From assembly GCA_002418285.1 (NCBI GenBank), contig DIDT01000045.1, forward strand, positions 41,250-105,249: a stretch of 64,000 nt of DNA. The letters are read 5' to 3'. A model generated the notes under the pieces. That model made no database searches and was not told the origin of the DNA. It worked only from the letters and a program-made list of their open reading frames with translations. The DNA comes from Phycisphaerales bacterium UBA5793 (GTDB taxonomy: Bacteria > Planctomycetota > Phycisphaerae > Phycisphaerales > UBA5793). Within the stretch, counting starts at the first letter, position 1. Each line of letters begins with the position of its first letter. The translations under genes and the position numbers were made by a program. Below, one piece after another: positions 1 through 64,000 of this stretch.

Positions 1-183
1 GACCAGGAGTACCAGGCGTTGTATGGCATGCGCCTGGCGCTCGGGCCGCGACTCGACGAGATTCTGGATCGGATTCACGCGCGCGTCGGATCGCATCGCC
101 ACACGACGCGCGAGTCAAATAACGATGTGCGGCCAGCGACGCTGACCGTCAACGCCCCGGGTCACCACAGGCGACCTGCTTGA
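1..183 (+). CDS. 3' end of an upstream ORF (last 60 codons); possibly the catalytic molybdopterin subunit preceding the Fe-S subunit
   Basis: Frame 1 is open from the window edge to TGA at 181-183, 10 nt before the NarH-like gene start. Identity is inferred from operon context only; the 60 residues show no diagnostic motif. Confidence 0.3.
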   Translation, partial: DQEYQALYGMRLALGPRLDEILDRIHARVGSHRHTTRESNNDVRPATLTVNAPGHHRRPA

Positions 184-193
184 GGAGCACGCC

Positions 194-1495
194 ATGCCAA
201 ACGTCTACAACTGGCAACTCGGTCGAGCGATGGCCTACCCCTACGAGGAGGCGCATCCGAAATCACAGTTTGCCTTCGTCTTCAATATCAATCGCTGCAT
301 CGCGTGCCAGACCTGCACGATGGCGTGCAAGAGCACGTGGACGTTCTCGCGCGGCCAGGAATACATGTACTGGAATAACGTCGAGACGAAGCCCTTCGGC
401 GGATACCCCCACAACTGGGATGTGAAGATCCTCGACATGCTCAACAAGGCCAACCCGGATGGCCAGCGCTGGGGCGCGGGTGGCGAGGTCGGACCTGAAT
501 CCCCCTACGGCCAGTTCAACGGCAAATCGATCTTCGAAGCCGCGGAAAAATACTACGGCGAGGCGGAGGGCGCCAAGCGCGTGCTCGGCTATCTGCCGAC
601 GCAGGAGGAATGGACCACCGCGCCCAACATACACGAAGAAACGGCCGTCGGTGATCTGTTCGAAGGCGGCAAGCAGTTCGGCGGCTCGGCCCAGTTACCG
701 ACGCACAAAGTCTGGTTCTTCTATCTTCAACGACTGTGCAATCACTGCACCTACCCCGGCTGCCTGGCCGCATGTCCGCGGGGAGCGATCTACAAGCGCC
801 CCGAAGACGGCATCGTGCTCATCGACCAGAATCGCTGCAACGGCTATCGCAAGTGCGTCGAGGCCTGCCCATACAAGAAGGCCATGTATCGCACGACCAC
901 CCGCACGAGTGAGAAGTGTGTGGGCTGTTACCCTCGCGTCGAAGGCAAGGATCCGGAGCTGAGTCCCAACGGCGAGCCGCTTGAAACCCGATGCATGGCG
1001 GTGTGCCCGGGCCGTATCCGCATGCAGGGACTCGTCGCGATTGATGAACAGGGACACTGGGTCGCCGACCGCTGGAACCCATTGTACTACATGATCCGCG
1101 AGCGCCAGATTGCCCTGCCGCTGTACCCGCAGTTCGGCACCGAGCCCAATGGCTATTACATCCCGCCGCGCTGGGTGCCGCGCGCCTACCTCAAGCAGAT
1201 GTTCGGGCCCGGCGTGGAGCATGCGATCGAGCAGTACTCCTGTCCGGACCGAGACCTGCTCGCGGTACTCCAGCTGTTCCGCACCACGCAGCAGATCATC
1301 TTCCGCTACGAAGTCGTCAAGGGTCCGAAGGTGGCTGAGATCGAGGTCACCATGCCCGACGGTTCAGGCAAGACGCAGGAAATCTACAACGACACGGTCA
1401 TCGGGTACAACAAGTTCAACATCGAGTGCGTCCGCGTGACCGTCGAGGAACCGACGTTTGAACGACCTGCGGAACTGCATGTCAACAGCATCTGA
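194..1495 (+). CDS. 4Fe-4S beta subunit of a NarH/NxrB-like (type II DMSO-reductase family) molybdoenzyme
   Basis: 433-aa ORF with four ferredoxin-type Cys groups: CIACQTCTMAC, CNHCTYPGCLAACP, CNGYRKCVEACPYK, CVGCYPRVE. The N-terminus MPNVYNWQLGR...FAFVFNINRC is typical of nitrate reductase / nitrite oxidoreductase beta subunits. A TorD/NarJ-type chaperone gene starts 12 nt downstream. Confidence 0.9.
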   Translation: MPNVYNWQLGRAMAYPYEEAHPKSQFAFVFNINRCIACQTCTMACKSTWTFSRGQEYMYWNNVETKPFGGYPHNWDVKILDMLNKANPDGQRWGAGGEVGPESPYGQFNGKSIFEAAEKYYGEAEGAKRVLGYLPTQEEWTTAPNIHEETAVGDLFEGGKQFGGSAQLPTHKVWFFYLQRLCNHCTYPGCLAACPRGAIYKRPEDGIVLIDQNRCNGYRKCVEACPYKKAMYRTTTRTSEKCVGCYPRVEGKDPELSPNGEPLETRCMAVCPGRIRMQGLVAIDEQGHWVADRWNPLYYMIRERQIALPLYPQFGTEPNGYYIPPRWVPRAYLKQMFGPGVEHAIEQYSCPDRDLLAVLQLFRTTQQIIFRYEVVKGPKVAEIEVTMPDGSGKTQEIYNDTVIGYNKFNIECVRVTVEEPTFERPAELHVNSI

Positions 1496-1507
1496 GAGGA
1501 GCCGGCG

Positions 1508-2380
1508 ATGACCCGGGACGAAACAGGTCGATGTCTCACTGTTGAGGAGCTTGCCGCGCGCGCCGTGATTGGCCTCACCCTCTCTCACGCGTGGCGCGAT
1601 CCGATGCTTCAATCGTGCGAGTCGCCAATCGCTTCAGAAGACGACCTCAAGGCACTGCGCCGCGCGTGGCAGACAGTCGCAGAGAGCTGCGCTGAACTGG
1701 AGATGTCGGATCTCAGCCTCGGCGAACTCACCCCAGAGCGAGCATCGGTCGAACCTCTCATCGATTGGATTAGCGCGCCGCGCGCCGAACGGGTCTCTGC
1801 GTTCGACCGGACGTTCGGCATGGTGGCATCCAAAGACTGCCCGCCGTACGAAACGGACTATTGCCACTGGGAAGACCCCACGTACCGCGCGAGCCAGATG
1901 GCCGACGTGGCGGGCTTCTACCGCGCCTTTGGTGTCGAGCCCGGCGGCGAGAGCGCGGAGCGGCCGGACCACGTCGTGATCGAGCTCGAATTCATTGCAC
2001 TGCTGCACCAGAAAGCCCTGATTGCCCGCTCGGCCGATGAGCCGGAACACGCGCAGGTCTGCCTCGAAGCCATGCAGTCGTTCGTGCGCGATCACGCCGG
2101 CTGGTGGATGCCGACATTTGCGCGCTGCGTGCAGCGCCGCATCGAGCGGCACGCTGATTCGCCGGAACATACGCCTTTATCCGTCGTCACCAGCCTGGTG
2201 GGGGTCGGTGATCTGCTTCGCGCCTGGGCTGCGATCTTGCGCACCGACGCCGGGCTTCCCGCTTCGCGGGAAATCATCGCGCCCAAACCGCCCGTGTATC
2301 GCCCGGAGGAGGAGGACGACACCTGCGCATCGTGCGGGTCGCACATCGAAGCCCCCGACAATCCTGCTGCAGCACGATAG
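1508..2380 (+). CDS. TorD/NarJ-family redox-enzyme maturation chaperone (delta subunit)
   Basis: 290-aa ORF directly after the beta subunit. It contains the family core PPYETDY...ADVAGFYRAFG...PDHVVIELEFIALL. The beta-delta gene order matches type II DMSO-reductase operons. Confidence 0.7.
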   Translation: MTRDETGRCLTVEELAARAVIGLTLSHAWRDPMLQSCESPIASEDDLKALRRAWQTVAESCAELEMSDLSLGELTPERASVEPLIDWISAPRAERVSAFDRTFGMVASKDCPPYETDYCHWEDPTYRASQMADVAGFYRAFGVEPGGESAERPDHVVIELEFIALLHQKALIARSADEPEHAQVCLEAMQSFVRDHAGWWMPTFARCVQRRIERHADSPEHTPLSVVTSLVGVGDLLRAWAAILRTDAGLPASREIIAPKPPVYRPEEEDDTCASCGSHIEAPDNPAAAR

Positions 2381-2406
2381 TGTTGCGCGAAGACGATGCG
2401 GAAAGA

Positions 2407-2643
2407 ATGGTGGCATTGCTCGACGCTGCGCGATTCGGGATTTCTGACATCTTCCTAGGCGGGAGCACCGAGGGCGGAAACGCCGGGCCCCAGAGCAACA
2501 TCGATCTCATGGTGGTTTGCACAGAGTCCAAATCCCAACGAGACCAGCCGAGTCATTGGTTCGAGGGCTGCGGCCTCTGTCTGGCGGAATTCGCCTTTCG
2601 GCAGACTGGATATACCTTCCCCGGTGGGATATTCAAGATCTGA
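2407..2643 (+). CDS. small nucleotidyltransferase-fold protein, probably degenerate
   Basis: ATG at 2407 lies inside ORF 2332..2643. GGSTEGGNAGPQSNIDLMVV resembles the pol-beta NTase G-S-x(9-13)-D-x-[DE] signature, but the second acidic position is Met. No HEPN-like partner follows. Confidence 0.3.
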   Translation: MVALLDAARFGISDIFLGGSTEGGNAGPQSNIDLMVVCTESKSQRDQPSHWFEGCGLCLAEFAFRQTGYTFPGGIFKI

Positions 2644-2794
2644 TGGGTGACTGAATCCCTCGATCTGAGCCACCGCCCGATCTGCGCGCGCTCCAACTTG
2701 GAGTCGGCATTTCGGCGCTTGATGCAGCGACGTGAGACGACCAGTGTCCGCTCAACCAGATGGCCTGGTATTAAGAGAAAGGACTCCAACGCGG

Positions 2795-4066
2795 CTACGG
2801 CACCAACTGCGCTTCCGCCGGCTGCAGGTGATAGATCGACCCTTCGGTCCTCGACTGCTTGTTTTCAATCAAAACGATTCCCTGACCCGCCAAAAACCCA
2901 ACGACGCTTGCCAGAAACACCGGCACAGGTTCGCCGCAGCCGGTCAACGCCAGGACAATCAATGCAGATGCAAGCGGTGTTTGTGTCGCAGCAGAGTTGA
3001 ACGCCGCCATGCTGCAAACCATGATGAGTGTCGGATCCATCCCAGGCACAGCCATCGCAATGATCTTCCCCAGCACCGCGCCCATGAATATGTGCGGAAT
3101 GATCAGACCTCCCTGCCAGTGGCCGCGAATCGTCACCGACGCGGCGCACATCTTCGCAAGCAGCAGCACCACCAGCGCAATCGCCGTCGCCTCCTGCAGC
3201 TGAATCACCTGTGGAATCTGGGTGCTGCCATAGAAGTAACTTAGTGGGACGAAGTAGCCCAACAGCCCGATCATCAATCCAGCCAGAGTCGTCTGTGCCA
3301 CCAGGGGCAGTCTCGAGCGCTTGACCAGTCTGCCCAGCGCGCCAAACAGCAGCGAGTACACCTTGGCCACCGGGCCGCAGGCCAACCCGACCCCCGCAGC
3401 CGCCAGCGGCGTCCACCACAACGATGCGCCCGCTGTTGTGATCGTCACGTGCCATGGTTGAACGATGCCGTGTCCGATGGTGACCGTCATCGTCAGGAAC
3501 GCCACGCAACTGCACACCAGCGTCGGAACAATCGCCTCGTAATACTCCAGGCCCCGGGTATGCAGCATCTCCAGCCACAACAGCGCGCCGCCCATCGGCG
3601 CACCCAGAAAGGCTCCAAAGCCCGCGCCCATTCCTGCTAGTGTGAGCACCCGTTTGAGCGCAGGCAACTTGATGCGTTTTGCAAACCATGCACCGAGCGA
3701 ACCTCCTGCTTGTGTAAGCGCCCCCTCCGGGCCCGCGCTTTGCCCCGCGACGAGCCCGATGATCGATACGGGCTGGATCGGCAGATTGTCCTTCATGGGC
3801 AACTCGCCTGACTTGTGAAAGTGATAGATGATCGTCGCCATGCTTCCCGGATCGGAAAACAACTTGAGAATCAGCCCGACCATCAACCCCACAAGCGTGC
3901 TGAACCAGATGCGATCGACACCGCTCGAAAGCCATTGCTCCCAGATTAATCGATCCAGCCCGTGCCAGATCACGAGAAACCCCGAACAGAACAGTCCAAC
4001 CACTGCGCCCAGAGCTGCCGACCATAATACCATTTGCCAGAACGTCTTCTGCGCCATGGAAAGCAT
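2795..4066 (-). CDS. ClC-family voltage-gated chloride channel / H+-Cl- antiporter
   Basis: Polytopic membrane protein. VAGQSAGPEGALTQAGGSLG and GGLIIPHIFMGAVLG correspond to the conserved G(K/R)EGP and GxFxP ClC segments, and GAPMGGALLWLE is also present. The start is set at ATG 4064-4066 (MLSMAQK), just after GGAGGAG. The ORF stays open to 4273, but those 69 extra codons show weak third-position GC bias. Confidence 0.8.
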   Translation of the reverse strand: MLSMAQKTFWQMVLWSAALGAVVGLFCSGFLVIWHGLDRLIWEQWLSSGVDRIWFSTLVGLMVGLILKLFSDPGSMATIIYHFHKSGELPMKDNLPIQPVSIIGLVAGQSAGPEGALTQAGGSLGAWFAKRIKLPALKRVLTLAGMGAGFGAFLGAPMGGALLWLEMLHTRGLEYYEAIVPTLVCSCVAFLTMTVTIGHGIVQPWHVTITTAGASLWWTPLAAAGVGLACGPVAKVYSLLFGALGRLVKRSRLPLVAQTTLAGLMIGLLGYFVPLSYFYGSTQIPQVIQLQEATAIALVVLLLAKMCAASVTIRGHWQGGLIIPHIFMGAVLGKIIAMAVPGMDPTLIMVCSMAAFNSAATQTPLASALIVLALTGCGEPVPVFLASVVGFLAGQGIVLIENKQSRTEGSIYHLQPAEAQLVP

Positions 4067-4420
4067 CACTCCTCCAGCCATCCAAGCAACTGCATCATGG
4101 TAGGCTAACGAGCCCCCGCCCAGACTGTGATCGCCGGCGGCGGCAGAACGGGCCTGAGCTATTACCAGATGCCTGCCGCCTAGCGAGCCGTCTGTCGATT
4201 TGCGCCGAGGCCGAGGCTCTGTCGATTCGCGAAGTACGATATCTTGAGTCGCGACGATGGTTTCCCTCTGCAATTTGCAACTGTAGAAACCACGCCATCG
4301 CTCGCGTATCTCTGTTCCCTCTCACGCTGATGCGAACACTGTTGCGCCCCCACTACTTTCGTAAGATGATGAAGGCCAGTCACTTAGGGCTGGCCTTTGT
4401 CTTGCGCGGAAACGGGGCTG

Positions 4421-4460
4421 GGCGTGTTTGGGCTTGTCTGGGCTTGTCTGGGCGTGCCGA
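4421..4460. repeat. four tandem 10-bp units GGCGTGTTTG/GGCTTGTCTG/GGCTTGTCTG/GGCGTGCCGA
   Basis: Read directly from the sequence. It lies in the divergent intergenic region between the ClC gene and ORF 4695. The same 10-mer vocabulary recurs at 23655-23674 and, inverted, at 23888-23917. Confidence 0.8.
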
Positions 4461-4694
4461 GTCTGGTCTCGATCCTGGAGCACGAGCGTGCAACGTGGCG
4501 AGCCGGAAGGCGGAGCTGACCGGGGTGGCACCGCTGGGAGACTGGGACTCGATTTGGGCCAAGCGGGGCATCCGTGTCGCGCCGTCAATGCCGCCGCGTG
4601 AATTGCCAAGAGGAGGGCGACCTCAGACGATCCGGTCTCAAGGGCGGTCGTCAGAGGCCTTGCGAGCCGATCGGCCAGAAGAATACCCTTCCCC

Positions 4695-5861
4695 ATGCAA
4701 GTCTGCTTTCACTTTGATGAAAACGCTCTGGGTAGCGGCGCCCGCGCAATTGAGTTCTTGCTTAAGCACGGAAGACGCCGCGACCTCAAGATCCGGTCCA
4801 GACTCTACGGCGGATCGCTTCTCATTCACACGGGTGCCGAAGCGCTAGTCCACCGGGGCCGCACCACCACGAGCAAAACGAACCTGGAAACACTGGAATC
4901 GCTTACTCGCGAGTGGCTAACGCCACAGCCCTTCTGCTGGTTCGGTCTCTTGCCGCGAGCTGTCGAAGTTGTCTCTTCCAGCCACGTCTACTGCACGCTC
5001 TTCGAGACGATCGAGCCTCGCCAAGCCCTGCAACTTCACAGCGCTGCATCGAAAGCGTTGCCGGACTTGTACCTGGGCGCACTTCAAGTCGACGAATGCC
5101 TGCCCTCTCATCTTGCTGGATACCAGCTCATGGCTATGCTCCGAGTTGATGGCAAGGCTGCGTACGTAACTTGGGACGGACTTTCTCCGGACTCAAAGCA
5201 GCCGTGGCTCCTTGAACTGCTTCACCGGGTAGGCTTTGATCCAGTCGATTACGAGGATGTGTCTGCCAAGTTCACGATCTTTGATCGCCACGGCGGCTGC
5301 GACTCAAGGCTCAGATCCGCCCAGTGCCGACGCTCCATGGTCGAACTATTTGATGGGGTAGTTGACTCCTCTCTTGTTCGCATTAGAGACGCCATGCCCG
5401 ACGTCCACGAACGCTTGTGGGCAACACTTCGTGGATTTGAAACAGCGAGCGTCGATGAACAGTTCACCAGCGTCGCACTGGGCTGTCGGCGGCTGATCGA
5501 GTACGCCGCAGACTGCCTCTTTCCTCCCAAAGCGTCGGCTCCAAATGAGCGGAAGCTCGACAAGGCCTCATTCAAAAACCGATTGCTGAAGTACCTGGAG
5601 GAGTGCCAAGTCGAACGGACAGATGTGCGAATGATTGAAGCGAATCTTGAACATGCTGCAGCGTGCGTTGATCGGCTGCTCGAACTCGCAAATCGGGGCG
5701 TGCATTCCAGTTCGACGCGCGATCAGGCGAGGCGGTGTATTCTCGGTACGGTGATTCTCTTGGATGATCTCTGCAATGTCAATCGCAAAGGGTTTGCCGT
5801 GCGCATCTCGCTCAACACGGAGGCAATTGAAGGCATTACAGGGAAACACTCGTCGCCGTAA
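4695..5861 (+). CDS. hypothetical protein; the C-terminal helical region is reminiscent of DUF4145
   Basis: 388-aa ORF convergent with the ATPase-HNH operon. The C-terminal segment ALGCRRLIEYAADCLF...KNRLLKYL...VDRLLELANRGVHSS resembles, from memory, the DUF4145 pattern (CRRxLE ... R..GN..H) seen in restriction- and Abi-associated proteins. The N-terminal 230 aa are unassignable. Confidence 0.5.
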   Translation: MQVCFHFDENALGSGARAIEFLLKHGRRRDLKIRSRLYGGSLLIHTGAEALVHRGRTTTSKTNLETLESLTREWLTPQPFCWFGLLPRAVEVVSSSHVYCTLFETIEPRQALQLHSAASKALPDLYLGALQVDECLPSHLAGYQLMAMLRVDGKAAYVTWDGLSPDSKQPWLLELLHRVGFDPVDYEDVSAKFTIFDRHGGCDSRLRSAQCRRSMVELFDGVVDSSLVRIRDAMPDVHERLWATLRGFETASVDEQFTSVALGCRRLIEYAADCLFPPKASAPNERKLDKASFKNRLLKYLEECQVERTDVRMIEANLEHAAACVDRLLELANRGVHSSSTRDQARRCILGTVILLDDLCNVNRKGFAVRISLNTEAIEGITGKHSSP

Positions 5862-5956
5862 CGATCGTGGCAGTCTGATCCGGGGGCCAGTTGGGACTGT
5901 CCGTCGCCTGTCACGGGGTCGTCCGGCCAGTCCTCTAGCTCTGACTTGAAATGTAA

Positions 5957-5976
5957 AGTCGAGTAGCGTCTCGACT
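5957..5976. terminator. hairpin between convergent genes (AGTCGAG-tagcgt-CTCGACT)
   Basis: Perfect 7-bp stem with a 6-nt loop. It abuts the HNH gene stop codon (5976-5978) and lies about 95 nt after the stop of ORF 4695..5861. There is no strong U-tract. Confidence 0.3.
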
Positions 5977-7097
5977 CAGTTTATCGCGGGAGGTAAGGCA
6001 GGCTCGATCCCCAAGCGCCTCCGGTCTTCTTCGAGTTGCAACAGCGTGTCCTCGATTATCGCCCCGGTTGCAGCTGCAAATCTGTACAGTTCGCAGCAGT
6101 AAATTGCGCGAGCGCGCTTGCCGATCCACGCGGATTCCAGATGGGCCAGGAGCTCGAACTTCTCGACAACGGTTTGCGCATCTACTGGCTGCGTTTCATT
6201 CTTGAGGCAGTCGACCACGCTCCGCTGAATTGTCTGAATGTCGTCCATGATGGCAGCGCCCCAGTATTCAGACAAACGGAACAACCCGTCCAGATTCTCG
6301 ACGCGCTTTGCGTCGGCTACCTCAATAGCCGAAAGCTCTATGCCCAGCGTGCGATCGGGCTTCTCCACGAAGTCGACCGTAAACCGGTTCCTCGCCGTTC
6401 GTAGCCGCGGATGGAACCACTGCGATGCTTGATCTGCTTCATCCCAATCGAGGGGTACCTTGTCCCCCTTGCGATCTCCTTTGTTGGACTCATGGCAGGA
6501 CGGAATCAGATTGTCGGGGTGAACGGACAGAAATGGAAAGGCACTCTTGGGCAGGAAATGATCTACCTCGACGCTCTGTAGTTCACCATCGCAATAGGGA
6601 CAAATTCTCGCACGTGGCGCACGTACGTACAACTCCTTGGTGAGTTTCTCTGGCGCGCCTTGAATCGACACTGGATATCCGAGCGACTTGTTGAGCCATG
6701 GATCGTCGAAAGCGAGCAACAGTCGCCTCATAGCTTCGTGGACGGGCGATTGAGTCCAGTAGTCCCGGTCCGTCTTGCGGAGACGTACCGCCCCGTTCTG
6801 GGCATAACAGTGCCGAAATGCATGCTGCTCCCGCATTACGGCAATGAACTCCTGCTTTGGTCCCTGGTTGGCGCTCGCAATGGTGGACAGCAGCGATTGT
6901 CGTTCGCCGCCACTGTTCGTCCAGAATCTCTGAATCCACTCCCGATCCACTCTCGGCCACGCAACGTCCGACAACCACTGAAGATCAACGGTTGCGCCCT
7001 CGGGTAGCGCGCACAATCGTCGGACGAGACGCCGCTGAAGCACGACAATTCGCAGCATGTTTTGACGAACGGCGGAATCAGGCACCGGGTGTATCAT
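5976..7097 (-). CDS. HNH endonuclease-domain protein (PtuB / TIGR02646-like)
   Basis: 373-aa ORF with an HNH core: ICPYCDGELQSVEVDHFLPKSAFPFLSVHPDNLIPSCHESNKGDRKGDK. Its start (ATG 7097, or alternatively ATG 7058) overlaps or closely follows the ATPase stop at 7078-7080. Confidence 0.8.
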   Translation of the reverse strand: MIHPVPDSAVRQNMLRIVVLQRRLVRRLCALPEGATVDLQWLSDVAWPRVDREWIQRFWTNSGGERQSLLSTIASANQGPKQEFIAVMREQHAFRHCYAQNGAVRLRKTDRDYWTQSPVHEAMRRLLLAFDDPWLNKSLGYPVSIQGAPEKLTKELYVRAPRARICPYCDGELQSVEVDHFLPKSAFPFLSVHPDNLIPSCHESNKGDRKGDKVPLDWDEADQASQWFHPRLRTARNRFTVDFVEKPDRTLGIELSAIEVADAKRVENLDGLFRLSEYWGAAIMDDIQTIQRSVVDCLKNETQPVDAQTVVEKFELLAHLESAWIGKRARAIYCCELYRFAAATGAIIEDTLLQLEEDRRRLGIEPALPPAIN

Positions 7098-8964
7098 CAG
7101 TTATTCCGTCAAGAATCTGCTGCAGCCTGGCTCGCGGCCACCCACCGCCAATCGCCGAAACAAGTGTCTCCAATTCTTCTCGGCTCTTGCCGTCCCATGT
7201 CCGTGCCAAATACCTGCGCAATGCTTGCTCCGCCCGCGAACCTATTGATGCCTGCATTCCGAAGACATGCAGCATCACGCGACCTGGCTCAGCGCCGAAC
7301 GTTGAAAAGGAAACGGGATGAAGTACGGCTTGGCCATACTCACGAGTCAGCCGGACTATCTCACTCGCGAATGCGTCGGTCAGCGCAATGCTCGTATGCG
7401 TAGCAACCATCACTTGAGCCGCGGTCGTCTTCAGCACATTGTCATCGATGATGTCGATGATCTCGCGCTTCCAGGAGTCATTGAAATGAGTCTCCGGCTC
7501 GTCAAGCAAAAGCAGGCTCCCATCCCGCTCTCTCAGCAGCAGCAACAGCGCCATTCGGCCCAGGAGCATGCGCTCTCCGTCGCTGAAGTCGTCCAACGTC
7601 AGGACCACATCATCCAGTTTGCCGTCGTGCGCGGCCATCTGGGTAGTGCGCTTCACGGTGACGGTCACATCTTCGATCAGTCCGGCCGCCCACCATGCGT
7701 GTAGGGCACGGAACACATCCCACAACGCACGATCAGTCCAGTCGGCCGCCTGCTTCCGAACCGTACTCAGCGCGCGTACTACGGCCTCTGCCCCTGAGGG
7801 CGAGCCATCCACGCGATCAACGATCTCCCGCAATGGCTCAGGCACTCGATTGCCAACCGAGACTCCTCGAATGTCTGGCTCGATTCGCCGCTCGAAGCGC
7901 CCAAGATCTATCACCATCTGCAATCGCCCCAACGGCTGTCGAATGACTTCATCTGCGAGTGCCGTCAGGGCCATCCACTGTGCCAGCCACTCCGAGTTGA
8001 GCTCCTGGGAGGGCGGGCGATAGGTGATGCTCAAGTGCGTTGGCCACCACCAATCGATCTCATTCAAAAGCGTGCGCGCATCTTTCTCGGCCGGGCGCTC
8101 TCCTTTCTGCTGCTGAGCCACGGCCGTCCGCAATGCGCTTCGCCATGTGTCCAGTTGCGAGAACGCGGCGCCATCGGTTAACTCTCGTGCCGCCACAATC
8201 AGCCCAACTGAAATGGCTGCCAGTTTTAGATCGTGCGGCCCCAACAGAAGACACTTGGCGTCGGCACCACGATCGGTAGGGTTTATTCGTGCCTGAATCG
8301 CCGCTCGCTCAGACTTATCGATTGCGACCTCTGGGGAATTCAGTTCGCGTTCGACGGTCCACCCTCGCGGCCGGTCTTGATCGTCACTCAACCCGTGATA
8401 GGTGGCATGAGACAAATCGACATCTGACAAATCTGCTTGGCGCACCTTCTCCCATGCGTCCAAGTCACCGGATGTGTATGCCACAACTGACGAGGGAAGA
8501 TACCGACTCACCAATTGGTTGCCGGACATTCGATCGCCCGTGACCGTCTGCGCCCAAAACTCTGCATGCGCCACTTCCTTATCATCAACTGCAGACAGCA
8601 CTTCTACCCAATCAACCTCGTCCTTGCCGGCAATACATGCCTCCCACAAGTGCCAACTCTCCGGAATGACGGCGAACACGGCTTCGCTCGCGGTCTTTCC
8701 CATGTGCCGGAATACCACCATGGCTCGCTCATCGTCTCGATTCATTTCGTAAACGAGCGCTACTGGAAACGGTGGAACGCGTTCGGCTTCCAGCCAGCGA
8801 AATGTCTCATAGACCGCTCGCAACAGACTGCTCTTTCCAGTTCCGTTCAGACCGACGACGAACTGCAATGAGCCTTTGCGATCGAGGATCGTCTCTTCAC
8901 GAAACTCCACCTTGAGATCTCGCAGCACGCCGTAGTCGGGCAGGTGAAGATATCGCAGCCTCAT
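7078..8964 (-). CDS. ABC/SMC-like AAA ATPase (AAA_15/AAA_21 type; PtuA-like, restriction-system-associated)
   Basis: 628 aa with Walker A VGLNGTGKSS, a signature-like FSDGERMLLGRMALL, Walker B LLLLDEPETHF and H-loop VATHTS. The ATG shares ATGA with the hsdS stop at 8961-8964. Confidence 0.85.
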   Translation of the reverse strand: MRLRYLHLPDYGVLRDLKVEFREETILDRKGSLQFVVGLNGTGKSSLLRAVYETFRWLEAERVPPFPVALVYEMNRDDERAMVVFRHMGKTASEAVFAVIPESWHLWEACIAGKDEVDWVEVLSAVDDKEVAHAEFWAQTVTGDRMSGNQLVSRYLPSSVVAYTSGDLDAWEKVRQADLSDVDLSHATYHGLSDDQDRPRGWTVERELNSPEVAIDKSERAAIQARINPTDRGADAKCLLLGPHDLKLAAISVGLIVAARELTDGAAFSQLDTWRSALRTAVAQQQKGERPAEKDARTLLNEIDWWWPTHLSITYRPPSQELNSEWLAQWMALTALADEVIRQPLGRLQMVIDLGRFERRIEPDIRGVSVGNRVPEPLREIVDRVDGSPSGAEAVVRALSTVRKQAADWTDRALWDVFRALHAWWAAGLIEDVTVTVKRTTQMAAHDGKLDDVVLTLDDFSDGERMLLGRMALLLLLRERDGSLLLLDEPETHFNDSWKREIIDIIDDNVLKTTAAQVMVATHTSIALTDAFASEIVRLTREYGQAVLHPVSFSTFGAEPGRVMLHVFGMQASIGSRAEQALRRYLARTWDGKSREELETLVSAIGGGWPRARLQQILDGITDDTPGA

Positions 8965-10745
8965 TCCCCGGGCTCCTTACCTTCATCGCTCCAAGAACCA
9001 GTCTGATCGGCCCAGCTCCCTGCCGCTTGTGTCCACGATTCCGTGACTCGCGCCAAACGAGCCAGCTCCTCCATTCGAGCAAGGTCCGATTGCTGCTCAT
9101 CTGTCGAATTCTCCCGGACCAGGTAGTACATGTTGCCGAACCCGGTTCCGTGGTACTCTTCAATCGGACTACCAGTCACCTCCCCGGCCGGTCGGCTGAC
9201 GAGTTTCACTAGTCCTCGGGCCACGAGAACATCCAAATGGCGCCGCAGCGCATCATCGGCCAGTTCGTGCAGGGGCGATTCCAACCATTCGCGCATTGAA
9301 TGGACGGTAAATGTTGAAAAGACCGCCTCCCGATGCCCCTGGTAGGCGACTTGGTCGAACAATTGCCGCTGTTCGCGCGAGAGATCGGCGAATCTCCCAG
9401 ACCGTGTTAGACTCCCCACGGTCGGCGGTGTCGTTGGTTTCACGAGCTTGACCCCCGCAGACTTGAGGATTGCGTCTCGTTCCATTGCTTCGTGTTCCAG
9501 ACTCTCGCGGTTCGCCACTCGCCACTCGGCAGTAAGCTCGCCACTGAATGCATGTGCGAGTAGAGAGTCATTCAGATCTTTGAGCAGCGCATAGCCGCGC
9601 ATGTGTTCGTCGATTCCACGGACAGCGGACAATCTACTAGTAAAGTGCTTCTGCTGATTCGGCGGCAGAATCGGCACGGGAACGCTCTTGAGCCCGTCAA
9701 TATTGATGTTGTATTGCCCCGCTGAGGTTTTTGCCCTTCGCAGGATATCCATTCGACCACGGACAGTGCGAAGATACGCCAACAATACGTCGGGATGCAT
9801 GATGTCCGGTTTGAGGCGCCCGCGGATCAAGTACGATGCAAAGACGATCGCGTGTCCATCCTGCCCCGCTCTGATCGCGCGGTTCGAAGAAAACGTGGCA
9901 CTACGCCCGATGAACTCCGGATTACCGTTTGTTCGCACGAATAGCAAGTCACCATCGTGCAAAACGAGCTTCTCGAACTCCTGTTGTGTCAGCGACACCT
10001 TGACAAGGTCGTCGTACGACACATCGTTTCCGATCACGTTTGGGATTCGCAGAGTGGTGTATCCATCGTCTCCCGAAGCCGTAGAGGTACCGTATCGGAA
10101 CTCCTCCACAACCTCTCCGAGCGTGGTAGTCGGAAAGTCCACTATGGGATCACCAAACATCTCGTGGAAGATGGCGGGGGTGAGTCTAGCGGTGAGTTCA
10201 TCGGCTCGTCGTCGAAGGCGACGCACGGCGCGAGCCTCTTCGAGTATCGCAACGATGCGGCGCTGCTCACTCAACGGAGGAACGGGGATTGGAGCAACCT
10301 TCAAGAACTCAGCGGGCACTCGCTGCTGACCCGCAGAGCCCGAAAACGCAGCCTCAGCACGAGCGAGGAAGAATGGAGCGCGGATATACAGGAACAACCA
10401 CTCCGGTAAGATACTTGGTCCGGCACGAAGTACATGGAACTCCGTTGACCCGAAACCACGACCGCCCAGGAGGCCACGCGCAATCGCGGCCTTGCCATTC
10501 TGCATGCACGGCGTGATCTTCGCAAACAGGACATCGTTCTCAAGGAACGATGTGTATCCGGTTCGGACCTCGGCGATCTCCCGAATCTCCGGCTCGGCGA
10601 TTTCGCCCATGACCTCGTCGACTGCGGACATCGGCACAAAAGTCACCTCGCCCTCCTCGCCTCTCTCGATATGATCGCGAGGGTTGATCTCACAGACTTG
10701 AGCGAGACGAGCTAGGTACCACGTATTTGGTAATACCGACTTCAA
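8961..10745 (-). CDS. hsdS: type I restriction-modification specificity subunit HsdS with an extra C-terminal extension of about 190 aa
   Basis: There are two target-recognition regions (LPNTWYLARLAQVCEI...; FPTTTLGEVVEEFRYGTS...). They are separated and followed by the conserved helical regions PPLSEQRRIVAILEEARAVRRLRRRADELTARL and LPPNQQKHFTSRLSAVRGIDEHM...LLAHAFSGELT. The start is TTG at 10743-10745, sharing TTGA with the stop of the upstream remnant. The C-terminal tail contains LRRHLDVLVARGLVKLV (winged-helix-like). Confidence 0.85.
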   Translation of the reverse strand: MKSVLPNTWYLARLAQVCEINPRDHIERGEEGEVTFVPMSAVDEVMGEIAEPEIREIAEVRTGYTSFLENDVLFAKITPCMQNGKAAIARGLLGGRGFGSTEFHVLRAGPSILPEWLFLYIRAPFFLARAEAAFSGSAGQQRVPAEFLKVAPIPVPPLSEQRRIVAILEEARAVRRLRRRADELTARLTPAIFHEMFGDPIVDFPTTTLGEVVEEFRYGTSTASGDDGYTTLRIPNVIGNDVSYDDLVKVSLTQQEFEKLVLHDGDLLFVRTNGNPEFIGRSATFSSNRAIRAGQDGHAIVFASYLIRGRLKPDIMHPDVLLAYLRTVRGRMDILRRAKTSAGQYNINIDGLKSVPVPILPPNQQKHFTSRLSAVRGIDEHMRGYALLKDLNDSLLAHAFSGELTAEWRVANRESLEHEAMERDAILKSAGVKLVKPTTPPTVGSLTRSGRFADLSREQRQLFDQVAYQGHREAVFSTFTVHSMREWLESPLHELADDALRRHLDVLVARGLVKLVSRPAGEVTGSPIEEYHGTGFGNMYYLVRENSTDEQQSDLARMEELARLARVTESWTQAAGSWADQTGSWSDEGKEPGE

Positions 10746-11898
10746 ACCCTTTCCTCCACTCGCTGCAGCAGCCCGGCAAGATGGGCGCGAATCTCAGAGT
10801 GGATGCCGTCGAGCTTGCGGATTAGGGCGGCGGGCCTCTCGTGGTCGCCTGGGGCAAAGACAAAGGGTTTATGCCGACCGGCGGAGAGCATCAGATCGGC
10901 TGCCTCGATGCAGTCGGGATCGAGCCGATCGTGGAACTCTTCCTTTACTGTGCCGTCGTCGGAAAAGACATTCAGCCGACTAACAAGAAACTGGAGGTAT
11001 GCGGGATCGACATTGCCCTCCGCGTCGTGGGTCGGCTTGGTGATCTCCTGCTGGGTGTCGGGATCGTTGCCCCATGAGTCAAGGCGTGCCCAGGTGCGGA
11101 CAGGGGTGACCCACGCGAGCGTCTGATCATCCGGCTTCGGATTATCTTCGCTCACCACGCGCTTCTGTTCGCGTTGCTTTGTCTCAACGCCACGGAGCAC
11201 AAGGTCGTATCCGTCAAGCCGGGCGAAGCACTTGAGAATGGCGAGCTGCTCTTCCTCAGTAACTGCGTACTCCTTCGGCTTGGTCCGTTTCGTGCCGCTC
11301 CCGAAGCGACCATTGAGCGCCGTCCGCGCTTCGACTCTCGCCTTTTCGTAGGAGTCCTTCAGTACGGTAAAGGCATACTGGTCGTATTCGCGATCGAGGA
11401 TTCCTTGGTCGCGGTTGAGTTTCACGAGTTCGTTCCACAGCTTCCTGAGTCGGGAGTCGAGTTCCTTGTCGGCCTTGGCGACCTGTTTGGGTTTGGACTT
11501 CTCGTTGCAACCAATTGCGTGGGCGTCATTGACGAACTGCGTGGTGAGACCGTCAATGAGTGCCTCACCCTCCTCGGCCACGCAATCTGTGGCCTCGCCG
11601 GGATCACGGGGAAGGGTGGTGAAAACCTCGTGGATGCCTAACGCGTGACCGCTTTGTGATTGTTCTTCTGGAAAGGCTCGGAGAAAGTCCTCGTCAAGGA
11701 CTCGCCACCGCTCCGGCCAATACTCGGGCTGGTGGTATGCCTTGGTGATGGCCGCAGCACGAAGGCCAGGAGCGTCGGATCCCTAAAGGACCTCGTGCCA
11801 CGCGCGGAACTTCTCGACGGCGTCATACAGATCGTTGTCCTGGCCTTGGCGTTCCCTGCGCTTCTGGTCGAGGGTGAAAGCCTCCTCGGTGACCTCGT
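10742..11898 (-). pseudogene. 5'-truncated ORF of unknown function (possibly the C-terminal part of a large R-M / methyltransferase-associated protein), cut by the IS and carrying an in-frame TAG
   Basis: My translation of the minus frame continues upstream of the listed 279-aa ORF (10742..11581): ...GGKVNEVTEEAFTLDQKRRERQGQDNDLYDAVEKFRAWHEVL*GSDAPGLRAAAITKAYHQPEYWPERWRVLDEDFLRAF...CVAEEGEALIDG.... There is an in-frame TAG at 11783-11785. An upstream in-frame TGA at 11913-11915 lies already inside the IS left end. I recognised no methylase motifs. Confidence 0.6.
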
Positions 11899-11910
11899 TG
11901 ACCTTTCCCC
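11899..11910. repeat. IS3 left terminal inverted repeat
   Basis: TGACCTTTCCCC is the exact reverse complement of 13154-13165. Confidence 0.85.
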
Positions 11911-11952
11911 CTCAAACTGATCCAGATCTAGAGTGGTACTCTGGCGTGGATC

Positions 11953-12246
11953 ATGGAGGACAAGGTCATGAGCAGGAAGCGTTTCTCGGCTGAAGAGATC
12001 GTGAATAAGTTGCGTCAGGCGGATGTGCTGATCTCCCAGGGCCAGACCGTCGCGCAGGTGTGCAAACAGATCGCCGTCACCGATCAGACGTACTACCGAT
12101 GGCGCAAGGAATACGGCGGCCTGAAGACCGACCAGGCGAAGCGTCTGAAGGAACTCGAGCGGGAGAATGCTCGCTTGAAGCGTCTGCTGGCTGATGCGGA
12201 GTTGGACAAAGCGATTCTTCGGGAGGCCGCCAACCCAAACTTCTGA
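11953..12246 (+). CDS. IS3-family transposase OrfA
   Basis: RKRFSAEEIVNKLRQADVLISQGQTVAQVCKQIAVTDQTYYRWRKEYGGLKTDQAKRLKELERENARLKRLLADAELDKAIL is the typical IS3/IS407-group HTH plus coiled-coil OrfA. Confidence 0.9.
   Translation: MEDKVMSRKRFSAEEIVNKLRQADVLISQGQTVAQVCKQIAVTDQTYYRWRKEYGGLKTDQAKRLKELERENARLKRLLADAELDKAILREAANPNF
12234..12240 (+). promoter_or_regulatory. candidate -1 programmed ribosomal frameshift heptamer C CCA AAC
   Basis: In the orfA frame the codons are aaC CCA AAC ttc tga. The orfB frame is -1 and reads ...QPKLLSPQRKRAAVIHVMEQ... through the same site. The heptamer fits the X XXY YYZ pattern, 4 nt before the orfA stop. Confidence 0.6.
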
Positions 12247-12269
12247 GCCCGCAGCGGAAGCGTGCAGCG

Positions 12270-13136
12270 GTGATCCACGTGATGGAGCAGCTGCAGGTCT
12301 CCGAACGGCGGGCGTGTCAGGTATTGCGTCAGTCACGGATGACGCAGCGGTATCTTCCACAGGTTCGCGACGATGAAGAACCACTGACTCAACGGATCAT
12401 CGAGCTGGCGTGCGTGTACGGTCGGTACGGAACACCGAGGATCACGGCGATGCTGAGACGCGAGGACTGGCGTGTGAATCACAAACGGGTGGAACGCCTC
12501 TGGCGTGAGCAGGGACTGCGGATGCCGCGCCGGCAGCCCAAACGCGGTCGATTGTGGCTGAACGATGGATCATGCGTTCGACTTCGGCCGCAGCATCCGG
12601 ACCACGTGTTGGCGTATGACTTCGTGACGGCGCGGACGCACGAGGGCCGACCGTTCCGGATGCTCACGCTGGTGGACGAGTTCACCCGCGAGTGCCTGGC
12701 GATCGATGTGGCGAGGTCGTTGAAGGCGGATGATGTGCTGGAACGTCTGTCCTGGCTGTTCGCGATCCGCAGCGTGCCGGACTACATCCGATCGGACAAC
12801 GGCCCGGAGTTCACTTCGAAGGTGGTGCGGGACTGGCTGAATCGTGTCGGAGTGAAGACCTTGTTCATCGAGCCGGGCAGCCCGTGGGAGAACGGGTACG
12901 TGGAGAGCTTCAATGGCAAGCTGCGCGATGAACTGCTCAACGGGGAAATCTTCTATACTCTGAGGGAGGCAAAGGTGCTGACCGAACGATGGCGTGTGCA
13001 CTACAACAGAATCAGGCCGCACTCATCACTGGGCTACCGGGCGCCGGCCCCCGAGACGTTGGCTCCGATGGAGTCGTGCTCCGCTGCGCTGCGCACGTCT
13101 CCATCGGGTGTGCATTGCACCGAAGGACTAACATAA
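12270..13136 (+). CDS. IS3-family transposase OrfB (integrase/DDE core), normally made as an OrfAB fusion
   Basis: The translation contains VSERRACQVL...YGRYGTPRITAMLRREDWRVNHKRVERLWREQGL...AYDFV...LVDEFTRECL...IRSDNGPEFTS...FIEPGSPWENGYVESFNGKLRDELL...YNRIRPHSSLGY. The frame is open upstream to about 12222, consistent with frameshift fusion. Confidence 0.9.
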   Translation: MIHVMEQLQVSERRACQVLRQSRMTQRYLPQVRDDEEPLTQRIIELACVYGRYGTPRITAMLRREDWRVNHKRVERLWREQGLRMPRRQPKRGRLWLNDGSCVRLRPQHPDHVLAYDFVTARTHEGRPFRMLTLVDEFTRECLAIDVARSLKADDVLERLSWLFAIRSVPDYIRSDNGPEFTSKVVRDWLNRVGVKTLFIEPGSPWENGYVESFNGKLRDELLNGEIFYTLREAKVLTERWRVHYNRIRPHSSLGYRAPAPETLAPMESCSAALRTSPSGVHCTEGLT

Positions 13137-13153
13137 ACACTGGTACGAAACCC

Positions 13154-13165
13154 GGGGAAAGGTCA
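13154..13165. repeat. IS3 right terminal inverted repeat
   Basis: GGGGAAAGGTCA. Its last three bases supply the TGA stop (minus strand) of the neighbouring gene 13163..14299. Confidence 0.85.
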
Positions 13166-14299
13166 CGATCCAGAGATCGTCACATCCATCATGGCTCCGG
13201 CGAACATGGTGTTCGGAAATACGTCGTCGACATTCACTTCGCCAGGTGGCGGCGGAGCGATCTCGGCGCGCCACATTATCGCTTCATTGCGCTGGCGTTT
13301 GGTGTTGTAGCCATAACCAACGGCGTACACATAGGTGTCATCGTGCCAGACTCCACCCGCCATGGAGCTCTCGTACCTGCTGGGCAGGAACGCGTGCAGG
13401 TCCACGTAGGACTCGGGCGTGCCGCTCCACAGGGCGGCGCGATAGAGGTCGGGGGCGTAGACAAAGCCCACCTGGTACTCGCCGTCTCCACCCAGGCCCT
13501 CCGAGCTCCTGTTTACCCCGGGAGGATGCAGGTCCACCCAGGACTCGGCGGTTCCGTTCCACAAGCAGGCGTGAAAGCGCAGGGGTGAGCCCACCTTTGC
13601 GTAGCCCACCTGCTGGCCGCCACCCACGCCGAGGGCAAACGAAAGATCCGCGCCTGCGGGGTGCAGGTCAACCCATGACTCGGGCGTGCCGGTCCACAGG
13701 CCGGCGTGAGGACCGTCGCCCATGCCCGCCACGCCCACCTGCTGCCCTCCGTCCGCGTCACTGGCCTGAGCATTGGTCGCCCCGGCCCAGTAGGGAGTCA
13801 GGTCCACATACGACTCGGGTGTACCGTTCCACAAGCAGGCATATGGAGTTCCGGCGATGTAGAACCGGCCTACCTGTTGTCCACCATCGACACCGGTGGC
13901 GAACGATTGATCCGCGCCGGCGGGATGCAGGTCGACCCACGACTCGGGCGTGCCGGTCCACAGGCTGGCGTGATTGACGCCGTCCAGGGTGGCGTAGCCC
14001 ACCTGCTGGTAGCCGTTCATGCTGGATGCACTCGAGTTGCTCATCCCGGGGGGGTGCAGATCCACCCACGAGTTGGCGCTGCCGTCCCACAGGATGGCGC
14101 GTACGAAGCCACCCACATTGGCCCTGCCGACCTGCTGGCCGCCGTAGACGTCTGAAGCGCTCGAGCCGGCCGCCCCGCCGGGGTGCAGATAGATCACGTC
14201 CCACTGGGCATTCGCGCCCACCGGCGTTGCGAATGCGACGGCGCTAAGAGCGAGAATCTGCCAGGCGATCTGGCGTCCTTTTGTATTAACACATCCCAT
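13163..14299 (-). CDS. secreted repeat protein (about seven 45-aa GGQQVG...LW.GT.ESWVDLHP repeats, HAF-like), probably 3'-truncated by the IS
   Basis: The start is set at ATG 14297-14299 (MGCVNTKGRQIAWQILALSAVAFA signal-like), preceded by AAAGGA. The repeats are readable in the translation. The stop codon lies inside the IS inverted repeat. Confidence 0.7.
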   Translation of the reverse strand: MGCVNTKGRQIAWQILALSAVAFATPVGANAQWDVIYLHPGGAAGSSASDVYGGQQVGRANVGGFVRAILWDGSANSWVDLHPPGMSNSSASSMNGYQQVGYATLDGVNHASLWTGTPESWVDLHPAGADQSFATGVDGGQQVGRFYIAGTPYACLWNGTPESYVDLTPYWAGATNAQASDADGGQQVGVAGMGDGPHAGLWTGTPESWVDLHPAGADLSFALGVGGGQQVGYAKVGSPLRFHACLWNGTAESWVDLHPPGVNRSSEGLGGDGEYQVGFVYAPDLYRAALWSGTPESYVDLHAFLPSRYESSMAGGVWHDDTYVYAVGYGYNTKRQRNEAIMWRAEIAPPPPGEVNVDDVFPNTMFAGAMMDVTISGS

Positions 14300-14468
14300 G
14301 ATCCTGTCCTTTCTGGGCTGCAAATATGGACAATTGCTATCTTCTGACGTGCTTCGTGTGGCCTACGTCGATCGAGGCACAGGGCTCGAACGGCGCTCGC
14401 AACGACTGCGTGAACACCGCATGGCCGTGTCCCCTTCATGCGGAGTCGCTCAACTGAACTCCCGACCG

Positions 14469-16277
14469 TCATTGCACTTCATGGGTCACGACGTTGCTCT
14501 TCTTCGATTGCTGGGCGGCCTGCACCCAGACATGCCTGCCCTGCAGCCCGTTGGACACGAACCCGGATACACCGGCAATCCCGTATCTGTCTGCCGTTTT
14601 CGAAGCGATCAGTTGAGGTTGAGCCAGGTCCAGCGTCACGTTCAGTTGGCGGACATAGGTGCTGCCCAGACCATGCAGCGAAGCGACAAAGTAGACCCGC
14701 TCGCGCGGATTGCAATTCGACGCATCGATCCGGGCCAATTCGCCGGCGTGCAGTGATTCGACTCCAATGTAGATCTCGCCTGCCGTGTTCATCGCCGCGA
14801 CCACGGCTTCGTACGCATCGACGCGCCCGGCGCCGTATTCGTTGTCCGGCCCCGGATCGCCCAGGTCCACGCTCGTACTCATGAGCAGCTGCCTCACTTG
14901 CGCGTGGGTCAGCTCAGGATTCGCGCTGAGCATCAGCGCGATCGTTCCGGCCACGTGCGGCGTGGCGCTCGGCGACTGGTTGAAGTAGCCCGTGCAGTTA
15001 CTCGACGTGCTCCTGGTATTGTTGCCCGGTGCCGTGACCGTCGGCTTCATCTTCCCGGGCGGGTACGGCCAGTCGTTGTACGGGTCGATCCCTTCCCACG
15101 ACACCGGACCGCGGCTCGACCAAATCATCAGGTTGTCACTGCAGTCCGTATTGCCCACGGTGATCACCAGCGGCACGTCGCCCGGAGTCTCGACCGAGTC
15201 GATCCCGTATGCAGTGCCATTAACGGCTGCGGTAAACGTCACGACCACCCCGGCCGCCATGGCGTTTTCACACAACGCACGCCACACCGAGCGCTGCGGG
15301 TTCGCACCGTGCCGAAAGCCCAGGACCCCTACCATCACGTCCGCACCGTTGTCCACACAGTATTGCATCGAGTCCCAGACCGACTGCTCGCCCCTTGACC
15401 CCACATGGTTATAGATCCTGACGATCATCGCTTTCGCCGTCGGCGCCATGCCCGTTTGCGTGCCGTTGGTCCCGTCGCCTACGACGGTACCGGTCACGTG
15501 CGTTCCGTGTCCGCCCCTGTCCCCATCCGATACATCGTTGTTGTTGAACTCGAAGTTCCAGCCGTGGATGTCATCGATGTATCCGTTGTTGTCATCATCG
15601 ATTCCGTTGTTGGGGGTCTCGTTGGGATTGGTCCAGATCTGGTTCACCAGGTCCGGGTGCGTGATGCAGCAGCCGGTGTCGATCACACCGACCACCACGC
15701 CGGTTCCGGTGTTGCCGAAGTCGTTCCACACCTCAGGCGCCCGCATCAGGCTCACACCGCACTCGATCTCCGCGGTCGTCCCGCCATGGCCACCCTGATC
15801 GGGAAACATCTCCTTGCCGATTCGATGATCGAGGTACAGGTGCGCGACGTCACTGCGCTGCGCGACGTGCATCGCCACGTCGCGCGTCATTTCGGCCCCG
15901 ACCATGTTGTGAATCCAGAACGAGCGGATGTTGCCGCCGACGCTTCCCAGCGATTGCTCGTTGTGCAGGTATGCCAGCAACTCCGTCTGCGTGCGCTGTG
16001 CAATGGGCTTGAGAAAAGACTTCATCGCTTCGCGCTGCCCCGATCGCCGTTCAAAGTTGAAGATGGTCTGAACCGCCTCCCGCGGCGCCTGCTCGGTCAT
16101 CACAATCGTGATCGGCACGAGTTCGCTCGCCGCCGAGCCGCGCAGCACCTCCTGCAGATCCGGCGCAACTCGCTGCTGAAGCTGCACGGCATCGCCGAAC
16201 ACCTCCTGTGCAAAGCTGCCCGATTGGGCCGCCAGCACTATGCCTGCAACCATCATTCCTAGTACTCTGTGTCGCAT
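14469..16277 (-). CDS. secreted subtilisin-like serine protease (peptidase S8)
   Basis: The catalytic triad contexts are VGVIDTGC, GGHGTHVTGTV and SPSATPHVAGTIALM. The start is set at ATG 16275-16277 (MRHRVLGMMVAGIVLAAQSGSFAQE signal), preceded by AGGAGA. The ORF extends to 16439. Confidence 0.9.
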   Translation of the reverse strand: MRHRVLGMMVAGIVLAAQSGSFAQEVFGDAVQLQQRVAPDLQEVLRGSAASELVPITIVMTEQAPREAVQTIFNFERRSGQREAMKSFLKPIAQRTQTELLAYLHNEQSLGSVGGNIRSFWIHNMVGAEMTRDVAMHVAQRSDVAHLYLDHRIGKEMFPDQGGHGGTTAEIECGVSLMRAPEVWNDFGNTGTGVVVGVIDTGCCITHPDLVNQIWTNPNETPNNGIDDDNNGYIDDIHGWNFEFNNNDVSDGDRGGHGTHVTGTVVGDGTNGTQTGMAPTAKAMIVRIYNHVGSRGEQSVWDSMQYCVDNGADVMVGVLGFRHGANPQRSVWRALCENAMAAGVVVTFTAAVNGTAYGIDSVETPGDVPLVITVGNTDCSDNLMIWSSRGPVSWEGIDPYNDWPYPPGKMKPTVTAPGNNTRSTSSNCTGYFNQSPSATPHVAGTIALMLSANPELTHAQVRQLLMSTSVDLGDPGPDNEYGAGRVDAYEAVVAAMNTAGEIYIGVESLHAGELARIDASNCNPRERVYFVASLHGLGSTYVRQLNVTLDLAQPQLIASKTADRYGIAGVSGFVSNGLQGRHVWVQAAQQSKKSNVVTHEVQ

Positions 16278-16407
16278 GTGATTCTCTCCTTGATTTGATT
16301 CAGATAGCCCAAACTGAGTCGCCCACGCCCTTTCGATCGTTGACGCGATGAGCGTCACACAGACGAAGTCTGGATTCGGTGCACCTTTCCTGCACGGGTC
16401 TCTTTCG

Positions 16408-17919
16408 CTACTGCACAAGCAAAACGTCTGTGGTGGCACATGTGGTCAGGTCAATCGCCTGGACGAAGACGTGTCCGCAGGCGGCATTGGGGACGTTGGG
16501 GATGTCGAGGTTGGCCGTGCCGTTCGCATTAGCGCGGACGACGTCGGCGAGTTGCGCGGTGTTGTTCAAGCCCAGTGTCGTGCCGGCGCAGGGGTTGCCC
16601 TCGGGAATGCGCAGTCTCCCTTCGCCGCGCGCGTAGAGATAGGCCACACGCTCATTCGGCGTGGCGCCTTGGACACTAAATCGCATTGCGCCCGGGCAGG
16701 AACCCAGAACACTGAGTGTCGGTCCGTCTCCACAGTTGAGATCGAAGACGTACGCTGAGCCGGAGTTCGTGCCGCGGTCATCGTCGCCGTACGATCCCAC
16801 GAAGATCGTGCTGCCACTGATCGAGACGGACCGGCCGAACCAGTCGCCGGCCCAGCCGTCGGAGGCGAGGAGTTTGGCCGACTCTGTCCATACACTGCCG
16901 ACCTTCTCGAAGATGTACGCGGATCCGGAGTTATCGCCGACGTCATCGTCCAGGTCGGCGCCAACGACGATGACGTCCCCGCTCAGGACGGCGGAGCAGC
17001 CGAAGTGGTCGCCTGCCTGCCCGACAGAGGCGATGAGTTTCTGCTCGTCGACCCACGATGAGCCATCGAAGCGGAAGACGTACGCCGAGCCCGAGTCTGC
17101 GCCGAGGTCGTCGTCTTCTTTTGCACCGACCACCGCGTTGTCTCCGCTCACGGCAACGGAGCAGCCGAAATAGTCTGACATCTCGCCATCGGAGGCGAGT
17201 AGTTTTTGTTCCTCGATCCACGAAGAGCCAATGAAGCGGTAGATGTACGCTGAGCCGGAGTCTGTACCGCGGTCATCATCGCCGTACGCTCCCACGACGA
17301 TCGTGTTACCGCTGATGGAGACGGACTGGCCGAACCAGTCGCCGGCCGAGCCATCGGACGCCCGCAGTATCTGTTCCTCGACCCACTCGGAGCCGGCGTA
17401 GCGGAAGACGTATGCCGAGCTGATTTTGCCGTTGTGGGCTCTCGTCGCTCCGACGACCGCAATATCTTCTTTCACCGCGACGGAGTGTCCGAAATGGTCG
17501 CCCTGTTCACGATCTGAGGAAACCAGAATCTGTTCCTCGACCCATTCGGAGCCATCGAAGCGGAAGACGTACGCTAAGCCGCCGTTACTGTCCCAGTTCG
17601 CACCGATGATGGCGATATCGCCATCCAAGGCGACGGACCACCCGAACCGGATGCCGGAGACGAAGGACCTCTGCTCCTCGATCCACGAGGTGCCGTTCCA
17701 TCGAAAGAAATACACCGAGCCGACAGCCCACGCACCGACAACGGCAACGTCCCCGTCCACGGCGAGGGAGCTACCGAACAAATCGTACTGTTCGCCGTCG
17801 GAGGCGAGCAGCTTGGCCGTCTCTTCCGGATCGCATTGCGCGCGGGCTACCGAATCAACGAAAGGGAAGCACAGCGCTGCGGCGATCATGATGGAACCTG
17901 AAATTCTCGTCGATTTCAT
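16408..17919 (-). CDS. secreted FG-GAP-like beta-propeller repeat protein with a shared Cys-containing C-terminal domain
   Basis: It has a signal peptide (MKSTRISGSIMIAAALCFPFVDSVARA) and about seven repeats of the form KLLASDG..D.FG.SV.ISG...VVGA..DD..G..SGSAYVF. The C-terminal 105 aa are nearly identical to the C-terminus of the next gene. Confidence 0.8.
   Translation of the reverse strand: MKSTRISGSIMIAAALCFPFVDSVARAQCDPEETAKLLASDGEQYDLFGSSLAVDGDVAVVGAWAVGSVYFFRWNGTSWIEEQRSFVSGIRFGWSVALDGDIAIIGANWDSNGGLAYVFRFDGSEWVEEQILVSSDREQGDHFGHSVAVKEDIAVVGATRAHNGKISSAYVFRYAGSEWVEEQILRASDGSAGDWFGQSVSISGNTIVVGAYGDDDRGTDSGSAYIYRFIGSSWIEEQKLLASDGEMSDYFGCSVAVSGDNAVVGAKEDDDLGADSGSAYVFRFDGSSWVDEQKLIASVGQAGDHFGCSAVLSGDVIVVGADLDDDVGDNSGSAYIFEKVGSVWTESAKLLASDGWAGDWFGRSVSISGSTIFVGSYGDDDRGTNSGSAYVFDLNCGDGPTLSVLGSCPGAMRFSVQGATPNERVAYLYARGEGRLRIPEGNPCAGTTLGLNNTAQLADVVRANANGTANLDIPNVPNAACGHVFVQAIDLTTCATTDVLLVQ
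16471..16704. repeat. 234-bp near-identical copy A (encodes the shared C-terminal domain)
   Basis: Hand alignment against 17997..18230 gives about 9 mismatches in 234 positions. Confidence 0.8.
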
Positions 17920-17933
17920 GTTGATAGTCCTTT

Positions 17934-19589
17934 TCAGTCGACGATTGCCACGTTGCTCGTCGCGCAGGCGCTCAGATCGATCGCCTGGATGTAGATGTGT
18001 CCGCAGGCGGCGTTGGGGACGTTGGGGATGTCGAGGTTGGCCGTGCCGTTCGCATCAGCGCGGACGACGTCGGCGAGTTGCGCGGTGTTGTTCAGACCCA
18101 GTGTCGTGCCGGCGCAGGGGCTGCCGTCGGGAATGCGCAGTCTCCCTTCGCCGCGCGCGTAGAGATAGGCCACGCGCTCAAGCGGCGTGGCGCCTTGGAC
18201 ACTAAATCGCATTGCGCCCGGGCAGGAACCGAGGATGGAGAGATCGGGACCCGCAGGAACGCCGTCGAGGAACAGCACCCACACCGCGCCGCGGTCCCTG
18301 CCCCCGTCGTCATCACCCCCCGCCCCCACGGCGAGGTCTTCCACACCGTCGCCGTCGAAATCGCCCAGGGCGGCCACAGATTGGCCGAACCAATCGGCAT
18401 CATCCAGGGCACCTTCGAAGCCGCCTTCCGTGTCGCTGACCTTCTGGTGAGACTTGACCGTGCCGTTGCTGTTGAGGAACAGCACCCACACCGCGCCGCG
18501 GTCGTTGCCCCCGTCGTCGTCTACCTGTGCGCCTACGGCCAAGTCGCCCACGCCGTCACGGTCGAGATCACCCGGCGCGGCCACCGACGTGCCGAACCGA
18601 TCGTTATCATCCAAGATGCCGGTGAAGCCGCCATATGTGTCGCTGATCTTCTGGTGCGACTTCACCGTCCCATCCGTGTTGAGGAACAGCACCCACACCG
18701 CGCCGCGGTTATCACCCCCGTCGCTGTCCAAGTTTGCGCCGACGGTCAGATCGCTTACATCGTTGCCGTCGAGATCACTCAGCCAGGCGATTGACCGGCC
18801 GAACCAATCTTCGTCAGTCAGGAGACCGGTGAAGCCGCCATCGGTGTCGCTGATCTTCTGGTACGACTTCACCGTCCCATCCGTGTTGAGGAACAGCACC
18901 CACACCGCGCCGCGGTTGTTCCCCCCGTCATCGTCTTGGATGGCCCCCACTGCCAAGTCGGTCACGCCGTCACGGTCGAGATCACCCAGCGCGGCCACCG
19001 ATGTGCCGAACCGATCGTTGTCATCCAGGAAGCCGGTGAAGCCGCCTTCGGTGTCGCTGATCTTCCGGTAAGCCTTCACTGTGCCGTCGGTGTTGAGGAA
19101 CAGCACCCACACCGCGCCGCGCTTGTTCCCCCCGTCATCATCCAAGTTCGCCCCCACGGCCAGGTCACACACGCCATCGCCGTCGAGATCGCCAAGTGAG
19201 GCTGCAGAGACGCCGAATTCATCCCCATCCCTCAGGACGCCGGTGAAGCCGCCTTCGGTGTCGCTGATCTTCTGGTGCGCCCTGACGGTCCCGTTGGGGT
19301 TGAGAAACAGCACCCATACCGCGCCGCGGTCAGTTCCCCCGTCATCGTCTTGGCTTGCCCCAACGGCGAGGTCGCCCACGTCGTCGCCATCGAGATCGCC
19401 CAGCGCGGCAACCGTCCAACCGAACCAATCGTTGTTGTCCAGGAGGCCACTGAAGCCGCCGTCGGTGTCGCTGATCTTCTGCTGCGACAGGACCCAGCCG
19501 GGCTGAGCCAGCGCGGCACTGGCTAATGCGAGGTTGGCGGCCACGACCGGAACTATGCTGTTTCTATTCCTGAATGCCCGCGGTAACAC
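17934..19589 (-). CDS. secreted FG-GAP/VCBS-type beta-propeller repeat protein with a shared C-terminal domain
   Basis: The start is GTG at 19587-19589, preceded by AAGGAGA. It has eight repeats of about 70 aa: QKISDT.GGF.G.L...D.FG.SVA.LGDLDGDGV.DLAVGA..DDDGG..RGAVWVLFLN.DGTV. The repeat period of about 207-216 bp is visible at nucleotide level. Confidence 0.85.
   Translation of the reverse strand: MLPRAFRNRNSIVPVVAANLALASAALAQPGWVLSQQKISDTDGGFSGLLDNNDWFGWTVAALGDLDGDDVGDLAVGASQDDDGGTDRGAVWVLFLNPNGTVRAHQKISDTEGGFTGVLRDGDEFGVSAASLGDLDGDGVCDLAVGANLDDDGGNKRGAVWVLFLNTDGTVKAYRKISDTEGGFTGFLDDNDRFGTSVAALGDLDRDGVTDLAVGAIQDDDGGNNRGAVWVLFLNTDGTVKSYQKISDTDGGFTGLLTDEDWFGRSIAWLSDLDGNDVSDLTVGANLDSDGGDNRGAVWVLFLNTDGTVKSHQKISDTYGGFTGILDDNDRFGTSVAAPGDLDRDGVGDLAVGAQVDDDGGNDRGAVWVLFLNSNGTVKSHQKVSDTEGGFEGALDDADWFGQSVAALGDFDGDGVEDLAVGAGGDDDGGRDRGAVWVLFLDGVPAGPDLSILGSCPGAMRFSVQGATPLERVAYLYARGEGRLRIPDGSPCAGTTLGLNNTAQLADVVRADANGTANLDIPNVPNAACGHIYIQAIDLSACATSNVAIVD
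17997..18230. repeat. 234-bp near-identical copy B
   Basis: See 16471..16704. Confidence 0.8.
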
Positions 19590-19864
19590 TGTTGTTTCTC
19601 CTTCACTTGCAGATCTCAGCTTTGCAGTTTCATCTCTGCCATGACATGGACGGTGAAGTCACTGAAGGGCCTCTGTGCACCGCCCCTGCACTGCGCACCT
19701 CTGCGGGTCTCTGCGGTCGTCGCGCCACTTCGATCAAGTCACAGGACTCGGACGGCGCGCAATGGGACTGTGCAGGCAGAGCATCCTGTCTCTCCTATCT
19801 AATAAGGACGTGTTGTCTCACAACAGTCGGACTTCGCCACGGGAAGCGGTTCGGTACCGACTCG

Positions 19865-22711
19865 CTACGGTTCCTGAAGTTGTTCCAATGTCGCGCGCCA
19901 CTGGGCAGCCTTTACGTCCCAACCAGCGTCTGGCGCAACATCGTGCCAGAATTCGTAGACTTCGACCAGCCGTTCCATCAACCAGGGCCGGCGCTCGGGA
20001 GGGAGGCAGCGCGGCTCGTGCAACATCCCGATGGCGCCAGCAGACCTGTACGGCTCGGCTTCCTCGCACAGCGCCAGGGCGCGCTGGCGATCCGTTGAAA
20101 GCAGCTGCTTCGCCCGCTTGTTCAGCGCGGCTCCGAGATCGGCCATGGCTGTGATCCGCCGAAACGCCTCTTTGTGCCCTTCCGGATAGGCCCGCTCAAC
20201 GATCGCCAGAATCTCGCGTCGCAACGTGATGGCTTCCTCAAAGTCGCTGTCCGCCTCGCGCGAGCCGGCCAGCCACCGAAGTGTCTGTTGCACCGCCCGG
20301 CTGTCCTCGCCCAGCAGTATGCGTTGCTGGTCAAGCGCCTGTCGACAGTACTGCTCGCCTTCATGTCGCCGCCCCTGATGAACGATTTGCGTGCCGATGT
20401 TGAACAAGTCCGTTGCAACGAGGGGATGCTCCTGGCCGTACACGGCGAGGTGGATGGCCATCGCTTCGCGGAAGAGTTCTTCCGCCTCGTCCGGCCGTCC
20501 TTGAGAGCCAACCTCCCAAGCCAGGTTGAAAAGGACATGCGCGACCTTCGGGTGCTGGTCACCGTAATACTCGCGCCGCCACTCGAGGACTCGAAGGTCG
20601 GCGGACTCGGCCTCTTTGTGTCGGTTCTGCTTCGAATACAAGACGGCGAGCGAGGCCAGGTTGCCCATGAAACGTGGATCGTCTTCGCCGTAGAGTTCAC
20701 GGTTGATCTGCAGCGCTTCGTTAAGCCGCGTTTCAGCCTCCGCACCGGCCCGCCTGTCCATAGCGGCGCCTCCCAGATACTCCAGTGCTCTGGCCTCGGC
20801 GCTTCGATTCCCAAGTACGCGCGACATGTCCAACACTTCGAGGCTGATCTCCTCCACTTCGCCGCTGCGTCCCAGGTTCTCCTTGACAAACGCAAGTTGG
20901 AGCAGAGACTCGAGGACAGCAGGGTGGGTTGTCCCGGGTCCATAGTGCGCCCGGCGGAGTTCCAGTGCGGCGCTCAGATGCTGGTCGGCGGCCGCGTAGA
21001 TTCCCAGCTCGCGATAGGTCCGTCCGATGGCTTCGTGAAGTTGCGCCCGCACGAGCGGCTGATCGGCAAACTGCTCCTCAAGAGTGTCCGCAGCCGGGGT
21101 CAGCACGAATTCGTCCATTACCTGTCGGGCAACGTCCACTGCCTGGGCCGCGTCAGCGCGCCTGTCATACTCCGCCAGTTCCTCCTCAATTTCGTCCGGC
21201 GTGAGCTTGCGGCGGTTCGAACCCTCACCGACGTACTGGCGTTGCAGCGCCGCCCCCACCTGTTCGCGGAAGCGCTCCTTGATGCGGAGTCCCATCTCAT
21301 TGGCGTCGATCCCGCGGAGCATTGCGGCCTGGAATTCGGAGACCTGTTGCATTTGCTCCCGCGCCGAATCCGCCTCAGCCCGGCGCTTCTCGGCCCGCAG
21401 CAAGCCAAACGTCGTCCCGGCCGTTCCAGCGAGTAGCGCGACCACCACCATCATCGCTGCGGTAACCATCGTGCGGTTGCGCCGAACGAACTTGCGGAAG
21501 CGGTAGATCCTGCTCGGCGGCGCCGCATCCACTGGCTCGCCGGAGAGGAAGTGCTGCACGTCTGTGGCGAGTTCATGGGCCGTCTCGTAGCGCCGCGCGC
21601 GGTCCTTCTCGAGGCACTTCATCACGATCCAGTCCAACTCACCTTTGACCTGGCGCTGAAGTGCTGCAAACTCGGTGTCACGTCGGCCGGCAATCTCCTG
21701 CGGCGTGGCGCCGTTTCGCTGGTTGACCGGTTCGGCGCCGAGCGTCGACAGGCGGCAGCTGGGTGTCGCCGGCTCCATTTCGCGGATGATCTTCACCAAG
21801 CGGGGGTAATCAGCCTTACGGAGCGCATCAGGCTCGAAGGGCAGCGTGCCGGTCAGGAGTTGATAAAGGATCACACCGAGTGAGTACACGTCGCTGCGCG
21901 TGTCCACGTCCGTGCCGCCGCTGCCAGCCTGTTCGGGGCTCATGTACTCGGGCGTTCCCATCAGCCGGCCAATCTCGGTGTGCAGTGTGCGATCAGTCAG
22001 CGGAACAGCTGTGGCCTTGGCGATGCCGAAGTCGATCACCTTCGGAACTGGCTTGCCGTCTGTGAGGGTGAGGAGGACATTCGAGGGCTTCAGATCACGG
22101 TGGATGATGCCCTTGGTGTGAGCGTGCTGGACGGCCTCGCAAACCCGAACGAACAACTCGAGTCGCTGACGAACTCGTAGTCGACCGGTGTCGCAGTAGT
22201 CGGTGATCGGCAGCCCGGCCGCGTGCTCCATCACAAAGTACGGTCGGCCCTGGTCGGTCGCGCCGGCGTCGTAGATTCGGGCCACATTGGGATGGTCCAT
22301 CAGCGCCAGGGCCTGGCGTTCCATCTCGAAGCGTGCCAGCACTTCCTTGGAGTCCACGCCCAGTTTGAGGATCTTTACTGCGACGGTTCGGTGCATCGGC
22401 TCGGTCTGCTCGGCCGTCCAGACCTCGCCAAAGCCGCCTTCGCCGAGGCGTTCCAAGAGTCGGTAGGGACCAATCTTCCCGCTCGGGTTGGGCCATGATG
22501 GTGCGGGCCGATCGTCAGAGCCGGATGTTGGGCTGGTCAGGAAACCATCGCGCCCTGCGTGGTCGAGCGCATGAAGCAGGCCCTCCACAGAAGAACGCAA
22601 CTCCGGCTGGTCGGTGCAGACCCGGCTCAGGAAAGCCGCACGGCGGTCGGGCGAGAGCTGCATCGCTTCAGCGAAAATCTCCTGGATGCGATCTTGTTCG
22701 CCGCTTTTCAT
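19865..22711 (-). CDS. Ser/Thr protein kinase with a transmembrane segment and C-terminal TPR repeats
   Basis: Kinase motifs present: GEGGFGEVW, VAVKIL, HRDLKPSNVLL, DFGIAK, GTPEYMSPEQ. A long TPR-like C-terminal half follows. The start is set at ATG 22709-22711 (MKSGEQDRIQEIFAEAMQLSPDRRAAFL); the ORF extends to 22834. Confidence 0.9.
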   Translation of the reverse strand: MKSGEQDRIQEIFAEAMQLSPDRRAAFLSRVCTDQPELRSSVEGLLHALDHAGRDGFLTSPTSGSDDRPAPSWPNPSGKIGPYRLLERLGEGGFGEVWTAEQTEPMHRTVAVKILKLGVDSKEVLARFEMERQALALMDHPNVARIYDAGATDQGRPYFVMEHAAGLPITDYCDTGRLRVRQRLELFVRVCEAVQHAHTKGIIHRDLKPSNVLLTLTDGKPVPKVIDFGIAKATAVPLTDRTLHTEIGRLMGTPEYMSPEQAGSGGTDVDTRSDVYSLGVILYQLLTGTLPFEPDALRKADYPRLVKIIREMEPATPSCRLSTLGAEPVNQRNGATPQEIAGRRDTEFAALQRQVKGELDWIVMKCLEKDRARRYETAHELATDVQHFLSGEPVDAAPPSRIYRFRKFVRRNRTMVTAAMMVVVALLAGTAGTTFGLLRAEKRRAEADSAREQMQQVSEFQAAMLRGIDANEMGLRIKERFREQVGAALQRQYVGEGSNRRKLTPDEIEEELAEYDRRADAAQAVDVARQVMDEFVLTPAADTLEEQFADQPLVRAQLHEAIGRTYRELGIYAAADQHLSAALELRRAHYGPGTTHPAVLESLLQLAFVKENLGRSGEVEEISLEVLDMSRVLGNRSAEARALEYLGGAAMDRRAGAEAETRLNEALQINRELYGEDDPRFMGNLASLAVLYSKQNRHKEAESADLRVLEWRREYYGDQHPKVAHVLFNLAWEVGSQGRPDEAEELFREAMAIHLAVYGQEHPLVATDLFNIGTQIVHQGRRHEGEQYCRQALDQQRILLGEDSRAVQQTLRWLAGSREADSDFEEAITLRREILAIVERAYPEGHKEAFRRITAMADLGAALNKRAKQLLSTDRQRALALCEEAEPYRSAGAIGMLHEPRCLPPERRPWLMERLVEVYEFWHDVAPDAGWDVKAAQWRATLEQLQEP

Positions 22712-23315
22712 CTTCCTTACCTGGTGCATGGGTCGGATCGGCCAGTTCCTTATAAAGCCAGGCTCGCGCAAAGGCCCAGTCCAAGTCCACCGTGCGGGCC
22801 GAAACACCCAGTATGCGGGCGGTCTCGTCCACACTCAATCCGGCATAGAACCGCAGGTGAACCACTTGAGCAACGCGCGGCCTCTGACTCTCAAGGCGAC
22901 GCAGAGCGTCATCGAGCGCAATGATCTGCTCAGAATTTTCTTCCCGGGCCAGGTCGGCAACGTCACCAATGTCCAGTGTCAGGCGCCGCTGCGCAGGTCC
23001 CCCCCGCTTCTGGCGTGCGCGGGCGCGTGCGTGCTCGATGAGGATCCGCCGCATCGCTTCGGCGGCGGCGGTGAAGAAGTGGCCGCGGCTGTCCCAGGTG
23101 AGTTCGGCGTTTGCAACAAGCCGGGCGTAGGCCTCATGAACAAGCGCGGTCGCCTGCAGCGTGTGCCCGACTCGCTCTTCGTTCATGCGCTGCTGTGCGA
23201 TCTTGCGCAGTTGATCGTAAACGAGTGTCAGAAGTTGACCCGCATTTTCCGGGCCGACACTGTCCGCGGACTGCAGGAGGCGTGTGACTTCGTGCTCCGG
23301 CACTTCGTCGGGCAT
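22668..23315 (-). CDS. ECF-type RNA polymerase sigma factor (kinase-associated Planctomycete-type family)
   Basis: The translation reads LLTLVYDQLRKIAQQRMNEERVGHTLQATALVHEAYARLV...WDSRGHFFTAAAEAMRRILIEHARAR...VHLRFYAGLSVDETARILGVSARTVDLDWAFARAWL. It overlaps the downstream kinase start by about 44 nt. Confidence 0.85.
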   Translation of the reverse strand: MPDEVPEHEVTRLLQSADSVGPENAGQLLTLVYDQLRKIAQQRMNEERVGHTLQATALVHEAYARLVANAELTWDSRGHFFTAAAEAMRRILIEHARARARQKRGGPAQRRLTLDIGDVADLAREENSEQIIALDDALRRLESQRPRVAQVVHLRFYAGLSVDETARILGVSARTVDLDWAFARAWLYKELADPTHAPGKEDEKRRTRSHPGDFR

Positions 23316-23654
23316 AGTGGGTCACCCCAGTTCCCGGTCCACCCCCAACGCGAGAGATCGACATTTCGTCAGACAGTCATTGTAGCGTGGCTTGGATTGA
23401 TTGTTGAGGAACCGTGGTACCAGAGTGTCGGGTGGTCAGAGCCACCAGAGGACAGTCCTTCATCGCGATTACGGCGCCAGCACATAATTTCGCCGCGCCT
23501 CTCGCAATGGACCTGAACCAATGTTCCATCGCCCACTCGGCACTTAATCAGCAGTTGACTGCCTCAATGAGCCTGACCTCCGTCGGCTCGCCTCGGCGAG
23601 CTGTCAGTTTGCGGTGGCGCCCGGGTGGCAATTCTGTTGGAGGCCCCAAATCCG

Positions 23655-23674
23655 GGCTTGTCTGGGCTTGCCGG
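23655..23674. repeat. two tandem 10-bp units GGCTTGTCTG/GGCTTGCCGG
   Basis: Same vocabulary as 4421-4460. It forms an inverted pair with 23888-23917. It is followed by the tandem GCGCTTTTCC x2 at 23681-23700. Confidence 0.7.
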
Positions 23675-23887
23675 CATGTCGCGCTTTTCCGCGCTTTTCC
23701 TCATTCTGCCGCGCCGGCGGAAGTCGTAAGTCCATAAGTACAATCGTGATAACGACTTGCAGCCGAAACGGGGACCCGCTCATAACCTGGAGGTAGTCGC
23801 TTGCAAGCGCCACAACTGCAAGCACTTACAATTACCTTCCAGGACTAACCCTGGACTGCGGCTTTCCTACCTTAATATGTGCGGTCT

Positions 23888-23917
23888 CGACAAGCCCAAA
23901 CAAGCCCCGGCACGCCC
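23888..23917. repeat. three tandem 10-bp units on the minus strand: GGCGTGCCGG/GGCTTGTTTG/GGCTTGTCGA
   Basis: Read from the reverse complement of caagcccaaacaagccccggcacgcc. Confidence 0.7.
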
Positions 23918-24167
23918 AAGCACAACTGGGGACCCCCATCCGGCCGTTACCACGCGACGTGTCGAGTCTGCAATCACATGCCGAGATCGACCGCGATCGG
24001 TTCCGCGCGGTAGTGAGTGAATTGCGGCGCGATAGCGCGATCCCGCCTATGCATGGCGTCTGGACGCATGCGGTCTCGGCCGGCTCCAAACCAAGCATGC
24101 CAGTGTTCGTTTGCTTCGTTTTTGGAACGATCGTTTGCCACGTCCATGCTCGTCGTGTCTTTCCATC

Positions 24168-27100
24168 TTACCGCACATCGCGCCCGCCGAACAGCGAGTA
24201 GAGTGCTGGGAGGATGAACAGCGTGAGCAGATTGTCCGACAGGATGCCGCCGATGACGACCGTCGCCAGGGGTCGCTGCACCTCGGCGCCGACGCCAGTG
24301 TTGAAGGCCATGGGCACAAAGCCCAGCGCGGCCACCAATCCCGTCATAAGAATCGGCCTCAGGCGAATGAGGCGCGTCTGCTCGATCGCCTCATTGATCG
24401 AAATCCCGGCTGCGAGACGCTGGCGGATCGTCGACACGAGCACCAGTCCCGAGAGCATTGACACACCTGAGACCGCGATGAACCCCACCGCTGCGGAGAT
24501 CGTGAAGTCGAGGTCGCAGATGAGCAGCGCCACGATTCCTCCGAGTATCGCGAAGGGGGCACCTGTCAGCACGAGCAGAGAGTCGACGATACTGCCGATG
24601 CTGAAGTACAGCAGCAGCGCGATGGAAGCAATGACGATCGGGATGATGATGAACAGTCGGCGCGTGGCTCGATCGTAGTGTTCGAACTGCCCGCCGAAGG
24701 ACACGTAGTAGCCGGGCGGCATCGGCACATCAGCGGCAATTCTTTCGCGCGCCTCGGCGACGAAGCCGCCAAGATCGCGGTCGCGCACGTTGGCCTGCAC
24801 GATGGTGCGACGTTTGCCCCACTCTCGATTGATCACGGTCGGGCCATCCACAATGGAAATGCGTGCGAGCCTGGCGAGCGGAAGTCGTCCGCCATCGGAT
24901 GTCGGTACGAGGACTTCGCCGACTGCGTCGGGATCATTGCGGTAACGGTCGGGCAGTTCGAGTGTCAGATCGAATCGGCGCTGCCCGTCGCGCACATGGC
25001 CGATATGTACTTCGCCCAGTGCCGCGACGATTTCCAACACATGCCGTGCTGGTATGCCGTAGCGGGCGATGGCGTCCTGATCGACGCGCACTTCAAGTAC
25101 GGGCGCGCCGGTGATCTGTTCGACTGAAACCGAATCGGCTCCGGGGATCGAATCGACGATCGACTGAACCTGCGAAGCGATCGTCGCGACCTGCTCCAGT
25201 TCATCGCCGAAAACCAGAATGCCGACATCGGCGCGGATCCCCGCGATCATCTCGTTCATGCGCATCTCAATCGGCTGCATCATGATCGCCTTGATGCCGG
25301 GCAGCGACTGCAGATCGGTTGAGATCAGTTCCGACAGTTCGGCCTGCGACGATGCCCGGGTCCATGCTTGGCGCGGCTTGAGCGTGATGAAGATGTCGTT
25401 CTGTTCCAGCCCCATCGGGTCGGTCGCCACGGCCGGCGTTCCGAGACGGGTCCAGATGCGGTCGATCTCGTCGGAGTAGCGGTCGAGCAGGAACCGCTCG
25501 ATTCGAGCGTTGTACTCGACAGACTGGTCAATGGAGACCCCGGCCAGCCGCACGATGTTGGCGACGATCGCTTCTTCGTAAAGGCGTGGAATGAACGCCG
25601 TGCCCAGCCGCGTCGCAAGCGTGGCACCAAAGACGACGGTCAGCACACCGAACCCGGCAACGAGCCAGCGGAAGCGAAGGGCAGCGTGGACAAAGGGCCG
25701 GTAAACCCACTGCATCGCGCGCACAATCCAGTTCTCGCGTTCGTGCACGCGCCGACTGATGATGAGGCTGCACAATACGGGTGTGAGTGTGAGCGAGAAG
25801 ATCAGCGAACTGAGCAGCGCGAATACCACGGTGAGCGCCATGGGGCGAAAGAGTTTCCCTTCGACGCCTTCGAGCAGCAGAATCGGCAGGAAGACGACCA
25901 TGATGATCAATTCACCGAACATCGTCGGCTTGCGCACTTCGATCGAGGCGTCGCGCACGATGTCGAGCACCGGCGTTTTCGCTCCCGCGTCATTGTCGTG
26001 GCCGATCCGGCGGACGCAGTTCTCGACGATGATGACCGAACTGTCCACGACCAGGCCGAAGTCGATGGCGCCAAGGCTGAGCAGACTCGCGGCGACTCCG
26101 AACTGCATCATCATCGAAAACGAAAAGAGCATGGCCAGCGGAATCGCCAGCGCCACGATCAGCCCCGCGCGGAGATTGCCCAGGAACATGAACAGCACGG
26201 CGACGACAAACAGCGCGCCCAGCAGCAGATTCTCGGATACGGTGTAAATGACGTGATCGACGAGATAGGTCCGCCGATAGACGACCTCCACGTCGACGTT
26301 GTCGGGCAGGGATGGCCGAATCTGCTCAAGTCGTTCCGCGAGGCGATTGGTGACTTCATGACTGTTCTCGCCCATGAGCATAAAGCCCAGGCCGAGCACC
26401 ACCTCACCGCGACCCTGTGCGGTCACCGCGCCGCGCCGGATCTCGTGCCCCTCTCGCACCTCTGCCACGTCGGCGACGCGAACGGGCGTGCCGGACTCGG
26501 ATTTGATCACCGCGTTGGCGATCTGCTCCAGCGTCGTGGTCAGCGCCAGACCGTGCACCATCATCGACTCGCCGCCGCGCGTCACCTGTCCGCCGCCCAC
26601 ACTCGCGTTGTTTTTCTCGAGCGCCGCGGCGATCTCATCGAGCGTGAGGTTGAACTTGATTAGTTGGGCCGGTTCGACGATCACTTCGAACTGCTTGACC
26701 AAACCGCCCCACGTATTGACTTCGGCTACGCCGGGCACCTGGCGAAGTTGCGGCGCGATGATCCAATCTTGAGCGGTGGTGAGTTCTGTGAGCGAGGCGG
26801 GGTGTTCACCCTTGCCCACGACGAGATAGTGGAACACCTCGCCAAGTCCCGTCGCCACGGGTCCCATCTCAGGTCGACCGATGCCTTCGGGCAATTCGAT
26901 GCCGCCGAGCCGCTCGTTGATCAACTGTCGAGCGAAGTAAATGTCCGTGCCGTCCTCGAAGGTGACCGTCACCTGCGAGAGGCCGAACTTCGATATCGAT
27001 CGAACGCCGGACAGACCGGGCAGGCCGGAGATGGCGACTTCAACGGGAAAGGTGATCTGCTGCTCAATCTCTTCGGGCGAGAGCGCCGGCGCCACGGTGT

Positions 27101-27254
27101 TGATCTGCACCTGCACCGGCGTCGTGTCAGGAAAAGCGTCGATGGGCAGATGGGCCATCGAATACACGCCCCACGCCACGAACACGAGAGTGCCGAGGAT
27201 GACGAGGAACCGGTGGCGGAGTGACCAGTCGATGATCCAGTTGAGCATGAACAA
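24168..27254 (-). CDS. czcA: heavy-metal-efflux RND transporter, CzcA/CusA family
   Basis: 1028 aa. The N-terminus MLNWIIDWSLRHRFLVILGTLVFVAWGVYSMAHLPIDAFPDTTPVQVQINT is typical of HME-RND pumps. It has 12-TM architecture with two large periplasmic loops and is the last gene of an OMF-adaptor-pump operon. The substrate is not determinable from sequence. Confidence 0.9.
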   Translation of the reverse strand: MFMLNWIIDWSLRHRFLVILGTLVFVAWGVYSMAHLPIDAFPDTTPVQVQINTVAPALSPEEIEQQITFPVEVAISGLPGLSGVRSISKFGLSQVTVTFEDGTDIYFARQLINERLGGIELPEGIGRPEMGPVATGLGEVFHYLVVGKGEHPASLTELTTAQDWIIAPQLRQVPGVAEVNTWGGLVKQFEVIVEPAQLIKFNLTLDEIAAALEKNNASVGGGQVTRGGESMMVHGLALTTTLEQIANAVIKSESGTPVRVADVAEVREGHEIRRGAVTAQGRGEVVLGLGFMLMGENSHEVTNRLAERLEQIRPSLPDNVDVEVVYRRTYLVDHVIYTVSENLLLGALFVVAVLFMFLGNLRAGLIVALAIPLAMLFSFSMMMQFGVAASLLSLGAIDFGLVVDSSVIIVENCVRRIGHDNDAGAKTPVLDIVRDASIEVRKPTMFGELIIMVVFLPILLLEGVEGKLFRPMALTVVFALLSSLIFSLTLTPVLCSLIISRRVHERENWIVRAMQWVYRPFVHAALRFRWLVAGFGVLTVVFGATLATRLGTAFIPRLYEEAIVANIVRLAGVSIDQSVEYNARIERFLLDRYSDEIDRIWTRLGTPAVATDPMGLEQNDIFITLKPRQAWTRASSQAELSELISTDLQSLPGIKAIMMQPIEMRMNEMIAGIRADVGILVFGDELEQVATIASQVQSIVDSIPGADSVSVEQITGAPVLEVRVDQDAIARYGIPARHVLEIVAALGEVHIGHVRDGQRRFDLTLELPDRYRNDPDAVGEVLVPTSDGGRLPLARLARISIVDGPTVINREWGKRRTIVQANVRDRDLGGFVAEARERIAADVPMPPGYYVSFGGQFEHYDRATRRLFIIIPIVIASIALLLYFSIGSIVDSLLVLTGAPFAILGGIVALLICDLDFTISAAVGFIAVSGVSMLSGLVLVSTIRQRLAAGISINEAIEQTRLIRLRPILMTGLVAALGFVPMAFNTGVGAEVQRPLATVVIGGILSDNLLTLFILPALYSLFGGRDVR

Positions 27255-27296
27255 GCTCCGGGCGAAGGCGAGATTCCGGCCTGTTGCAGCAGCGCG

Positions 27297-28799
27297 TTAC
27301 TTCTTGAGGTGGTCAACTTCACAGCAGCCGGCGCCGACTGAGTTCTTGAGGATTTCGTTCTTGAGGATGAAACTGCCGCGGGACACAACCGTGTCGCCGG
27401 CCTCAAGCCCCTGGAGCACCTCATAGTGATCGCCGGCGTCGAACCCCAGCATGAGTCGCACCGGTTGGAACGTCAGCGCATCCGACGCCGATCGTCGAAA
27501 CGCCACGTTGCAGCACCCTTCCCACTGCACCGCTTCCTTTGGAAGCAACAGCGCCGCCCGATCCTCGCCCGCGTTGATGCGGGCGCGACCGAACATGTGC
27601 GCTCGAAGCAACCCACGCGCATTCTCGACCTCGACGCGCGCCCGTAGGGCCCGTGTTCCGGGATCAACGGCCGTGCTGATCCACGTCAGCCGTCCGGGAA
27701 AGACCATGCCCTTCAGTCCATCGAGCATGAGCGTGACCGGCTGGTCAAGGCGCACGGTCGTCAAGTCCAATTCGGCGAGATCCACCATTGCCCACATGGT
27801 GCTCGTATCGGCGATGGTCATGATCGCCTGACCCGACTCGACCACGTCGCCAGCGACCGCCGATCGCTCAATCACCAAGCCATCGAACGCTGCGAGCAGC
27901 TGCAACAAGGGAGACGTGTCACCCTCCGTTTCGACCGCCGCGACCTGCTCGCCGCTCAGGCCGAGGTTGCGCAGCCGCTGCCTGGCTTTGCTCGCCGTGA
28001 TGCGCGCTTCCGCGAGGCGTGTGTTGGCTTCGAGCACTTCGCGTTCGATGCCAACACCCTTGGCGAGCAGGTCCTGCTCGCGCTTCGCATTGGCTTTCCA
28101 CAGTCCCATCAACTCGATCGACTGGAGCAGATCCGATTTAGCGGATCCAAGTTCGGTGGATTCCACGATTGCGAGGGTGTCCCCGGCTCGAACGGTTTCG
28201 CCGAGGTCCCTGAGCACTTCGGTTACGACTCCGGCAGCCCTCGAGGAGACGCGGGCATAGCGGTTCGTGTTGTAAGTGACCTGCGCATTGCGTTCGATGA
28301 CGCGCACGAGCGGCCGAGGCGATACTTGAATGTACTCAAGACCGGCCGCAGCCAACGCCTCCGGTGAAGCGAGCGTTACCGGAGTCGATGACGTGATACA
28401 CCCCAGAGAAGGTTCACGCTGCCAGCGCAATTCCGCGCCGGCCGCAGTGGCGCGCCGTGAGGCGTCTTCACCCGCGTCTGGGTTGCACACCCTGCATTGC
28501 GACTCGGGCGTGTCGTGCTCCTCGCACCAGTCGCCGGCCGCGATGAACGCCGATTTCAGATAGGGCTTGCACTGCACGCACAGCGCCTCGGGCACTCCGT
28601 GCTCCTTGCACATTCCTAGCCTATCGATCCGCGTCGGGTCGCAGAAAGGACACTTGGCCCGATCGACGCCGTGCAGGCATGGTTGCCCATCGATCGCCGG
28701 CTGTTGAGCTGATGCTTGAGAGGTGACGCCAAGCGGGATCGGAGACGTCAGTGCGAGGCCGAGCGCGATGAGTACACACAGACGAAACATCGACATCAT
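27297..28799 (-). CDS. RND efflux periplasmic adaptor (CzcB/CusB, HlyD-fold) with an N-terminal 8-Cys/3-His module
   Basis: ATG 28797-28799 shares ATGA with the upstream stop and is preceded by AGGAGG. It has a signal-like N-terminus MMSMFRLCVLIALGLALT. The lipoyl/barrel regions are typical of adaptors (VSSRAAGVVTEVLRDLGETVRAGDTLAIVES...). Residues about 40-112 form a third copy of the Cys-rich module. Confidence 0.85.
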   Translation of the reverse strand: MMSMFRLCVLIALGLALTSPIPLGVTSQASAQQPAIDGQPCLHGVDRAKCPFCDPTRIDRLGMCKEHGVPEALCVQCKPYLKSAFIAAGDWCEEHDTPESQCRVCNPDAGEDASRRATAAGAELRWQREPSLGCITSSTPVTLASPEALAAAGLEYIQVSPRPLVRVIERNAQVTYNTNRYARVSSRAAGVVTEVLRDLGETVRAGDTLAIVESTELGSAKSDLLQSIELMGLWKANAKREQDLLAKGVGIEREVLEANTRLAEARITASKARQRLRNLGLSGEQVAAVETEGDTSPLLQLLAAFDGLVIERSAVAGDVVESGQAIMTIADTSTMWAMVDLAELDLTTVRLDQPVTLMLDGLKGMVFPGRLTWISTAVDPGTRALRARVEVENARGLLRAHMFGRARINAGEDRAALLLPKEAVQWEGCCNVAFRRSASDALTFQPVRLMLGFDAGDHYEVLQGLEAGDTVVSRGSFILKNEILKNSVGAGCCEVDHLKK

Positions 28800-29422
28800 C
28801 CACCTCCTTCGTTCGAGGAGCGATCGAGATCCGGATTGCACTCCAGGCACTGCGACTCGGGCGTCTCGTGTTCGGCGCACCAATCACCCTTGGCGATGAA
28901 CGCGGCCTTCAAGAAGGGCCGGCACTGCACGCACAGCGCCTCGGCGATCTCGTGTTCTTTGCAGTATCCCGCGGATTCAATCAGCCCCGGAGTGCAGAAC
29001 GGGCACTTCGCCTCCGCGATGCCATGCTCGCAGTCCGCCGCATCCGATCCAAGCGATGCGCCGGTGGGAGCAGCGCCACCGTGTTCGCCGGGCTTCACCT
29101 TCGCAGCCAGGTCGGGGTTGCAGTCGATGCACTGCGATTCCGGCGTGCCGTGTTCCGCACACCAGTCGTCGTTGGCGCGAAACGCGGCGTTGAGGTAGGG
29201 CCGGCACTTGGCGCACAACGCCTCCGCGACGCCATGCTCTCCGCAGAATCCTTCAGCGGCTACCATCGCCGGATTGCAGAACGGGCACTTCTCCTGCTTG
29301 ATCTCGTGTGGGCAGCGACCGTCGGCCGCCTGGTCCCCCGAACCGCCGGATTTCCCGCATCCGATCAGCGCGACCCAAGCGCAGACAGCCAGCAGTGCGA
29401 CACAAATCGAGTTGGTCTTCAT
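28796..29422 (-). CDS. lipoprotein made of two tandem 71-aa Cys/His-rich modules (putative periplasmic metal-binding protein)
   Basis: The signal plus lipobox is MKTNSICVALLAVCAWVALIGC. There are two repeats of C.H.....KCPFC.P.......G.C.EH...EALC..CRP.L.AAF.A..DWCAEH.TPESQC..CNPDL. It sits between the OMF and adaptor genes with 4-nt overlaps on both sides. Confidence 0.8.
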   Translation of the reverse strand: MKTNSICVALLAVCAWVALIGCGKSGGSGDQAADGRCPHEIKQEKCPFCNPAMVAAEGFCGEHGVAEALCAKCRPYLNAAFRANDDWCAEHGTPESQCIDCNPDLAAKVKPGEHGGAAPTGASLGSDAADCEHGIAEAKCPFCTPGLIESAGYCKEHEIAEALCVQCRPFLKAAFIAKGDWCAEHETPESQCLECNPDLDRSSNEGGG

Positions 29423-30930
29423 GGTCGATCCTCCGCCCCGGTCCGGGGCTTGTTGATGATGGGGTTTGATTCCTTCTGCAGTGACGCGCCGTTTCCGGGA
29501 GCGAACACGGTTTCTGGGCCGTCGATGAGTTGAGTGATCCTCGCGCGCGCGGCGGCCACTTCACCGCTGAGTTCCAACGCCGTCGTGCGCGCCTCCGTAA
29601 GTGTGCGCTGAGCATCCAATACGTCAAGAAAGGATGCGTGCCCGCCACGGTATGCCTCGGTGGTCTGCTCGAATGCGTGCGCCGCGGCAGGCAGGATCTG
29701 GTCGCGCACGGAATCCAACTGGGCGCGCGAAGCCTCGTATTCGCCGTGCACCGACGCCAGCGCGCTGAGCAGATCGATCTCCAGCGCCTGTCTCCGCTGC
29801 CGGGCCTGCATGAGCGCATAGCGGCCGGCGAGAATGTCGCCGCGCCGATCGTCCCACAGCGGCAGCGTCACGCCCACGCCGAGTTCATAGACGGCTTCGT
29901 TGCTTTCGCCCCGGTAGCCCACACCGGCGTGGAGGTCGAGGTCGAGAGTGCGTTCGGCTTTGATAGCCTCCAAGCGCGCTTGCGCCACTTCGATTTCTCG
30001 GTCCGCCACCTGCAGCGCCGGATGCTCGTCGCGCAGACGAGCATCGAGCCGGGCCAGATCAAGTGCTTGCGGCGTGGCAAGCAGTGACCCCTCCAGGCGG
30101 CTGACATCCACCGCCACGCCCACGAGTAGTGCCAGTTGCTTGCCCGCGGCCTCCTGTTCCCTGGCCAGGCGCGACCGTTGCAGTCGGATCTGGTACACCT
30201 CAATTTCGGCCTTGGTCACTTCCGTCTGCGGAGCCGCTCGTGCATCGAATCGCGCCTGCGCCGATGCGAGCGTCTGCTCGGCCAACGCGGACAACTCTGC
30301 ATTCAGGCGGTCCGTCTCTCGGATCGTGATCAGGCGGCTGTGCAAAACGTTGATCTCGCCGAATAGTTCTCGCTCCACGAGTTCTATCTGCGCCTCGCTG
30401 ACGGCCTGATCGGCGCGCGCTGCATTCCGCGCCGCATCCAGTCGATTGCCGATCACGATGGGCTGGGTGACGCCGACCATAGTGGAACCCTCGTTGAGCA
30501 CGCCCGGCCCGAACGGGACTTCCTCCGAAGACAGTTCGATCGTGGGGTTGGGGTAGAGCGATGACTGGAGCGCATGGCCCGCCGCGACCCCCACACCGCT
30601 GCGCGCGGCTGCCAGACGCGGATTGAGCCGTCTGGCCGAACTCCACAGATCAGCGAGTTGGATCGGACCCTCAGCCGGGAGTCCGACCTCGGCAGCCGCC
30701 GCAAGCGCGGAGTCCCGGCTCGCAACTTGGTCCGGGGCAGGCACACCGAGATGCGCCAAGTCTGCAACAGTTTGCCACTCAGACTCACTTGCGTCCAATT
30801 GAATTGCGGCACAGGAGCAGAGCGCTGCACTCACAGCCAGAGCCGCGACTGCACCGGCAAACGGCAAGTACCATACTGATTTCGACACACGCAACCTCCG
30901 GGTCTGGCACGTTGGACCGCCGCAGGCCAT
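29419..30930 (-). CDS. outer-membrane efflux protein (TolC/CzcC family)
   Basis: 503 aa with a two-fold repeated alpha-helical / beta-barrel OMF pattern (LNPRLAAARSGVGVAAGHALQSSLYPNPTIELS...; LEIDLLSALASVHGEYEASRAQL...). It is the first large gene of the efflux operon. The exact start is uncertain (ATG 30930 or an internal GTG before SKSVWYLPFAGAVAALAV). Confidence 0.8.
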   Translation of the reverse strand: MACGGPTCQTRRLRVSKSVWYLPFAGAVAALAVSAALCSCAAIQLDASESEWQTVADLAHLGVPAPDQVASRDSALAAAAEVGLPAEGPIQLADLWSSARRLNPRLAAARSGVGVAAGHALQSSLYPNPTIELSSEEVPFGPGVLNEGSTMVGVTQPIVIGNRLDAARNAARADQAVSEAQIELVERELFGEINVLHSRLITIRETDRLNAELSALAEQTLASAQARFDARAAPQTEVTKAEIEVYQIRLQRSRLAREQEAAGKQLALLVGVAVDVSRLEGSLLATPQALDLARLDARLRDEHPALQVADREIEVAQARLEAIKAERTLDLDLHAGVGYRGESNEAVYELGVGVTLPLWDDRRGDILAGRYALMQARQRRQALEIDLLSALASVHGEYEASRAQLDSVRDQILPAAAHAFEQTTEAYRGGHASFLDVLDAQRTLTEARTTALELSGEVAAARARITQLIDGPETVFAPGNGASLQKESNPIINKPRTGAEDRP

Positions 30931-31006
30931 AGCCGCCCGCGCACCGTGCAGGAATACTCGCGACTGCGGCGCGAGCGTTCGCGAACCTCTTGGAGTGTTG
31001 CGAGAA

Positions 31007-31471
31007 CTAGATGCGCAGCACCGTACGCATCATCAAAGGAGAGCGCTTGTGTGCCGCCACATGGCCGGCAGGACCGATCGCGGCGGGAGCGACCGGCGGA
31101 CTCTGGTCCTTCGACTGCACCTGCCAGAGTGTCGGCCCGCAATCCAGGTTTGCCGTCCGATGGATGTTGGACTTCGCCGAATGAAGCACAAAGTGCCGCC
31201 CGTGCGGAACCAGATTCAGATCGATGCAGCCACAATCAACGGGAGCATGCGCTGCACCGTAACTATTTTGCCGACCGTCCGAGTCGACGTTACTCTTTTG
31301 CTCGCCACAGCAATCTTCAACGGCGGAGCAAGCCGCAGAAGTCATGCGAATGCCAGCGCGAACATCCCGGCAGCCAATGCACAGAATGCCGCCCGAAGAC
31401 GCGGCCACGGTCTGCACAAGCACGCAGATCAGTGCGACCCAAGGAGCATGCTTTGACGCCGCGCGACTCAT
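31007..31471 (-). CDS. small Cys/His-rich membrane-anchored or secreted protein upstream of the efflux operon (hypothetical)
   Basis: Internal ATG at 31469-31471 of ORF 31007..31729 gives 154 aa: MSRAASKHAPWVALICVLVQTVAASSGGILCIGC...CSAVEDCCGE...HAPVDCGCIDL...H. It is co-directional with the OMF gene and ends 76 nt upstream of its start. The RBS is weak and I recognised no family. Confidence 0.35.
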   Translation of the reverse strand: MSRAASKHAPWVALICVLVQTVAASSGGILCIGCRDVRAGIRMTSAACSAVEDCCGEQKSNVDSDGRQNSYGAAHAPVDCGCIDLNLVPHGRHFVLHSAKSNIHRTANLDCGPTLWQVQSKDQSPPVAPAAIGPAGHVAAHKRSPLMMRTVLRI

Positions 31472-31723
31472 TTCAGGCAACCCACGTAGTTCGGTATCGT
31501 CGCACGAGTCTAGGGGCCAGGTGCCCAGATGGCCATGCGTCGGAGTCGCACGCAACACGAGGACTGCCCAACCTGGACGAAGAGAGTACGAAGCGCCAGT
31601 GTCCGAGTTGGCCTCCTTCTGGCCTCGGGTTCGAAATGAGCGGACCCCGCAAAAGGGACCGAGGATCGAATCCGAGCAGCGAGTAAGAGGCGTTCGGTTG
31701 ATCCCGAGAGCGTCAGTCGCTAT

Positions 31724-31924
31724 TTGCACGCCAAGTTCGGTGATGGACTTGCACGAGCGAAGCAGGCCATGGAGCAGCTGGCCAGGAGCATGCCCCCTTC
31801 ACAATTGGCAGACGAGGCATTTGGATTGTACGAGCAGTTCCGGCCGGAAACCCCCGGCGGAAAGAAGGGCTGGGGCGCCAAGGGGGCGCTCGACCCAAAG
31901 AAGATCCGCTCACTGGTGACGTGA
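31724..31924 (+). CDS. small conserved-looking ORF (hypothetical), start uncertain
   Basis: ...AFGLYEQFRPETPGGKKGWGAKGALDPKKIRSLVT looks like a conserved small-protein C-terminus. The frame is open only from 31688, and the listed start is TTG. It may be a truncated remnant. Confidence 0.3.
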   Translation: MHAKFGDGLARAKQAMEQLARSMPPSQLADEAFGLYEQFRPETPGGKKGWGAKGALDPKKIRSLVT

Positions 31925-32102
31925 ATCTACGAGAGTTGCAACCACTTCGTACGGTCTCCTTCCTTGACGGAATCGACCACCATCCATCGCGGAACCTCTG
32001 TGAGGCCGCGGCACTTCGCCGGGAAGCGAGTACAGTTCGGCACTGCATCGCAATGATGCAGACGCAGGCTGATTCCATTTCCCTATTCGAGAGGACTTCA
32101 CC

Positions 32103-32561
32103 ATGCCCAGTGGCGGAAACACGATTCGACTCTATCGCGTGCTGCGCTCTCCGGCTGAGCGCGTGTACCGCGCCTTTCTCGATCCGGATGCCAAGGTCAA
32201 GTGGCTCGCACCCCACGGCTTCACGGCGAAAGTCCACCACATCGATGCGCGGGTGGGCGGCGGTTACAAAATGTCATTCACCAACTTCTCCAACGGCAAG
32301 AGTCATTCCTTCGGCGGCACGTACACGGAACTCACGCCGAACAAGTGCATTCGATACACCGATACGTTTGATGATCCCAATCTGGCCGGCGAGATGGAAG
32401 TGACGATCACGCTGCGCGAAGTGATTTGCGGCACGGAGTTGCAGGTCGTGCAGGCCGGAATCCCGGAGATGATCCCCGTGGAGATGTGCCACCTCGGCTG
32501 GCAGGAGTCACTGGCTCTGCTGGCGCTGCTGGTGGAGGCGGAGATTCCCGACGGAGGGTAG
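32103..32561 (+). CDS. SRPBCC-superfamily protein, Aha1/AHSA1-domain type
   Basis: 152 aa. IRLYRVLRSPAERVYRAFLDPDAKVKWLAPHGFTAKVHHIDARVGGGYKMSFTNFSNGKSHSFGGTYTELTPNKCIRYTDTFDDP...HLGWQESLALLALLVE is the characteristic pattern of activator-of-Hsp90-ATPase-homolog-1-like (PF08327) proteins. Confidence 0.85.
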   Translation: MPSGGNTIRLYRVLRSPAERVYRAFLDPDAKVKWLAPHGFTAKVHHIDARVGGGYKMSFTNFSNGKSHSFGGTYTELTPNKCIRYTDTFDDPNLAGEMEVTITLREVICGTELQVVQAGIPEMIPVEMCHLGWQESLALLALLVEAEIPDGG

Positions 32562-32970
32562 TGGATCGCACCATCGGGCGGAGGTCGGCTAAGAGGGCGC
32601 TGGTGAGGCCGCATTCTGTTCATATGCACATTGTGCGAACAATCTGTTAATCCACATTCTGCCCACAAAGAAAAAACGCAGTTCTGAGTGCGAGATCGAA
32701 GAATCAGCGGAAAAGTGGTCTTGCGACCACCACTTTCTCGATCCATCGCGCTGGATTTGAGGTAGAGTTAATTGACGTCCGTTGGTACGCGATTTGGCAC
32801 ACACACGCGGAGGGCGGGAGGCGCAACGCCTCGCATACCTTGCTCCAAAACATCGTGACGGTCAATACACCCCACCTAAAGCAAGCCACGTCCTGAGGGA
32901 CACTGAGGCTGCACCACCTCCTGAAATCACCGCACGTACCCACGGCCGCGAAGCACAAAGGAGGATTCCC

Positions 32971-33315
32971 ATGAGACTCATCTGTATGACGACGACTGCA
33001 CTTGCCTTGGGCGCCGCGCCGGCGATTGCCGGTGTGTGCCCCGAGGCGGTCATGACCTCGGTGCGAGCCGCCATGGTGCAGTCCGCAGTGGACGAAGTTG
33101 AAGGGGCACTCACGCGGATTGCTCCGGATTTCACCAGCTTCTACATCCACCAGGCGGATGACGAGATCATGAAGCTCACGACCGACGGGAACACTGTCTT
33201 CACCCTCGACGGTGAAGAGGTGGGACGCGACCTGGCACTGGCGGAGGGTCGGCACGCGAAGGTGACCTCTGAAAAGGGGCTCGCTTCACGGGTCGAGGTG
33301 GTCACCGAGAAGTGA
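32971..33315 (+). CDS. small secreted hypothetical protein
   Basis: ATG at 32971 is preceded by AAAGGAGG at optimal spacing. The signal-like N-terminus is MRLICMTTTALALGAAPAIAG. 114 aa. Confidence 0.6.
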   Translation: MRLICMTTTALALGAAPAIAGVCPEAVMTSVRAAMVQSAVDEVEGALTRIAPDFTSFYIHQADDEIMKLTTDGNTVFTLDGEEVGRDLALAEGRHAKVTSEKGLASRVEVVTEK

Positions 33316-33578
33316 TCTGCTGGCGCATGGAGGAACGTGAATGAATACGGACCGCACCGGCGGTTCTGGTTACAACCGCTTGTGAGGGCCTCATTCACGC
33401 ACTGCTCCACCCACAACGCACCCAGCGACGAAAGTTGCTGGGTGCGTGTTACTGGAGCCCGAAGGGTCGCTCGCGACATTGGGAGTCCCGGGTTTGCGCT
33501 CGACACAAGTTGTGAAACTTGCGCGTGCCCCTTCACATCAGGCCATTGCAGCCAAGCACTGAATGGAGGAAATCCATC

Positions 33579-34826
33579 ATGAATACTGGAATCAAAACCG
33601 GTGGCAGGGAATGCAGAGCATCGCTGATCATGTCGATTGGTTTGCTCGCGCTGTATTCAGGAACAGCGACTGCCCAGGATGAAGTCAAGGCTCCGCCGCC
33701 ATGCTTTGCTCCGTGCAGTCAATTGACGGGAAGCCGCGCCATGATTGACTCACCGGCCGATGCCTCGGTGGGCATCGAGGACTTTGTTGTCGATACACGG
33801 GATGGGATGATCGCATATGCACTGGTCGACGCCCATGGCGTGCTGGGCGACACGCGGCGAAGTGTCGCTGTTCCCTATGAGGCATTGACCTGGAGCACTG
33901 AGAAGCACAGATACGAATTGCGTGTGAGCAAGTCGCAACTCAGCCAACTTCCCGAGTTCGATGAAGGCAATATGGCGTATCTCAATGACGCGAACTGGAT
34001 TTCTTCAGTTCGCGCGGCCTTCGGAGACCAGCAGGATCTGAACGATGAGCGCCGTAGGTTCGGAGATGAGTACACGCTCTTCTTCACGAAACGAGAGCCA
34101 GAGCGGATCAAGGGCACGATCACGTCCGTTGATGAGAATGCCAGAACCGCGATGGGTGACGAGTGCCTCTCGCTGACCGTCGAACCTGAGGAAGGCGATG
34201 AGCAGATCGTGTTCGTCGCGCCATCGGATTTCATGAAGAACCAGAAGATCGATCTCAGCCCCGGCAAAGAAGTGGAGGTGACGGCCGTCCGGGCCTTCGA
34301 CGGCAAGATGCAACCGGTCCATGTAGCGCAGTCGGTGCACTGTGACGGATGGCAACTCCGCCTGAGAGACGAACAAGGCATACCGGCCTGGACGACTCGA
34401 GATCGGCCTCACCACCAGACGTACTACGTTCTGGCCACCGACCTGAACAACGGCGAACTGTTCGCTGGTGATGTTGAATTCGGATCAGTGAAGCAGACGA
34501 TCATCGAGATGCACAGTGGGACTGTCGCGTTTTCCATCGTTTCGACAGGGGACATTCTCAACGTGAATGAGATCCTCTACCCGGTTCCTTTTCAGAAGTT
34601 GACGGTCGGTGCTGATGACCACCTGGTCATCGATCTGCCGGCTGATGAGTTGCAGGTGGCGCCAAAGCTCTCCCGCAAGGGGCTTGATGACTTAACGCAC
34701 GCCGGGTTCGTGTCCCGTGTGTTGGCGTACTACGGGATGGACGACAAGCGGGCTTTCGACACCAGCCGTGCGTCCAAGTGGCTCGCGGCTGCTCCTACAT
34801 CTGGAAAGGGAAGGCCAGGCCAGTGA
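33579..34826 (+). CDS. secreted PRC-barrel domain protein (two PRC-barrel-like regions)
   Basis: ATG at 33579 is preceded by GGAGGA. It has a signal peptide. IEDFVVDTRDGMIAYALVDAHGVLGDTRRSVAVPYEALTW...LRVSKSQLSQLPEF and a second similar segment (VKQTIIEMHSGTVAFSIVSTGDIL...YPVPFQKLTV...LQVAPKL) match the PRC-barrel pattern. Confidence 0.7.
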   Translation: MNTGIKTGGRECRASLIMSIGLLALYSGTATAQDEVKAPPPCFAPCSQLTGSRAMIDSPADASVGIEDFVVDTRDGMIAYALVDAHGVLGDTRRSVAVPYEALTWSTEKHRYELRVSKSQLSQLPEFDEGNMAYLNDANWISSVRAAFGDQQDLNDERRRFGDEYTLFFTKREPERIKGTITSVDENARTAMGDECLSLTVEPEEGDEQIVFVAPSDFMKNQKIDLSPGKEVEVTAVRAFDGKMQPVHVAQSVHCDGWQLRLRDEQGIPAWTTRDRPHHQTYYVLATDLNNGELFAGDVEFGSVKQTIIEMHSGTVAFSIVSTGDILNVNEILYPVPFQKLTVGADDHLVIDLPADELQVAPKLSRKGLDDLTHAGFVSRVLAYYGMDDKRAFDTSRASKWLAAAPTSGKGRPGQ

Positions 34827-34901
34827 CTTTTTTGGACTCCTGCTCTCCGCACGTCGATCGTCCACGTCCCTTCGGACGATTTCAGCGAGCAGAGAGCACA
34901 G

Positions 34902-34932
34902 GCGAGCCTGGAACCGAAAGGTCCAGGCTCGC
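34902..34932 (+). terminator. strong hairpin after the PRC-barrel gene (GCGAGCCTGGA-accgaaagg-TCCAGGCTCGC)
   Basis: Perfect 11-bp GC-rich stem with a 9-nt loop, starting 76 nt after the stop codon and followed by ATTTGTG. Confidence 0.55.
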
Positions 34933-35210
34933 ATTTGTGCGAAGAGAGAACGCAAACCAGGGCGTTCGCAGTTCCCTTTTTGGCGAGGAACGAGCATGGC
35001 ACAGAGAGAACTTCCAATGTCGTATCCGCTGCGACACACGCTGTTGCCGTGGCGGGCCCGGCGACCACTCGACGTCATTGCGGGACAACGCAATCTGCCT
35101 CCCGGCCACCGGTCCGCAGATTCGAGCTGCGGTTGCGCAGTTCAACACCACTCCATGCTCAGAGCCGACCCCATGGTGCGGGACGCTCGCATCGCTGAGA
35201 GGAAGCCGCG

Positions 35211-35348
35211 ATGAAGAAACTATCGAGATTCGTTGCCGCGATGATCCTTGGTCTGGATGTCATTCTGATCGCATCGTGCAACACCGTCGAAGGGGCGGGC
35301 AAGGACATTCAGAAGGTGGGGGAGGCTATTCAAGATGCAGCCGACTAA
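35211..35348 (+). CDS. entericidin A/B-family small lipoprotein (45 aa; not in the supplied ORF track)
   Basis: My translation is MKKLSRFVAAMILGLDVILIASCNTVEGAGKDIQKVGEAIQDAAD*. The lipobox is IASC, followed by the CNT.EG.GKD...G..I motif typical of EcnA/EcnB. A GAGAGGAAG RBS-like stretch lies upstream. Confidence 0.75.
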   Translation: MKKLSRFVAAMILGLDVILIASCNTVEGAGKDIQKVGEAIQDAAD

Positions 35349-35595
35349 CGACCAGCACGAGGAGGTTCAGCTCGTGAACATAATGACCTACAGATTCCCC
35401 GTGCTAGTCGTCCCCGACTTGCCTCCCTCCCAGCAATCCTGGGTCAAGCGTCCGGAAGGCAAGTGCGCGCCTCAGGGCCACAAGTCCAGCAGTCCGGCCT
35501 CAACGGTGATCGAAAACGCGGGGAATCCTGGCGAGGATCGCGCCGATCCAGACGCTGATCGCTAGCGGGGCTTCAGAATCGGAACGGGGGGCCGA

Positions 35596-36084
35596 ATGCT
35601 CGGTTGGGTTCTCACATTCGTGGTCATTACCGTCGCCACAGGCGTCTGCGGCCTCAGCGGAGTCGGAGGACCACTGGCGAGTGTCTTCAAGGCCATCTCA
35701 GTCGTGTTCCTGGTGCCTGTGGCGGATGTTCTGCTGCTGGTCACATTGAGGGCATTTGGCCGTGTGATGCGGGACCGCACACCCGTAAATCTCAGCAGCG
35801 CAGAACGCTCGTCCACCTTGAAAAGCCCAGGCAAGAGAGGATCTCCAAATCGAGGCTACGCGGCCCGCGCCCAGCAAAGCAAATGCGATCGCAAGACTAC
35901 TCTCATGCATGGCGTTTGCGGCACCCTCTACATCCTTCCTTGCGGTCCTCGCGAGCGTCCGCACGGTCGATTTCGGCGGCGTCCACGAGTCTGTGGGGTG
36001 AGATCCGCGGACCAGCCGCCTCCACCGACGCGAGCCCGGGCCCGGGCTCGAACCCACTGCAATCCGTGTCGCACGCCATCGTGA
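35596..36084 (+). CDS. DUF1328 (UPF0391/YtjA-like) small membrane protein; only the first 55 or so codons look genuine
   Basis: MLGWVLTFVVITVATGVCGLSGVGGPLASVFKAISVVFLVPVADVLLLV matches the DUF1328 pattern. The frame has no stop until 36082-36084, but the Arg/Pro-rich tail with poorer third-position GC bias looks non-coding and overlaps a better-looking antisense ORF. Confidence 0.6.
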   Translation: MLGWVLTFVVITVATGVCGLSGVGGPLASVFKAISVVFLVPVADVLLLVTLRAFGRVMRDRTPVNLSSAERSSTLKSPGKRGSPNRGYAARAQQSKCDRKTTLMHGVCGTLYILPCGPRERPHGRFRRRPRVCGVRSADQPPPPTRARARARTHCNPCRTPS

Positions 36085-36294
36085 TAGTCGCTGTGCCACC
36101 CGTCGCAGCGGGATGCATTGCGGTGCCAGAGCCGCCGCAGAGACAGGCGGTGCTGCTCAGGCCGTTCATGATTATGAGCGGCCAGGACGAGTAGTTGGTG
36201 CACTGACGGGCGTCGGACATAAAAACGGGACAGGTACGTTTACTTCAGGCGACGATTACATCGCTCACCGCGGCCAGCGCGCCCACAACTTGGC

Positions 36295-36480
36295 ATGCCT
36301 CGGACCGCTCGAACTACGCACGGCGGCTATGCCTGCCACGTGCTCAATCGTGGCGTCAAGCGCATGGCTATCTTCGAAGTCATGCAGGTCAGGTCGAGAC
36401 CTGACAACGCAGCGATGTCTGCAGCAACACGAATCGTCCCGTTCGGGCAGCCGCGCGAACGTCATGCTGTCAGGTCCTGA
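36295..36480 (+). pseudogene. N-terminal remnant of an IS200/RAYT-like (Y1 HUH) transposase
   Basis: MPRTARTTHGGYACHVLNRGVKRMAIFE matches the conserved N-terminus of REP-associated tyrosine transposases (..R.AR....GY.YHV.NRG......F). Similarity ends at about codon 28, where the palindromes GTCAGGT-cgag-ACCTGAC (36387-36404) and GTCAGGtCCTGAC (36468-36480) occur. The HUH/Tyr regions are absent. Confidence 0.55.
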
Positions 36481-37443
36481 CCTGACCTGCGCGAGACGTC
36501 CGGCCGCCGTGCCATCGCGTCCGGGCGTTAGCCGCTGCCCTCATCCTGATTCAATTGACTTCATTGTGCACCTTCGTGTCTTTCGAGACTTCGTGGTGAA
36601 TGCACTTCGCGCGCCATCTTCAACACCCTCCCTCACGGTCGCCGTTCGGTCCTGAGCTCACCGCCGAAGGGGGCTCGGATCCAACTCCAATCCGATGCTT
36701 CTCCCCGCCCTCCGGCGCTTTGCCGCCCTGAGCGAGGCTCCGCGAGTCGATGGGTCGCGATCTTCGCGGTAAGTTGCCTTTCTTCCGCGTTCCCGCCCAA
36801 TCCCGTGCCTTTCCTTGTGCCTTCTTTGTGTGGTGGTGACTTTGTGGTGAGAGACTTCGCCTCCCGCACGTTCGCGCACGATCGCAAGTGCATCCCGTGC
36901 GCTGTCTTCTCGAAAACACAAAAAAGTTGACCAGAACTCCAAATCACCCCCCTCAGAAAAATGAAATCGACGAAAATTCCTGATTCGGCCCGCACAGAGG
37001 CGCTCATTTACACAAACGCGCGCCGCAGCGCGCGCCGCAGCGCGCGCCAGCGCTCAAAAATCGCGCACAGGAGCGCTCTGAAGCGCATGAAAAATGCCCA
37101 ACATGGTGCATCTCCGTGTTGGCACGCATTTTGCGTCGCACATTTTCTGAAACCGCCACACACGCCGCGTCGCCCGCGAAAAAACTCGGCCCACCGGAGC
37201 GCTGCACATTGAAGCGAGTCGCGATTCTGATGCCCCAGTGATTGGCGTCGCGCACACCCGCGCACGCGAATCGCCATGGGTAGACATGCTTTTCAATCAC
37301 CCACAACTCGACATCGTCACTGACGACTCGACCAGACCGACGCGCCAGCGAGGAAGAACGACGTCCCGAAATCGGACTCTTCGCTCGCGCGTCAGTCTGA
37401 TTCACCCAATCACCCCACCGAGTGCCTGATGTCTGACTCTGCC

Positions 37444-38310
37444 TCAATCTTCCGGAGCGTTCTTCGCCACGCGGCTGCGGAACTCCTCGGTCAACCGGCG
37501 GCAGACCGGGCCGATGGCGCCGTTGCCGATCACCGTTTCATCGATCTGCGAGACCGCGATCATCTCCGCCGCCGTGCCCGTCAGGAAGACTTCATCCGCG
37601 GCCTTGAGTTCATCAAGGCGGAACAGCCGCTCTTCGCAGGCGATCTTCAGATCGCTGCACAGCGACTTGGCGAACGCGCGGGTTACGCCCTTGAGCAGGC
37701 CGGCCGAGTCGGGTGGCGTCGTCACTTTGCCGTCCTTGACCATGAAGATGTTGTCGCCGGTGCATTCGGCGACGTAGCCCTCGTGATTGAGCATGATCGC
37801 TTCGAGCACGCCCGCGTCGATTGCTTCGATCTTGGCGAGGATGTTGTTGAGGTAGTTGAGGCTCTTAATGCTCGGGTCCAGCGCCGCGGGCAGATTGCGC
37901 GGCCGCCTGGCCGTGATCACTTTCATCCCGCTCTCGTAGAGAGCTGGCGGATACAACTCGATCGAGTCGGTGATGATGAAGCAGCTTGGGTTGGGGCAGC
38001 GGAACGGATTGAGTCCGAGCGTGCCCACGCCGCGCGTCATCACCACGCGGATGTACCCGTTGGTCAACCCGTTGGCACCCAGTGTCTGACGCATCGCATC
38101 GATCCACTGCTCGTGGGTGTAGGGCGACTTGAGGCGAATGGACTCGGCGGAGGCGAAGAGGCGATCGATGTGCGACGCGGCTTTGAAGATGCGGCCGTTG
38201 TAGGCGCGAATGCCCTCGAAGCAGCCATCGCCGTACAGCAGGCCGTGGTCGAAGACACTGACCACCGCTTGAGCGCGCGGCACCAGGTTTCCATCCATCC
38301 AGATCTGCAA
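37444..38310 (-). CDS. ilvE: branched-chain amino acid aminotransferase (fold-type IV PLP enzyme)
   Basis: 288 aa. MQIWMDGNLVPRAQAVVSVFDHGLLYGDGCFEGIRAYNGRIF...HIDRL..SA..I...YIRVVMTRG.G.LGLNP...IKSLNYLNNILAK.EA...G..EAIMLN..G.V.E.TG.NIF.VK.G...TP......L.G.TR is the classic IlvE/DAAT pattern. Confidence 0.9.
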   Translation of the reverse strand: MQIWMDGNLVPRAQAVVSVFDHGLLYGDGCFEGIRAYNGRIFKAASHIDRLFASAESIRLKSPYTHEQWIDAMRQTLGANGLTNGYIRVVMTRGVGTLGLNPFRCPNPSCFIITDSIELYPPALYESGMKVITARRPRNLPAALDPSIKSLNYLNNILAKIEAIDAGVLEAIMLNHEGYVAECTGDNIFMVKDGKVTTPPDSAGLLKGVTRAFAKSLCSDLKIACEERLFRLDELKAADEVFLTGTAAEMIAVSQIDETVIGNGAIGPVCRRLTEEFRSRVAKNAPED

Positions 38311-38502
38311 GGCGCAACCCTTTCGTCGATCACGCGGTCATGGTCACTGGATCCGTCCACCGGATCGCAGCAGTATATGCCCGCCATCGCGTTTCACCGA
38401 TTCCCGGGGTCTTCAAACCACGCGCAATCGCCAGAAAGCAAAGACGCCCGCCACAGGAACGCGACGGGCGGGAAGAAACAAGGCATCGACCCCAAGGCAA
38501 TC

Positions 38503-40926
38503 TCACTGCTGCGAGGTGAGGTAGCCGAGGATTCTGTCGTCAACCGTAGAGTGCAGGCAATCGGGCGTCATGACCCAGGTGAGAATCTTGTTGCTCGATC
38601 CGCGTGCGAGCCACACGACGCAGCCGACATCGACCAGTTGTTCATCGCTGCCCAGCAGCGAGCCAATGACCTGCTCTGCGTCATCCACCTGGTTCTTCTC
38701 GATATCGACCGGACCAACGCGGCTGACTTCGGTGCGAATGCGGGCGTCGAGCGTGGCCTCCATCTCGCTGTCGGCGAGCGGCTCAAAGCCAAGGCTCGAG
38801 AGCAGTTGGCCGATCTGCGCCACTCGCTCGCGAACCGCGGCGCTGCGCAGATCAGGATGGTCATTGATGATGAGGTAATGGCTGGGCATGCTGGACACCG
38901 AGGCGATGAGATCAGGATCGATTGCGGGGGATGCGACAGCTGGCGGAGCGTCGGGGTGGCCGGCATGCGGCGGCAGACTGATGACGACACCGCTGCTCGG
39001 ATTAATGGAGATCGCCGCCCGGGCGTTGTCGATCGCGTTATCGATACTCCGCCGAATTGTTACGGACGGACTGTTTGCACGGCGGGCGCTGCCCCACGTC
39101 ACCAGCGAAGCCAACCCAACCACTCCGAGCACAGCAATCGCTGCGACGATCATGCCGCCGGTGACGCGCTCAGCGGGATGCTGGAACTGATAGCGCCTCG
39201 CACGAGCCGCTCGACGCCGCTCCTGGGCGCGGGCCCGAGCGTTGGAAATCTGCTCGAAGGCCGACTGGCGCGGACCATCGCCGAAGTTGATCCGAACACC
39301 TTGTGGACCGGGCGTTGCGGCTGCATCGCCGCCGCGCACTTCATGCAGGGCGCGCTTGACTTCGGAGCGGATGTTGGCTGCGGCCCGGCGGAACTCGTCC
39401 TTGGCCTGGTGCAACCCGGCCACACCCGCCACCGACGCGGCACGGGCATTGACGCCGCCGATGCGGCCGGTCCACCAGTTCGCGACTTTCACGTGCGGTC
39501 GCGAATACGAGCCGGTGCCGACTCCGGCGCCAACTGCCGCCGCACCAACCGCAGCGGCTGCGGCTGCGCCGGCCGCGGGTCCCCCGAAGGAAACGAACTC
39601 TGGTTGAGGCGTTGCAATGTCCTCGACACCGACGTCGTCCGCCTGCATGCTGGGCAGTTCGGCGGGCTTCATCGCCCACACATTCGGATGACGGCGCGCG
39701 GCTTCGAGATCGCGGAGCATCAGATCCGCCGAGGCGTAGCGCTGGTTGTACTCGGTCATGCCGCGGCGCACGATCCACTTGACCGCATCGGGGCAGCGCT
39801 TGGTGACCGTGCTCAATCCGCCGTGCGACGGGAATGTTCCTTCGAGGGCGAAGTAGAGCACGGCGGCGGCGCCGTAAATGTCAAACTTCGCGCCATCGAC
39901 CTCGTGAACCTTCACGCCGCGAAGCGCCATTCGGACCATTTCGGGATCGCGGAAGTACTCAGTGCCATGTGTGGTCAGGGTCATGGCGGAACGCAGCGAG
40001 GTGACCAGCCCCAGATCGACGACATGCGCCTGGCCGGCGTGGACAACGATGTTCTCCGGCTTGATGTCCTTGTGCCACAGTCCGCCGCGGTGGTACTGGT
40101 TGAGCGTGGCGACGACGTCGGACATGTAGCCGAGCATCTCCTGCATTTGCCGCTCGGAAAGCCCCTTGTCACCGCTGACGGCATGGTACTGCCGCGCCAC
40201 GGTGCCGAGGTTTTCGCCGGGCACATAGGGCATGATGTAGAAGAACCGATCTTCGGTCAGTTCGTGCTCGATGATCAAACCGATCTGGCGGGCTCCTTCC
40301 AGAGCGCGCGACTCGCGGACTATCTGAGGCAGGCTCGATCCATCGGCGATGGCGAACGACTTGATGACCACGCGGTCAGGACAGGCGCCCATCTGGCGAG
40401 TGATGCGCTCGCGCTTGGCAGGCGACGGCTCGGCCACGTAGAGCCGTCCGCCGCTCCCGCCGCCGGGCAGCGAGCCGACGATCGTGTAACCCTCGAATTG
40501 CCCCGCACGACGACTGGGCCGTTCGCGACCCGGCGCTTCGGCGACGGCCGCGGGGACGCGTTGCTCGATGCCCTCGAGCATCGAACCGAGGCCGATGAGG
40601 CGCAGCGGATGCGAGATGGCGACGCGGTAAAGGCACGAGGCCATGGTCTTGATCTCGTGCTGGACGTTGGCGCCGAAGTGGGCGCTCGCGGACCAGCGGC
40701 CGATGACCACGTTGAGAACGCTGAGCAGTGCAAAGACGACCGCCGCGGGAATCGCACCGACGAATCGGAAGATGTCGCGAAACATGCCGCCGATGAACTG
40801 GCCGATGTGCCCAAGCAGGAAGCCGATCGCTTTGAAGAGCGGCACGATGATGAACATGACCACACCCGTGAGGATGATGGCCCCGACCAGTGCCGCGATG
40901 ACTGCCACAATAGGTGCTACTGCCAT
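38503..40926 (-). CDS. membrane-bound Ser/Thr protein kinase
   Basis: 807 aa with N-terminal TM helices, a kinase core (VVIKSF, HKDIKPENIVV, VDLGLV, GTEYFRDPE), a second TM (GGMIVAAIAVLGVVGLASLV) and a C-terminal extracytoplasmic domain. It starts 26 nt downstream of an ECF sigma gene. Confidence 0.85.
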   Translation of the reverse strand: MAVAPIVAVIAALVGAIILTGVVMFIIVPLFKAIGFLLGHIGQFIGGMFRDIFRFVGAIPAAVVFALLSVLNVVIGRWSASAHFGANVQHEIKTMASCLYRVAISHPLRLIGLGSMLEGIEQRVPAAVAEAPGRERPSRRAGQFEGYTIVGSLPGGGSGGRLYVAEPSPAKRERITRQMGACPDRVVIKSFAIADGSSLPQIVRESRALEGARQIGLIIEHELTEDRFFYIMPYVPGENLGTVARQYHAVSGDKGLSERQMQEMLGYMSDVVATLNQYHRGGLWHKDIKPENIVVHAGQAHVVDLGLVTSLRSAMTLTTHGTEYFRDPEMVRMALRGVKVHEVDGAKFDIYGAAAVLYFALEGTFPSHGGLSTVTKRCPDAVKWIVRRGMTEYNQRYASADLMLRDLEAARRHPNVWAMKPAELPSMQADDVGVEDIATPQPEFVSFGGPAAGAAAAAAVGAAAVGAGVGTGSYSRPHVKVANWWTGRIGGVNARAASVAGVAGLHQAKDEFRRAAANIRSEVKRALHEVRGGDAAATPGPQGVRINFGDGPRQSAFEQISNARARAQERRRAARARRYQFQHPAERVTGGMIVAAIAVLGVVGLASLVTWGSARRANSPSVTIRRSIDNAIDNARAAISINPSSGVVISLPPHAGHPDAPPAVASPAIDPDLIASVSSMPSHYLIINDHPDLRSAAVRERVAQIGQLLSSLGFEPLADSEMEATLDARIRTEVSRVGPVDIEKNQVDDAEQVIGSLLGSDEQLVDVGCVVWLARGSSNKILTWVMTPDCLHSTVDDRILGYLTSQQ

Positions 40927-40952
40927 GACTCCGGCCTCCGCACAATAAGCCG

Positions 40953-41684
40953 TCAGAACCGATCGGTGGTCTGGTTTGTCGGCGACTGCAACTGCTGGTG
41001 ATAGATCTCGCTGAGCGAGTTGTCGAAGAGTTCGTCGTCCTGGTACAGGCCGGCCTCTTCCGCCTCGCGTGCTTCTTCATCGGTAAAACTGAATGTCGCC
41101 ACGGTTTCAGCGAGCCGGCGCCGCAGACTCTGGCGCACCTTGGCCAGATGTCGGCTCACGGTCGGTTCGGAGATGCCCAACTGCGAGGAGACGTCCTTGC
41201 CGCTCATGCCGTCGAACACCCGCATGCGATACACCTGAAAACTGACAAAATCGGAATCCTTCTCGACCTTGCGAACGGCGGCCTCGACCTTGGCGCGGAA
41301 GACGCCGCGCTCGTAGGTCTCGTCGGCTTCAAGTGCAGCCGAGGCGCCCATGAAGGTTTCGTCGAGGGTGATGCCGCGATGGCCGCCGCCGCGCTTGAGC
41401 GCCCCGCGTCGGTCCATTTCATCGCCCAGCGTGTGCCGCGCGATGCTCAGCAGCCAGGTGCTGAATCGGGCGCCGCGCGCGGGGTCGTATCGGTCGATCG
41501 ACTTGGAAAGAGCGGCGAGCGTCTCCTGGCTGAGGTCGCGCACGGTTTCGGCACCGACCTTGCCGCGCCCCCACTTGGCGAGTTGAGCCTGCAGGACAGG
41601 TCCGAAGACTTCCCAGAGTTCGAACCAGGCGGAGTCATCCCCTTCGCGGAGGCGGCGGACGAAGTTGGTCGTTAGCGCATTCAT
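40953..41684 (-). CDS. ECF/sigma-70 family RNA polymerase sigma factor with an acidic C-terminal extension
   Basis: Region 2-like: FELWEVFGPVLQAQL...SQETLAALSKSIDRYDPARGARFSTWLLSIARHTLGDE. Region 4-like: FQVYRMRVFDGMSGKDVSSQLGISEPTVSRHLAKVRQSLRRRL. Confidence 0.8.
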   Translation of the reverse strand: MNALTTNFVRRLREGDDSAWFELWEVFGPVLQAQLAKWGRGKVGAETVRDLSQETLAALSKSIDRYDPARGARFSTWLLSIARHTLGDEMDRRGALKRGGGHRGITLDETFMGASAALEADETYERGVFRAKVEAAVRKVEKDSDFVSFQVYRMRVFDGMSGKDVSSQLGISEPTVSRHLAKVRQSLRRRLAETVATFSFTDEEAREAEEAGLYQDDELFDNSLSEIYHQQLQSPTNQTTDRF

Positions 41685-41886
41685 GTCGTCACTGTCCTTG
41701 TTCCGCTTTGGGAGTCCGCAGTTTCACGAGGCGAAGCCACCCGAACATCGCCCTATCATGGAATGAAGCCCCCCACGACACCACATTATAAGGTGCCACC
41801 AATCTCTGCGGGGTCAAGTTCAGGGGAGTCAATGCGGACAAGACGGGCGCCCGAGCGGCGTGTTGGTCGAGGAGTACGATTGAGCA

Positions 41887-44304
41887 ATGCCAGAATCCGC
41901 CTCCGCCCCACCAACCTCCTCCTACAACTCGCACCATGATTCGCTTCTCGAAGGGCTGACCGAGCCGCAGACCCGGGCGGTCCTTCATACCGAGGGTCCG
42001 CTGCTGGTGCTGGCGGCTGCCGGATCGGGTAAGACGCTGACGATCACCCGCCGCGTGGCTCACCTGATTGCGCAGGGCAATCCGCCGTGGTCGATTCTGG
42101 CGCTGACATTTACGAACAAGGCTGCGACTGAGATGCGCGAGCGAATCGAACGGCTCGTTCCTCCGAGCACCGGTACCGCGCGCGGCTTGGTCATCAGCAC
42201 GTTTCACGCCTTCTGCGCCCGGCTTTTGAGACGATACGCCGAGCGAGTGGGTCTCAACGGCAACTACACGATCTATGACGCCGGCGATCAGAAGGCAGCG
42301 ATCAAGGATGCGCTCGAGCGGCTCGATCTGTCGAAGCAGAACTTTCCGCCGGACGCGATGTCGGCGCGGATCAGCAACGCCAAGAACGCGATGGAGCGGG
42401 TCGAAGATGTTCGCGCCAACGGCGGCGACTTCTGGTCGAAGCAGTTTGCCCGCGTCTACGAGGAGTATGAGAAGACGCTGCGGCAGAACAACGCCGTAGA
42501 CTTTGATGATCTGCTGCTGCATATCGCTACACTGCTGCGCGATGATGTCGAGGTGCGCGAAGAGCTCCGCAGCCGGTTCCGACATGTCTTAATCGATGAG
42601 TACCAGGACACGAACCACGCCCAGTTTCTGATCGCAGACGGGCTGGCCGCGGGGCATCGGCGCATTTGCGTCGTCGGTGATCCTGATCAGTCGATTTACG
42701 GCTGGCGCGGGGCGGACATCAGCAATATTCTGGAGTTCCAGGAGCACTATCCCGAAGCGGAGGTCGTCAAACTCGGGGAGAACTTCCGATCGACGGCGCC
42801 AATCCTGGCCGTGGCCGATCACCTGATCAAGCACAACGTCAAACGCAAGGACAAGCCGCTGTTCACGAACCGTCCGGGCGGCGACAAGCCGATCGTGATG
42901 ACGTGCGTGGATGAGCATTACGAGGCGGAATTCGTCGCCAACTACCTCGACTCAATGAATCGCGAACACGGCCTGGCGTGGAAGGACATGGCCGTGTTCT
43001 ACCGCACCAACTCGCTGAGCCGCAACATCGAAGCGGCGCTCCGCGACAGGCAGATTCCGCACGTGCTGGTACGAGGCACTGCGTTCTACGATCGCAAGGA
43101 GATCCGCGATGCGCTGGCGTACCTTCGCGTGGTGCTGAATCCGGGCGATGCGGTCTCGCTCAAGCGGATCATCAACGAACCATCGCGCGGCATCGGCAAG
43201 ACGACGATCAATCGGGTGGAGCAGTTCGCGGCGGAGCATCGGATCACACTCTTCGAGGCCGTTTGCCGCTGCCGGGAAGTGACTGAGCTCAATGCCCGGG
43301 CCATCGCCGCCTTGGAGCGATTTGCGCGACTGGTGCAGTCCTGGACCGGCGAGAGTTCGTTCATGGGCGTCGAGACCATCGGTGAGTTGGCGGAACTGGT
43401 CCGTCGCATCGTCACGGAGTCAGGCATGGAAGCCGCGCTCAACGTCGGCAAGAGCGAGGAAGACGCCCAGCGCCTCGACAACCTCAATGAACTCGTGTCG
43501 GCCGTGATGGAATTTGAAGAGAAGTTCGCGGCGCAGCAGGCGGCGGGCGTCGATGCGATGACCGATCCGTTTGGCTTTGATGTTGACGCGTTACCCGAGG
43601 AGACCGAAGAGCCCCCGTTGATGGCGCGACTGCGGGCGTACCTCGAGCAGGTCGCGCTGGTGTCGGACGTGGAAGCTTTCGATCCTGACGCCGGGGCGGT
43701 CATGCTGATGACCTTGCACGCGGCCAAGGGACTGGAGTTCCCGGTTGTGGTCATGATCGGCCTGGAGGAGAACCTGCTCCCCCATTCGCGCTCGCGCGAA
43801 AGCGATGCGGAACTGGAGGAGGAGCGCCGGCTGGCGTTCGTGGGGATCACCAGGGCTAAGCAGCGGCTCGTGCTCACGCACGCCACCGTCCGGACGTGGC
43901 GCGGCATGCGGGAGCCGACGATCACCAGCCGGTTCCTCGGCGAGCTGCCCGAAGACGGTATTGAGTGGCACGGCCGCGAAGAGGTGGCTCGATTTCACAG
44001 CGGATACGACGCCGAAGTGGAGACGAACTGGGGCTCACGGCGGGGCGGCGCCGGCCGACGCGAGCGCGGTGAGTTCGAAGACGCCGAGGAGATTCGCAAC
44101 GTTCAGCAGTGGACCCGGAATCGCGCGGCCGATGACTCTTCGGAATACCCCGTGGGGTGCCGCGTTCGCCATCCGCAGTTCGGTGACGGCTCGGTTGAAT
44201 CAGTCACGCGCACCGGCCGGCATACGCGGGTTCGCGTGAAGTTCCGCGATGTGGGCACCAAGACGCTGATTGCCGAGTACGCGCGGCTGGAGCGGCTCGG
44301 GTAG
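41887..44304 (+). CDS. uvrD: UvrD/PcrA/Rep-family ATP-dependent DNA helicase
   Basis: 805 aa with Walker A LAAAGSGKT and motifs TFTNKAATEMRER, LIDEYQDTN, VGDPDQSIYGWRGA, TLHAAKGLEFPVV and AFVGITRAK. It has a C-terminal Tudor-like tail (VRHPQFGDGSV...VKFRDVGTKTLIAEYARLERL). Confidence 0.95.
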   Translation: MPESASAPPTSSYNSHHDSLLEGLTEPQTRAVLHTEGPLLVLAAAGSGKTLTITRRVAHLIAQGNPPWSILALTFTNKAATEMRERIERLVPPSTGTARGLVISTFHAFCARLLRRYAERVGLNGNYTIYDAGDQKAAIKDALERLDLSKQNFPPDAMSARISNAKNAMERVEDVRANGGDFWSKQFARVYEEYEKTLRQNNAVDFDDLLLHIATLLRDDVEVREELRSRFRHVLIDEYQDTNHAQFLIADGLAAGHRRICVVGDPDQSIYGWRGADISNILEFQEHYPEAEVVKLGENFRSTAPILAVADHLIKHNVKRKDKPLFTNRPGGDKPIVMTCVDEHYEAEFVANYLDSMNREHGLAWKDMAVFYRTNSLSRNIEAALRDRQIPHVLVRGTAFYDRKEIRDALAYLRVVLNPGDAVSLKRIINEPSRGIGKTTINRVEQFAAEHRITLFEAVCRCREVTELNARAIAALERFARLVQSWTGESSFMGVETIGELAELVRRIVTESGMEAALNVGKSEEDAQRLDNLNELVSAVMEFEEKFAAQQAAGVDAMTDPFGFDVDALPEETEEPPLMARLRAYLEQVALVSDVEAFDPDAGAVMLMTLHAAKGLEFPVVVMIGLEENLLPHSRSRESDAELEEERRLAFVGITRAKQRLVLTHATVRTWRGMREPTITSRFLGELPEDGIEWHGREEVARFHSGYDAEVETNWGSRRGGAGRRERGEFEDAEEIRNVQQWTRNRAADDSSEYPVGCRVRHPQFGDGSVESVTRTGRHTRVRVKFRDVGTKTLIAEYARLERLG

Positions 44305-44443
44305 GCGCACGGGTGCGGCCGATTCCGCCGAGTGTGCGAACAAGATCTTCCGAACGATCAACGAGTTCGCTCGTGGTCATCCGTTGCAGGGCATCAATCT
44401 CGCGTTCAATGGCCATCGGCATGTGGTGGCTCCTTTCGGACAT
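44204..44443 (-). pseudogene. N-terminal fragment of a DUF2924-type gene (integrative-element associated)
   Basis: MAIEREIDALQRMTTSELVDR matches, from memory, the DUF2924 N-terminus (..EIAALQRMTV.ELR..Y...FGE). The sequence then degenerates and the ORF runs antisense into the 3' end of uvrD. Confidence 0.4.
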
Positions 44444-44455
44444 GGAGACTCAGCC

Positions 44456-44680
44456 CTAACCGCGGGGCCGGTTCACCACAGTGAGGCGCGAATGCTCGCC
44501 GAGTTCAAGTGTGATGTTGCCGGAATCTGCGGATTCCGCGGGAGGCGAAGATGTTCGCGCCCGGGCGGCCCGGGCGTACCTGACGAGGCCGCATGCGAGG
44601 ATGCGGGCGACTTCCGAGCGTCGCTCGGCAGCGGACAGGGTGGCGGGATCGATGGCGGCGGGCAAGGGAGGCTCCGGCAC
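44456..44680 (-). CDS. small hypothetical protein of the kind found upstream of DUF2924/serine-recombinase modules
   Basis: 74 aa. LSAAERRSEVARILACGLVRYARAARARTSSPPAES resembles small proteins I recall preceding DUF2924 genes. It may itself be a remnant. Confidence 0.35.
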   Translation of the reverse strand: MPEPPLPAAIDPATLSAAERRSEVARILACGLVRYARAARARTSSPPAESADSGNITLELGEHSRLTVVNRPRG

Positions 44681-44800
44681 AGGGCTCGATGCGGCGCGCG
44701 AAGAGCGCCGTCATGGGTTACCTATGCCGGGCGAGTGCGCGATGTCCGGCTACGGAGTCAATCCGCAATCCGGACACGCGATCGTCTGCTCGTTTCAAAC

Positions 44801-46159
44801 TCAGTCGAAGGTGTGCACCACCAACTGGCTGATGGCGCATTCGTTCTGGACGACGGCCTGGAAGAGGATGGTCTGGCCGCGTGCGATGAGGGGGACGTTG
44901 CGGGTGATGGTGGCGACGCCGTTGCCGTCGGCAATCGCGCTGCCAATCACCGTCGGCTGATCGAGTTGCAGCGCATTCTGCTGGAGGTCGCAGCCGGGGA
45001 TGCGCGTGCCGCCGCCGTGGCGGGAATAGCAGAAGTAGACTCGCGCGCCGGGGGTGGCGCCAGTCACTCGCAGGCGATTCGTTGTCCCCGCGCTGCCCGG
45101 AAGGGGACTCTGGAGTGTCATCGTTGGATTGACTGGGGTGAGCAATAGCGCCCAAGTGTCGCCATCGTAGTCGGCCGTCACTGGGATCTGACCCGCGTCA
45201 TTGAGGTGAGTGGCGCGCTCAATTCGCCACGGCAACCGTAGGCTAGGGGGGACTAAGTCATCGAGTATCAACCAGTCCTCGCCTAGATTAAGAATCATGG
45301 CCGCGGACACGATGTCGCCAACAATCTGTCCGAGGTTGTTGATGCCTCGGGCCGCACTGTACGACCCAACGGTCGGACTGTGGATATCGATGATTTGCTG
45401 ATTCACCCACTTCACGGCATGACGCTGGCCGGAAGGCGCGACCGAACTTCCGACAATGACGCTGGATTCGTTGATACCATAGGCTTGAGTTGAGCCTTCT
45501 CCGCCGAGTGATTCGAGTTCAATTACCTCGCCGTTGCGCCAGAAGAGGCCAACGATCTGAAGACTCTGGTCATAGCCCTTCCCCACGATCTCGCCGGAGT
45601 TGTTGATGCCGAATGCCACTCCACTGCCAAGTTCCGGGTGGATCCCAGGCAGTTCCAACATCTCGCCGTCCGTCCAGACGAACGCCCTGGATCTGCCACT
45701 GATGTCGTAGGCCGCTTCACCGACGACCTGCCCACTGTCATTGAGCGCGAATGCATAGCTGTCTTCCCCTCCGAGCGTTCCGAGGTCTGACATCTGGCCA
45801 TTGCGCCACAGGAATGCCCGTGTGTCGAAGATGCTTCCATTCGGATCAGCAACCGCCCAACCGCAAACATCACCATTTTCGTTGATCCCGATCGCACCGC
45901 TGTACTGGCCGCCAAGCGTTCCGAGGTCGATTACTCCGCCTTCACGCGGCCAGAGCGCTGCGTGGATACGGAAGTCCGCCGTGGACGTGAAGCCGACGGT
46001 GTCACCTTGGGAGTTCACATCCACTGCACCCGCCCACTGATATGTATCCGTAAGGCGAGGCAACTCAATCACCGCGTAGCGGTAGTCCTGCCCGATCGCG
46101 CTGGCAACGGTGATAAGCGACGCCAGAGCGGGAAGAGCCATGAGATTCGTGCGCGACAT
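44801..46159 (-). CDS. secreted HAF-family repeat protein with a shared C-terminal domain
   Basis: It has a signal peptide (MSRTNLMALPALASLITVASAIG) and repeats of the form G.S.A.GIN..G.VVG....RAFLW..G.M.DLGTLGG. The C-terminal 105 or so aa (NRLRVTGATPGARVYFCYSRHGGGTRIPGC...GNGVATITRNVPLIARGQTILFQAV..NECAIS) are homologous to the C-termini of 16408..17919 and 17934..19589. Confidence 0.8.
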   Translation of the reverse strand: MSRTNLMALPALASLITVASAIGQDYRYAVIELPRLTDTYQWAGAVDVNSQGDTVGFTSTADFRIHAALWPREGGVIDLGTLGGQYSGAIGINENGDVCGWAVADPNGSIFDTRAFLWRNGQMSDLGTLGGEDSYAFALNDSGQVVGEAAYDISGRSRAFVWTDGEMLELPGIHPELGSGVAFGINNSGEIVGKGYDQSLQIVGLFWRNGEVIELESLGGEGSTQAYGINESSVIVGSSVAPSGQRHAVKWVNQQIIDIHSPTVGSYSAARGINNLGQIVGDIVSAAMILNLGEDWLILDDLVPPSLRLPWRIERATHLNDAGQIPVTADYDGDTWALLLTPVNPTMTLQSPLPGSAGTTNRLRVTGATPGARVYFCYSRHGGGTRIPGCDLQQNALQLDQPTVIGSAIADGNGVATITRNVPLIARGQTILFQAVVQNECAISQLVVHTFD

Positions 46160-46191
46160 GTGTCACCTCGTATGCTTCTGAGGGAATTGGC

Positions 46192-46205
46192 GGGGGGGGA
46201 AAAAA
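46192..46205. repeat. homopolymer tract G8 followed by A6
   Basis: cGGGGGGGGAAAAAAc, 33-46 nt upstream of the HAF-protein start codon (46157-46159, minus strand). Confidence 0.9.
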
Positions 46206-46592
46206 CGGGACTGGTACGATTGTTTGCTCCATGGAGGCTGTATGCCATAGCGTCTCGTCCGCTTCAGCCGACTGGCGGCACCGGCCGTTCGCACCCGAAG
46301 AACCGGTCACGCGGCGGAGTCCGGGCGGCAGACCATGCCTCAAGATACCACCACCCAGTTCGCTGGCTGAGGCGGCGGAGTCGATTCAGTAGCAGATTTT
46401 GCAGATCAGGGAAGTTACAGCGCGATGCGCGAAGATTGTGTTGCCCCCTCAACGAGCGCAACCGTGGGGGTTGCGCTCCCTACTGGGGAGACAACCCCCT
46501 CATCACCCCGTACCCTGCGAAACAGAGACTCGGAGAGACTTTTGGCCCAAAGGGACGCCCTCGGCGACCCGGGCCGGCACTAGACTCACTGC

Positions 46593-48134
46593 ATGGCCGA
46601 GATCATCCTGACCACGCTCAATGCTCGCTTTGCGCATGCCTCGTTCGGCTTGCGCTATCTCATGGCGAACATGGGCGCGTTGTGGGACCGGACGATGCTG
46701 CTGGAGTTCGACATCAGTCAGCGCGTTTCGGATGTGCTCGAAGTGATCCTGGCTGAGCGGCCGCGAATCGTCGGGATCGGTGTGTACATCTGGAACGCGG
46801 CGGAGTCGCTGCAACTGGTTGCGGATCTCAAGCGGATCGCGCCGCAGATCACGGTCATTCTCGGCGGGCCGGAGGTTAGTCACGAAACAGATCAGCAACC
46901 GATTGTCGCGCTGGCGGATTACACGATCACGGGTGAGGCGGATCTGGCATTTGCCGCGTTGTGCCGACGACTGCTTGCGGGCGAGCGGCCTCTGATGAAG
47001 GTGATTGCCGCCGATCTGCCGGAGTTAGATCAGATCGAGTTGCCGTATGACGTGTACGACGATCGCGACATTGCGCATCGAGTCGTGTACGTGGAGGCGT
47101 CGCGCGGCTGCCCGTTCAAATGTGAGTTCTGCCTGTCCTCGCTTGATGTGCCGTTGCGGCAGGCGCCGCTTGATCGGTTCCTGGCGGCGATGCAGCGACT
47201 GTTCGAACGCGGGGTGCGGCAGTTCAAGTTTGTGGATCGCACGTTCAATCTGAATCTGAAGGTGAGCCGGGCGATTTTCGAGTTCTTTCGGGAGCGATAC
47301 GAGCCGGGGTTATTTCTGCACTTCGAGATGATTCCGGATCGACTGCCGGAGGCGCTGCGCGAGCCGATCCGGGCGTTTCCGCCGGGTGCACTGCAATTTG
47401 AGGTCGGGATTCAGACGCTCAATCCTGCGGTGGAGGAGTTGATCAGCCGGCAGCAGGAGCACGATCGCATTGTTGAGAACATGCGGTTTCTCCGCGAGGA
47501 GACGGGCGTGCATGTCCACGCTGATCTGATCGTTGGATTGCCGGGCGAGGATATTGCGAGTTTCGCGGCGGGGTTCGATCAACTGGTGGCGATGCGGCCG
47601 CAGGAGATCCAGGTCGGGATACTCAAGCGACCGCGCGGCACGCCGATTGTTCGGCACGACGAGGCGTGGCACATGGTGTACAGCGCGGCCCCGCCCTACG
47701 AGGTGCTTCAGACGAAACTTGTCGACTACACCGACATGCAGATGATGCGGCGCTTCGCGCGATACTGGGACATGATTGCCAACAGCGGCAATTTCATTGA
47801 GACGCTGCCGCTTGTCTGGGGTGCAGCAAGCGCGTTCGGTGAGTTCATGGAGTTGTGCAGGGCGCTGCATACAGCCGAGGGTCGGGCGCATGGCATCTCG
47901 CTGCACCGGCTCGTCGAGATCGTGTGGTTGTTCCTGATTGAAATACGCGGACTGGGTCCGTCTGAGGTCGCGCCGCGCCTGTGGCGGGATTACGCGCGGG
48001 GCGGGCGGTCGGATGTACCGCCCGTGCTGCGTGGGCATCTCAGCGAGAAAGATCGTCGGTCGGTGACGCGGCCGGCGACAACGGATCTTCCGGCGCGGCA
48101 GGCGCGGCAAGTTGCGGCGCGCGAAGTCGTTTAG
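46593..48134 (+). CDS. B12-binding domain radical SAM protein (DUF4080-type C-terminus)
   Basis: The N-terminus [26 protein letters not shown]...[10 protein letters not shown] is a B12-binding-like domain. The radical SAM motif is [12 protein letters not shown] (CxxxCxxC). 513 aa. Confidence 0.85.
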
Positions 48135-48297
48135 CAGCGACGCAAGCGTCGCGGCCAAGCGAGAAACGCGCGATTCCCAGAAAAACACACCGGCCCGGGA
48201 GCATGTCCCGGGCAGTGTGTTCGACGGAGACGGATCGGGTCAGGCGAAGGAGTCTCGCCAGATGATCGGCCGGAGGGGTATACCGGCCGGTTGCGGA

Positions 48298-49272
48298 TCA
48301 GTTGCCGCCCTGGGGCAGAGCCGCGACGGCTTCGCCGGAGTTGTCCTGAGGAGCCGGGTCGGGCGTCGATTCGTCGACCACGATGGGGGCGACGGGGAAG
48401 GCCTTCTGGGCCGTCGGCTGTCCGATCGAGAAGGGGTCATCCTTGATGTTCTCAAGGGCGATTCGGCCGAGTGCTTCCTTTTCGTAGTCCCGCTCAACGG
48501 CTCGCTTGCTCAGGGCTTCGAGCACGGCGGCCTGCTCAGACTGCACCGCGGAGAGGCGATTGACGATCTGATCGAGGTTGCTGACGCTCCAGCGGTCGTT
48601 GCTGTTGAGCATCTCTTCGCGGTTCTCAAGCGACTTGGTGATCGACTTGTTCCGCTCGATGGAGGCAATCTGACGCTCGATCTGGGCCGTCTTGGCCTGG
48701 AACTTGGCGTACTCGTTCTGGAGTTCTTCCAGCTGAGCGCCCATGCGATCGCGCTGGCTGATCAGGAGCTTGAGGTCACGATCGTTGACGGCGAGTCGTT
48801 CGCTGTAGTTCATGGCCGTCTGCTGGATCGTCGCAGCCTTGGAGTAGGCCTGATCGATGCTCAGGTGCTGGCCTTGGAACTTCACGAGGACGGGTCGATC
48901 GCCGTAGGACGCCTGCTGAACGTAGCCGGCCTTGTCAACCAGGCTGCGGAGCGAGGCAAGATCGGACTGCCCCGTGGAGATCATCTTGGCGGCGACGTCG
49001 CGGTCACGCTGAACGGCACCGATTTCGGCGTCAATCTCGGCGAGGTTACGAATGGTCTCGCGGATCTTCTCCGGGTAGTCCTTCTGCAGCTGCTTGAGCT
49101 GATAGCGGATCAGGGCCGGGTCTTCGACATTGGAGTCGAACCAGGAGATGAAGTGGGTTTGGATCTGGGCTGCCCCCGCCATGACGCGCTGAGGACCGAC
49201 CAGCAGAGTCAATCCGCCGACCGCCAGACCCCCGATGAGAGCCGTACGAAAGATTGTTTTGGTGATTTGCAT
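48298..49272 (-). CDS. membrane-anchored coiled-coil protein (PspA/IM30-like, tentative)
   Basis: ATG 49270-49272 is preceded by GGAAAGGA. It has an N-terminal TM (TIFRTALIGGLAVGGLTLLV) followed by long heptad-rich helices (EDPALIRYQLKQLQKDYPEKIRETIRNLAEIDAEIGAVQRDRD...). Confidence 0.6.
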   Translation of the reverse strand: MQITKTIFRTALIGGLAVGGLTLLVGPQRVMAGAAQIQTHFISWFDSNVEDPALIRYQLKQLQKDYPEKIRETIRNLAEIDAEIGAVQRDRDVAAKMISTGQSDLASLRSLVDKAGYVQQASYGDRPVLVKFQGQHLSIDQAYSKAATIQQTAMNYSERLAVNDRDLKLLISQRDRMGAQLEELQNEYAKFQAKTAQIERQIASIERNKSITKSLENREEMLNSNDRWSVSNLDQIVNRLSAVQSEQAAVLEALSKRAVERDYEKEALGRIALENIKDDPFSIGQPTAQKAFPVAPIVVDESTPDPAPQDNSGEAVAALPQGGN

Positions 49273-49521
49273 GGTCTTAATCCTTTCCAATTCGCTGACG
49301 AGGCGTGGATGTACTTGTGGTCGTCACCCAAGTTGTTGGGTGGTCGGGGGAAGGGATTTCAGGGCGGGGTCACGATTTTTGAGGTGGGGCGGATGGGCCG
49401 GGTAAATCGGCGGTTTTGGGGCTGGAATGGGGGTTGGCAGGTAAGGCGCGGCGGCCGGAGTCCGACCGGTTAGTGGACTTCCGGCGTGGCGCGTTGAATG
49501 CCGGCCAGATTCGGGCGGGAA

Positions 49522-50940
49522 CTAGCGATCCGCGCCTTCCACAGCGATGTCTTTGAATTCGTGCTGGCCGGCCCAATAGGACGTGGCGTCGAAATCCTGT
49601 AGGGCGATCTTGCCGTCGCCCCGGATGCGGATGGACCACTCATGGCTTTCATTCAACGTCGGTTGATCGAGACGGACCCCCGGCTGGAGTTGAATTGATA
49701 CGCGCCACCTGCCCTCCCCGTACATCTGGTACTCCCAGTAGGCATCGTGATCGAGCCAAATCCGGTGCGCCTGATCAGGATTGACCCAGATGCCCGCGCC
49801 GCGGCCGATTTCCCCTCCGTCTTCGTAGAGCGCCACTGCGATCGCAAATCGACCGGCGCCGAGCGCTTCGCGGAACGAGGCACTTGAAACGTCAAACGAA
49901 ACGACAGGGTTGGGATCGCCGTACAGGTTTGTGCCGACCATAGGACGGAGTGCTTCGAGCGCGGTGTTTTCGATTTGAATGGCGGCGAGCCCATCCGCAT
50001 CCGGCCGACCGACCGTCGTAATCACTCGGTTCTCCTGAAGTATCTGCTCTCGATTGTGCGTCGCAGCGTGGTACCTCGTGAGCACAAGCTCGTACTCCAC
50101 GGGTCCCGGCTCAATTGCGGTACCCAACGCCATTGGGTTGGACCAGAGAATCATCGAGTCGATGCTCCGGCGCTGGATCGAAAAGTCCGCGTAGCCTGGA
50201 GTGATCGAATGGGCGGTCAGTTCCCAACCATCACCGAGTACGAGAAGTCGCGGCTCCACGATGGCCGTGATCGATGCCCCGATGGGCCATTGATCGCGCG
50301 TGTCGGTGTCGATGAAACACATTCGCGAGACGCGGTCACGCTGCGCGGGGACGAGCAGGTCGCGCTCCCACGCTGCATTGAGTATTCGAATCGCCGGGAT
50401 CTGCCAATCGCGAAGCCGAAGTTGCGGCCCGTAGTCAATGTGCATTGCTTTGGCAATGAGCCACCGCTCCTGCCAGCGGGCGATTTTGTCCGTATCGACG
50501 CGCAGGGAAGAATCGCCGATGAAGTCCACGTCCTCCATTCGATATCCGAGTTCACGCCGAAGCGGTGAAACTGCCCAGCGCTTCGCGGGATACGGCTCCT
50601 CCGCCGAAAATCGCATGATGAGAAACGTCGTCGGGAGCGCCGCGATCCAGCCGCGCATCTGGATGGCTTCGAGGCGATAGAACAGGTGTGCGGCCACGAG
50701 CAGCTGAAGCACGATCACGACGTGCAGCAGCGTGTGCCTCGCGTGGATGAGCGGCGATCGGCTCGCCACGTCGTGGCCGCATTCAGGGCAGGTGTCGCTC
50801 ACGCGATGACTCAGGCTGTAGGCGCACAACTCGCAGTGCGACCGGCGGCGGGACCAGCGCCATGTCTGGCGCGCGACGAACCACAGCGCCCAGGCGAAGC
50901 CTGAGACGAAGAGGAACCAGGAAATGGCCAGCCAGAGCAT
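49522..50940 (-). CDS. hypothetical membrane protein with a juxtamembrane Arg-rich / zinc-ribbon motif
   Basis: 472 aa. N-terminal TM, then RQTWRWSRRRSHCELCAYSLSHRVSDTCPECGHDV. Confidence 0.6.
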   Translation of the reverse strand: MLWLAISWFLFVSGFAWALWFVARQTWRWSRRRSHCELCAYSLSHRVSDTCPECGHDVASRSPLIHARHTLLHVVIVLQLLVAAHLFYRLEAIQMRGWIAALPTTFLIMRFSAEEPYPAKRWAVSPLRRELGYRMEDVDFIGDSSLRVDTDKIARWQERWLIAKAMHIDYGPQLRLRDWQIPAIRILNAAWERDLLVPAQRDRVSRMCFIDTDTRDQWPIGASITAIVEPRLLVLGDGWELTAHSITPGYADFSIQRRSIDSMILWSNPMALGTAIEPGPVEYELVLTRYHAATHNREQILQENRVITTVGRPDADGLAAIQIENTALEALRPMVGTNLYGDPNPVVSFDVSSASFREALGAGRFAIAVALYEDGGEIGRGAGIWVNPDQAHRIWLDHDAYWEYQMYGEGRWRVSIQLQPGVRLDQPTLNESHEWSIRIRGDGKIALQDFDATSYWAGQHEFKDIAVEGADR

Positions 50941-51198
50941 TTTCCGATTGTGCCCGATCTGAGGCGCAAGTCAGCAACAAGGGTGTAACAAAGTTTGCGG
51001 CCGGCGCCAGTCGATCGGTGTCCCGGCGCCTCCGGTGCCGATCGCTCGCGCGGTCTTGGCCGGATCGATCTTCGTTCTCCAAAACTAGCCTGTGTGGTTT
51101 TTCGAATCTCCGGTTATCCGACTGGAATTGCCCTTCTTGCTCTGCCAGGCCACTTTTGTTCGCATCTCGGACCTGCTGAGACACGTGAATCCGACAAC

Positions 51199-51237
51199 TT
51201 GTAGGATTTTTTGCACTTTTGTGCTACTACACTGTGT
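51199..51237 (+). promoter_or_regulatory. AT-rich candidate promoter/operator upstream of the BlaI-like repressor
   Basis: TTGTAG-N17-TGCTAC resembles -35/-10 elements. It overlaps the palindromes GCAC-TTTT-GTGC (51213-51224) and ACAC-T-GTGT (51229-51237), 58-80 nt before ATG 51295. BlaI/MecI-family repressors bind TACA/TGTA-type dyads. Confidence 0.3.
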
Positions 51238-51294
51238 CGGACTCCGTATAACTTCACCGAACCGACGGCCTTGTGCATCTGGAGAACGGCCCAA

Positions 51295-51768
51295 ATGGTC
51301 GAACCCAATAAACCAATCAGCGATGCGGAACTCGATGTCCTCAAGCAATTGTGGGACAGCCCCGATGGTGCGACTGTCCGGTCGCTGCATGAACTGCTGC
51401 GCGACGCCGGACATGACTGGGCCTACACCACCGTCCAGACCCTGCTGCAGCGCCTGGAGGAAAAGGGCTACATCCGCAAGGACTCTTCTGAGCGGGCACA
51501 TGTCTTCAAAGCCACGATTTCGCGTGAGGACCTCGTGGGCAACCAGCTTGATGACCTCATGGAGCGGCTGTGCGAGGGCGAAGCCTCTCCCCTGCTTCTG
51601 TCGCTCGTACAGCGCCGTTCGTTCTCCACAGCGGACATCTCGGCGTTGCGTGAACTGCTCAAGCAGATGGAGCACCAGACGCCCGACACCGATGATCGCT
51701 CCAAAGCTCAGCCGTCATCGCCGCCGGGCCGAAAGCGGCGCGGCGGTCGCCACGAACCTCGCGACTGA
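51295..51768 (+). CDS. BlaI/MecI/CopY-family transcriptional repressor
   Basis: ISDAELDVLKQLWDSPDGATVRSLHELLRDAGHDWAYTTVQTLLQRLEEKGYIRKDSSERAHVFKATISREDL is the winged-helix penicillinase-repressor fold pattern. The ATG at 51295 is preceded by GGAGA. Confidence 0.85.
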   Translation: MVEPNKPISDAELDVLKQLWDSPDGATVRSLHELLRDAGHDWAYTTVQTLLQRLEEKGYIRKDSSERAHVFKATISREDLVGNQLDDLMERLCEGEASPLLLSLVQRRSFSTADISALRELLKQMEHQTPDTDDRSKAQPSSPPGRKRRGGRHEPRD

Positions 51769-51825
51769 ATTCAGCATCACCAACGACCCGGGGTGGGATT
51801 CACGAAGAGAGAGCGGAGTCTTCCC

Positions 51826-54800
51826 ATGTTGCAGTGGATTCTTGAAAACACGTTGATCGCGCTGGCGATGGCTGTAGGCGTCTGCATTGCCTGCCGATAC
51901 TTCAAGGCACGGCCGGCCGTATGCCATTTCCTCTGGGCTCTCGTGCTGGTGCGACTCGTCGCGCCGCCGATCTTCGTGACGCAGTGGCCGCCGGAGTCGG
52001 TTCGCACGCAAGTCGCAAGCTGGTTCAACGCGCAGGCCTCAGGTCTGTCTACCCAAATCTCACATTATCTGTCTCTTTCGGGAGGAGCTTCACGCGCTGA
52101 CAACCGCTCCGTCAGCGTAAGTTCCGCAGCGCCGGTTCAACCCAACCCCATTGAACCGGCGCTGCAACCCGAAGAGATGGCGTCACCCGCGCCGTATCCC
52201 GAGACTCCACCGGTCGAGGTGCGAGATGTGTCGGCGGAATCGGAGATGGCGGCTGATCAGAACACCAACCTGAGTAACTCATACGCGGTGCAGGATTCCA
52301 GGAAGCCTGCCCCACCCGCTGGCGAGACAGAGAACGCCGAAAGCGCCAAGGAGCCCGCCAAGCCAACCGCCTCGGAAATGACCATGTCGGAGATGAAGCG
52401 GCAGGAGGCCTCGTGGGAGAATCTGTACGCCGACAAAGAGGTGATCAACCAGGCTGCGAAGGAGTCGGGTGTCGCGCCCGGCGCGAATCCTGGAGTCTCG
52501 GCGGCGACGTTGGCTGCCTTGCGCGTGATCGGCTGGGCGCTGCTTGCAGTCTGGGCGCTGGGCGCTCTTGTCGCGCTGTTCGTTCATGGTCGCCGTATTG
52601 CGCGATTTCATGCAGCGGTGCGCCGGGCGCCGGAGGCCGGCGAATGGTTGACCGCCCGGGTGCGCCGCCTTGCGGATGATCTGCATACGTCGATGCCGAC
52701 CGTGCGCCTCATGCCGGGTCTGTCGTCTCCGGTGATCTGGGGTTTTGGCAAACCGACGCTGCTGTGGCCTGCAGAAGATGCAGCCCTGGCTCAGCGCGAC
52801 GGACAGCGTTGCGAAGGCATCATCGTACACGAACTGGCGCACCTGCGCCGGCGCGACCACTGGGTGGCATGGGTCGAGATCATGGCGATCTCGCTGCTTT
52901 GGTGGCATCCGCTGGCGCATCTGGCGTGTCGGCGTCTGCACGAGTTTGCCGATCTGGCGTGCGATTCGTGGGTGGTGTCGATGCTGCCGACGCATCGCGG
53001 GCTCTACGCCGCATCGATCGTGGACCTGATAGAACAACTTTCGACGGCTCCCCGGGCAGCATTGGCGCTGGGGGTGGGGACTTCGTCACGTCGCGCCCTG
53101 GTTGAAAGGAGACTGATCATGATTGTGAAAGAGCGAACTACGTGCCGGCTCTCGCCGGTTGTTGCCATGCTCGCGCTTGCCGGAGTGGCACTGCTCGTGC
53201 CTTCGTGGGCCGGCGGCGCGACAGGCTGGACGGCGCCGCCGGCGGAAGTCTCGGTTGATTCATCGATCGCCCCGGCGCACCAGAACGCCATCAAGCAGGC
53301 GATTCTCAAGCGCCGCGCCGAAGTCTATTTCAATTCCCACGAGTGGAAGGCAGCCGCAGCCGCCTACCAGGCGATCTACGAGGCGAACCCGCAAGACGCT
53401 CAGGCGGCCCATCGACTGTCGTACTCACTCATCGGGCTGGGTGAACTCGATCGAGCGCAGTCGATCATCGAGAAGCAGATTCAGAACGGCGAGGACCCGG
53501 CGGTTGGACATTACAACCTCGCCTGCATCCAGGCCAAGCGAGGCGACGCCGATCAAGCGTTCAAGGAACTCAATCAGGCCGTCACCTACGGCTTTGATCA
53601 ACTCGATCTGGTCAATTCGGATACGGATCTCGATCCGCTCCGCGATGATGATCGCTTCCGCGGATTCGCCGGCGACGTGAACTTCGTCATCTCCCTCCAG
53701 GAGCAGGGACAGAACGCGATCAACGGCGATGACGGGGCCGCCGCAGTGATCCACTTCGGCAAGCTCGTCAAGCTCGCGCCCAACTATGGGCAGGCGCAGC
53801 ACATGCTCAGCTATTCGAGCATTCTCGCCAGTCGCGACGCGGACAACCAGGCGGATCGCGATGAGTTGCTCAACGGCGCAAAGGCCGCAGAGGCCAAGCA
53901 GTTGGAACTCGGCTATCTCCCGGGTGTGGCTCGCTACAACATGGCGTGTGTGGATGCGATCCAGGGGAACATTGAGTCGGGTCTCGACAACCTCGCGGAA
54001 TCCATCGAGCTGGGATTCCGGGATCCGGACCTGATGCGCGATGATCCGGATCTCACTGCACTGCGCAGCGCGGATCGCTTCAAGGATCTGCAGACTTCCA
54101 TTGAGAACTCCAAGCGCCCCCGCGACCAAGTGCAGCAAGCACTTGACGAGGGCGAATTCGAGCTGGCCGCGGAACTCATCGCCAAATACGGCGAGGCAGT
54201 GGACCAGGCGGGTGGTATGTCATGGATGCTCGGTTATGCCCTGTTTGCCGACGGCCAGTACGACCAGGCCGAGAAGATCTTCCTGCGTTCGCTCCAGAAC
54301 GGTCACGATGCGGGCGACGCGGTGTACAACCTTGCCTGTTGCGAAGCACTGAAAGGCAACGCTCGCGCCGCGCTGGGCTACCTCGCGGCGGCGGTAGATG
54401 CCGGCTACACCGACGGCGATCACATGAAGGATGATAAAGATCTGAGTTCGATTCGTGATGAGAAGCGATTCGAAGACATCGTCAACGAGGCCAATGACGC
54501 CAGGGTGCTGCAGAACTTCGGCGCTGTCGATTGGGATCATCTTCTGCGTCAATCCGAAGCTGAGATTGCCAAGGACTCCACCAAGGGTGGGCAGCACCTC
54601 AGGCATGGCTGGGCGTTGCTTCGACTCGGTCGCTACAACGACGCCATGGCTGCTTTCGCGCAGCAGCGCGAACTCGGTTTCGCTCCCAGCGTGGCCTCCT
54701 ACAACATCGCGTGCTGCCAGACGGCGCTTGGTCAGACTGACGCCGCCATCGATATCCTCGCCAAACTGGCGCAGCAGGATCACAGCGGTCTGCTGAACTC

Positions 54801-54981
54801 CGACTTTGTCGCCAGTGACCCCGATCTCAAAGCGCTGCACGGCGACGCTCGCTTCAACGATGTCATCGCAGCGTTTGCGGAGCATGACGCGGATCTGAAA
54901 CAAGCTACGGATGAGCACGCCGAAAAGAAAGTCGGAAAGAAAGAAGAACTCGAACTCACCGAAGTGAAACCGACCCGGTAG
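51826..54981 (+). CDS. BlaR1/M56-type membrane metalloprotease sensor fused to a long TPR-repeat domain
   Basis: N-terminal TMs, an HELAHLRRRDHW (HExxH) M56 motif, a further TM, then about 550 aa of TPR-like repeats (Y.LAC..A..G....A...L..AV..G). It starts 57 nt after the BlaI-like gene. Confidence 0.8.
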   Translation: MLQWILENTLIALAMAVGVCIACRYFKARPAVCHFLWALVLVRLVAPPIFVTQWPPESVRTQVASWFNAQASGLSTQISHYLSLSGGASRADNRSVSVSSAAPVQPNPIEPALQPEEMASPAPYPETPPVEVRDVSAESEMAADQNTNLSNSYAVQDSRKPAPPAGETENAESAKEPAKPTASEMTMSEMKRQEASWENLYADKEVINQAAKESGVAPGANPGVSAATLAALRVIGWALLAVWALGALVALFVHGRRIARFHAAVRRAPEAGEWLTARVRRLADDLHTSMPTVRLMPGLSSPVIWGFGKPTLLWPAEDAALAQRDGQRCEGIIVHELAHLRRRDHWVAWVEIMAISLLWWHPLAHLACRRLHEFADLACDSWVVSMLPTHRGLYAASIVDLIEQLSTAPRAALALGVGTSSRRALVERRLIMIVKERTTCRLSPVVAMLALAGVALLVPSWAGGATGWTAPPAEVSVDSSIAPAHQNAIKQAILKRRAEVYFNSHEWKAAAAAYQAIYEANPQDAQAAHRLSYSLIGLGELDRAQSIIEKQIQNGEDPAVGHYNLACIQAKRGDADQAFKELNQAVTYGFDQLDLVNSDTDLDPLRDDDRFRGFAGDVNFVISLQEQGQNAINGDDGAAAVIHFGKLVKLAPNYGQAQHMLSYSSILASRDADNQADRDELLNGAKAAEAKQLELGYLPGVARYNMACVDAIQGNIESGLDNLAESIELGFRDPDLMRDDPDLTALRSADRFKDLQTSIENSKRPRDQVQQALDEGEFELAAELIAKYGEAVDQAGGMSWMLGYALFADGQYDQAEKIFLRSLQNGHDAGDAVYNLACCEALKGNARAALGYLAAAVDAGYTDGDHMKDDKDLSSIRDEKRFEDIVNEANDARVLQNFGAVDWDHLLRQSEAEIAKDSTKGGQHLRHGWALLRLGRYNDAMAAFAQQRELGFAPSVASYNIACCQTALGQTDAAIDILAKLAQQDHSGLLNSDFVASDPDLKALHGDARFNDVIAAFAEHDADLKQATDEHAEKKVGKKEELELTEVKPTR

Positions 54982-55143
54982 GAGTCGGTATCGGACATAC
55001 CCCGATCACGCATGGCTCGTTCCGCCCCCGGCCGAGCCTGCGGACACAGGAGGAGAGACGAGCCGGGCGCCCGATGCGGGCGCCCGGCTTCGTTTTGCGC
55101 CATCCACAGCCGCGGCAGGTTCACGATTGTGCGAGCGCAATCG

Positions 55144-55896
55144 TCATCGCGTCCGTCGATGCACTGCCAAACCGCACTCGGAGCAGACTTCACCCGCGCG
55201 ACCGCGCAAGTCGTATCCACAGCCGGCACACCGGCCGCGCCACCGTCTCCAGCGACCACGGGTCCACCGAAGTGACGAGGCCGACGTACTTACGACCGCG
55301 ATCCAGAAGGCCCAATACACAAGCTGGCCGGCCAGGATCGGGCGCAGCGGCGCGAGACCCTCAAACGAATCATCGATTGACATCTGTTCGTCGAGGGGAA
55401 TACCCGTCCATGCAATGAGCGAGTTGCCGGACGACTCACAATTGAGGCCAACCCACGTCACCCGTATCGGCCAGCCGACTGAGGCGAAACGATGCTCGGC
55501 GCGCCCGCCGTTGCTCGCATCGAGCACGGCATGATCCACAGCGCGACGTAGCCAGCCTGGCGCTACCGAGTTGAATGAGTCGGGGCCGGGGTACATCAAT
55601 TCGTAGGCCTGCGCACTTGGCCATTGATAGTCGTGGCGAATCGAGGCGTACATCGACCAGGTCGGCGATGTCCAGTGGTATGCGATGCGCGTATCCTGGC
55701 GGCCGTTGATCTCGCGCCGCGTGTGACCGATCGCGATGAGCTTCCCCATGTCCCGTTCATGGTGATCAATGCCCTTGACGAACCACCACGACCAGGCCGC
55801 ATCGGTGCAGAGAACCAGAACCACGGCGATCAGGATCGTCGACGCTGACGGACACCGACGCGCGATGGAGGACCAGCTCATCATCGTGTGGTTCAT
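55144..55896 (-). CDS. hypothetical membrane protein with a C-terminal Arg-rich / zinc-ribbon motif
   Basis: 250 aa. ...YWAFWIAVVSTSASSLRWTRGRWRRWRGRCAGCGYDLRGRAGEVCSECGLAV. Confidence 0.6.
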   Translation of the reverse strand: MNHTMMSWSSIARRCPSASTILIAVVLVLCTDAAWSWWFVKGIDHHERDMGKLIAIGHTRREINGRQDTRIAYHWTSPTWSMYASIRHDYQWPSAQAYELMYPGPDSFNSVAPGWLRRAVDHAVLDASNGGRAEHRFASVGWPIRVTWVGLNCESSGNSLIAWTGIPLDEQMSIDDSFEGLAPLRPILAGQLVYWAFWIAVVSTSASSLRWTRGRWRRWRGRCAGCGYDLRGRAGEVCSECGLAVHRRTR

Positions 55897-55906
55897 GCTG
55901 CCGCGA

Positions 55907-57928
55907 TCACTGCGAGAGCGAGTCTCGCAACTGCTTCATCCGGACGTTTAGTACGATCGATTCGAGGGAGTTCAAGGTAAACAGCCGGCCCCATGTCTCG
56001 TTTTTCGGCAAGCCGACATTGGCACGACGGATGGCCCGCGCGGTCTCCTCCAGGGCCGGTAGATCAGCGGGCCCGGCAACCCATGACAGGTAGTAATCGG
56101 CAGCTGGTTGCATGAGCTTGTCTGAATCGCGCAGGGCCGTCAGCATTGTGGGCAGAATGGATCGATCACCGATGATACCAAGCGCGACCACCGCGATTCC
56201 GGTGTTCACTTCGGAATCTGACCGGGCCCCGACGAGCGCGAGCAGCGCCTCGTGGGCTGTCGCGTCGCCCGCCGCCGCACGCACTGATGCCCCGATGACT
56301 TCCTGCGTTCGATTAACGGGCTGCAGGTCGTTGGTCAGCACCGCATCCCAGAGCTCGGGTCGTTTGTGAACAGCTCTGATGAGACTCCCGAGCCAGTATC
56401 CGCCCGAGTAGATGTACTGCACGTGCGATTCCGTCAAAGTCGGAATCCAGCGCAACGCCGTAGCCAGCGCCTCGGGACTCCCCTGTTCTTCGATGAGTCT
56501 GCCGAGCCCGGTCCACATCGCGCCGCTGGGATACTGCTCGATGGCGTACCAGTCAGGGATGCGCGGCACCCGAACTTCTTTTCCGACGGCGGAGGGATCA
56601 AGGCGACCGTCGTTTCCGAGCAACCCGACGAGTTCGTGGTGTACGAAGCCATACGCGTGGCCGGCGTCCACATCATCCTCTGTAATCATGCCCGTCTGGT
56701 AGAGCGGCGCAGCGAGCGCGTCACGAAGCGATCGCTGCTCGAGCACACGCAGTATTTCCTGCGGGGTCTGGCAGGTCCGGAGCAACTCATCATCGAGATA
56801 GGGAGCGACGACCTGCCGGCGCTGCAATCTCATCCCAGCCGCGTTGTATTCCGGCACGCCGTCGGCGCGTGACGGAACCATCGGCAGGGTACGGACGTAG
56901 TCCAGCAGCCGATGGTCGCTGATGATCATCCCGTGATCAATGATGTCGCGGCTCACGGCATCTTCGAAGCGTTCAGGTGACTGCATCGCCCACTGAACGA
57001 TGAATTCGATCTCCTCAGGATCGCCGCGGCGTTTCAGTTCTTCCAGTGCGGTCAAGGCTGCATACTGCGGGGTCGACGGGAATGACCCATCGTTGACATA
57101 CTGGTTCGCGTCTTCGTGCAGTCGCTCGATCGACCACTCGCCGATTCTCAATGCGTCGATTCGCTTCTCCAGGTTGGTTGGGATTCGGGCAACGCTGTCG
57201 GCCCAGTCGTCGTCCAGTCGTCCGTACGCCTGCTGCCACGCATCAACCTGCGCCCGCACCACCGGAACGAGACTCAAGCCTTCCTCGACCGCGCCGTTCT
57301 CGACGCGCAGGCAGGCGAGTTGAACGGTTCGGCTGATCTGCCGCGAGTCGGTTGAGGCCATCTGGTGACCGGGCTGCATGCGGCGATCGGCTTCATCACT
57401 CAGCGGCGATCGAGCCGGCTCGTTCTTGTGAAGTTCATAAACCTGCCAGCGACGGTGCCTGCAGTATTTCGCAATGGTTTCATTGGGGAAGTAAGACCCG
57501 ATCGCATCGACCACCTCAATGCAGTCGGGTGGAAGATCCCGGCGAGGTCCACAGCAGAAGACGACCAGAAGGTCCGTGAGGTAGTAGTCACTCCACTGCT
57601 CCTCGAGCAGATCTGACAGTTCGACGCCGTAAACCTCCTTGCAGAGCGCGGGTAATTTTGTTGCTGCGTAGCTCAGCGCGTCGCGAATCGGGCCGGCGTC
57701 TTGTGGATCCACCGAATCGAAGTAGGATGCCGTCGAGGTGTAAAGACACCAGGGGCAGGTCCGAGGATTGGGCCCGATGTCCCAACCGTCGCTGATATAG
57801 GTGAAGCGTTGGGAACAGACGGGGCATTCCGTTTCGACCGCCACGGGGGGCGAGGTCACCGTCGCGCTGGAGAGCCGCGCTGACGCGCCAACGACCGCCA
57901 GAATCGCAGCCACAAGTACTCGACGCAT
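55907..57928 (-). CDS. secreted hypothetical protein with a C-terminal HEAT/armadillo-like repeat region
   Basis: The start is set at ATG 57926-57928 (MRRVLVAAILAVVGASARLSSA signal). The C-terminus LLALVGARSDSEVNTGIAVVALGIIGDRSILPTMLTALRDSD is HEAT-like. The ORF extends to 58171. Confidence 0.6.
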   Translation of the reverse strand: MRRVLVAAILAVVGASARLSSATVTSPPVAVETECPVCSQRFTYISDGWDIGPNPRTCPWCLYTSTASYFDSVDPQDAGPIRDALSYAATKLPALCKEVYGVELSDLLEEQWSDYYLTDLLVVFCCGPRRDLPPDCIEVVDAIGSYFPNETIAKYCRHRRWQVYELHKNEPARSPLSDEADRRMQPGHQMASTDSRQISRTVQLACLRVENGAVEEGLSLVPVVRAQVDAWQQAYGRLDDDWADSVARIPTNLEKRIDALRIGEWSIERLHEDANQYVNDGSFPSTPQYAALTALEELKRRGDPEEIEFIVQWAMQSPERFEDAVSRDIIDHGMIISDHRLLDYVRTLPMVPSRADGVPEYNAAGMRLQRRQVVAPYLDDELLRTCQTPQEILRVLEQRSLRDALAAPLYQTGMITEDDVDAGHAYGFVHHELVGLLGNDGRLDPSAVGKEVRVPRIPDWYAIEQYPSGAMWTGLGRLIEEQGSPEALATALRWIPTLTESHVQYIYSGGYWLGSLIRAVHKRPELWDAVLTNDLQPVNRTQEVIGASVRAAAGDATAHEALLALVGARSDSEVNTGIAVVALGIIGDRSILPTMLTALRDSDKLMQPAADYYLSWVAGPADLPALEETARAIRRANVGLPKNETWGRLFTLNSLESIVLNVRMKQLRDSLSQ

Positions 57929-58070
57929 CTGACGCTCCGGTCGGTTCAAGGCTCCTGATTGACGTCCAGATCGTACCCGAAACCAACCTGTACCGTCAAC
58001 GGCGCCGCGGAAGTGTGGGGAATTCGGGTTGCCCGGCGGAATAACGGTCGAGTCCGGGCATCTCTGAAGC

Positions 58071-58766
58071 ATGAGGTGGACTCGAATCGCCGGCGAGTGG
58101 GCGCGGGGGCGGCCGGTCTGGTTGACCGTGCCCCTGTTGGTCTTGATGTTCCCAGGTGGCTGCACGACCACGGTGTGGGTTCCGCGGGTTGTGGCCGAGC
58201 ACGCCGAGACGGTGTACCTGGTCGACTACGGCCGGCACAGCAGTCTGGTACTGCCGCCGCAGCCGCTGGCGAGTCGATTGCGGACGGACGAGAGCAATGG
58301 CGTCTCACTGGCGGTGTTCGAGTCGGGCGAGTCGCTGGCGGGGCACGCGGTGGAGTACGCCTACGGCGAGTGGAAGTGGTTTGCGCTCAACGAAAACAAG
58401 TGGCCGGATCTGTTTCGAACGATGCTCGTGCCAACGCAAGGGGCGCTGGGGCGGCGCGATCTGGGGATGAGCACCTCGACCGACTCGTTGCGGTGGCAGA
58501 TCGTGTGCGAGGCGTTCTACCCGCTGGAGGTTGATGGGGCACTGCTGCGACAGTTGCGCGACCGGCTGGATGAGCGATTCGAGAGCCACGCGGAGACGCG
58601 CCATGACAATGAACTCTACTCTATGCAGTTCGTGCACGATGACAGCGCGTACTCGCTGGCGCACAACTGCAACCAGGTCGTCGTGCAGTGGCTGCGCGAA
58701 CTGGGTTGCAAGGTGAGCGGGGCCACGGTGGATGCGAAGTTCAGGATTGTGCGCGATACTGAGTGA
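58071..58766 (+). CDS. lipoprotein, DUF2459/TIGR02117-like (tentative)
   Basis: It has a signal plus lipobox-like LVLMFPGGC. VYLVDYGRHSSLVLP...EYAYGEWKWFALNE resembles the DUF2459 pattern as I remember it. Confidence 0.5.
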   Translation: MRWTRIAGEWARGRPVWLTVPLLVLMFPGGCTTTVWVPRVVAEHAETVYLVDYGRHSSLVLPPQPLASRLRTDESNGVSLAVFESGESLAGHAVEYAYGEWKWFALNENKWPDLFRTMLVPTQGALGRRDLGMSTSTDSLRWQIVCEAFYPLEVDGALLRQLRDRLDERFESHAETRHDNELYSMQFVHDDSAYSLAHNCNQVVVQWLRELGCKVSGATVDAKFRIVRDTE

Positions 58767-58795
58767 TTAGGTCGATGGCTCGAACAACAGCCAGA

Positions 58796-59914
58796 CTACT
58801 TCGCCGGATCTGTTGCGCGTGCCTCCTCGACGAGCGCCTTCATTCGTTTCAGATCCGCCTTGCCGCCCTCGACCTGAATGCTCTGCGTTGCAATGGTCGA
58901 CTTGAGCTGGGTGATTTCCTCTTCATCGCGCTCGCGGGGCGGCGCGGCCTCCAGTGCCTCAAGTTGCTGCTTGGCCTCGTCGAGAGCGGCTTCGATCTGC
59001 GGGAGCATGTCCTCCATCATCTGGACCTGCGCTTCGAATTCGGCAAGATTCTCGATGACTTCCTTGAGCACCCGCTTGTGCAAATGTGCCCGATACCGTT
59101 CGACCGTTTCGATCTTCTCCAGCCCGGCAAGGTCACGCTCCTGCGCCGGCGGCTCGTCGGATTTCGCTCGCACCACCGAAGTGGTCGCGCTGAAACGGGG
59201 GCCATTGAGGATTCCGCTGAGAAACGCCGGGGAACACTCGACCGTCCAGGTCTGGATCCGGTGCGTTCGCTCGTCAACCAGCGCCAGGACCGTTCGATCC
59301 TGCCCCGCGAATCGCAGAACGTGCGCGTGCTCGGCTTCAAGCGCCGGCGCGCCGAAGATGCCTGCCAGCGACCGGTTGGCGTCGAGCATTTCAGCAACCG
59401 CTGCATCATCCATTGCGAGCCGTTCCGGCTTGGCATTCACAATGGAGTCGATCGAACCGTCCAGCAGAAGCGCAAGTTCAATGTGCGTCGCAACCTCCCA
59501 TCGGACGGCATCGTCGAAGGCGCGGATCTGGTCGGACAGCCACTGATGCCGTTTTGATTCGGGGGCTGTCGTTTCCAGATAGGCCGAGTCGCCTTCCGCC
59601 CAAACCCGAAGGACGCCGCCATCGAACTCCATCCAGCCCCAACCGTGATCCGTGTCGAAGTGAATGGCTCCGGCCGGGGTTGCCACGAGCACGAAGGCTC
59701 CCGACGCGAACGTGCCAAACTCCAGATTCTCATCCGCCGCGTTCAGTGCCGTGGCCGCTCCCGAATAGATCGCGGCAGCGGGCTCGTAGGCCTCTCGCAC
59801 CAGTCGCCAGCACTCCTCGGCTGAATGGTCACCGGGCGCGGCGGCGGGAGGCTGGGGCAACCCCACGCTCATCGACAGCGCGACGACGATCACACCTAAC
59901 ACGCTTTGGAACAT
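58796..59914 (-). CDS. secreted hypothetical protein with a C-terminal coiled coil
   Basis: ATG 59912-59914 is preceded by AAGGAGA. The signal is MFQSVLGVIVVALSMSVGLPQPPAAA. The C-terminal part is helical and Glu/Lys-rich. Confidence 0.6.
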   Translation of the reverse strand: MFQSVLGVIVVALSMSVGLPQPPAAAPGDHSAEECWRLVREAYEPAAAIYSGAATALNAADENLEFGTFASGAFVLVATPAGAIHFDTDHGWGWMEFDGGVLRVWAEGDSAYLETTAPESKRHQWLSDQIRAFDDAVRWEVATHIELALLLDGSIDSIVNAKPERLAMDDAAVAEMLDANRSLAGIFGAPALEAEHAHVLRFAGQDRTVLALVDERTHRIQTWTVECSPAFLSGILNGPRFSATTSVVRAKSDEPPAQERDLAGLEKIETVERYRAHLHKRVLKEVIENLAEFEAQVQMMEDMLPQIEAALDEAKQQLEALEAAPPRERDEEEITQLKSTIATQSIQVEGGKADLKRMKALVEEARATDPAK

Positions 59915-60024
59915 GGGTTTGTCTCCTTCTGGTCTGTTGTGGCGCACCGCAGGCGCAACACTCGTGTCAAAATACGACGCGGACGCCGAGCAGTTATTCC
60001 CATCGTGCTCACCCACATCCACTG

Positions 60025-62028
60025 CTATTCTGACACTAGCGTCACCTCACCGCGCGGCACCACGTGTACGGCGCGGCTCGACTCGTCGAAGAGCCACGGC
60101 CCGACGAAGGCATCCATGTTGTAGAGCAGCAATGTGTCGGCATCACATGCCGGGCGACGCTGCGGGGTGAAGTGCTCGCCGGTGTATCGAGCCACGGTGG
60201 AGAGCCTCACGGCGTCGATCAATCCATCAAAGAACGAGGTTGGATTGCCATTGCCGTCCACATCGGCCCCGATCATGAGCGGGAATGCGTTGGTTCGACG
60301 CGAGCCGCTTCGAGCGACGGTCTTGATGAGTTGACCATCGAGGTACAGACGGACCTGTTTGCCGTCGAACACGCCGGCGATGTGATACCACTGCCATGGC
60401 CTGAGCAGCGCTTCATCCGACCTGGCCTCTGCGTAGCGGCCGTCGAGAAAGACGTCAAACTCGGGCTTCCCGTCGCTGACGAAGAAGCCGAATTCGGACA
60501 TCTCGGTCTTGCCGACGAGGCCGCGCCGCCCCCGAAGATCGTGGCTGTTGAACCAGCACTCGAGGGTAAAGGGCCCGTCGGGCAAGCCGACCTGCTCGCT
60601 GTCGATCGCCATGACGCTCCGACCGTCAAAGTCGGCCGCCATCTCTGTTGCCGGCACGGCGGGCGCTTTGAGCACGGGCTGCACCGGGAAGGGCGTCGAA
60701 GATCCGGGGATGGAGTAACGCAAGCCTTCGGCAAGCAGATCGACATTCAGATCCAGCATCGCCGGCCGATACGTCGCGTCAAGCGCATCATCAATGCGAC
60801 TGACATGAAACTCGAACACCCCGGCTTCCGCGACGTTCAGTACGCGATGCAGGTGGTCGGGCGTGAAGACCCACCGGCTGTCGGCGCTGGCCGGCGTAAG
60901 CGTCACTTCAAGCGGGTAGTCCACCATGTTCTCGATCGCCACTGAAACATCAGTCGAAACCGCGCCCGAGGCGTCGAGATCGATCGAACCGGGGATCTTC
61001 GGCCGCATGCGCGCCAGCGCCGCCGCCGCTTCGCTGACCTCGCCGGTGAGCCGCCGCACATCCATGACTTCGCCCACGGGGATCGACGCGAGCGCGATCT
61101 GATTTTTGCGGACCGTTACGAGATGAAACTGGTGCAGATAGCCGGCCTGTGGCGCGACCGCCGATTGCGCACCGCCGACCGTGGCCAGCGTGACGTATTC
61201 GATCCCATCGCGCACGCCGTCGTATCGCATCTGGTGGATATGGCCGGCGAACACCGCGGTCACGTTGCCGGCTTCGACGAGGACGTTGTGTACGCGATCC
61301 CAATCGTCGCCGTAGCCGCCGCCGAGCCAGCGCGGATGATGGAGAAACAGGAAGATGTGGTCGGCGTCCTTCGCCTTCGCGAGCGTGTCTCTGAGCCAGT
61401 CAAGTTGCTCATCACTCATGCGCTGGCGGTCGGGTTGGCCGAAACCCTTGTCGCCGGTGAGCGGATTGCCTTCGTCAGAGTAGAGCGCAATGAACCAGGA
61501 GTTCTTGTGTTCGAACGCGTACCAGAGCGGTCCGAAGTTGGTCTCGAAGAGTGACTCGTTTTCACCCTTTGGTTTAGGACCGTTGCCGCGCCAGTAGACA
61601 TCGTGATTGCCGGCCACCGGGAACCACGGCATCAGCAAGCCGTCCATCACGCCCTTGTATTCGTGCATCTGCACAAGCCACTGCGGCTTGTCGTTGTAAC
61701 CTTCGACGAGATCGCCGACGGTCATGACGAGATCGGGCTCGATGAGATTCGTGTCCTTGACCGCCTGCTTGAGCACTTCGATCCCCTCAGCGGGTCCCCC
61801 AGTGCGGTCGCCGAACACAGCGAAGGTGAAGGCATCGGCCTCGGCGGGAAGGTAGAGAAGATTGCCGACGCGGTTGGTGGTGAAGCGCGATTCGTCTGCG
61901 GGCAGGTGCGGGTGAGGCTGGCCGATGGTGTTGTGATCGTGATCCTGGGCGAAGGCGCGCTGACTCGCGATGGACGCTGAAAGGGCGACGCTCAGGAGCG
62001 AGATCAGCAGCAAGCGGGCGCGGTTCAT
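60025..62028 (-). CDS. secreted calcineurin-like metallophosphoesterase fused to a LamG/concanavalin-A-like lectin domain
   Basis: It has a signal peptide. Phosphoesterase motifs: FAVFGDRTGG, MTVGDLVEG, VAGNHD, LHHP, AGHIHQ. The C-terminal LECWFNSHDLRGRRGLVGKTE...WYHIAGVFDGKQVRLYLDGQLI...LMIGAD is LamG-like. Confidence 0.85.
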   Translation of the reverse strand: MNRARLLLISLLSVALSASIASQRAFAQDHDHNTIGQPHPHLPADESRFTTNRVGNLLYLPAEADAFTFAVFGDRTGGPAEGIEVLKQAVKDTNLIEPDLVMTVGDLVEGYNDKPQWLVQMHEYKGVMDGLLMPWFPVAGNHDVYWRGNGPKPKGENESLFETNFGPLWYAFEHKNSWFIALYSDEGNPLTGDKGFGQPDRQRMSDEQLDWLRDTLAKAKDADHIFLFLHHPRWLGGGYGDDWDRVHNVLVEAGNVTAVFAGHIHQMRYDGVRDGIEYVTLATVGGAQSAVAPQAGYLHQFHLVTVRKNQIALASIPVGEVMDVRRLTGEVSEAAAALARMRPKIPGSIDLDASGAVSTDVSVAIENMVDYPLEVTLTPASADSRWVFTPDHLHRVLNVAEAGVFEFHVSRIDDALDATYRPAMLDLNVDLLAEGLRYSIPGSSTPFPVQPVLKAPAVPATEMAADFDGRSVMAIDSEQVGLPDGPFTLECWFNSHDLRGRRGLVGKTEMSEFGFFVSDGKPEFDVFLDGRYAEARSDEALLRPWQWYHIAGVFDGKQVRLYLDGQLIKTVARSGSRRTNAFPLMIGADVDGNGNPTSFFDGLIDAVRLSTVARYTGEHFTPQRRPACDADTLLLYNMDAFVGPWLFDESSRAVHVVPRGEVTLVSE

Positions 62029-62259
62029 GTGCGATTCTCCGATATTCCGTCATTCCCGCGCAGGCGGGAAACCACCGGGTCTGTCAACGCTCATCGGACT
62101 GGATGCCCGCCTGCGCGGGCATGAAGATCTGCGGCCCGCCCGATGGGCTCGGCATCGTGCATCATAACATGCACAGACGCCCGGTTTCATGTAGAATCTG
62201 TGAGTCGGGCACGATCTCCGAATGATCGCAGAGGGCAGATCGACTTCGAGGGACGGCTC

Positions 62260-62439
62260 ATGACACTTCGCCAGATTGCCATCCAGATCGGGTTGCTCGC
62301 CGTGGTGTTTCTGGTCCTGGCGAACGTACTCAGATACGCATTCGATGAAGAGTCGCCGTACCTCGCCGCCGGGGCCTGCGTGCTGCTGGCTCTTGCCTGG
62401 GCTATCAGGTTGGGGTGGTTTCGGCGGTATTTCGATTGA
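62260..62439 (+). CDS. small two-TM hypothetical membrane protein
   Basis: ATG 62260 lies within ORF 62143..62439. The translation is MTLRQIAIQIGLLAVVFLVLANVLRYAFDEESPYLAAGACVLLALAWAIRLGWFRRYFD, and GAGGGA lies upstream. Confidence 0.4.
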   Translation: MTLRQIAIQIGLLAVVFLVLANVLRYAFDEESPYLAAGACVLLALAWAIRLGWFRRYFD

Positions 62440-62531
62440 GATCTCAGAAAGTGGGCATCAGAAAGCGTGGGCGAAAGTGCGCGCTGCGCCAACTTCGATG
62501 GGTTTGCCGGGAACGTGCTGAGCTTCCTGAC

Positions 62532-63767
62532 TCAACTCTGCGGCGCGTAGAAGCGCGAGCCAATGAGGCGGACTTTCTCGTTGCTGCTGCGAGTCTTGGG
62601 GAGCATCGGCTGGGCGAAGTAGACGATGCCGCCCAAGGCGATATTCATCGCCAGCATCCACCACCACTGCGTCAGGCCCATGTAAACAAGCACTGACGTA
62701 CCGACGAGCAGGACCGCTGAGAGTGGAATGAGCATCCGCCACGCGAGGTTCATGAGCTGGTCATAGCGGAATCGCGGCAGGGTCCAGCGAATGACGATCA
62801 TGAACGTGATGAGCAGGCCGACCTTGATGGCGAAGGCGATGATCTTGATGAGCACTGCGATCACGCCGCCGGCGGCGGGTTGAGGCACGAACGGGAAGAG
62901 GTGCCAGCCGCCGAGAAAGAGAATCGTGAAGATGGCGCTGCTGGTGATCATGTGGCCGTATTCGGCGAAGAAGAACAGGGCCCACTTCATGGCGGAGTAT
63001 TCGGTGTGGTAGCCGCCGACGAGTTCCTGCTCTGCTTCGGCGAGGTCGAAGGGCGAGCGATTTGCCTCGGCGAGCATGGCGGTAAAACAGATAACCGCTG
63101 CGAGCGGTTGGGCGATGAGGAACCACGCGCCGGCCGTCTGCGATTCGACAATCGCGTCGGGTCGCAGCGAACCGGAACAAAGCAGGACGATGAGGATCGC
63201 CACACCCAGCGGAATCTCATAACTGATCATCTGGGCGCCAGCGCGGAGGCCGCCGAGGAAGGCGTACTTGCTGTTGGACGCCCAGCCGCCGAGGACCACG
63301 CCGTAGACGCCGATGCTCGCCGTAGCGATGACGTAGACGATTCCGACGCTGACGCTGCCCGCCGCGGCGACGTGGACGCGCGCCGGCTCGACGACGGCAC
63401 CGCCGATGATCGGAATCCAATTCCACAGCGTCATCCCCGGGAAGTTCCAGTCTCCGCCCCAGGGTACGATCGCCCAGCCGATCAAAGCCGGGATGATGAT
63501 GAATGCCGGCGCGAGGATGAACAGGCGCTTGTCCACCTGCTGCGGGTTGTAGTCTTCCTTGAAGAAGAGCTTCAGGCCGTCGGCCAGCGGCTGAAAGAGC
63601 CCAGCGGGACCGACGCGATTGGGACCGATGCGATCCTGGATGAACGAGACGACCTTGCGCTCCCAGAGGATAAGCCATGCGACAACGCCCAGCACGGCTC
63701 CGAAGACGACGAAGCTGACGACGACGCTGACGAGCACTTGAGCGGGAATCGAATCGATGTGCGGCAT
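62532..63767 (-). CDS. nuoH: NADH-quinone oxidoreductase subunit H
   Basis: ERKVVSFIQDRIGPNRVGPAGLFQPLADGLKLFFKEDYNP..., AEANRSPFDLAEAEQELVGGYHTEYSAMKWALFFFAEY, and an 8-TM pattern. The start is set at ATG 63765-63767. Confidence 0.9.
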   Translation of the reverse strand: MPHIDSIPAQVLVSVVVSFVVFGAVLGVVAWLILWERKVVSFIQDRIGPNRVGPAGLFQPLADGLKLFFKEDYNPQQVDKRLFILAPAFIIIPALIGWAIVPWGGDWNFPGMTLWNWIPIIGGAVVEPARVHVAAAGSVSVGIVYVIATASIGVYGVVLGGWASNSKYAFLGGLRAGAQMISYEIPLGVAILIVLLCSGSLRPDAIVESQTAGAWFLIAQPLAAVICFTAMLAEANRSPFDLAEAEQELVGGYHTEYSAMKWALFFFAEYGHMITSSAIFTILFLGGWHLFPFVPQPAAGGVIAVLIKIIAFAIKVGLLITFMIVIRWTLPRFRYDQLMNLAWRMLIPLSAVLLVGTSVLVYMGLTQWWWMLAMNIALGGIVYFAQPMLPKTRSSNEKVRLIGSRFYAPQS

Positions 63768-63847
63768 GACGGATGCAATCCTAACCGGCGGTCGGCCCCG
63801 CTCCACCGCCCGCCGACCGATGCGGGAAACGACCGGGTGTGGCCCCT

Positions 63848-64000
63848 ACTGCAGTCGCCGCTCGACCATGGCGGCGATCGCCTTGACCTTTTCCGCCTGC
63901 GACGCGTGTACGACCAGCGTGGCGTCGGCGGTGCGAACGATGATGAGATCCTCGCAGCCGACTACGGCGATCGTGTGGGTCGGATCGTCGGCGATGGCGG
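63848..64000 (-). CDS. 3' end of an NTP-transferase gene, probably mannose-1-phosphate guanylyltransferase (partial, runs off the window)
   Basis: The minus-strand translation ...AIADDPTHTIAVVGCEDLIIVRTADATLVVHASQAEKVKAIAAMVERRLQ* resembles the C-terminus of short ManC-type enzymes (..VG..DL.VV.T.DA.LV.....Q.VK). Confidence 0.45.

Follow-up and report, generated by a model that had tools for sequence, protein, structure and literature searches.

A knuckle-type Cys/His module, predicted to bind metal, in the lipoprotein and adaptor of a heavy-metal RND efflux operon from Phycisphaerales bacterium UBA5793

The operon and its nearest described relatives

Accessory metal-binding proteins determine which substrates are presented to heavy-metal RND pumps and at what rate, and the methionine-based CusF/CusB/SilB proteins are, to our knowledge, the only such system that is understood in any detail. 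Atx1/CopZ carriers and the HMA domains of P1B-ATPases, their targets, share a fold and pass copper on by thiolate ligand exchange. The periplasm is oxidising, exported Cys-rich domains are often disulfide-bonded there, and Cys-based zinc-finger-like sites are rare in this compartment; the zinc knuckle, treble clef, B-box and zinc ribbon families are overwhelmingly intracellular. For CusF, the N-terminal Met site of CusB and the CusF-like C-terminal domain of SilB, substrate capture and hand-off to the adaptor and pump have been proposed (PMC4446572).

The operon described here lies in a window of 64,000 nucleotides (the whole stretch of DNA that was analysed) and resembles the CusF/CusB/SilB systems in that a small periplasmic unit, here predicted to bind metal, is encoded in a heavy-metal RND operon both as a standalone protein and as a fusion to the adaptor; a SilB fragment (5a4g) is among the PDB matches of this adaptor. 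CusF has the fold of an OB-like beta-barrel and binds Cu(I)/Ag(I) at a Met/His(Trp) site, whereas the module is predicted to consist of knuckles and two helices, carries Cys3His sets and gave no CusF match. Moreover, the module is located at the N-terminus of the adaptor, whereas the CusF-like domain of SilB is C-terminal, and the pump in the window lacks the Met triad of CusA.

The closest solved relatives of both the pump and the adaptor core are found in the ZneCAB system of Cupriavidus metallidurans, with ZneA (4k0e) matching the pump at 628 bits, followed by CusA at 580 bits, and ZneB (3lnn) matching the adaptor at E=5.5e-27. ZneA and the window pump share the TM4 D/D/E residues that make up the proton relay in pumps for divalent cations. 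In contrast to the window adaptor, ZneB has no Cys-rich N-terminal module, carries Phe-Tyr at the positions of the QWEGCC cysteines and has no GAGCC tail.

The genes are arranged on the minus strand in the order OMF-lipoprotein-CzcB-CzcA and are translationally coupled (Table 1). The two 4-nt ATGA overlaps described in an earlier note on this DNA, OMF/lipoprotein at 29419-29422 and lipoprotein/adaptor at 28796-28799, were both verified, the adaptor ATG at position 28799 overlapping the lipoprotein stop codon. The lipoprotein begins with a hydrophobic signal that runs into an L-I-G-C lipobox (MKTNSICVALLAVCAWVALIG-C22), in agreement with the bacterial lipoprotein pattern of a signal followed by [LVI][ASTVI][GAS]C, and is therefore predicted from sequence to be lipidated. 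Export of a prefolded metalloprotein by the Tat route was rejected, as no RR motif occurs in the window proteins and Tat motifs were found in just 5 of 378 knuckle proteins of the family. An Rfam scan of the window gave no match, and a scan for promoters and terminators yielded signals at chance level only.

Table 1. Positions of the operon genes and of the motifs discussed in the text, numbered within the window.
Feature	Coordinates	Strand	Details
Outer-membrane factor (CzcC/TolC-like), operon gene 1	29419..30930	-	Pfam OEP PF02321, E=1.4e-42; stop overlaps lipoprotein ATG by 4 nt
208-aa lipoprotein	28796..29422	-	Signal/lipobox (residues 1-22, Cys22), module 1, PGEHG linker, module 2
Module 1	29108..29320	-	Lipoprotein residues 35-105; knuckles 29270-29314, 29198-29245, 29114-29161; 9 Cys + 3 His
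Linker motif P-G-E-H-G between modules 1 and 2	29078..29092	-	Lipoprotein residues 111-115
Module 2	28826..29038	-	Lipoprotein residues 129-199; knuckles 28988-29032, 28916-28963, 28832-28879
500-aa CzcB-type periplasmic adaptor (MFP)	27297..28799	-	Signal-like N-terminus, N-terminal module 3, adaptor core, Cys-Cys motifs
Module 3	28473..28685	-	Adaptor residues 39-109; knuckles 28635-28679, 28563-28610, 28479-28526
Cys429-Cys430 in QWEGCC	27510..27515	-	Membrane-proximal part of adaptor
Adaptor C-terminal tail G-A-G-C-C-E-V-D-H	27309..27335	-	Residues 489-497
CzcA-type heavy-metal RND pump	24168..27254	-	TIGR00914 1154 bits (cut-off 701)
Pump TM4 motif DFGLVVDSSVIIVEN	26019-26063	-	Clade-specific
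Pump motif ATDPMGLEQND	25395-25427	-	Clade-specific
Pump motif QPIEMRMNEM	25248-25277	-	Clade-specific

Anatomy, conservation and novelty of the module

The three 71-residue copies reported in the earlier note were all found in place, two in the lipoprotein and one in the adaptor, all on the minus strand. They align without gaps at 56-65% pairwise identity, and the match between copies 1 and 3 (E=3e-30, BLASTP) is far from chance. At the DNA level the copies are 66-71% identical, with only 54-58% identity at third codon positions, indicating that they are old duplicates kept under selection at the protein level; the third-position values rule out a recent DNA repeat as their origin. The count of eight Cys and three His per module given earlier has to be corrected to nine Cys and three His, the number of cysteines that the accompanying consensus string itself contains. 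Furthermore, each module is built of three sub-repeats ('knuckles') that had gone unnoticed and that follow the pattern C-x(1,2)-H-x6-C-x2-C-x-P (searched as the regular expression C.{1,2}H.{6}C..C.P, with three matches in module 1), so that a mere Cys/His pattern becomes a concrete prediction of three Cys3His sets per module.

AlphaFold2 (AF2) modelling of a single module (module 2) gave a pLDDT of 97.1 and a pTM of 0.83, and the model of the whole lipoprotein reached a mean pLDDT of 85, with values >90 within the modules. Each knuckle is predicted as a hairpin, a short helix and then the CxxC loop, the whole module consisting of such hairpin-turn-loop knuckles together with two helices; the PGEHG linker region appears as a short strand.

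A total of 427 lipoprotein homologues was retrieved, the best 120 of which are ∼200-220 aa long. In an alignment of the query with 119 of these 120 (120 sequences), all ligand Cys and His residues are invariant, as are the lipobox Cys22 and the linker His114, and conservation of the linker glycines G112 and G115 reaches 90% or more; of the best 120 homologues, 97 have a lipobox-like motif. Among 63 diverse modules of <72% mutual identity, the nine Cys, the three His, G24, E33 and W53 are the only invariant columns. The family is widespread, with 627 clusters at 50% identity and hosts in the Planctomycetota, Myxococcota, Bdellovibrionota, Desulfuromonadales, Acidobacteriota and candidate phyla, where its members have been annotated as 'hypothetical' or absorbed into 'CzcB'. 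Carriers in culture include Sorangium cellulosum So ce56, Polyangium and, on plasmids, Planctomycetes strain K2D and Planctomyces SH-PL62. A hydrophobic N-terminal signal or anchor precedes the knuckles in 348 of 378 proteins. The number of knuckles per protein varies from 1 to 9 and includes the odd counts 3, 5, 7 and 9; with such free variation each knuckle looks like an autonomous unit, and with three Cys per knuckle an all-disulfide pairing cannot use every invariant Cys.

The distinctness of the module from CusF, HMA and YHS/HMBD domains that had been claimed for it was borne out, since Pfam and NCBIfam models of these families gave either no match or sub-threshold matches only. Scans of the lipoprotein, of a single module and of the 63 diverse modules against Pfam and NCBIfam returned nothing at threshold, a PDB sequence search with the lipoprotein and with the 63-sequence profile gave only noise (E>=0.55), a Foldseek search of the lipoprotein model against the PDB gave 0 hits, and neither the description of the module nor the string PESQC was found in the literature searched. 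Membership in the CusF family was rejected on the grounds that the CusF_Ec model did not match the lipoprotein, the single module or the 63 modules even at E<=1, that the predicted structure contains no beta-barrel and that there is no conserved Met. Likewise, the HMA domain (PF00403) gave no match, and the one PDB hit that touches a copper ATPase (2kmv, E=0.55) is noise. The HMBD/YHS models (PF19335, PF04945) were also discarded, HMBD being found in 3 of the 63 modules with a best E of 0.056, far under the cut-off, and the Y.CPMHP motif being absent. Attachment of c-type haem was dismissed as well, as CxxCH occurs in none of the nine window knuckles and is not conserved in relatives, where the CxxC of knuckle 3 is followed by N in 58 and by H in 56 of 120 sequences.

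The classical zinc-finger families (B-box, zinc ribbon, double zinc ribbon, C2HC) neither scored at the gathering threshold nor matched in fold, the best sub-threshold match being to the Trim66 B-box (26 of 63 modules, best E 1.8e-4, under the cut-off). The knuckles share with small Cys/His zinc fingers such as the zinc knuckle, treble clef, B-box and zinc ribbon the placement of four ligands within ∼16 residues, with a C-x2-C and a hairpin-borne pair, but differ from them in the C-H-C-C ligand order, the x6 spacing, the P after the last Cys and the periplasmic location.

Partner adaptors, pumps and thioredoxins

The module is tightly associated with heavy-metal RND operons. In 82 of 84 loci the module lies directly upstream of, or is fused to, a CzcB core, and CzcA then follows in 79 of the 84, the exceptions being short or truncated stretches. 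All eight long hits that were scanned against Pfam are HlyD_D23 adaptors, and no multidrug RND or other adaptor type carrying the module was found among the loci and hits examined. A standalone protein consisting solely of signal and knuckles occurs together with adaptor-fused knuckles in 51 of 81 loci across phyla, a pairing that recalls Atx1/CopZ and their HMA targets. HMA domains, in contrast, are cytoplasmic, have a beta-alpha-beta-beta-alpha-beta ferredoxin-like fold and contain a single GMxCxxC, whereas the module is periplasmic and has three predicted sites that include His. Location in a pump operon and presence of the same domain in standalone and adaptor-tethered form, by which an operon-encoded metallochaperone system may be recognised in a genome, are both found here; in such a system the domain would also bind the metal that the pump exports and transfer it to the adaptor or pump. 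The fused copy is missing in 14 of the 81 loci and the standalone copy in 16, and thus a two-step relay cannot be obligatory.

The N-terminus of the adaptor is signal-like and ends in ASA followed by QQ. The protein is clearly a CzcB-like RND adaptor (TIGR01730, 136.4 bits with a cut-off of 94.9; HlyD_D23, E=2.8e-47), and its score of 126 with the narrower CzcB/NccB model TIGR00999, under the cut-off of 319, places it in a distinct subfamily. Close relatives retain the QWEGCC motif, as do 31 of 56 long module-bearing adaptors. The C-terminal GCC ending (...IGAGCC[ED]...) is present in 76 of the 81 module-adjacent adaptors and replaced by GAGCAD in the remaining five, while six other adaptors encoded in the same loci have neither knuckles nor a GAGCC tail.

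The pump was assigned to the heavy-metal (HME) RND class by its TIGR00914 score and by a TM4 segment with two Asp and one Glu. The TM4 consensus of HME1/HME2 pumps is DFG-x3-DGA-x3-VEN (PMC3637150), and the window pump has DSS where this consensus has DGA. The resulting DFG-x3-DSS-x3-VEN and the motifs ATDPMG.E..D and QPIEMR.NEM are conserved throughout 69 module-associated pumps, whereas five control pumps lack them; judged by these sequence motifs, the partner pumps form a clade of their own. A CusA-type Cu(I)/Ag(I) pump was rejected, given that the CusA triad Met573/Met623/Met672 aligns to Asn, Gln and Glu. When ZneA is aligned with the window pump, D602, E610, D654 and D658, which we take to be the acidic residues of the proximal site, correspond to Asp, Asp, Met and Glu, respectively. 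Our best guess is that the substrate is divalent rather than Cu(I) and of the Zn/Cd/Co type, based on the TM4 Asp pair and Glu as in CzcA, on ZneA as the closest structure, on the absence of the CusA triad and on the cadA and czcD neighbours of the operon on plasmid pK2D_1, even though the three conserved Met residues of the pump would be compatible with softer ions as well.

In 17 of the 37 non-Planctomycete loci with enough flanking sequence, the operon is accompanied by a neighbouring gene for a TlpA/ResA-like anchored thioredoxin (WCPPC). Myxococcota loci show genetic linkage to a periplasmic thioredoxin. On plasmid pK2D_1 the cadA/czcD island that holds the operon also encodes a thioredoxin that is a lipoprotein, and a CcdA/DsbD-like fusion occurs at one locus. 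No thioredoxin or DsbD-like gene was detected in the 64-kb window at E<=1e-4, and none of the 29 Planctomycetota genome loci examined has a linked thioredoxin. Where present, the linked thioredoxins argue that the module cysteines must stay reduced in the periplasm. The reduction of ScoI/CoxB by TlpA is a precedent for keeping the cysteines of metal chaperones reduced, and the loci described here resemble those of TlpA/ResA/ScsD in that an anchored WCxxC thioredoxin is encoded beside a periplasmic metal protein that is predicted to be thiol-based. In contrast to that precedent, the thioredoxin accompanies only part of the module family, including a single plasmid, is absent from the window and has a presumed functional link.

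Possible roles of the module

We propose that the module is a periplasmic Cys3His metal-binding array in which the lipoprotein is the carrier and the adaptor the tethered acceptor for a divalent-metal pump, a proposal to which we would give an even chance. Metal binding, the identity of the metal, and the existence and direction of transfer are what we infer. The metal capture or hand-off suggested in the earlier note is favoured on circumstantial grounds, namely the co-occurrence of standalone and fused copies, the GAGCC tail on the partner adaptors and the linked thioredoxin in Myxococcota.

In such a hand-off, each knuckle would form a beta-hairpin bearing Cys and His, a one-turn helix and a C-x2-C-x-P loop, and would coordinate a single metal ion tetrahedrally through its Cys3His set, so that a module would bind three ions, a lipoprotein six and an adaptor protomer three. 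The lipoprotein would be exported unfolded by Sec, lipid-anchored and, as a mobile or membrane-tethered carrier, would take up a thiophilic divalent metal in the periplasm. It would then dock on the homologous N-terminal module of the adaptor, where the metal would pass by thiolate ligand exchange between like domains, in the manner of Atx1/CopZ with the HMA domains of P-type ATPases and of CusF with CusB/SilB. The GAGCC tail, and perhaps the QWEGCC pair in the same membrane-proximal domain, would bring the metal to the pump's Met/carboxylate cleft, and the dedicated CzcA clade would finally expel it through the OMF. Zn is usually held very tightly by Cys3His sites, which typically have a structural role, and release from such a site to the Met/carboxylate site of the pump would be thermodynamically uphill unless ligand exchange or the pump drives it.

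Cys3His is the classic ligand set of structural zinc, and the knuckles may instead hold Zn (or another metal) permanently in order to fold into a rigid spacer or docking module that does not handle substrate, a role that we consider unlikely but still worth serious attention. Such a scaffold might mediate like-with-like assembly of lipoprotein and adaptor, fix where the pump sits with respect to the outer membrane or aid hexamerisation of the adaptor. The compact and very confidently predicted fold, the spacer-like variation in knuckle number from 2 to 9 and the restriction of sequence resemblance, itself very weak, to structural zinc fingers (B-box, double zinc ribbon) are all consistent with it. 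However, the standalone lipoproteins consist of modules alone, so that the modules themselves must carry a function, and the thiol tail, the single pump clade and the exclusive occurrence with heavy-metal pumps, among those examined, fit the handling of substrate more naturally.

Export by Sec implies that the domain must acquire its metal in the periplasm, and the knuckles might accordingly be unfolded or oxidised at low metal and fold as metal rises, with no metal being passed on; they would then either soak up excess metal at the pump entrance in the manner of a metallothionein or switch the adaptor to its active conformation. An RND pump has six adaptors, and with up to nine knuckles per adaptor many sites per pump would be available. 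A switch of this kind would also agree with the metal-induced conformational changes reported for ZneB and CusB, the latter of which is reported to activate CusA (PMC4446572). Nevertheless, a buffer could do without a special tail on the adaptor and without strict conservation of the pump clade, a sensor does not need a separate lipoprotein with the same domain, and while the sequences are compatible with buffering or sensing and with hand-off alike, we regard the former as rather improbable. A metal-free domain stabilised by a knot of structural disulfides is very improbable, since, in spite of the oxidising periplasm and the lack of a linked reductase in the window and in the Planctomycetota loci examined, odd knuckle numbers with three Cys each leave invariant cysteines that cannot pair, the single His of each knuckle is no less invariant than the cysteines, and TlpA-like thioredoxins and a CcdA/DsbD-like fusion accompany the module elsewhere.

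Returning to the carrier and tethered acceptor proposed above, we suggest more tentatively, and at somewhat less than an even chance, that the module has a new fold and defines an unrecognised, multi-phylum class of HME-RND systems, in which an all-thiolate relay would lead from the carrier to the adaptor module, the CC tail and the Met/carboxylate cleft, kept reduced by thioredoxin in many lineages. Compared with CusF/CusB/SilB, the module system looks like a second type of accessory system, distinct in fold and based on thiolate/imidazole chemistry. The prediction of three metals per 71-aa module is concrete and testable, and the knuckles, the GAGCC tail and the DSS pump motif provide a marker set for annotating a distinct pump clade. 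As a small and, by prediction, confidently folded unit, the module might also find use as a tag for binding metal or as a component of biosensors. Linkage to a thioredoxin suggests a requirement for redox maintenance in periplasmic metal handling and, if the thiolate relay is true, the system would be to the periplasm what Atx1/HMA is to the cytoplasm.

Three modules in a four-gene efflux operon

The earlier note had placed three copies of a 71-residue Cys/His module in the window, two in a lipoprotein and a third at the N-terminus of the adaptor, and all were found where claimed, at 29108-29320, 28826-29038 and 28473-28685. The repeat is real and beyond chance, the copies aligning without gaps at 56-65% identity (E=3e-30 for copy 1 against copy 3, BLASTP). 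At the DNA level they share 66-71% identity, with 54-58% at third codon positions, which indicates old duplicates conserved at the protein level, not a recent DNA repeat. Eight Cys per copy had been counted; the actual number is nine, with three His, each module consisting of three knuckles with the pattern C-x(1,2)-H-x6-C-x2-C-x-P (nine in the window), so that every knuckle has three Cys and one His on offer. All knuckle Cys and His, as well as the lipobox Cys22, are invariant in an alignment of 120 lipoproteins (the query and the 119 best-listed of 427 homologues), and among 63 modules from many lineages with a mutual identity below 72% the sole invariant columns were the nine Cys, three His, G24, E33 and W53.

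The AlphaFold2 model of the lipoprotein reached pLDDT >90 in both modules, with a disordered linker, and a single module was predicted at pLDDT 97.1 and pTM 0.83. In each predicted knuckle, a beta-hairpin that carries the His and the first Cys is followed by a one-turn helix and then by a CxxC-x-P loop. Two longer helices join the knuckles, and the pattern of Cys and His suggests that these ligands cluster into sites. The linker between the modules (29078-29092, minus) carries a conserved [KR]-P-G-E-H-G, whose His114 is invariant in the 120 sequences and for which AlphaFold2 predicts a short strand. Of the 120 lipoproteins (P0001-P0120), 58 have Asn and 56 have His directly after the CxxC of knuckle 3 in module 1, so that about half of the relatives bear an incidental, haem-c-like CxxCH string; the window has Asn at every such position.

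The operon comprises four closely packed genes on the minus strand (24168-30930), and the gene overlaps described earlier, of the outer-membrane factor stop with the lipoprotein start and of the lipoprotein stop with the adaptor start, were confirmed, with ATGA at both. The final codons of the lipoprotein (N-E-G-G-G) contain the GGAGG that serves the adaptor gene as its Shine-Dalgarno sequence (28800-28810, minus), and the SNEGGG C-terminus conserved in the closest relatives of the lipoprotein may therefore reflect a ribosome-binding-site constraint and not protein function. The flanks of about 800 bp each (23316-24167 and 30931-31723) lack a convincing ORF, and revealed no Rfam family and no promoter or terminator signal above chance. 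Downstream of the pump gene, the translation of a 989-aa ORF (19865-23315, minus) resembles by eye a Ser/Thr protein kinase carrying TPR-like repeats, and that of the adjoining 215-aa ORF, judged likewise, an ECF-type sigma factor; nothing ties either to the efflux operon.

Operon features in the window and loci with a linked thioredoxin gene
Feature	Position or loci	Strand	Remark
Outer-membrane factor	29419-30930	minus	Pfam OEP
Lipoprotein	28796-29422	minus	208 aa
CzcB-type adaptor	27297-28799	minus	500 aa
RND pump	24168-27254	minus	CusA/CzcA family
QWEGCC	27510-27515	minus	adaptor; vicinal Cys pair
GAGCCEVDH	27309-27335	minus	adaptor C-terminus; second vicinal Cys pair
Pump clade motifs	26019-26063 (TM4), 25395-25427 (ATDPMG.E..D), 25248-25277 (QPIEMR.NEM)	minus
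Thioredoxin directly after czcA	L036, L038, L042, L043, L045, L048-L050, L053, L055, L056, L058, L061, L064, L078, L080
Thioredoxin just before adaptor gene	L070, L073

Known families and distribution of the module

The view that the module differs from the metal-binding modules known in such operons was upheld: neither the lipoprotein, a single module nor the 63 modules gave a threshold match in Pfam or NCBIfam, where the best matches were sub-threshold, generic zinc-finger models, HMBD touched three of the 63 modules (E>=0.056), and CusF and HMA were absent. PDB searches with a single sequence and with a profile returned only noise, and Foldseek against the PDB gave zero matches. Homologues are named 'hypothetical protein' or generically 'membrane fusion protein', and no description of the module was found in the literature searched.

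When 1.84 billion cluster representatives were searched with a profile built from the window's three modules, 627 proteins matched at E<=1e-3, of which 307 reached E<=1e-10. They are of two kinds, short standalone proteins (about 100-230 aa) and CzcB-type adaptors with 2-9 N-terminal knuckles after a signal or anchor. One adaptor (P0149, 576 aa) has a three-knuckle module and one extra knuckle at residues about 330-460, inside its beta-barrel/membrane-proximal region and not N-terminally. A survey of contigs, with one genome per species, located the module in Planctomycetota, mostly Phycisphaerae, where the window's exact protein was found, in Myxococcota (Polyangiaceae, Kofleriaceae, Nannocystaceae, Haliangium, Anaeromyxobacter), and in Bdellovibrionales, Bradymonadales, Desulfuromonadales/Geobacter, Acidobacteriota and candidate phyla. 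The two-knuckle lipoprotein version alone accounts for >2100 clusters at 90% identity, including Sorangium cellulosum So ce56 and Chondromyces crocatus.

The proposed tie to heavy-metal RND operons held widely: of 84 loci, 82 have the module either fused to a CzcB core or encoded directly before it, and 79 have CzcA next; loci departing from this order lie on short or truncated stretches. Standalone and adaptor-fused knuckles occur together in 51 of 81 evaluable loci, the standalone protein only in 14 and the fusion only in 16. The metal-resistance island of plasmid pK2D_1 (L085) encodes two more small Cys-rich hypothetical proteins (1294-1707 and 7210-7461), whose places are between czcC and czcB and behind the gene of the knuckle lipoprotein. 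CPCPCDTGCVC occurs in one and CMCGC in the other; they have no sequence kinship to the module.

Partner adaptors, pumps and thioredoxins

Module-adjacent adaptors end in a GCC motif (...IGAGCC[ED]...) in 76 of 81 cases and in GAGCAD in the remaining five, the window adaptor terminating in GAGCCEVDHLKK. QWEGCC is also present in its close relatives; ZneB has Phe-Tyr where the window adaptor has Cys-Cys. Six other adaptors of the same loci lack both knuckles and Cys tail, and some of these have His-rich ends instead (AAHEH, EAHHDH).

Judged by their sequences, the partner pumps form a distinct clade, with DFGL[VI]VDSSVI.VEN in TM4, conserved ATDPMG.E..D and QPIEMR.NEM.AG, and conserved Met614, Met664 and Met669. 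These motifs were present in 69 module-associated pumps, were shared by two Planctomycete plasmid systems, and were absent from five control pumps in the same loci; the window pump reads DFGLVVDSSVIIVEN in TM4, with DSS in place of DGA. Several features point to a divalent, probably thiophilic substrate of the Zn/Cd/Co type. The window pump scored best against ZneA (628 bits), followed by CusA (580 bits). It has acidic residues opposite D602, E610 and D658, and Met opposite D654, of the four ZneA acidic residues which we take to be the proximal site, and Asn/Gln/Glu where CusA has its Met573/623/672 triad. In TM4 it also retains both Asp and the Glu typical of divalent-cation HME pumps (PMC3637150), and cadA and czcD are carried by the pK2D_1 island.

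In 17 of the 37 non-Planctomycete loci whose flanks were long enough, a gene for a TlpA/ResA-like thioredoxin, membrane-anchored at its N-terminus and with a WCPPC active site, directly follows czcA or immediately precedes the adaptor gene. One further locus (L059) has a CcdA/DsbD-like-thioredoxin fusion upstream, and pK2D_1 a lipoprotein thioredoxin with WCQPC (10235-10681) between cadA and czcD, adjoining a lipoprotein with two knuckles and a czcB that also bears them. No thioredoxin of this kind was found in the window or in 29 Planctomycetota genome loci.

Predicted role in metal handling

It is probable that the knuckles bind metal. The most economical reading, plausible and now better supported, would be a periplasmic Cys3His metal-binding array with the lipoprotein as carrier and the adaptor module as tethered acceptor, recalling the like-with-like pairing of Atx1/CopZ with HMA domains and of CusF with SilB. 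The adaptor membrane-proximal domain is built from C-terminal elements and an N-terminal strand (PMC4446572), and the module and the C-terminal tail should therefore exit the same domain, beside the periplasmic entrance of the pump. The CC tail might then be the final relay step into the pump cleft; to the full relay proposed here, from lipoprotein through adaptor module and CC tail to the cleft, we assign about an even chance.

Purely structural zinc is the main rival, tight and structural binding being the norm for Cys3His sites, but it is weakened by the standalone proteins made solely of knuckles and by the restriction of the domain, among the loci and proteins examined, to the neighbourhood of, or fusion with, heavy-metal RND adaptors. 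A buffer or folding-switch role of the knuckles is inseparable from hand-off by sequence alone. Four points argue against a disulfide-only domain: each knuckle has three Cys, knuckles occur in odd numbers, one His is conserved as strictly as the Cys, and a reductase is linked.

The module is an undescribed and widespread domain of predicted, unusual periplasmic thiolate chemistry, and its system would plausibly belong, by its predicted role, to a kind already known, the operon-encoded periplasmic metal-handling accessories of HME-RND pumps.
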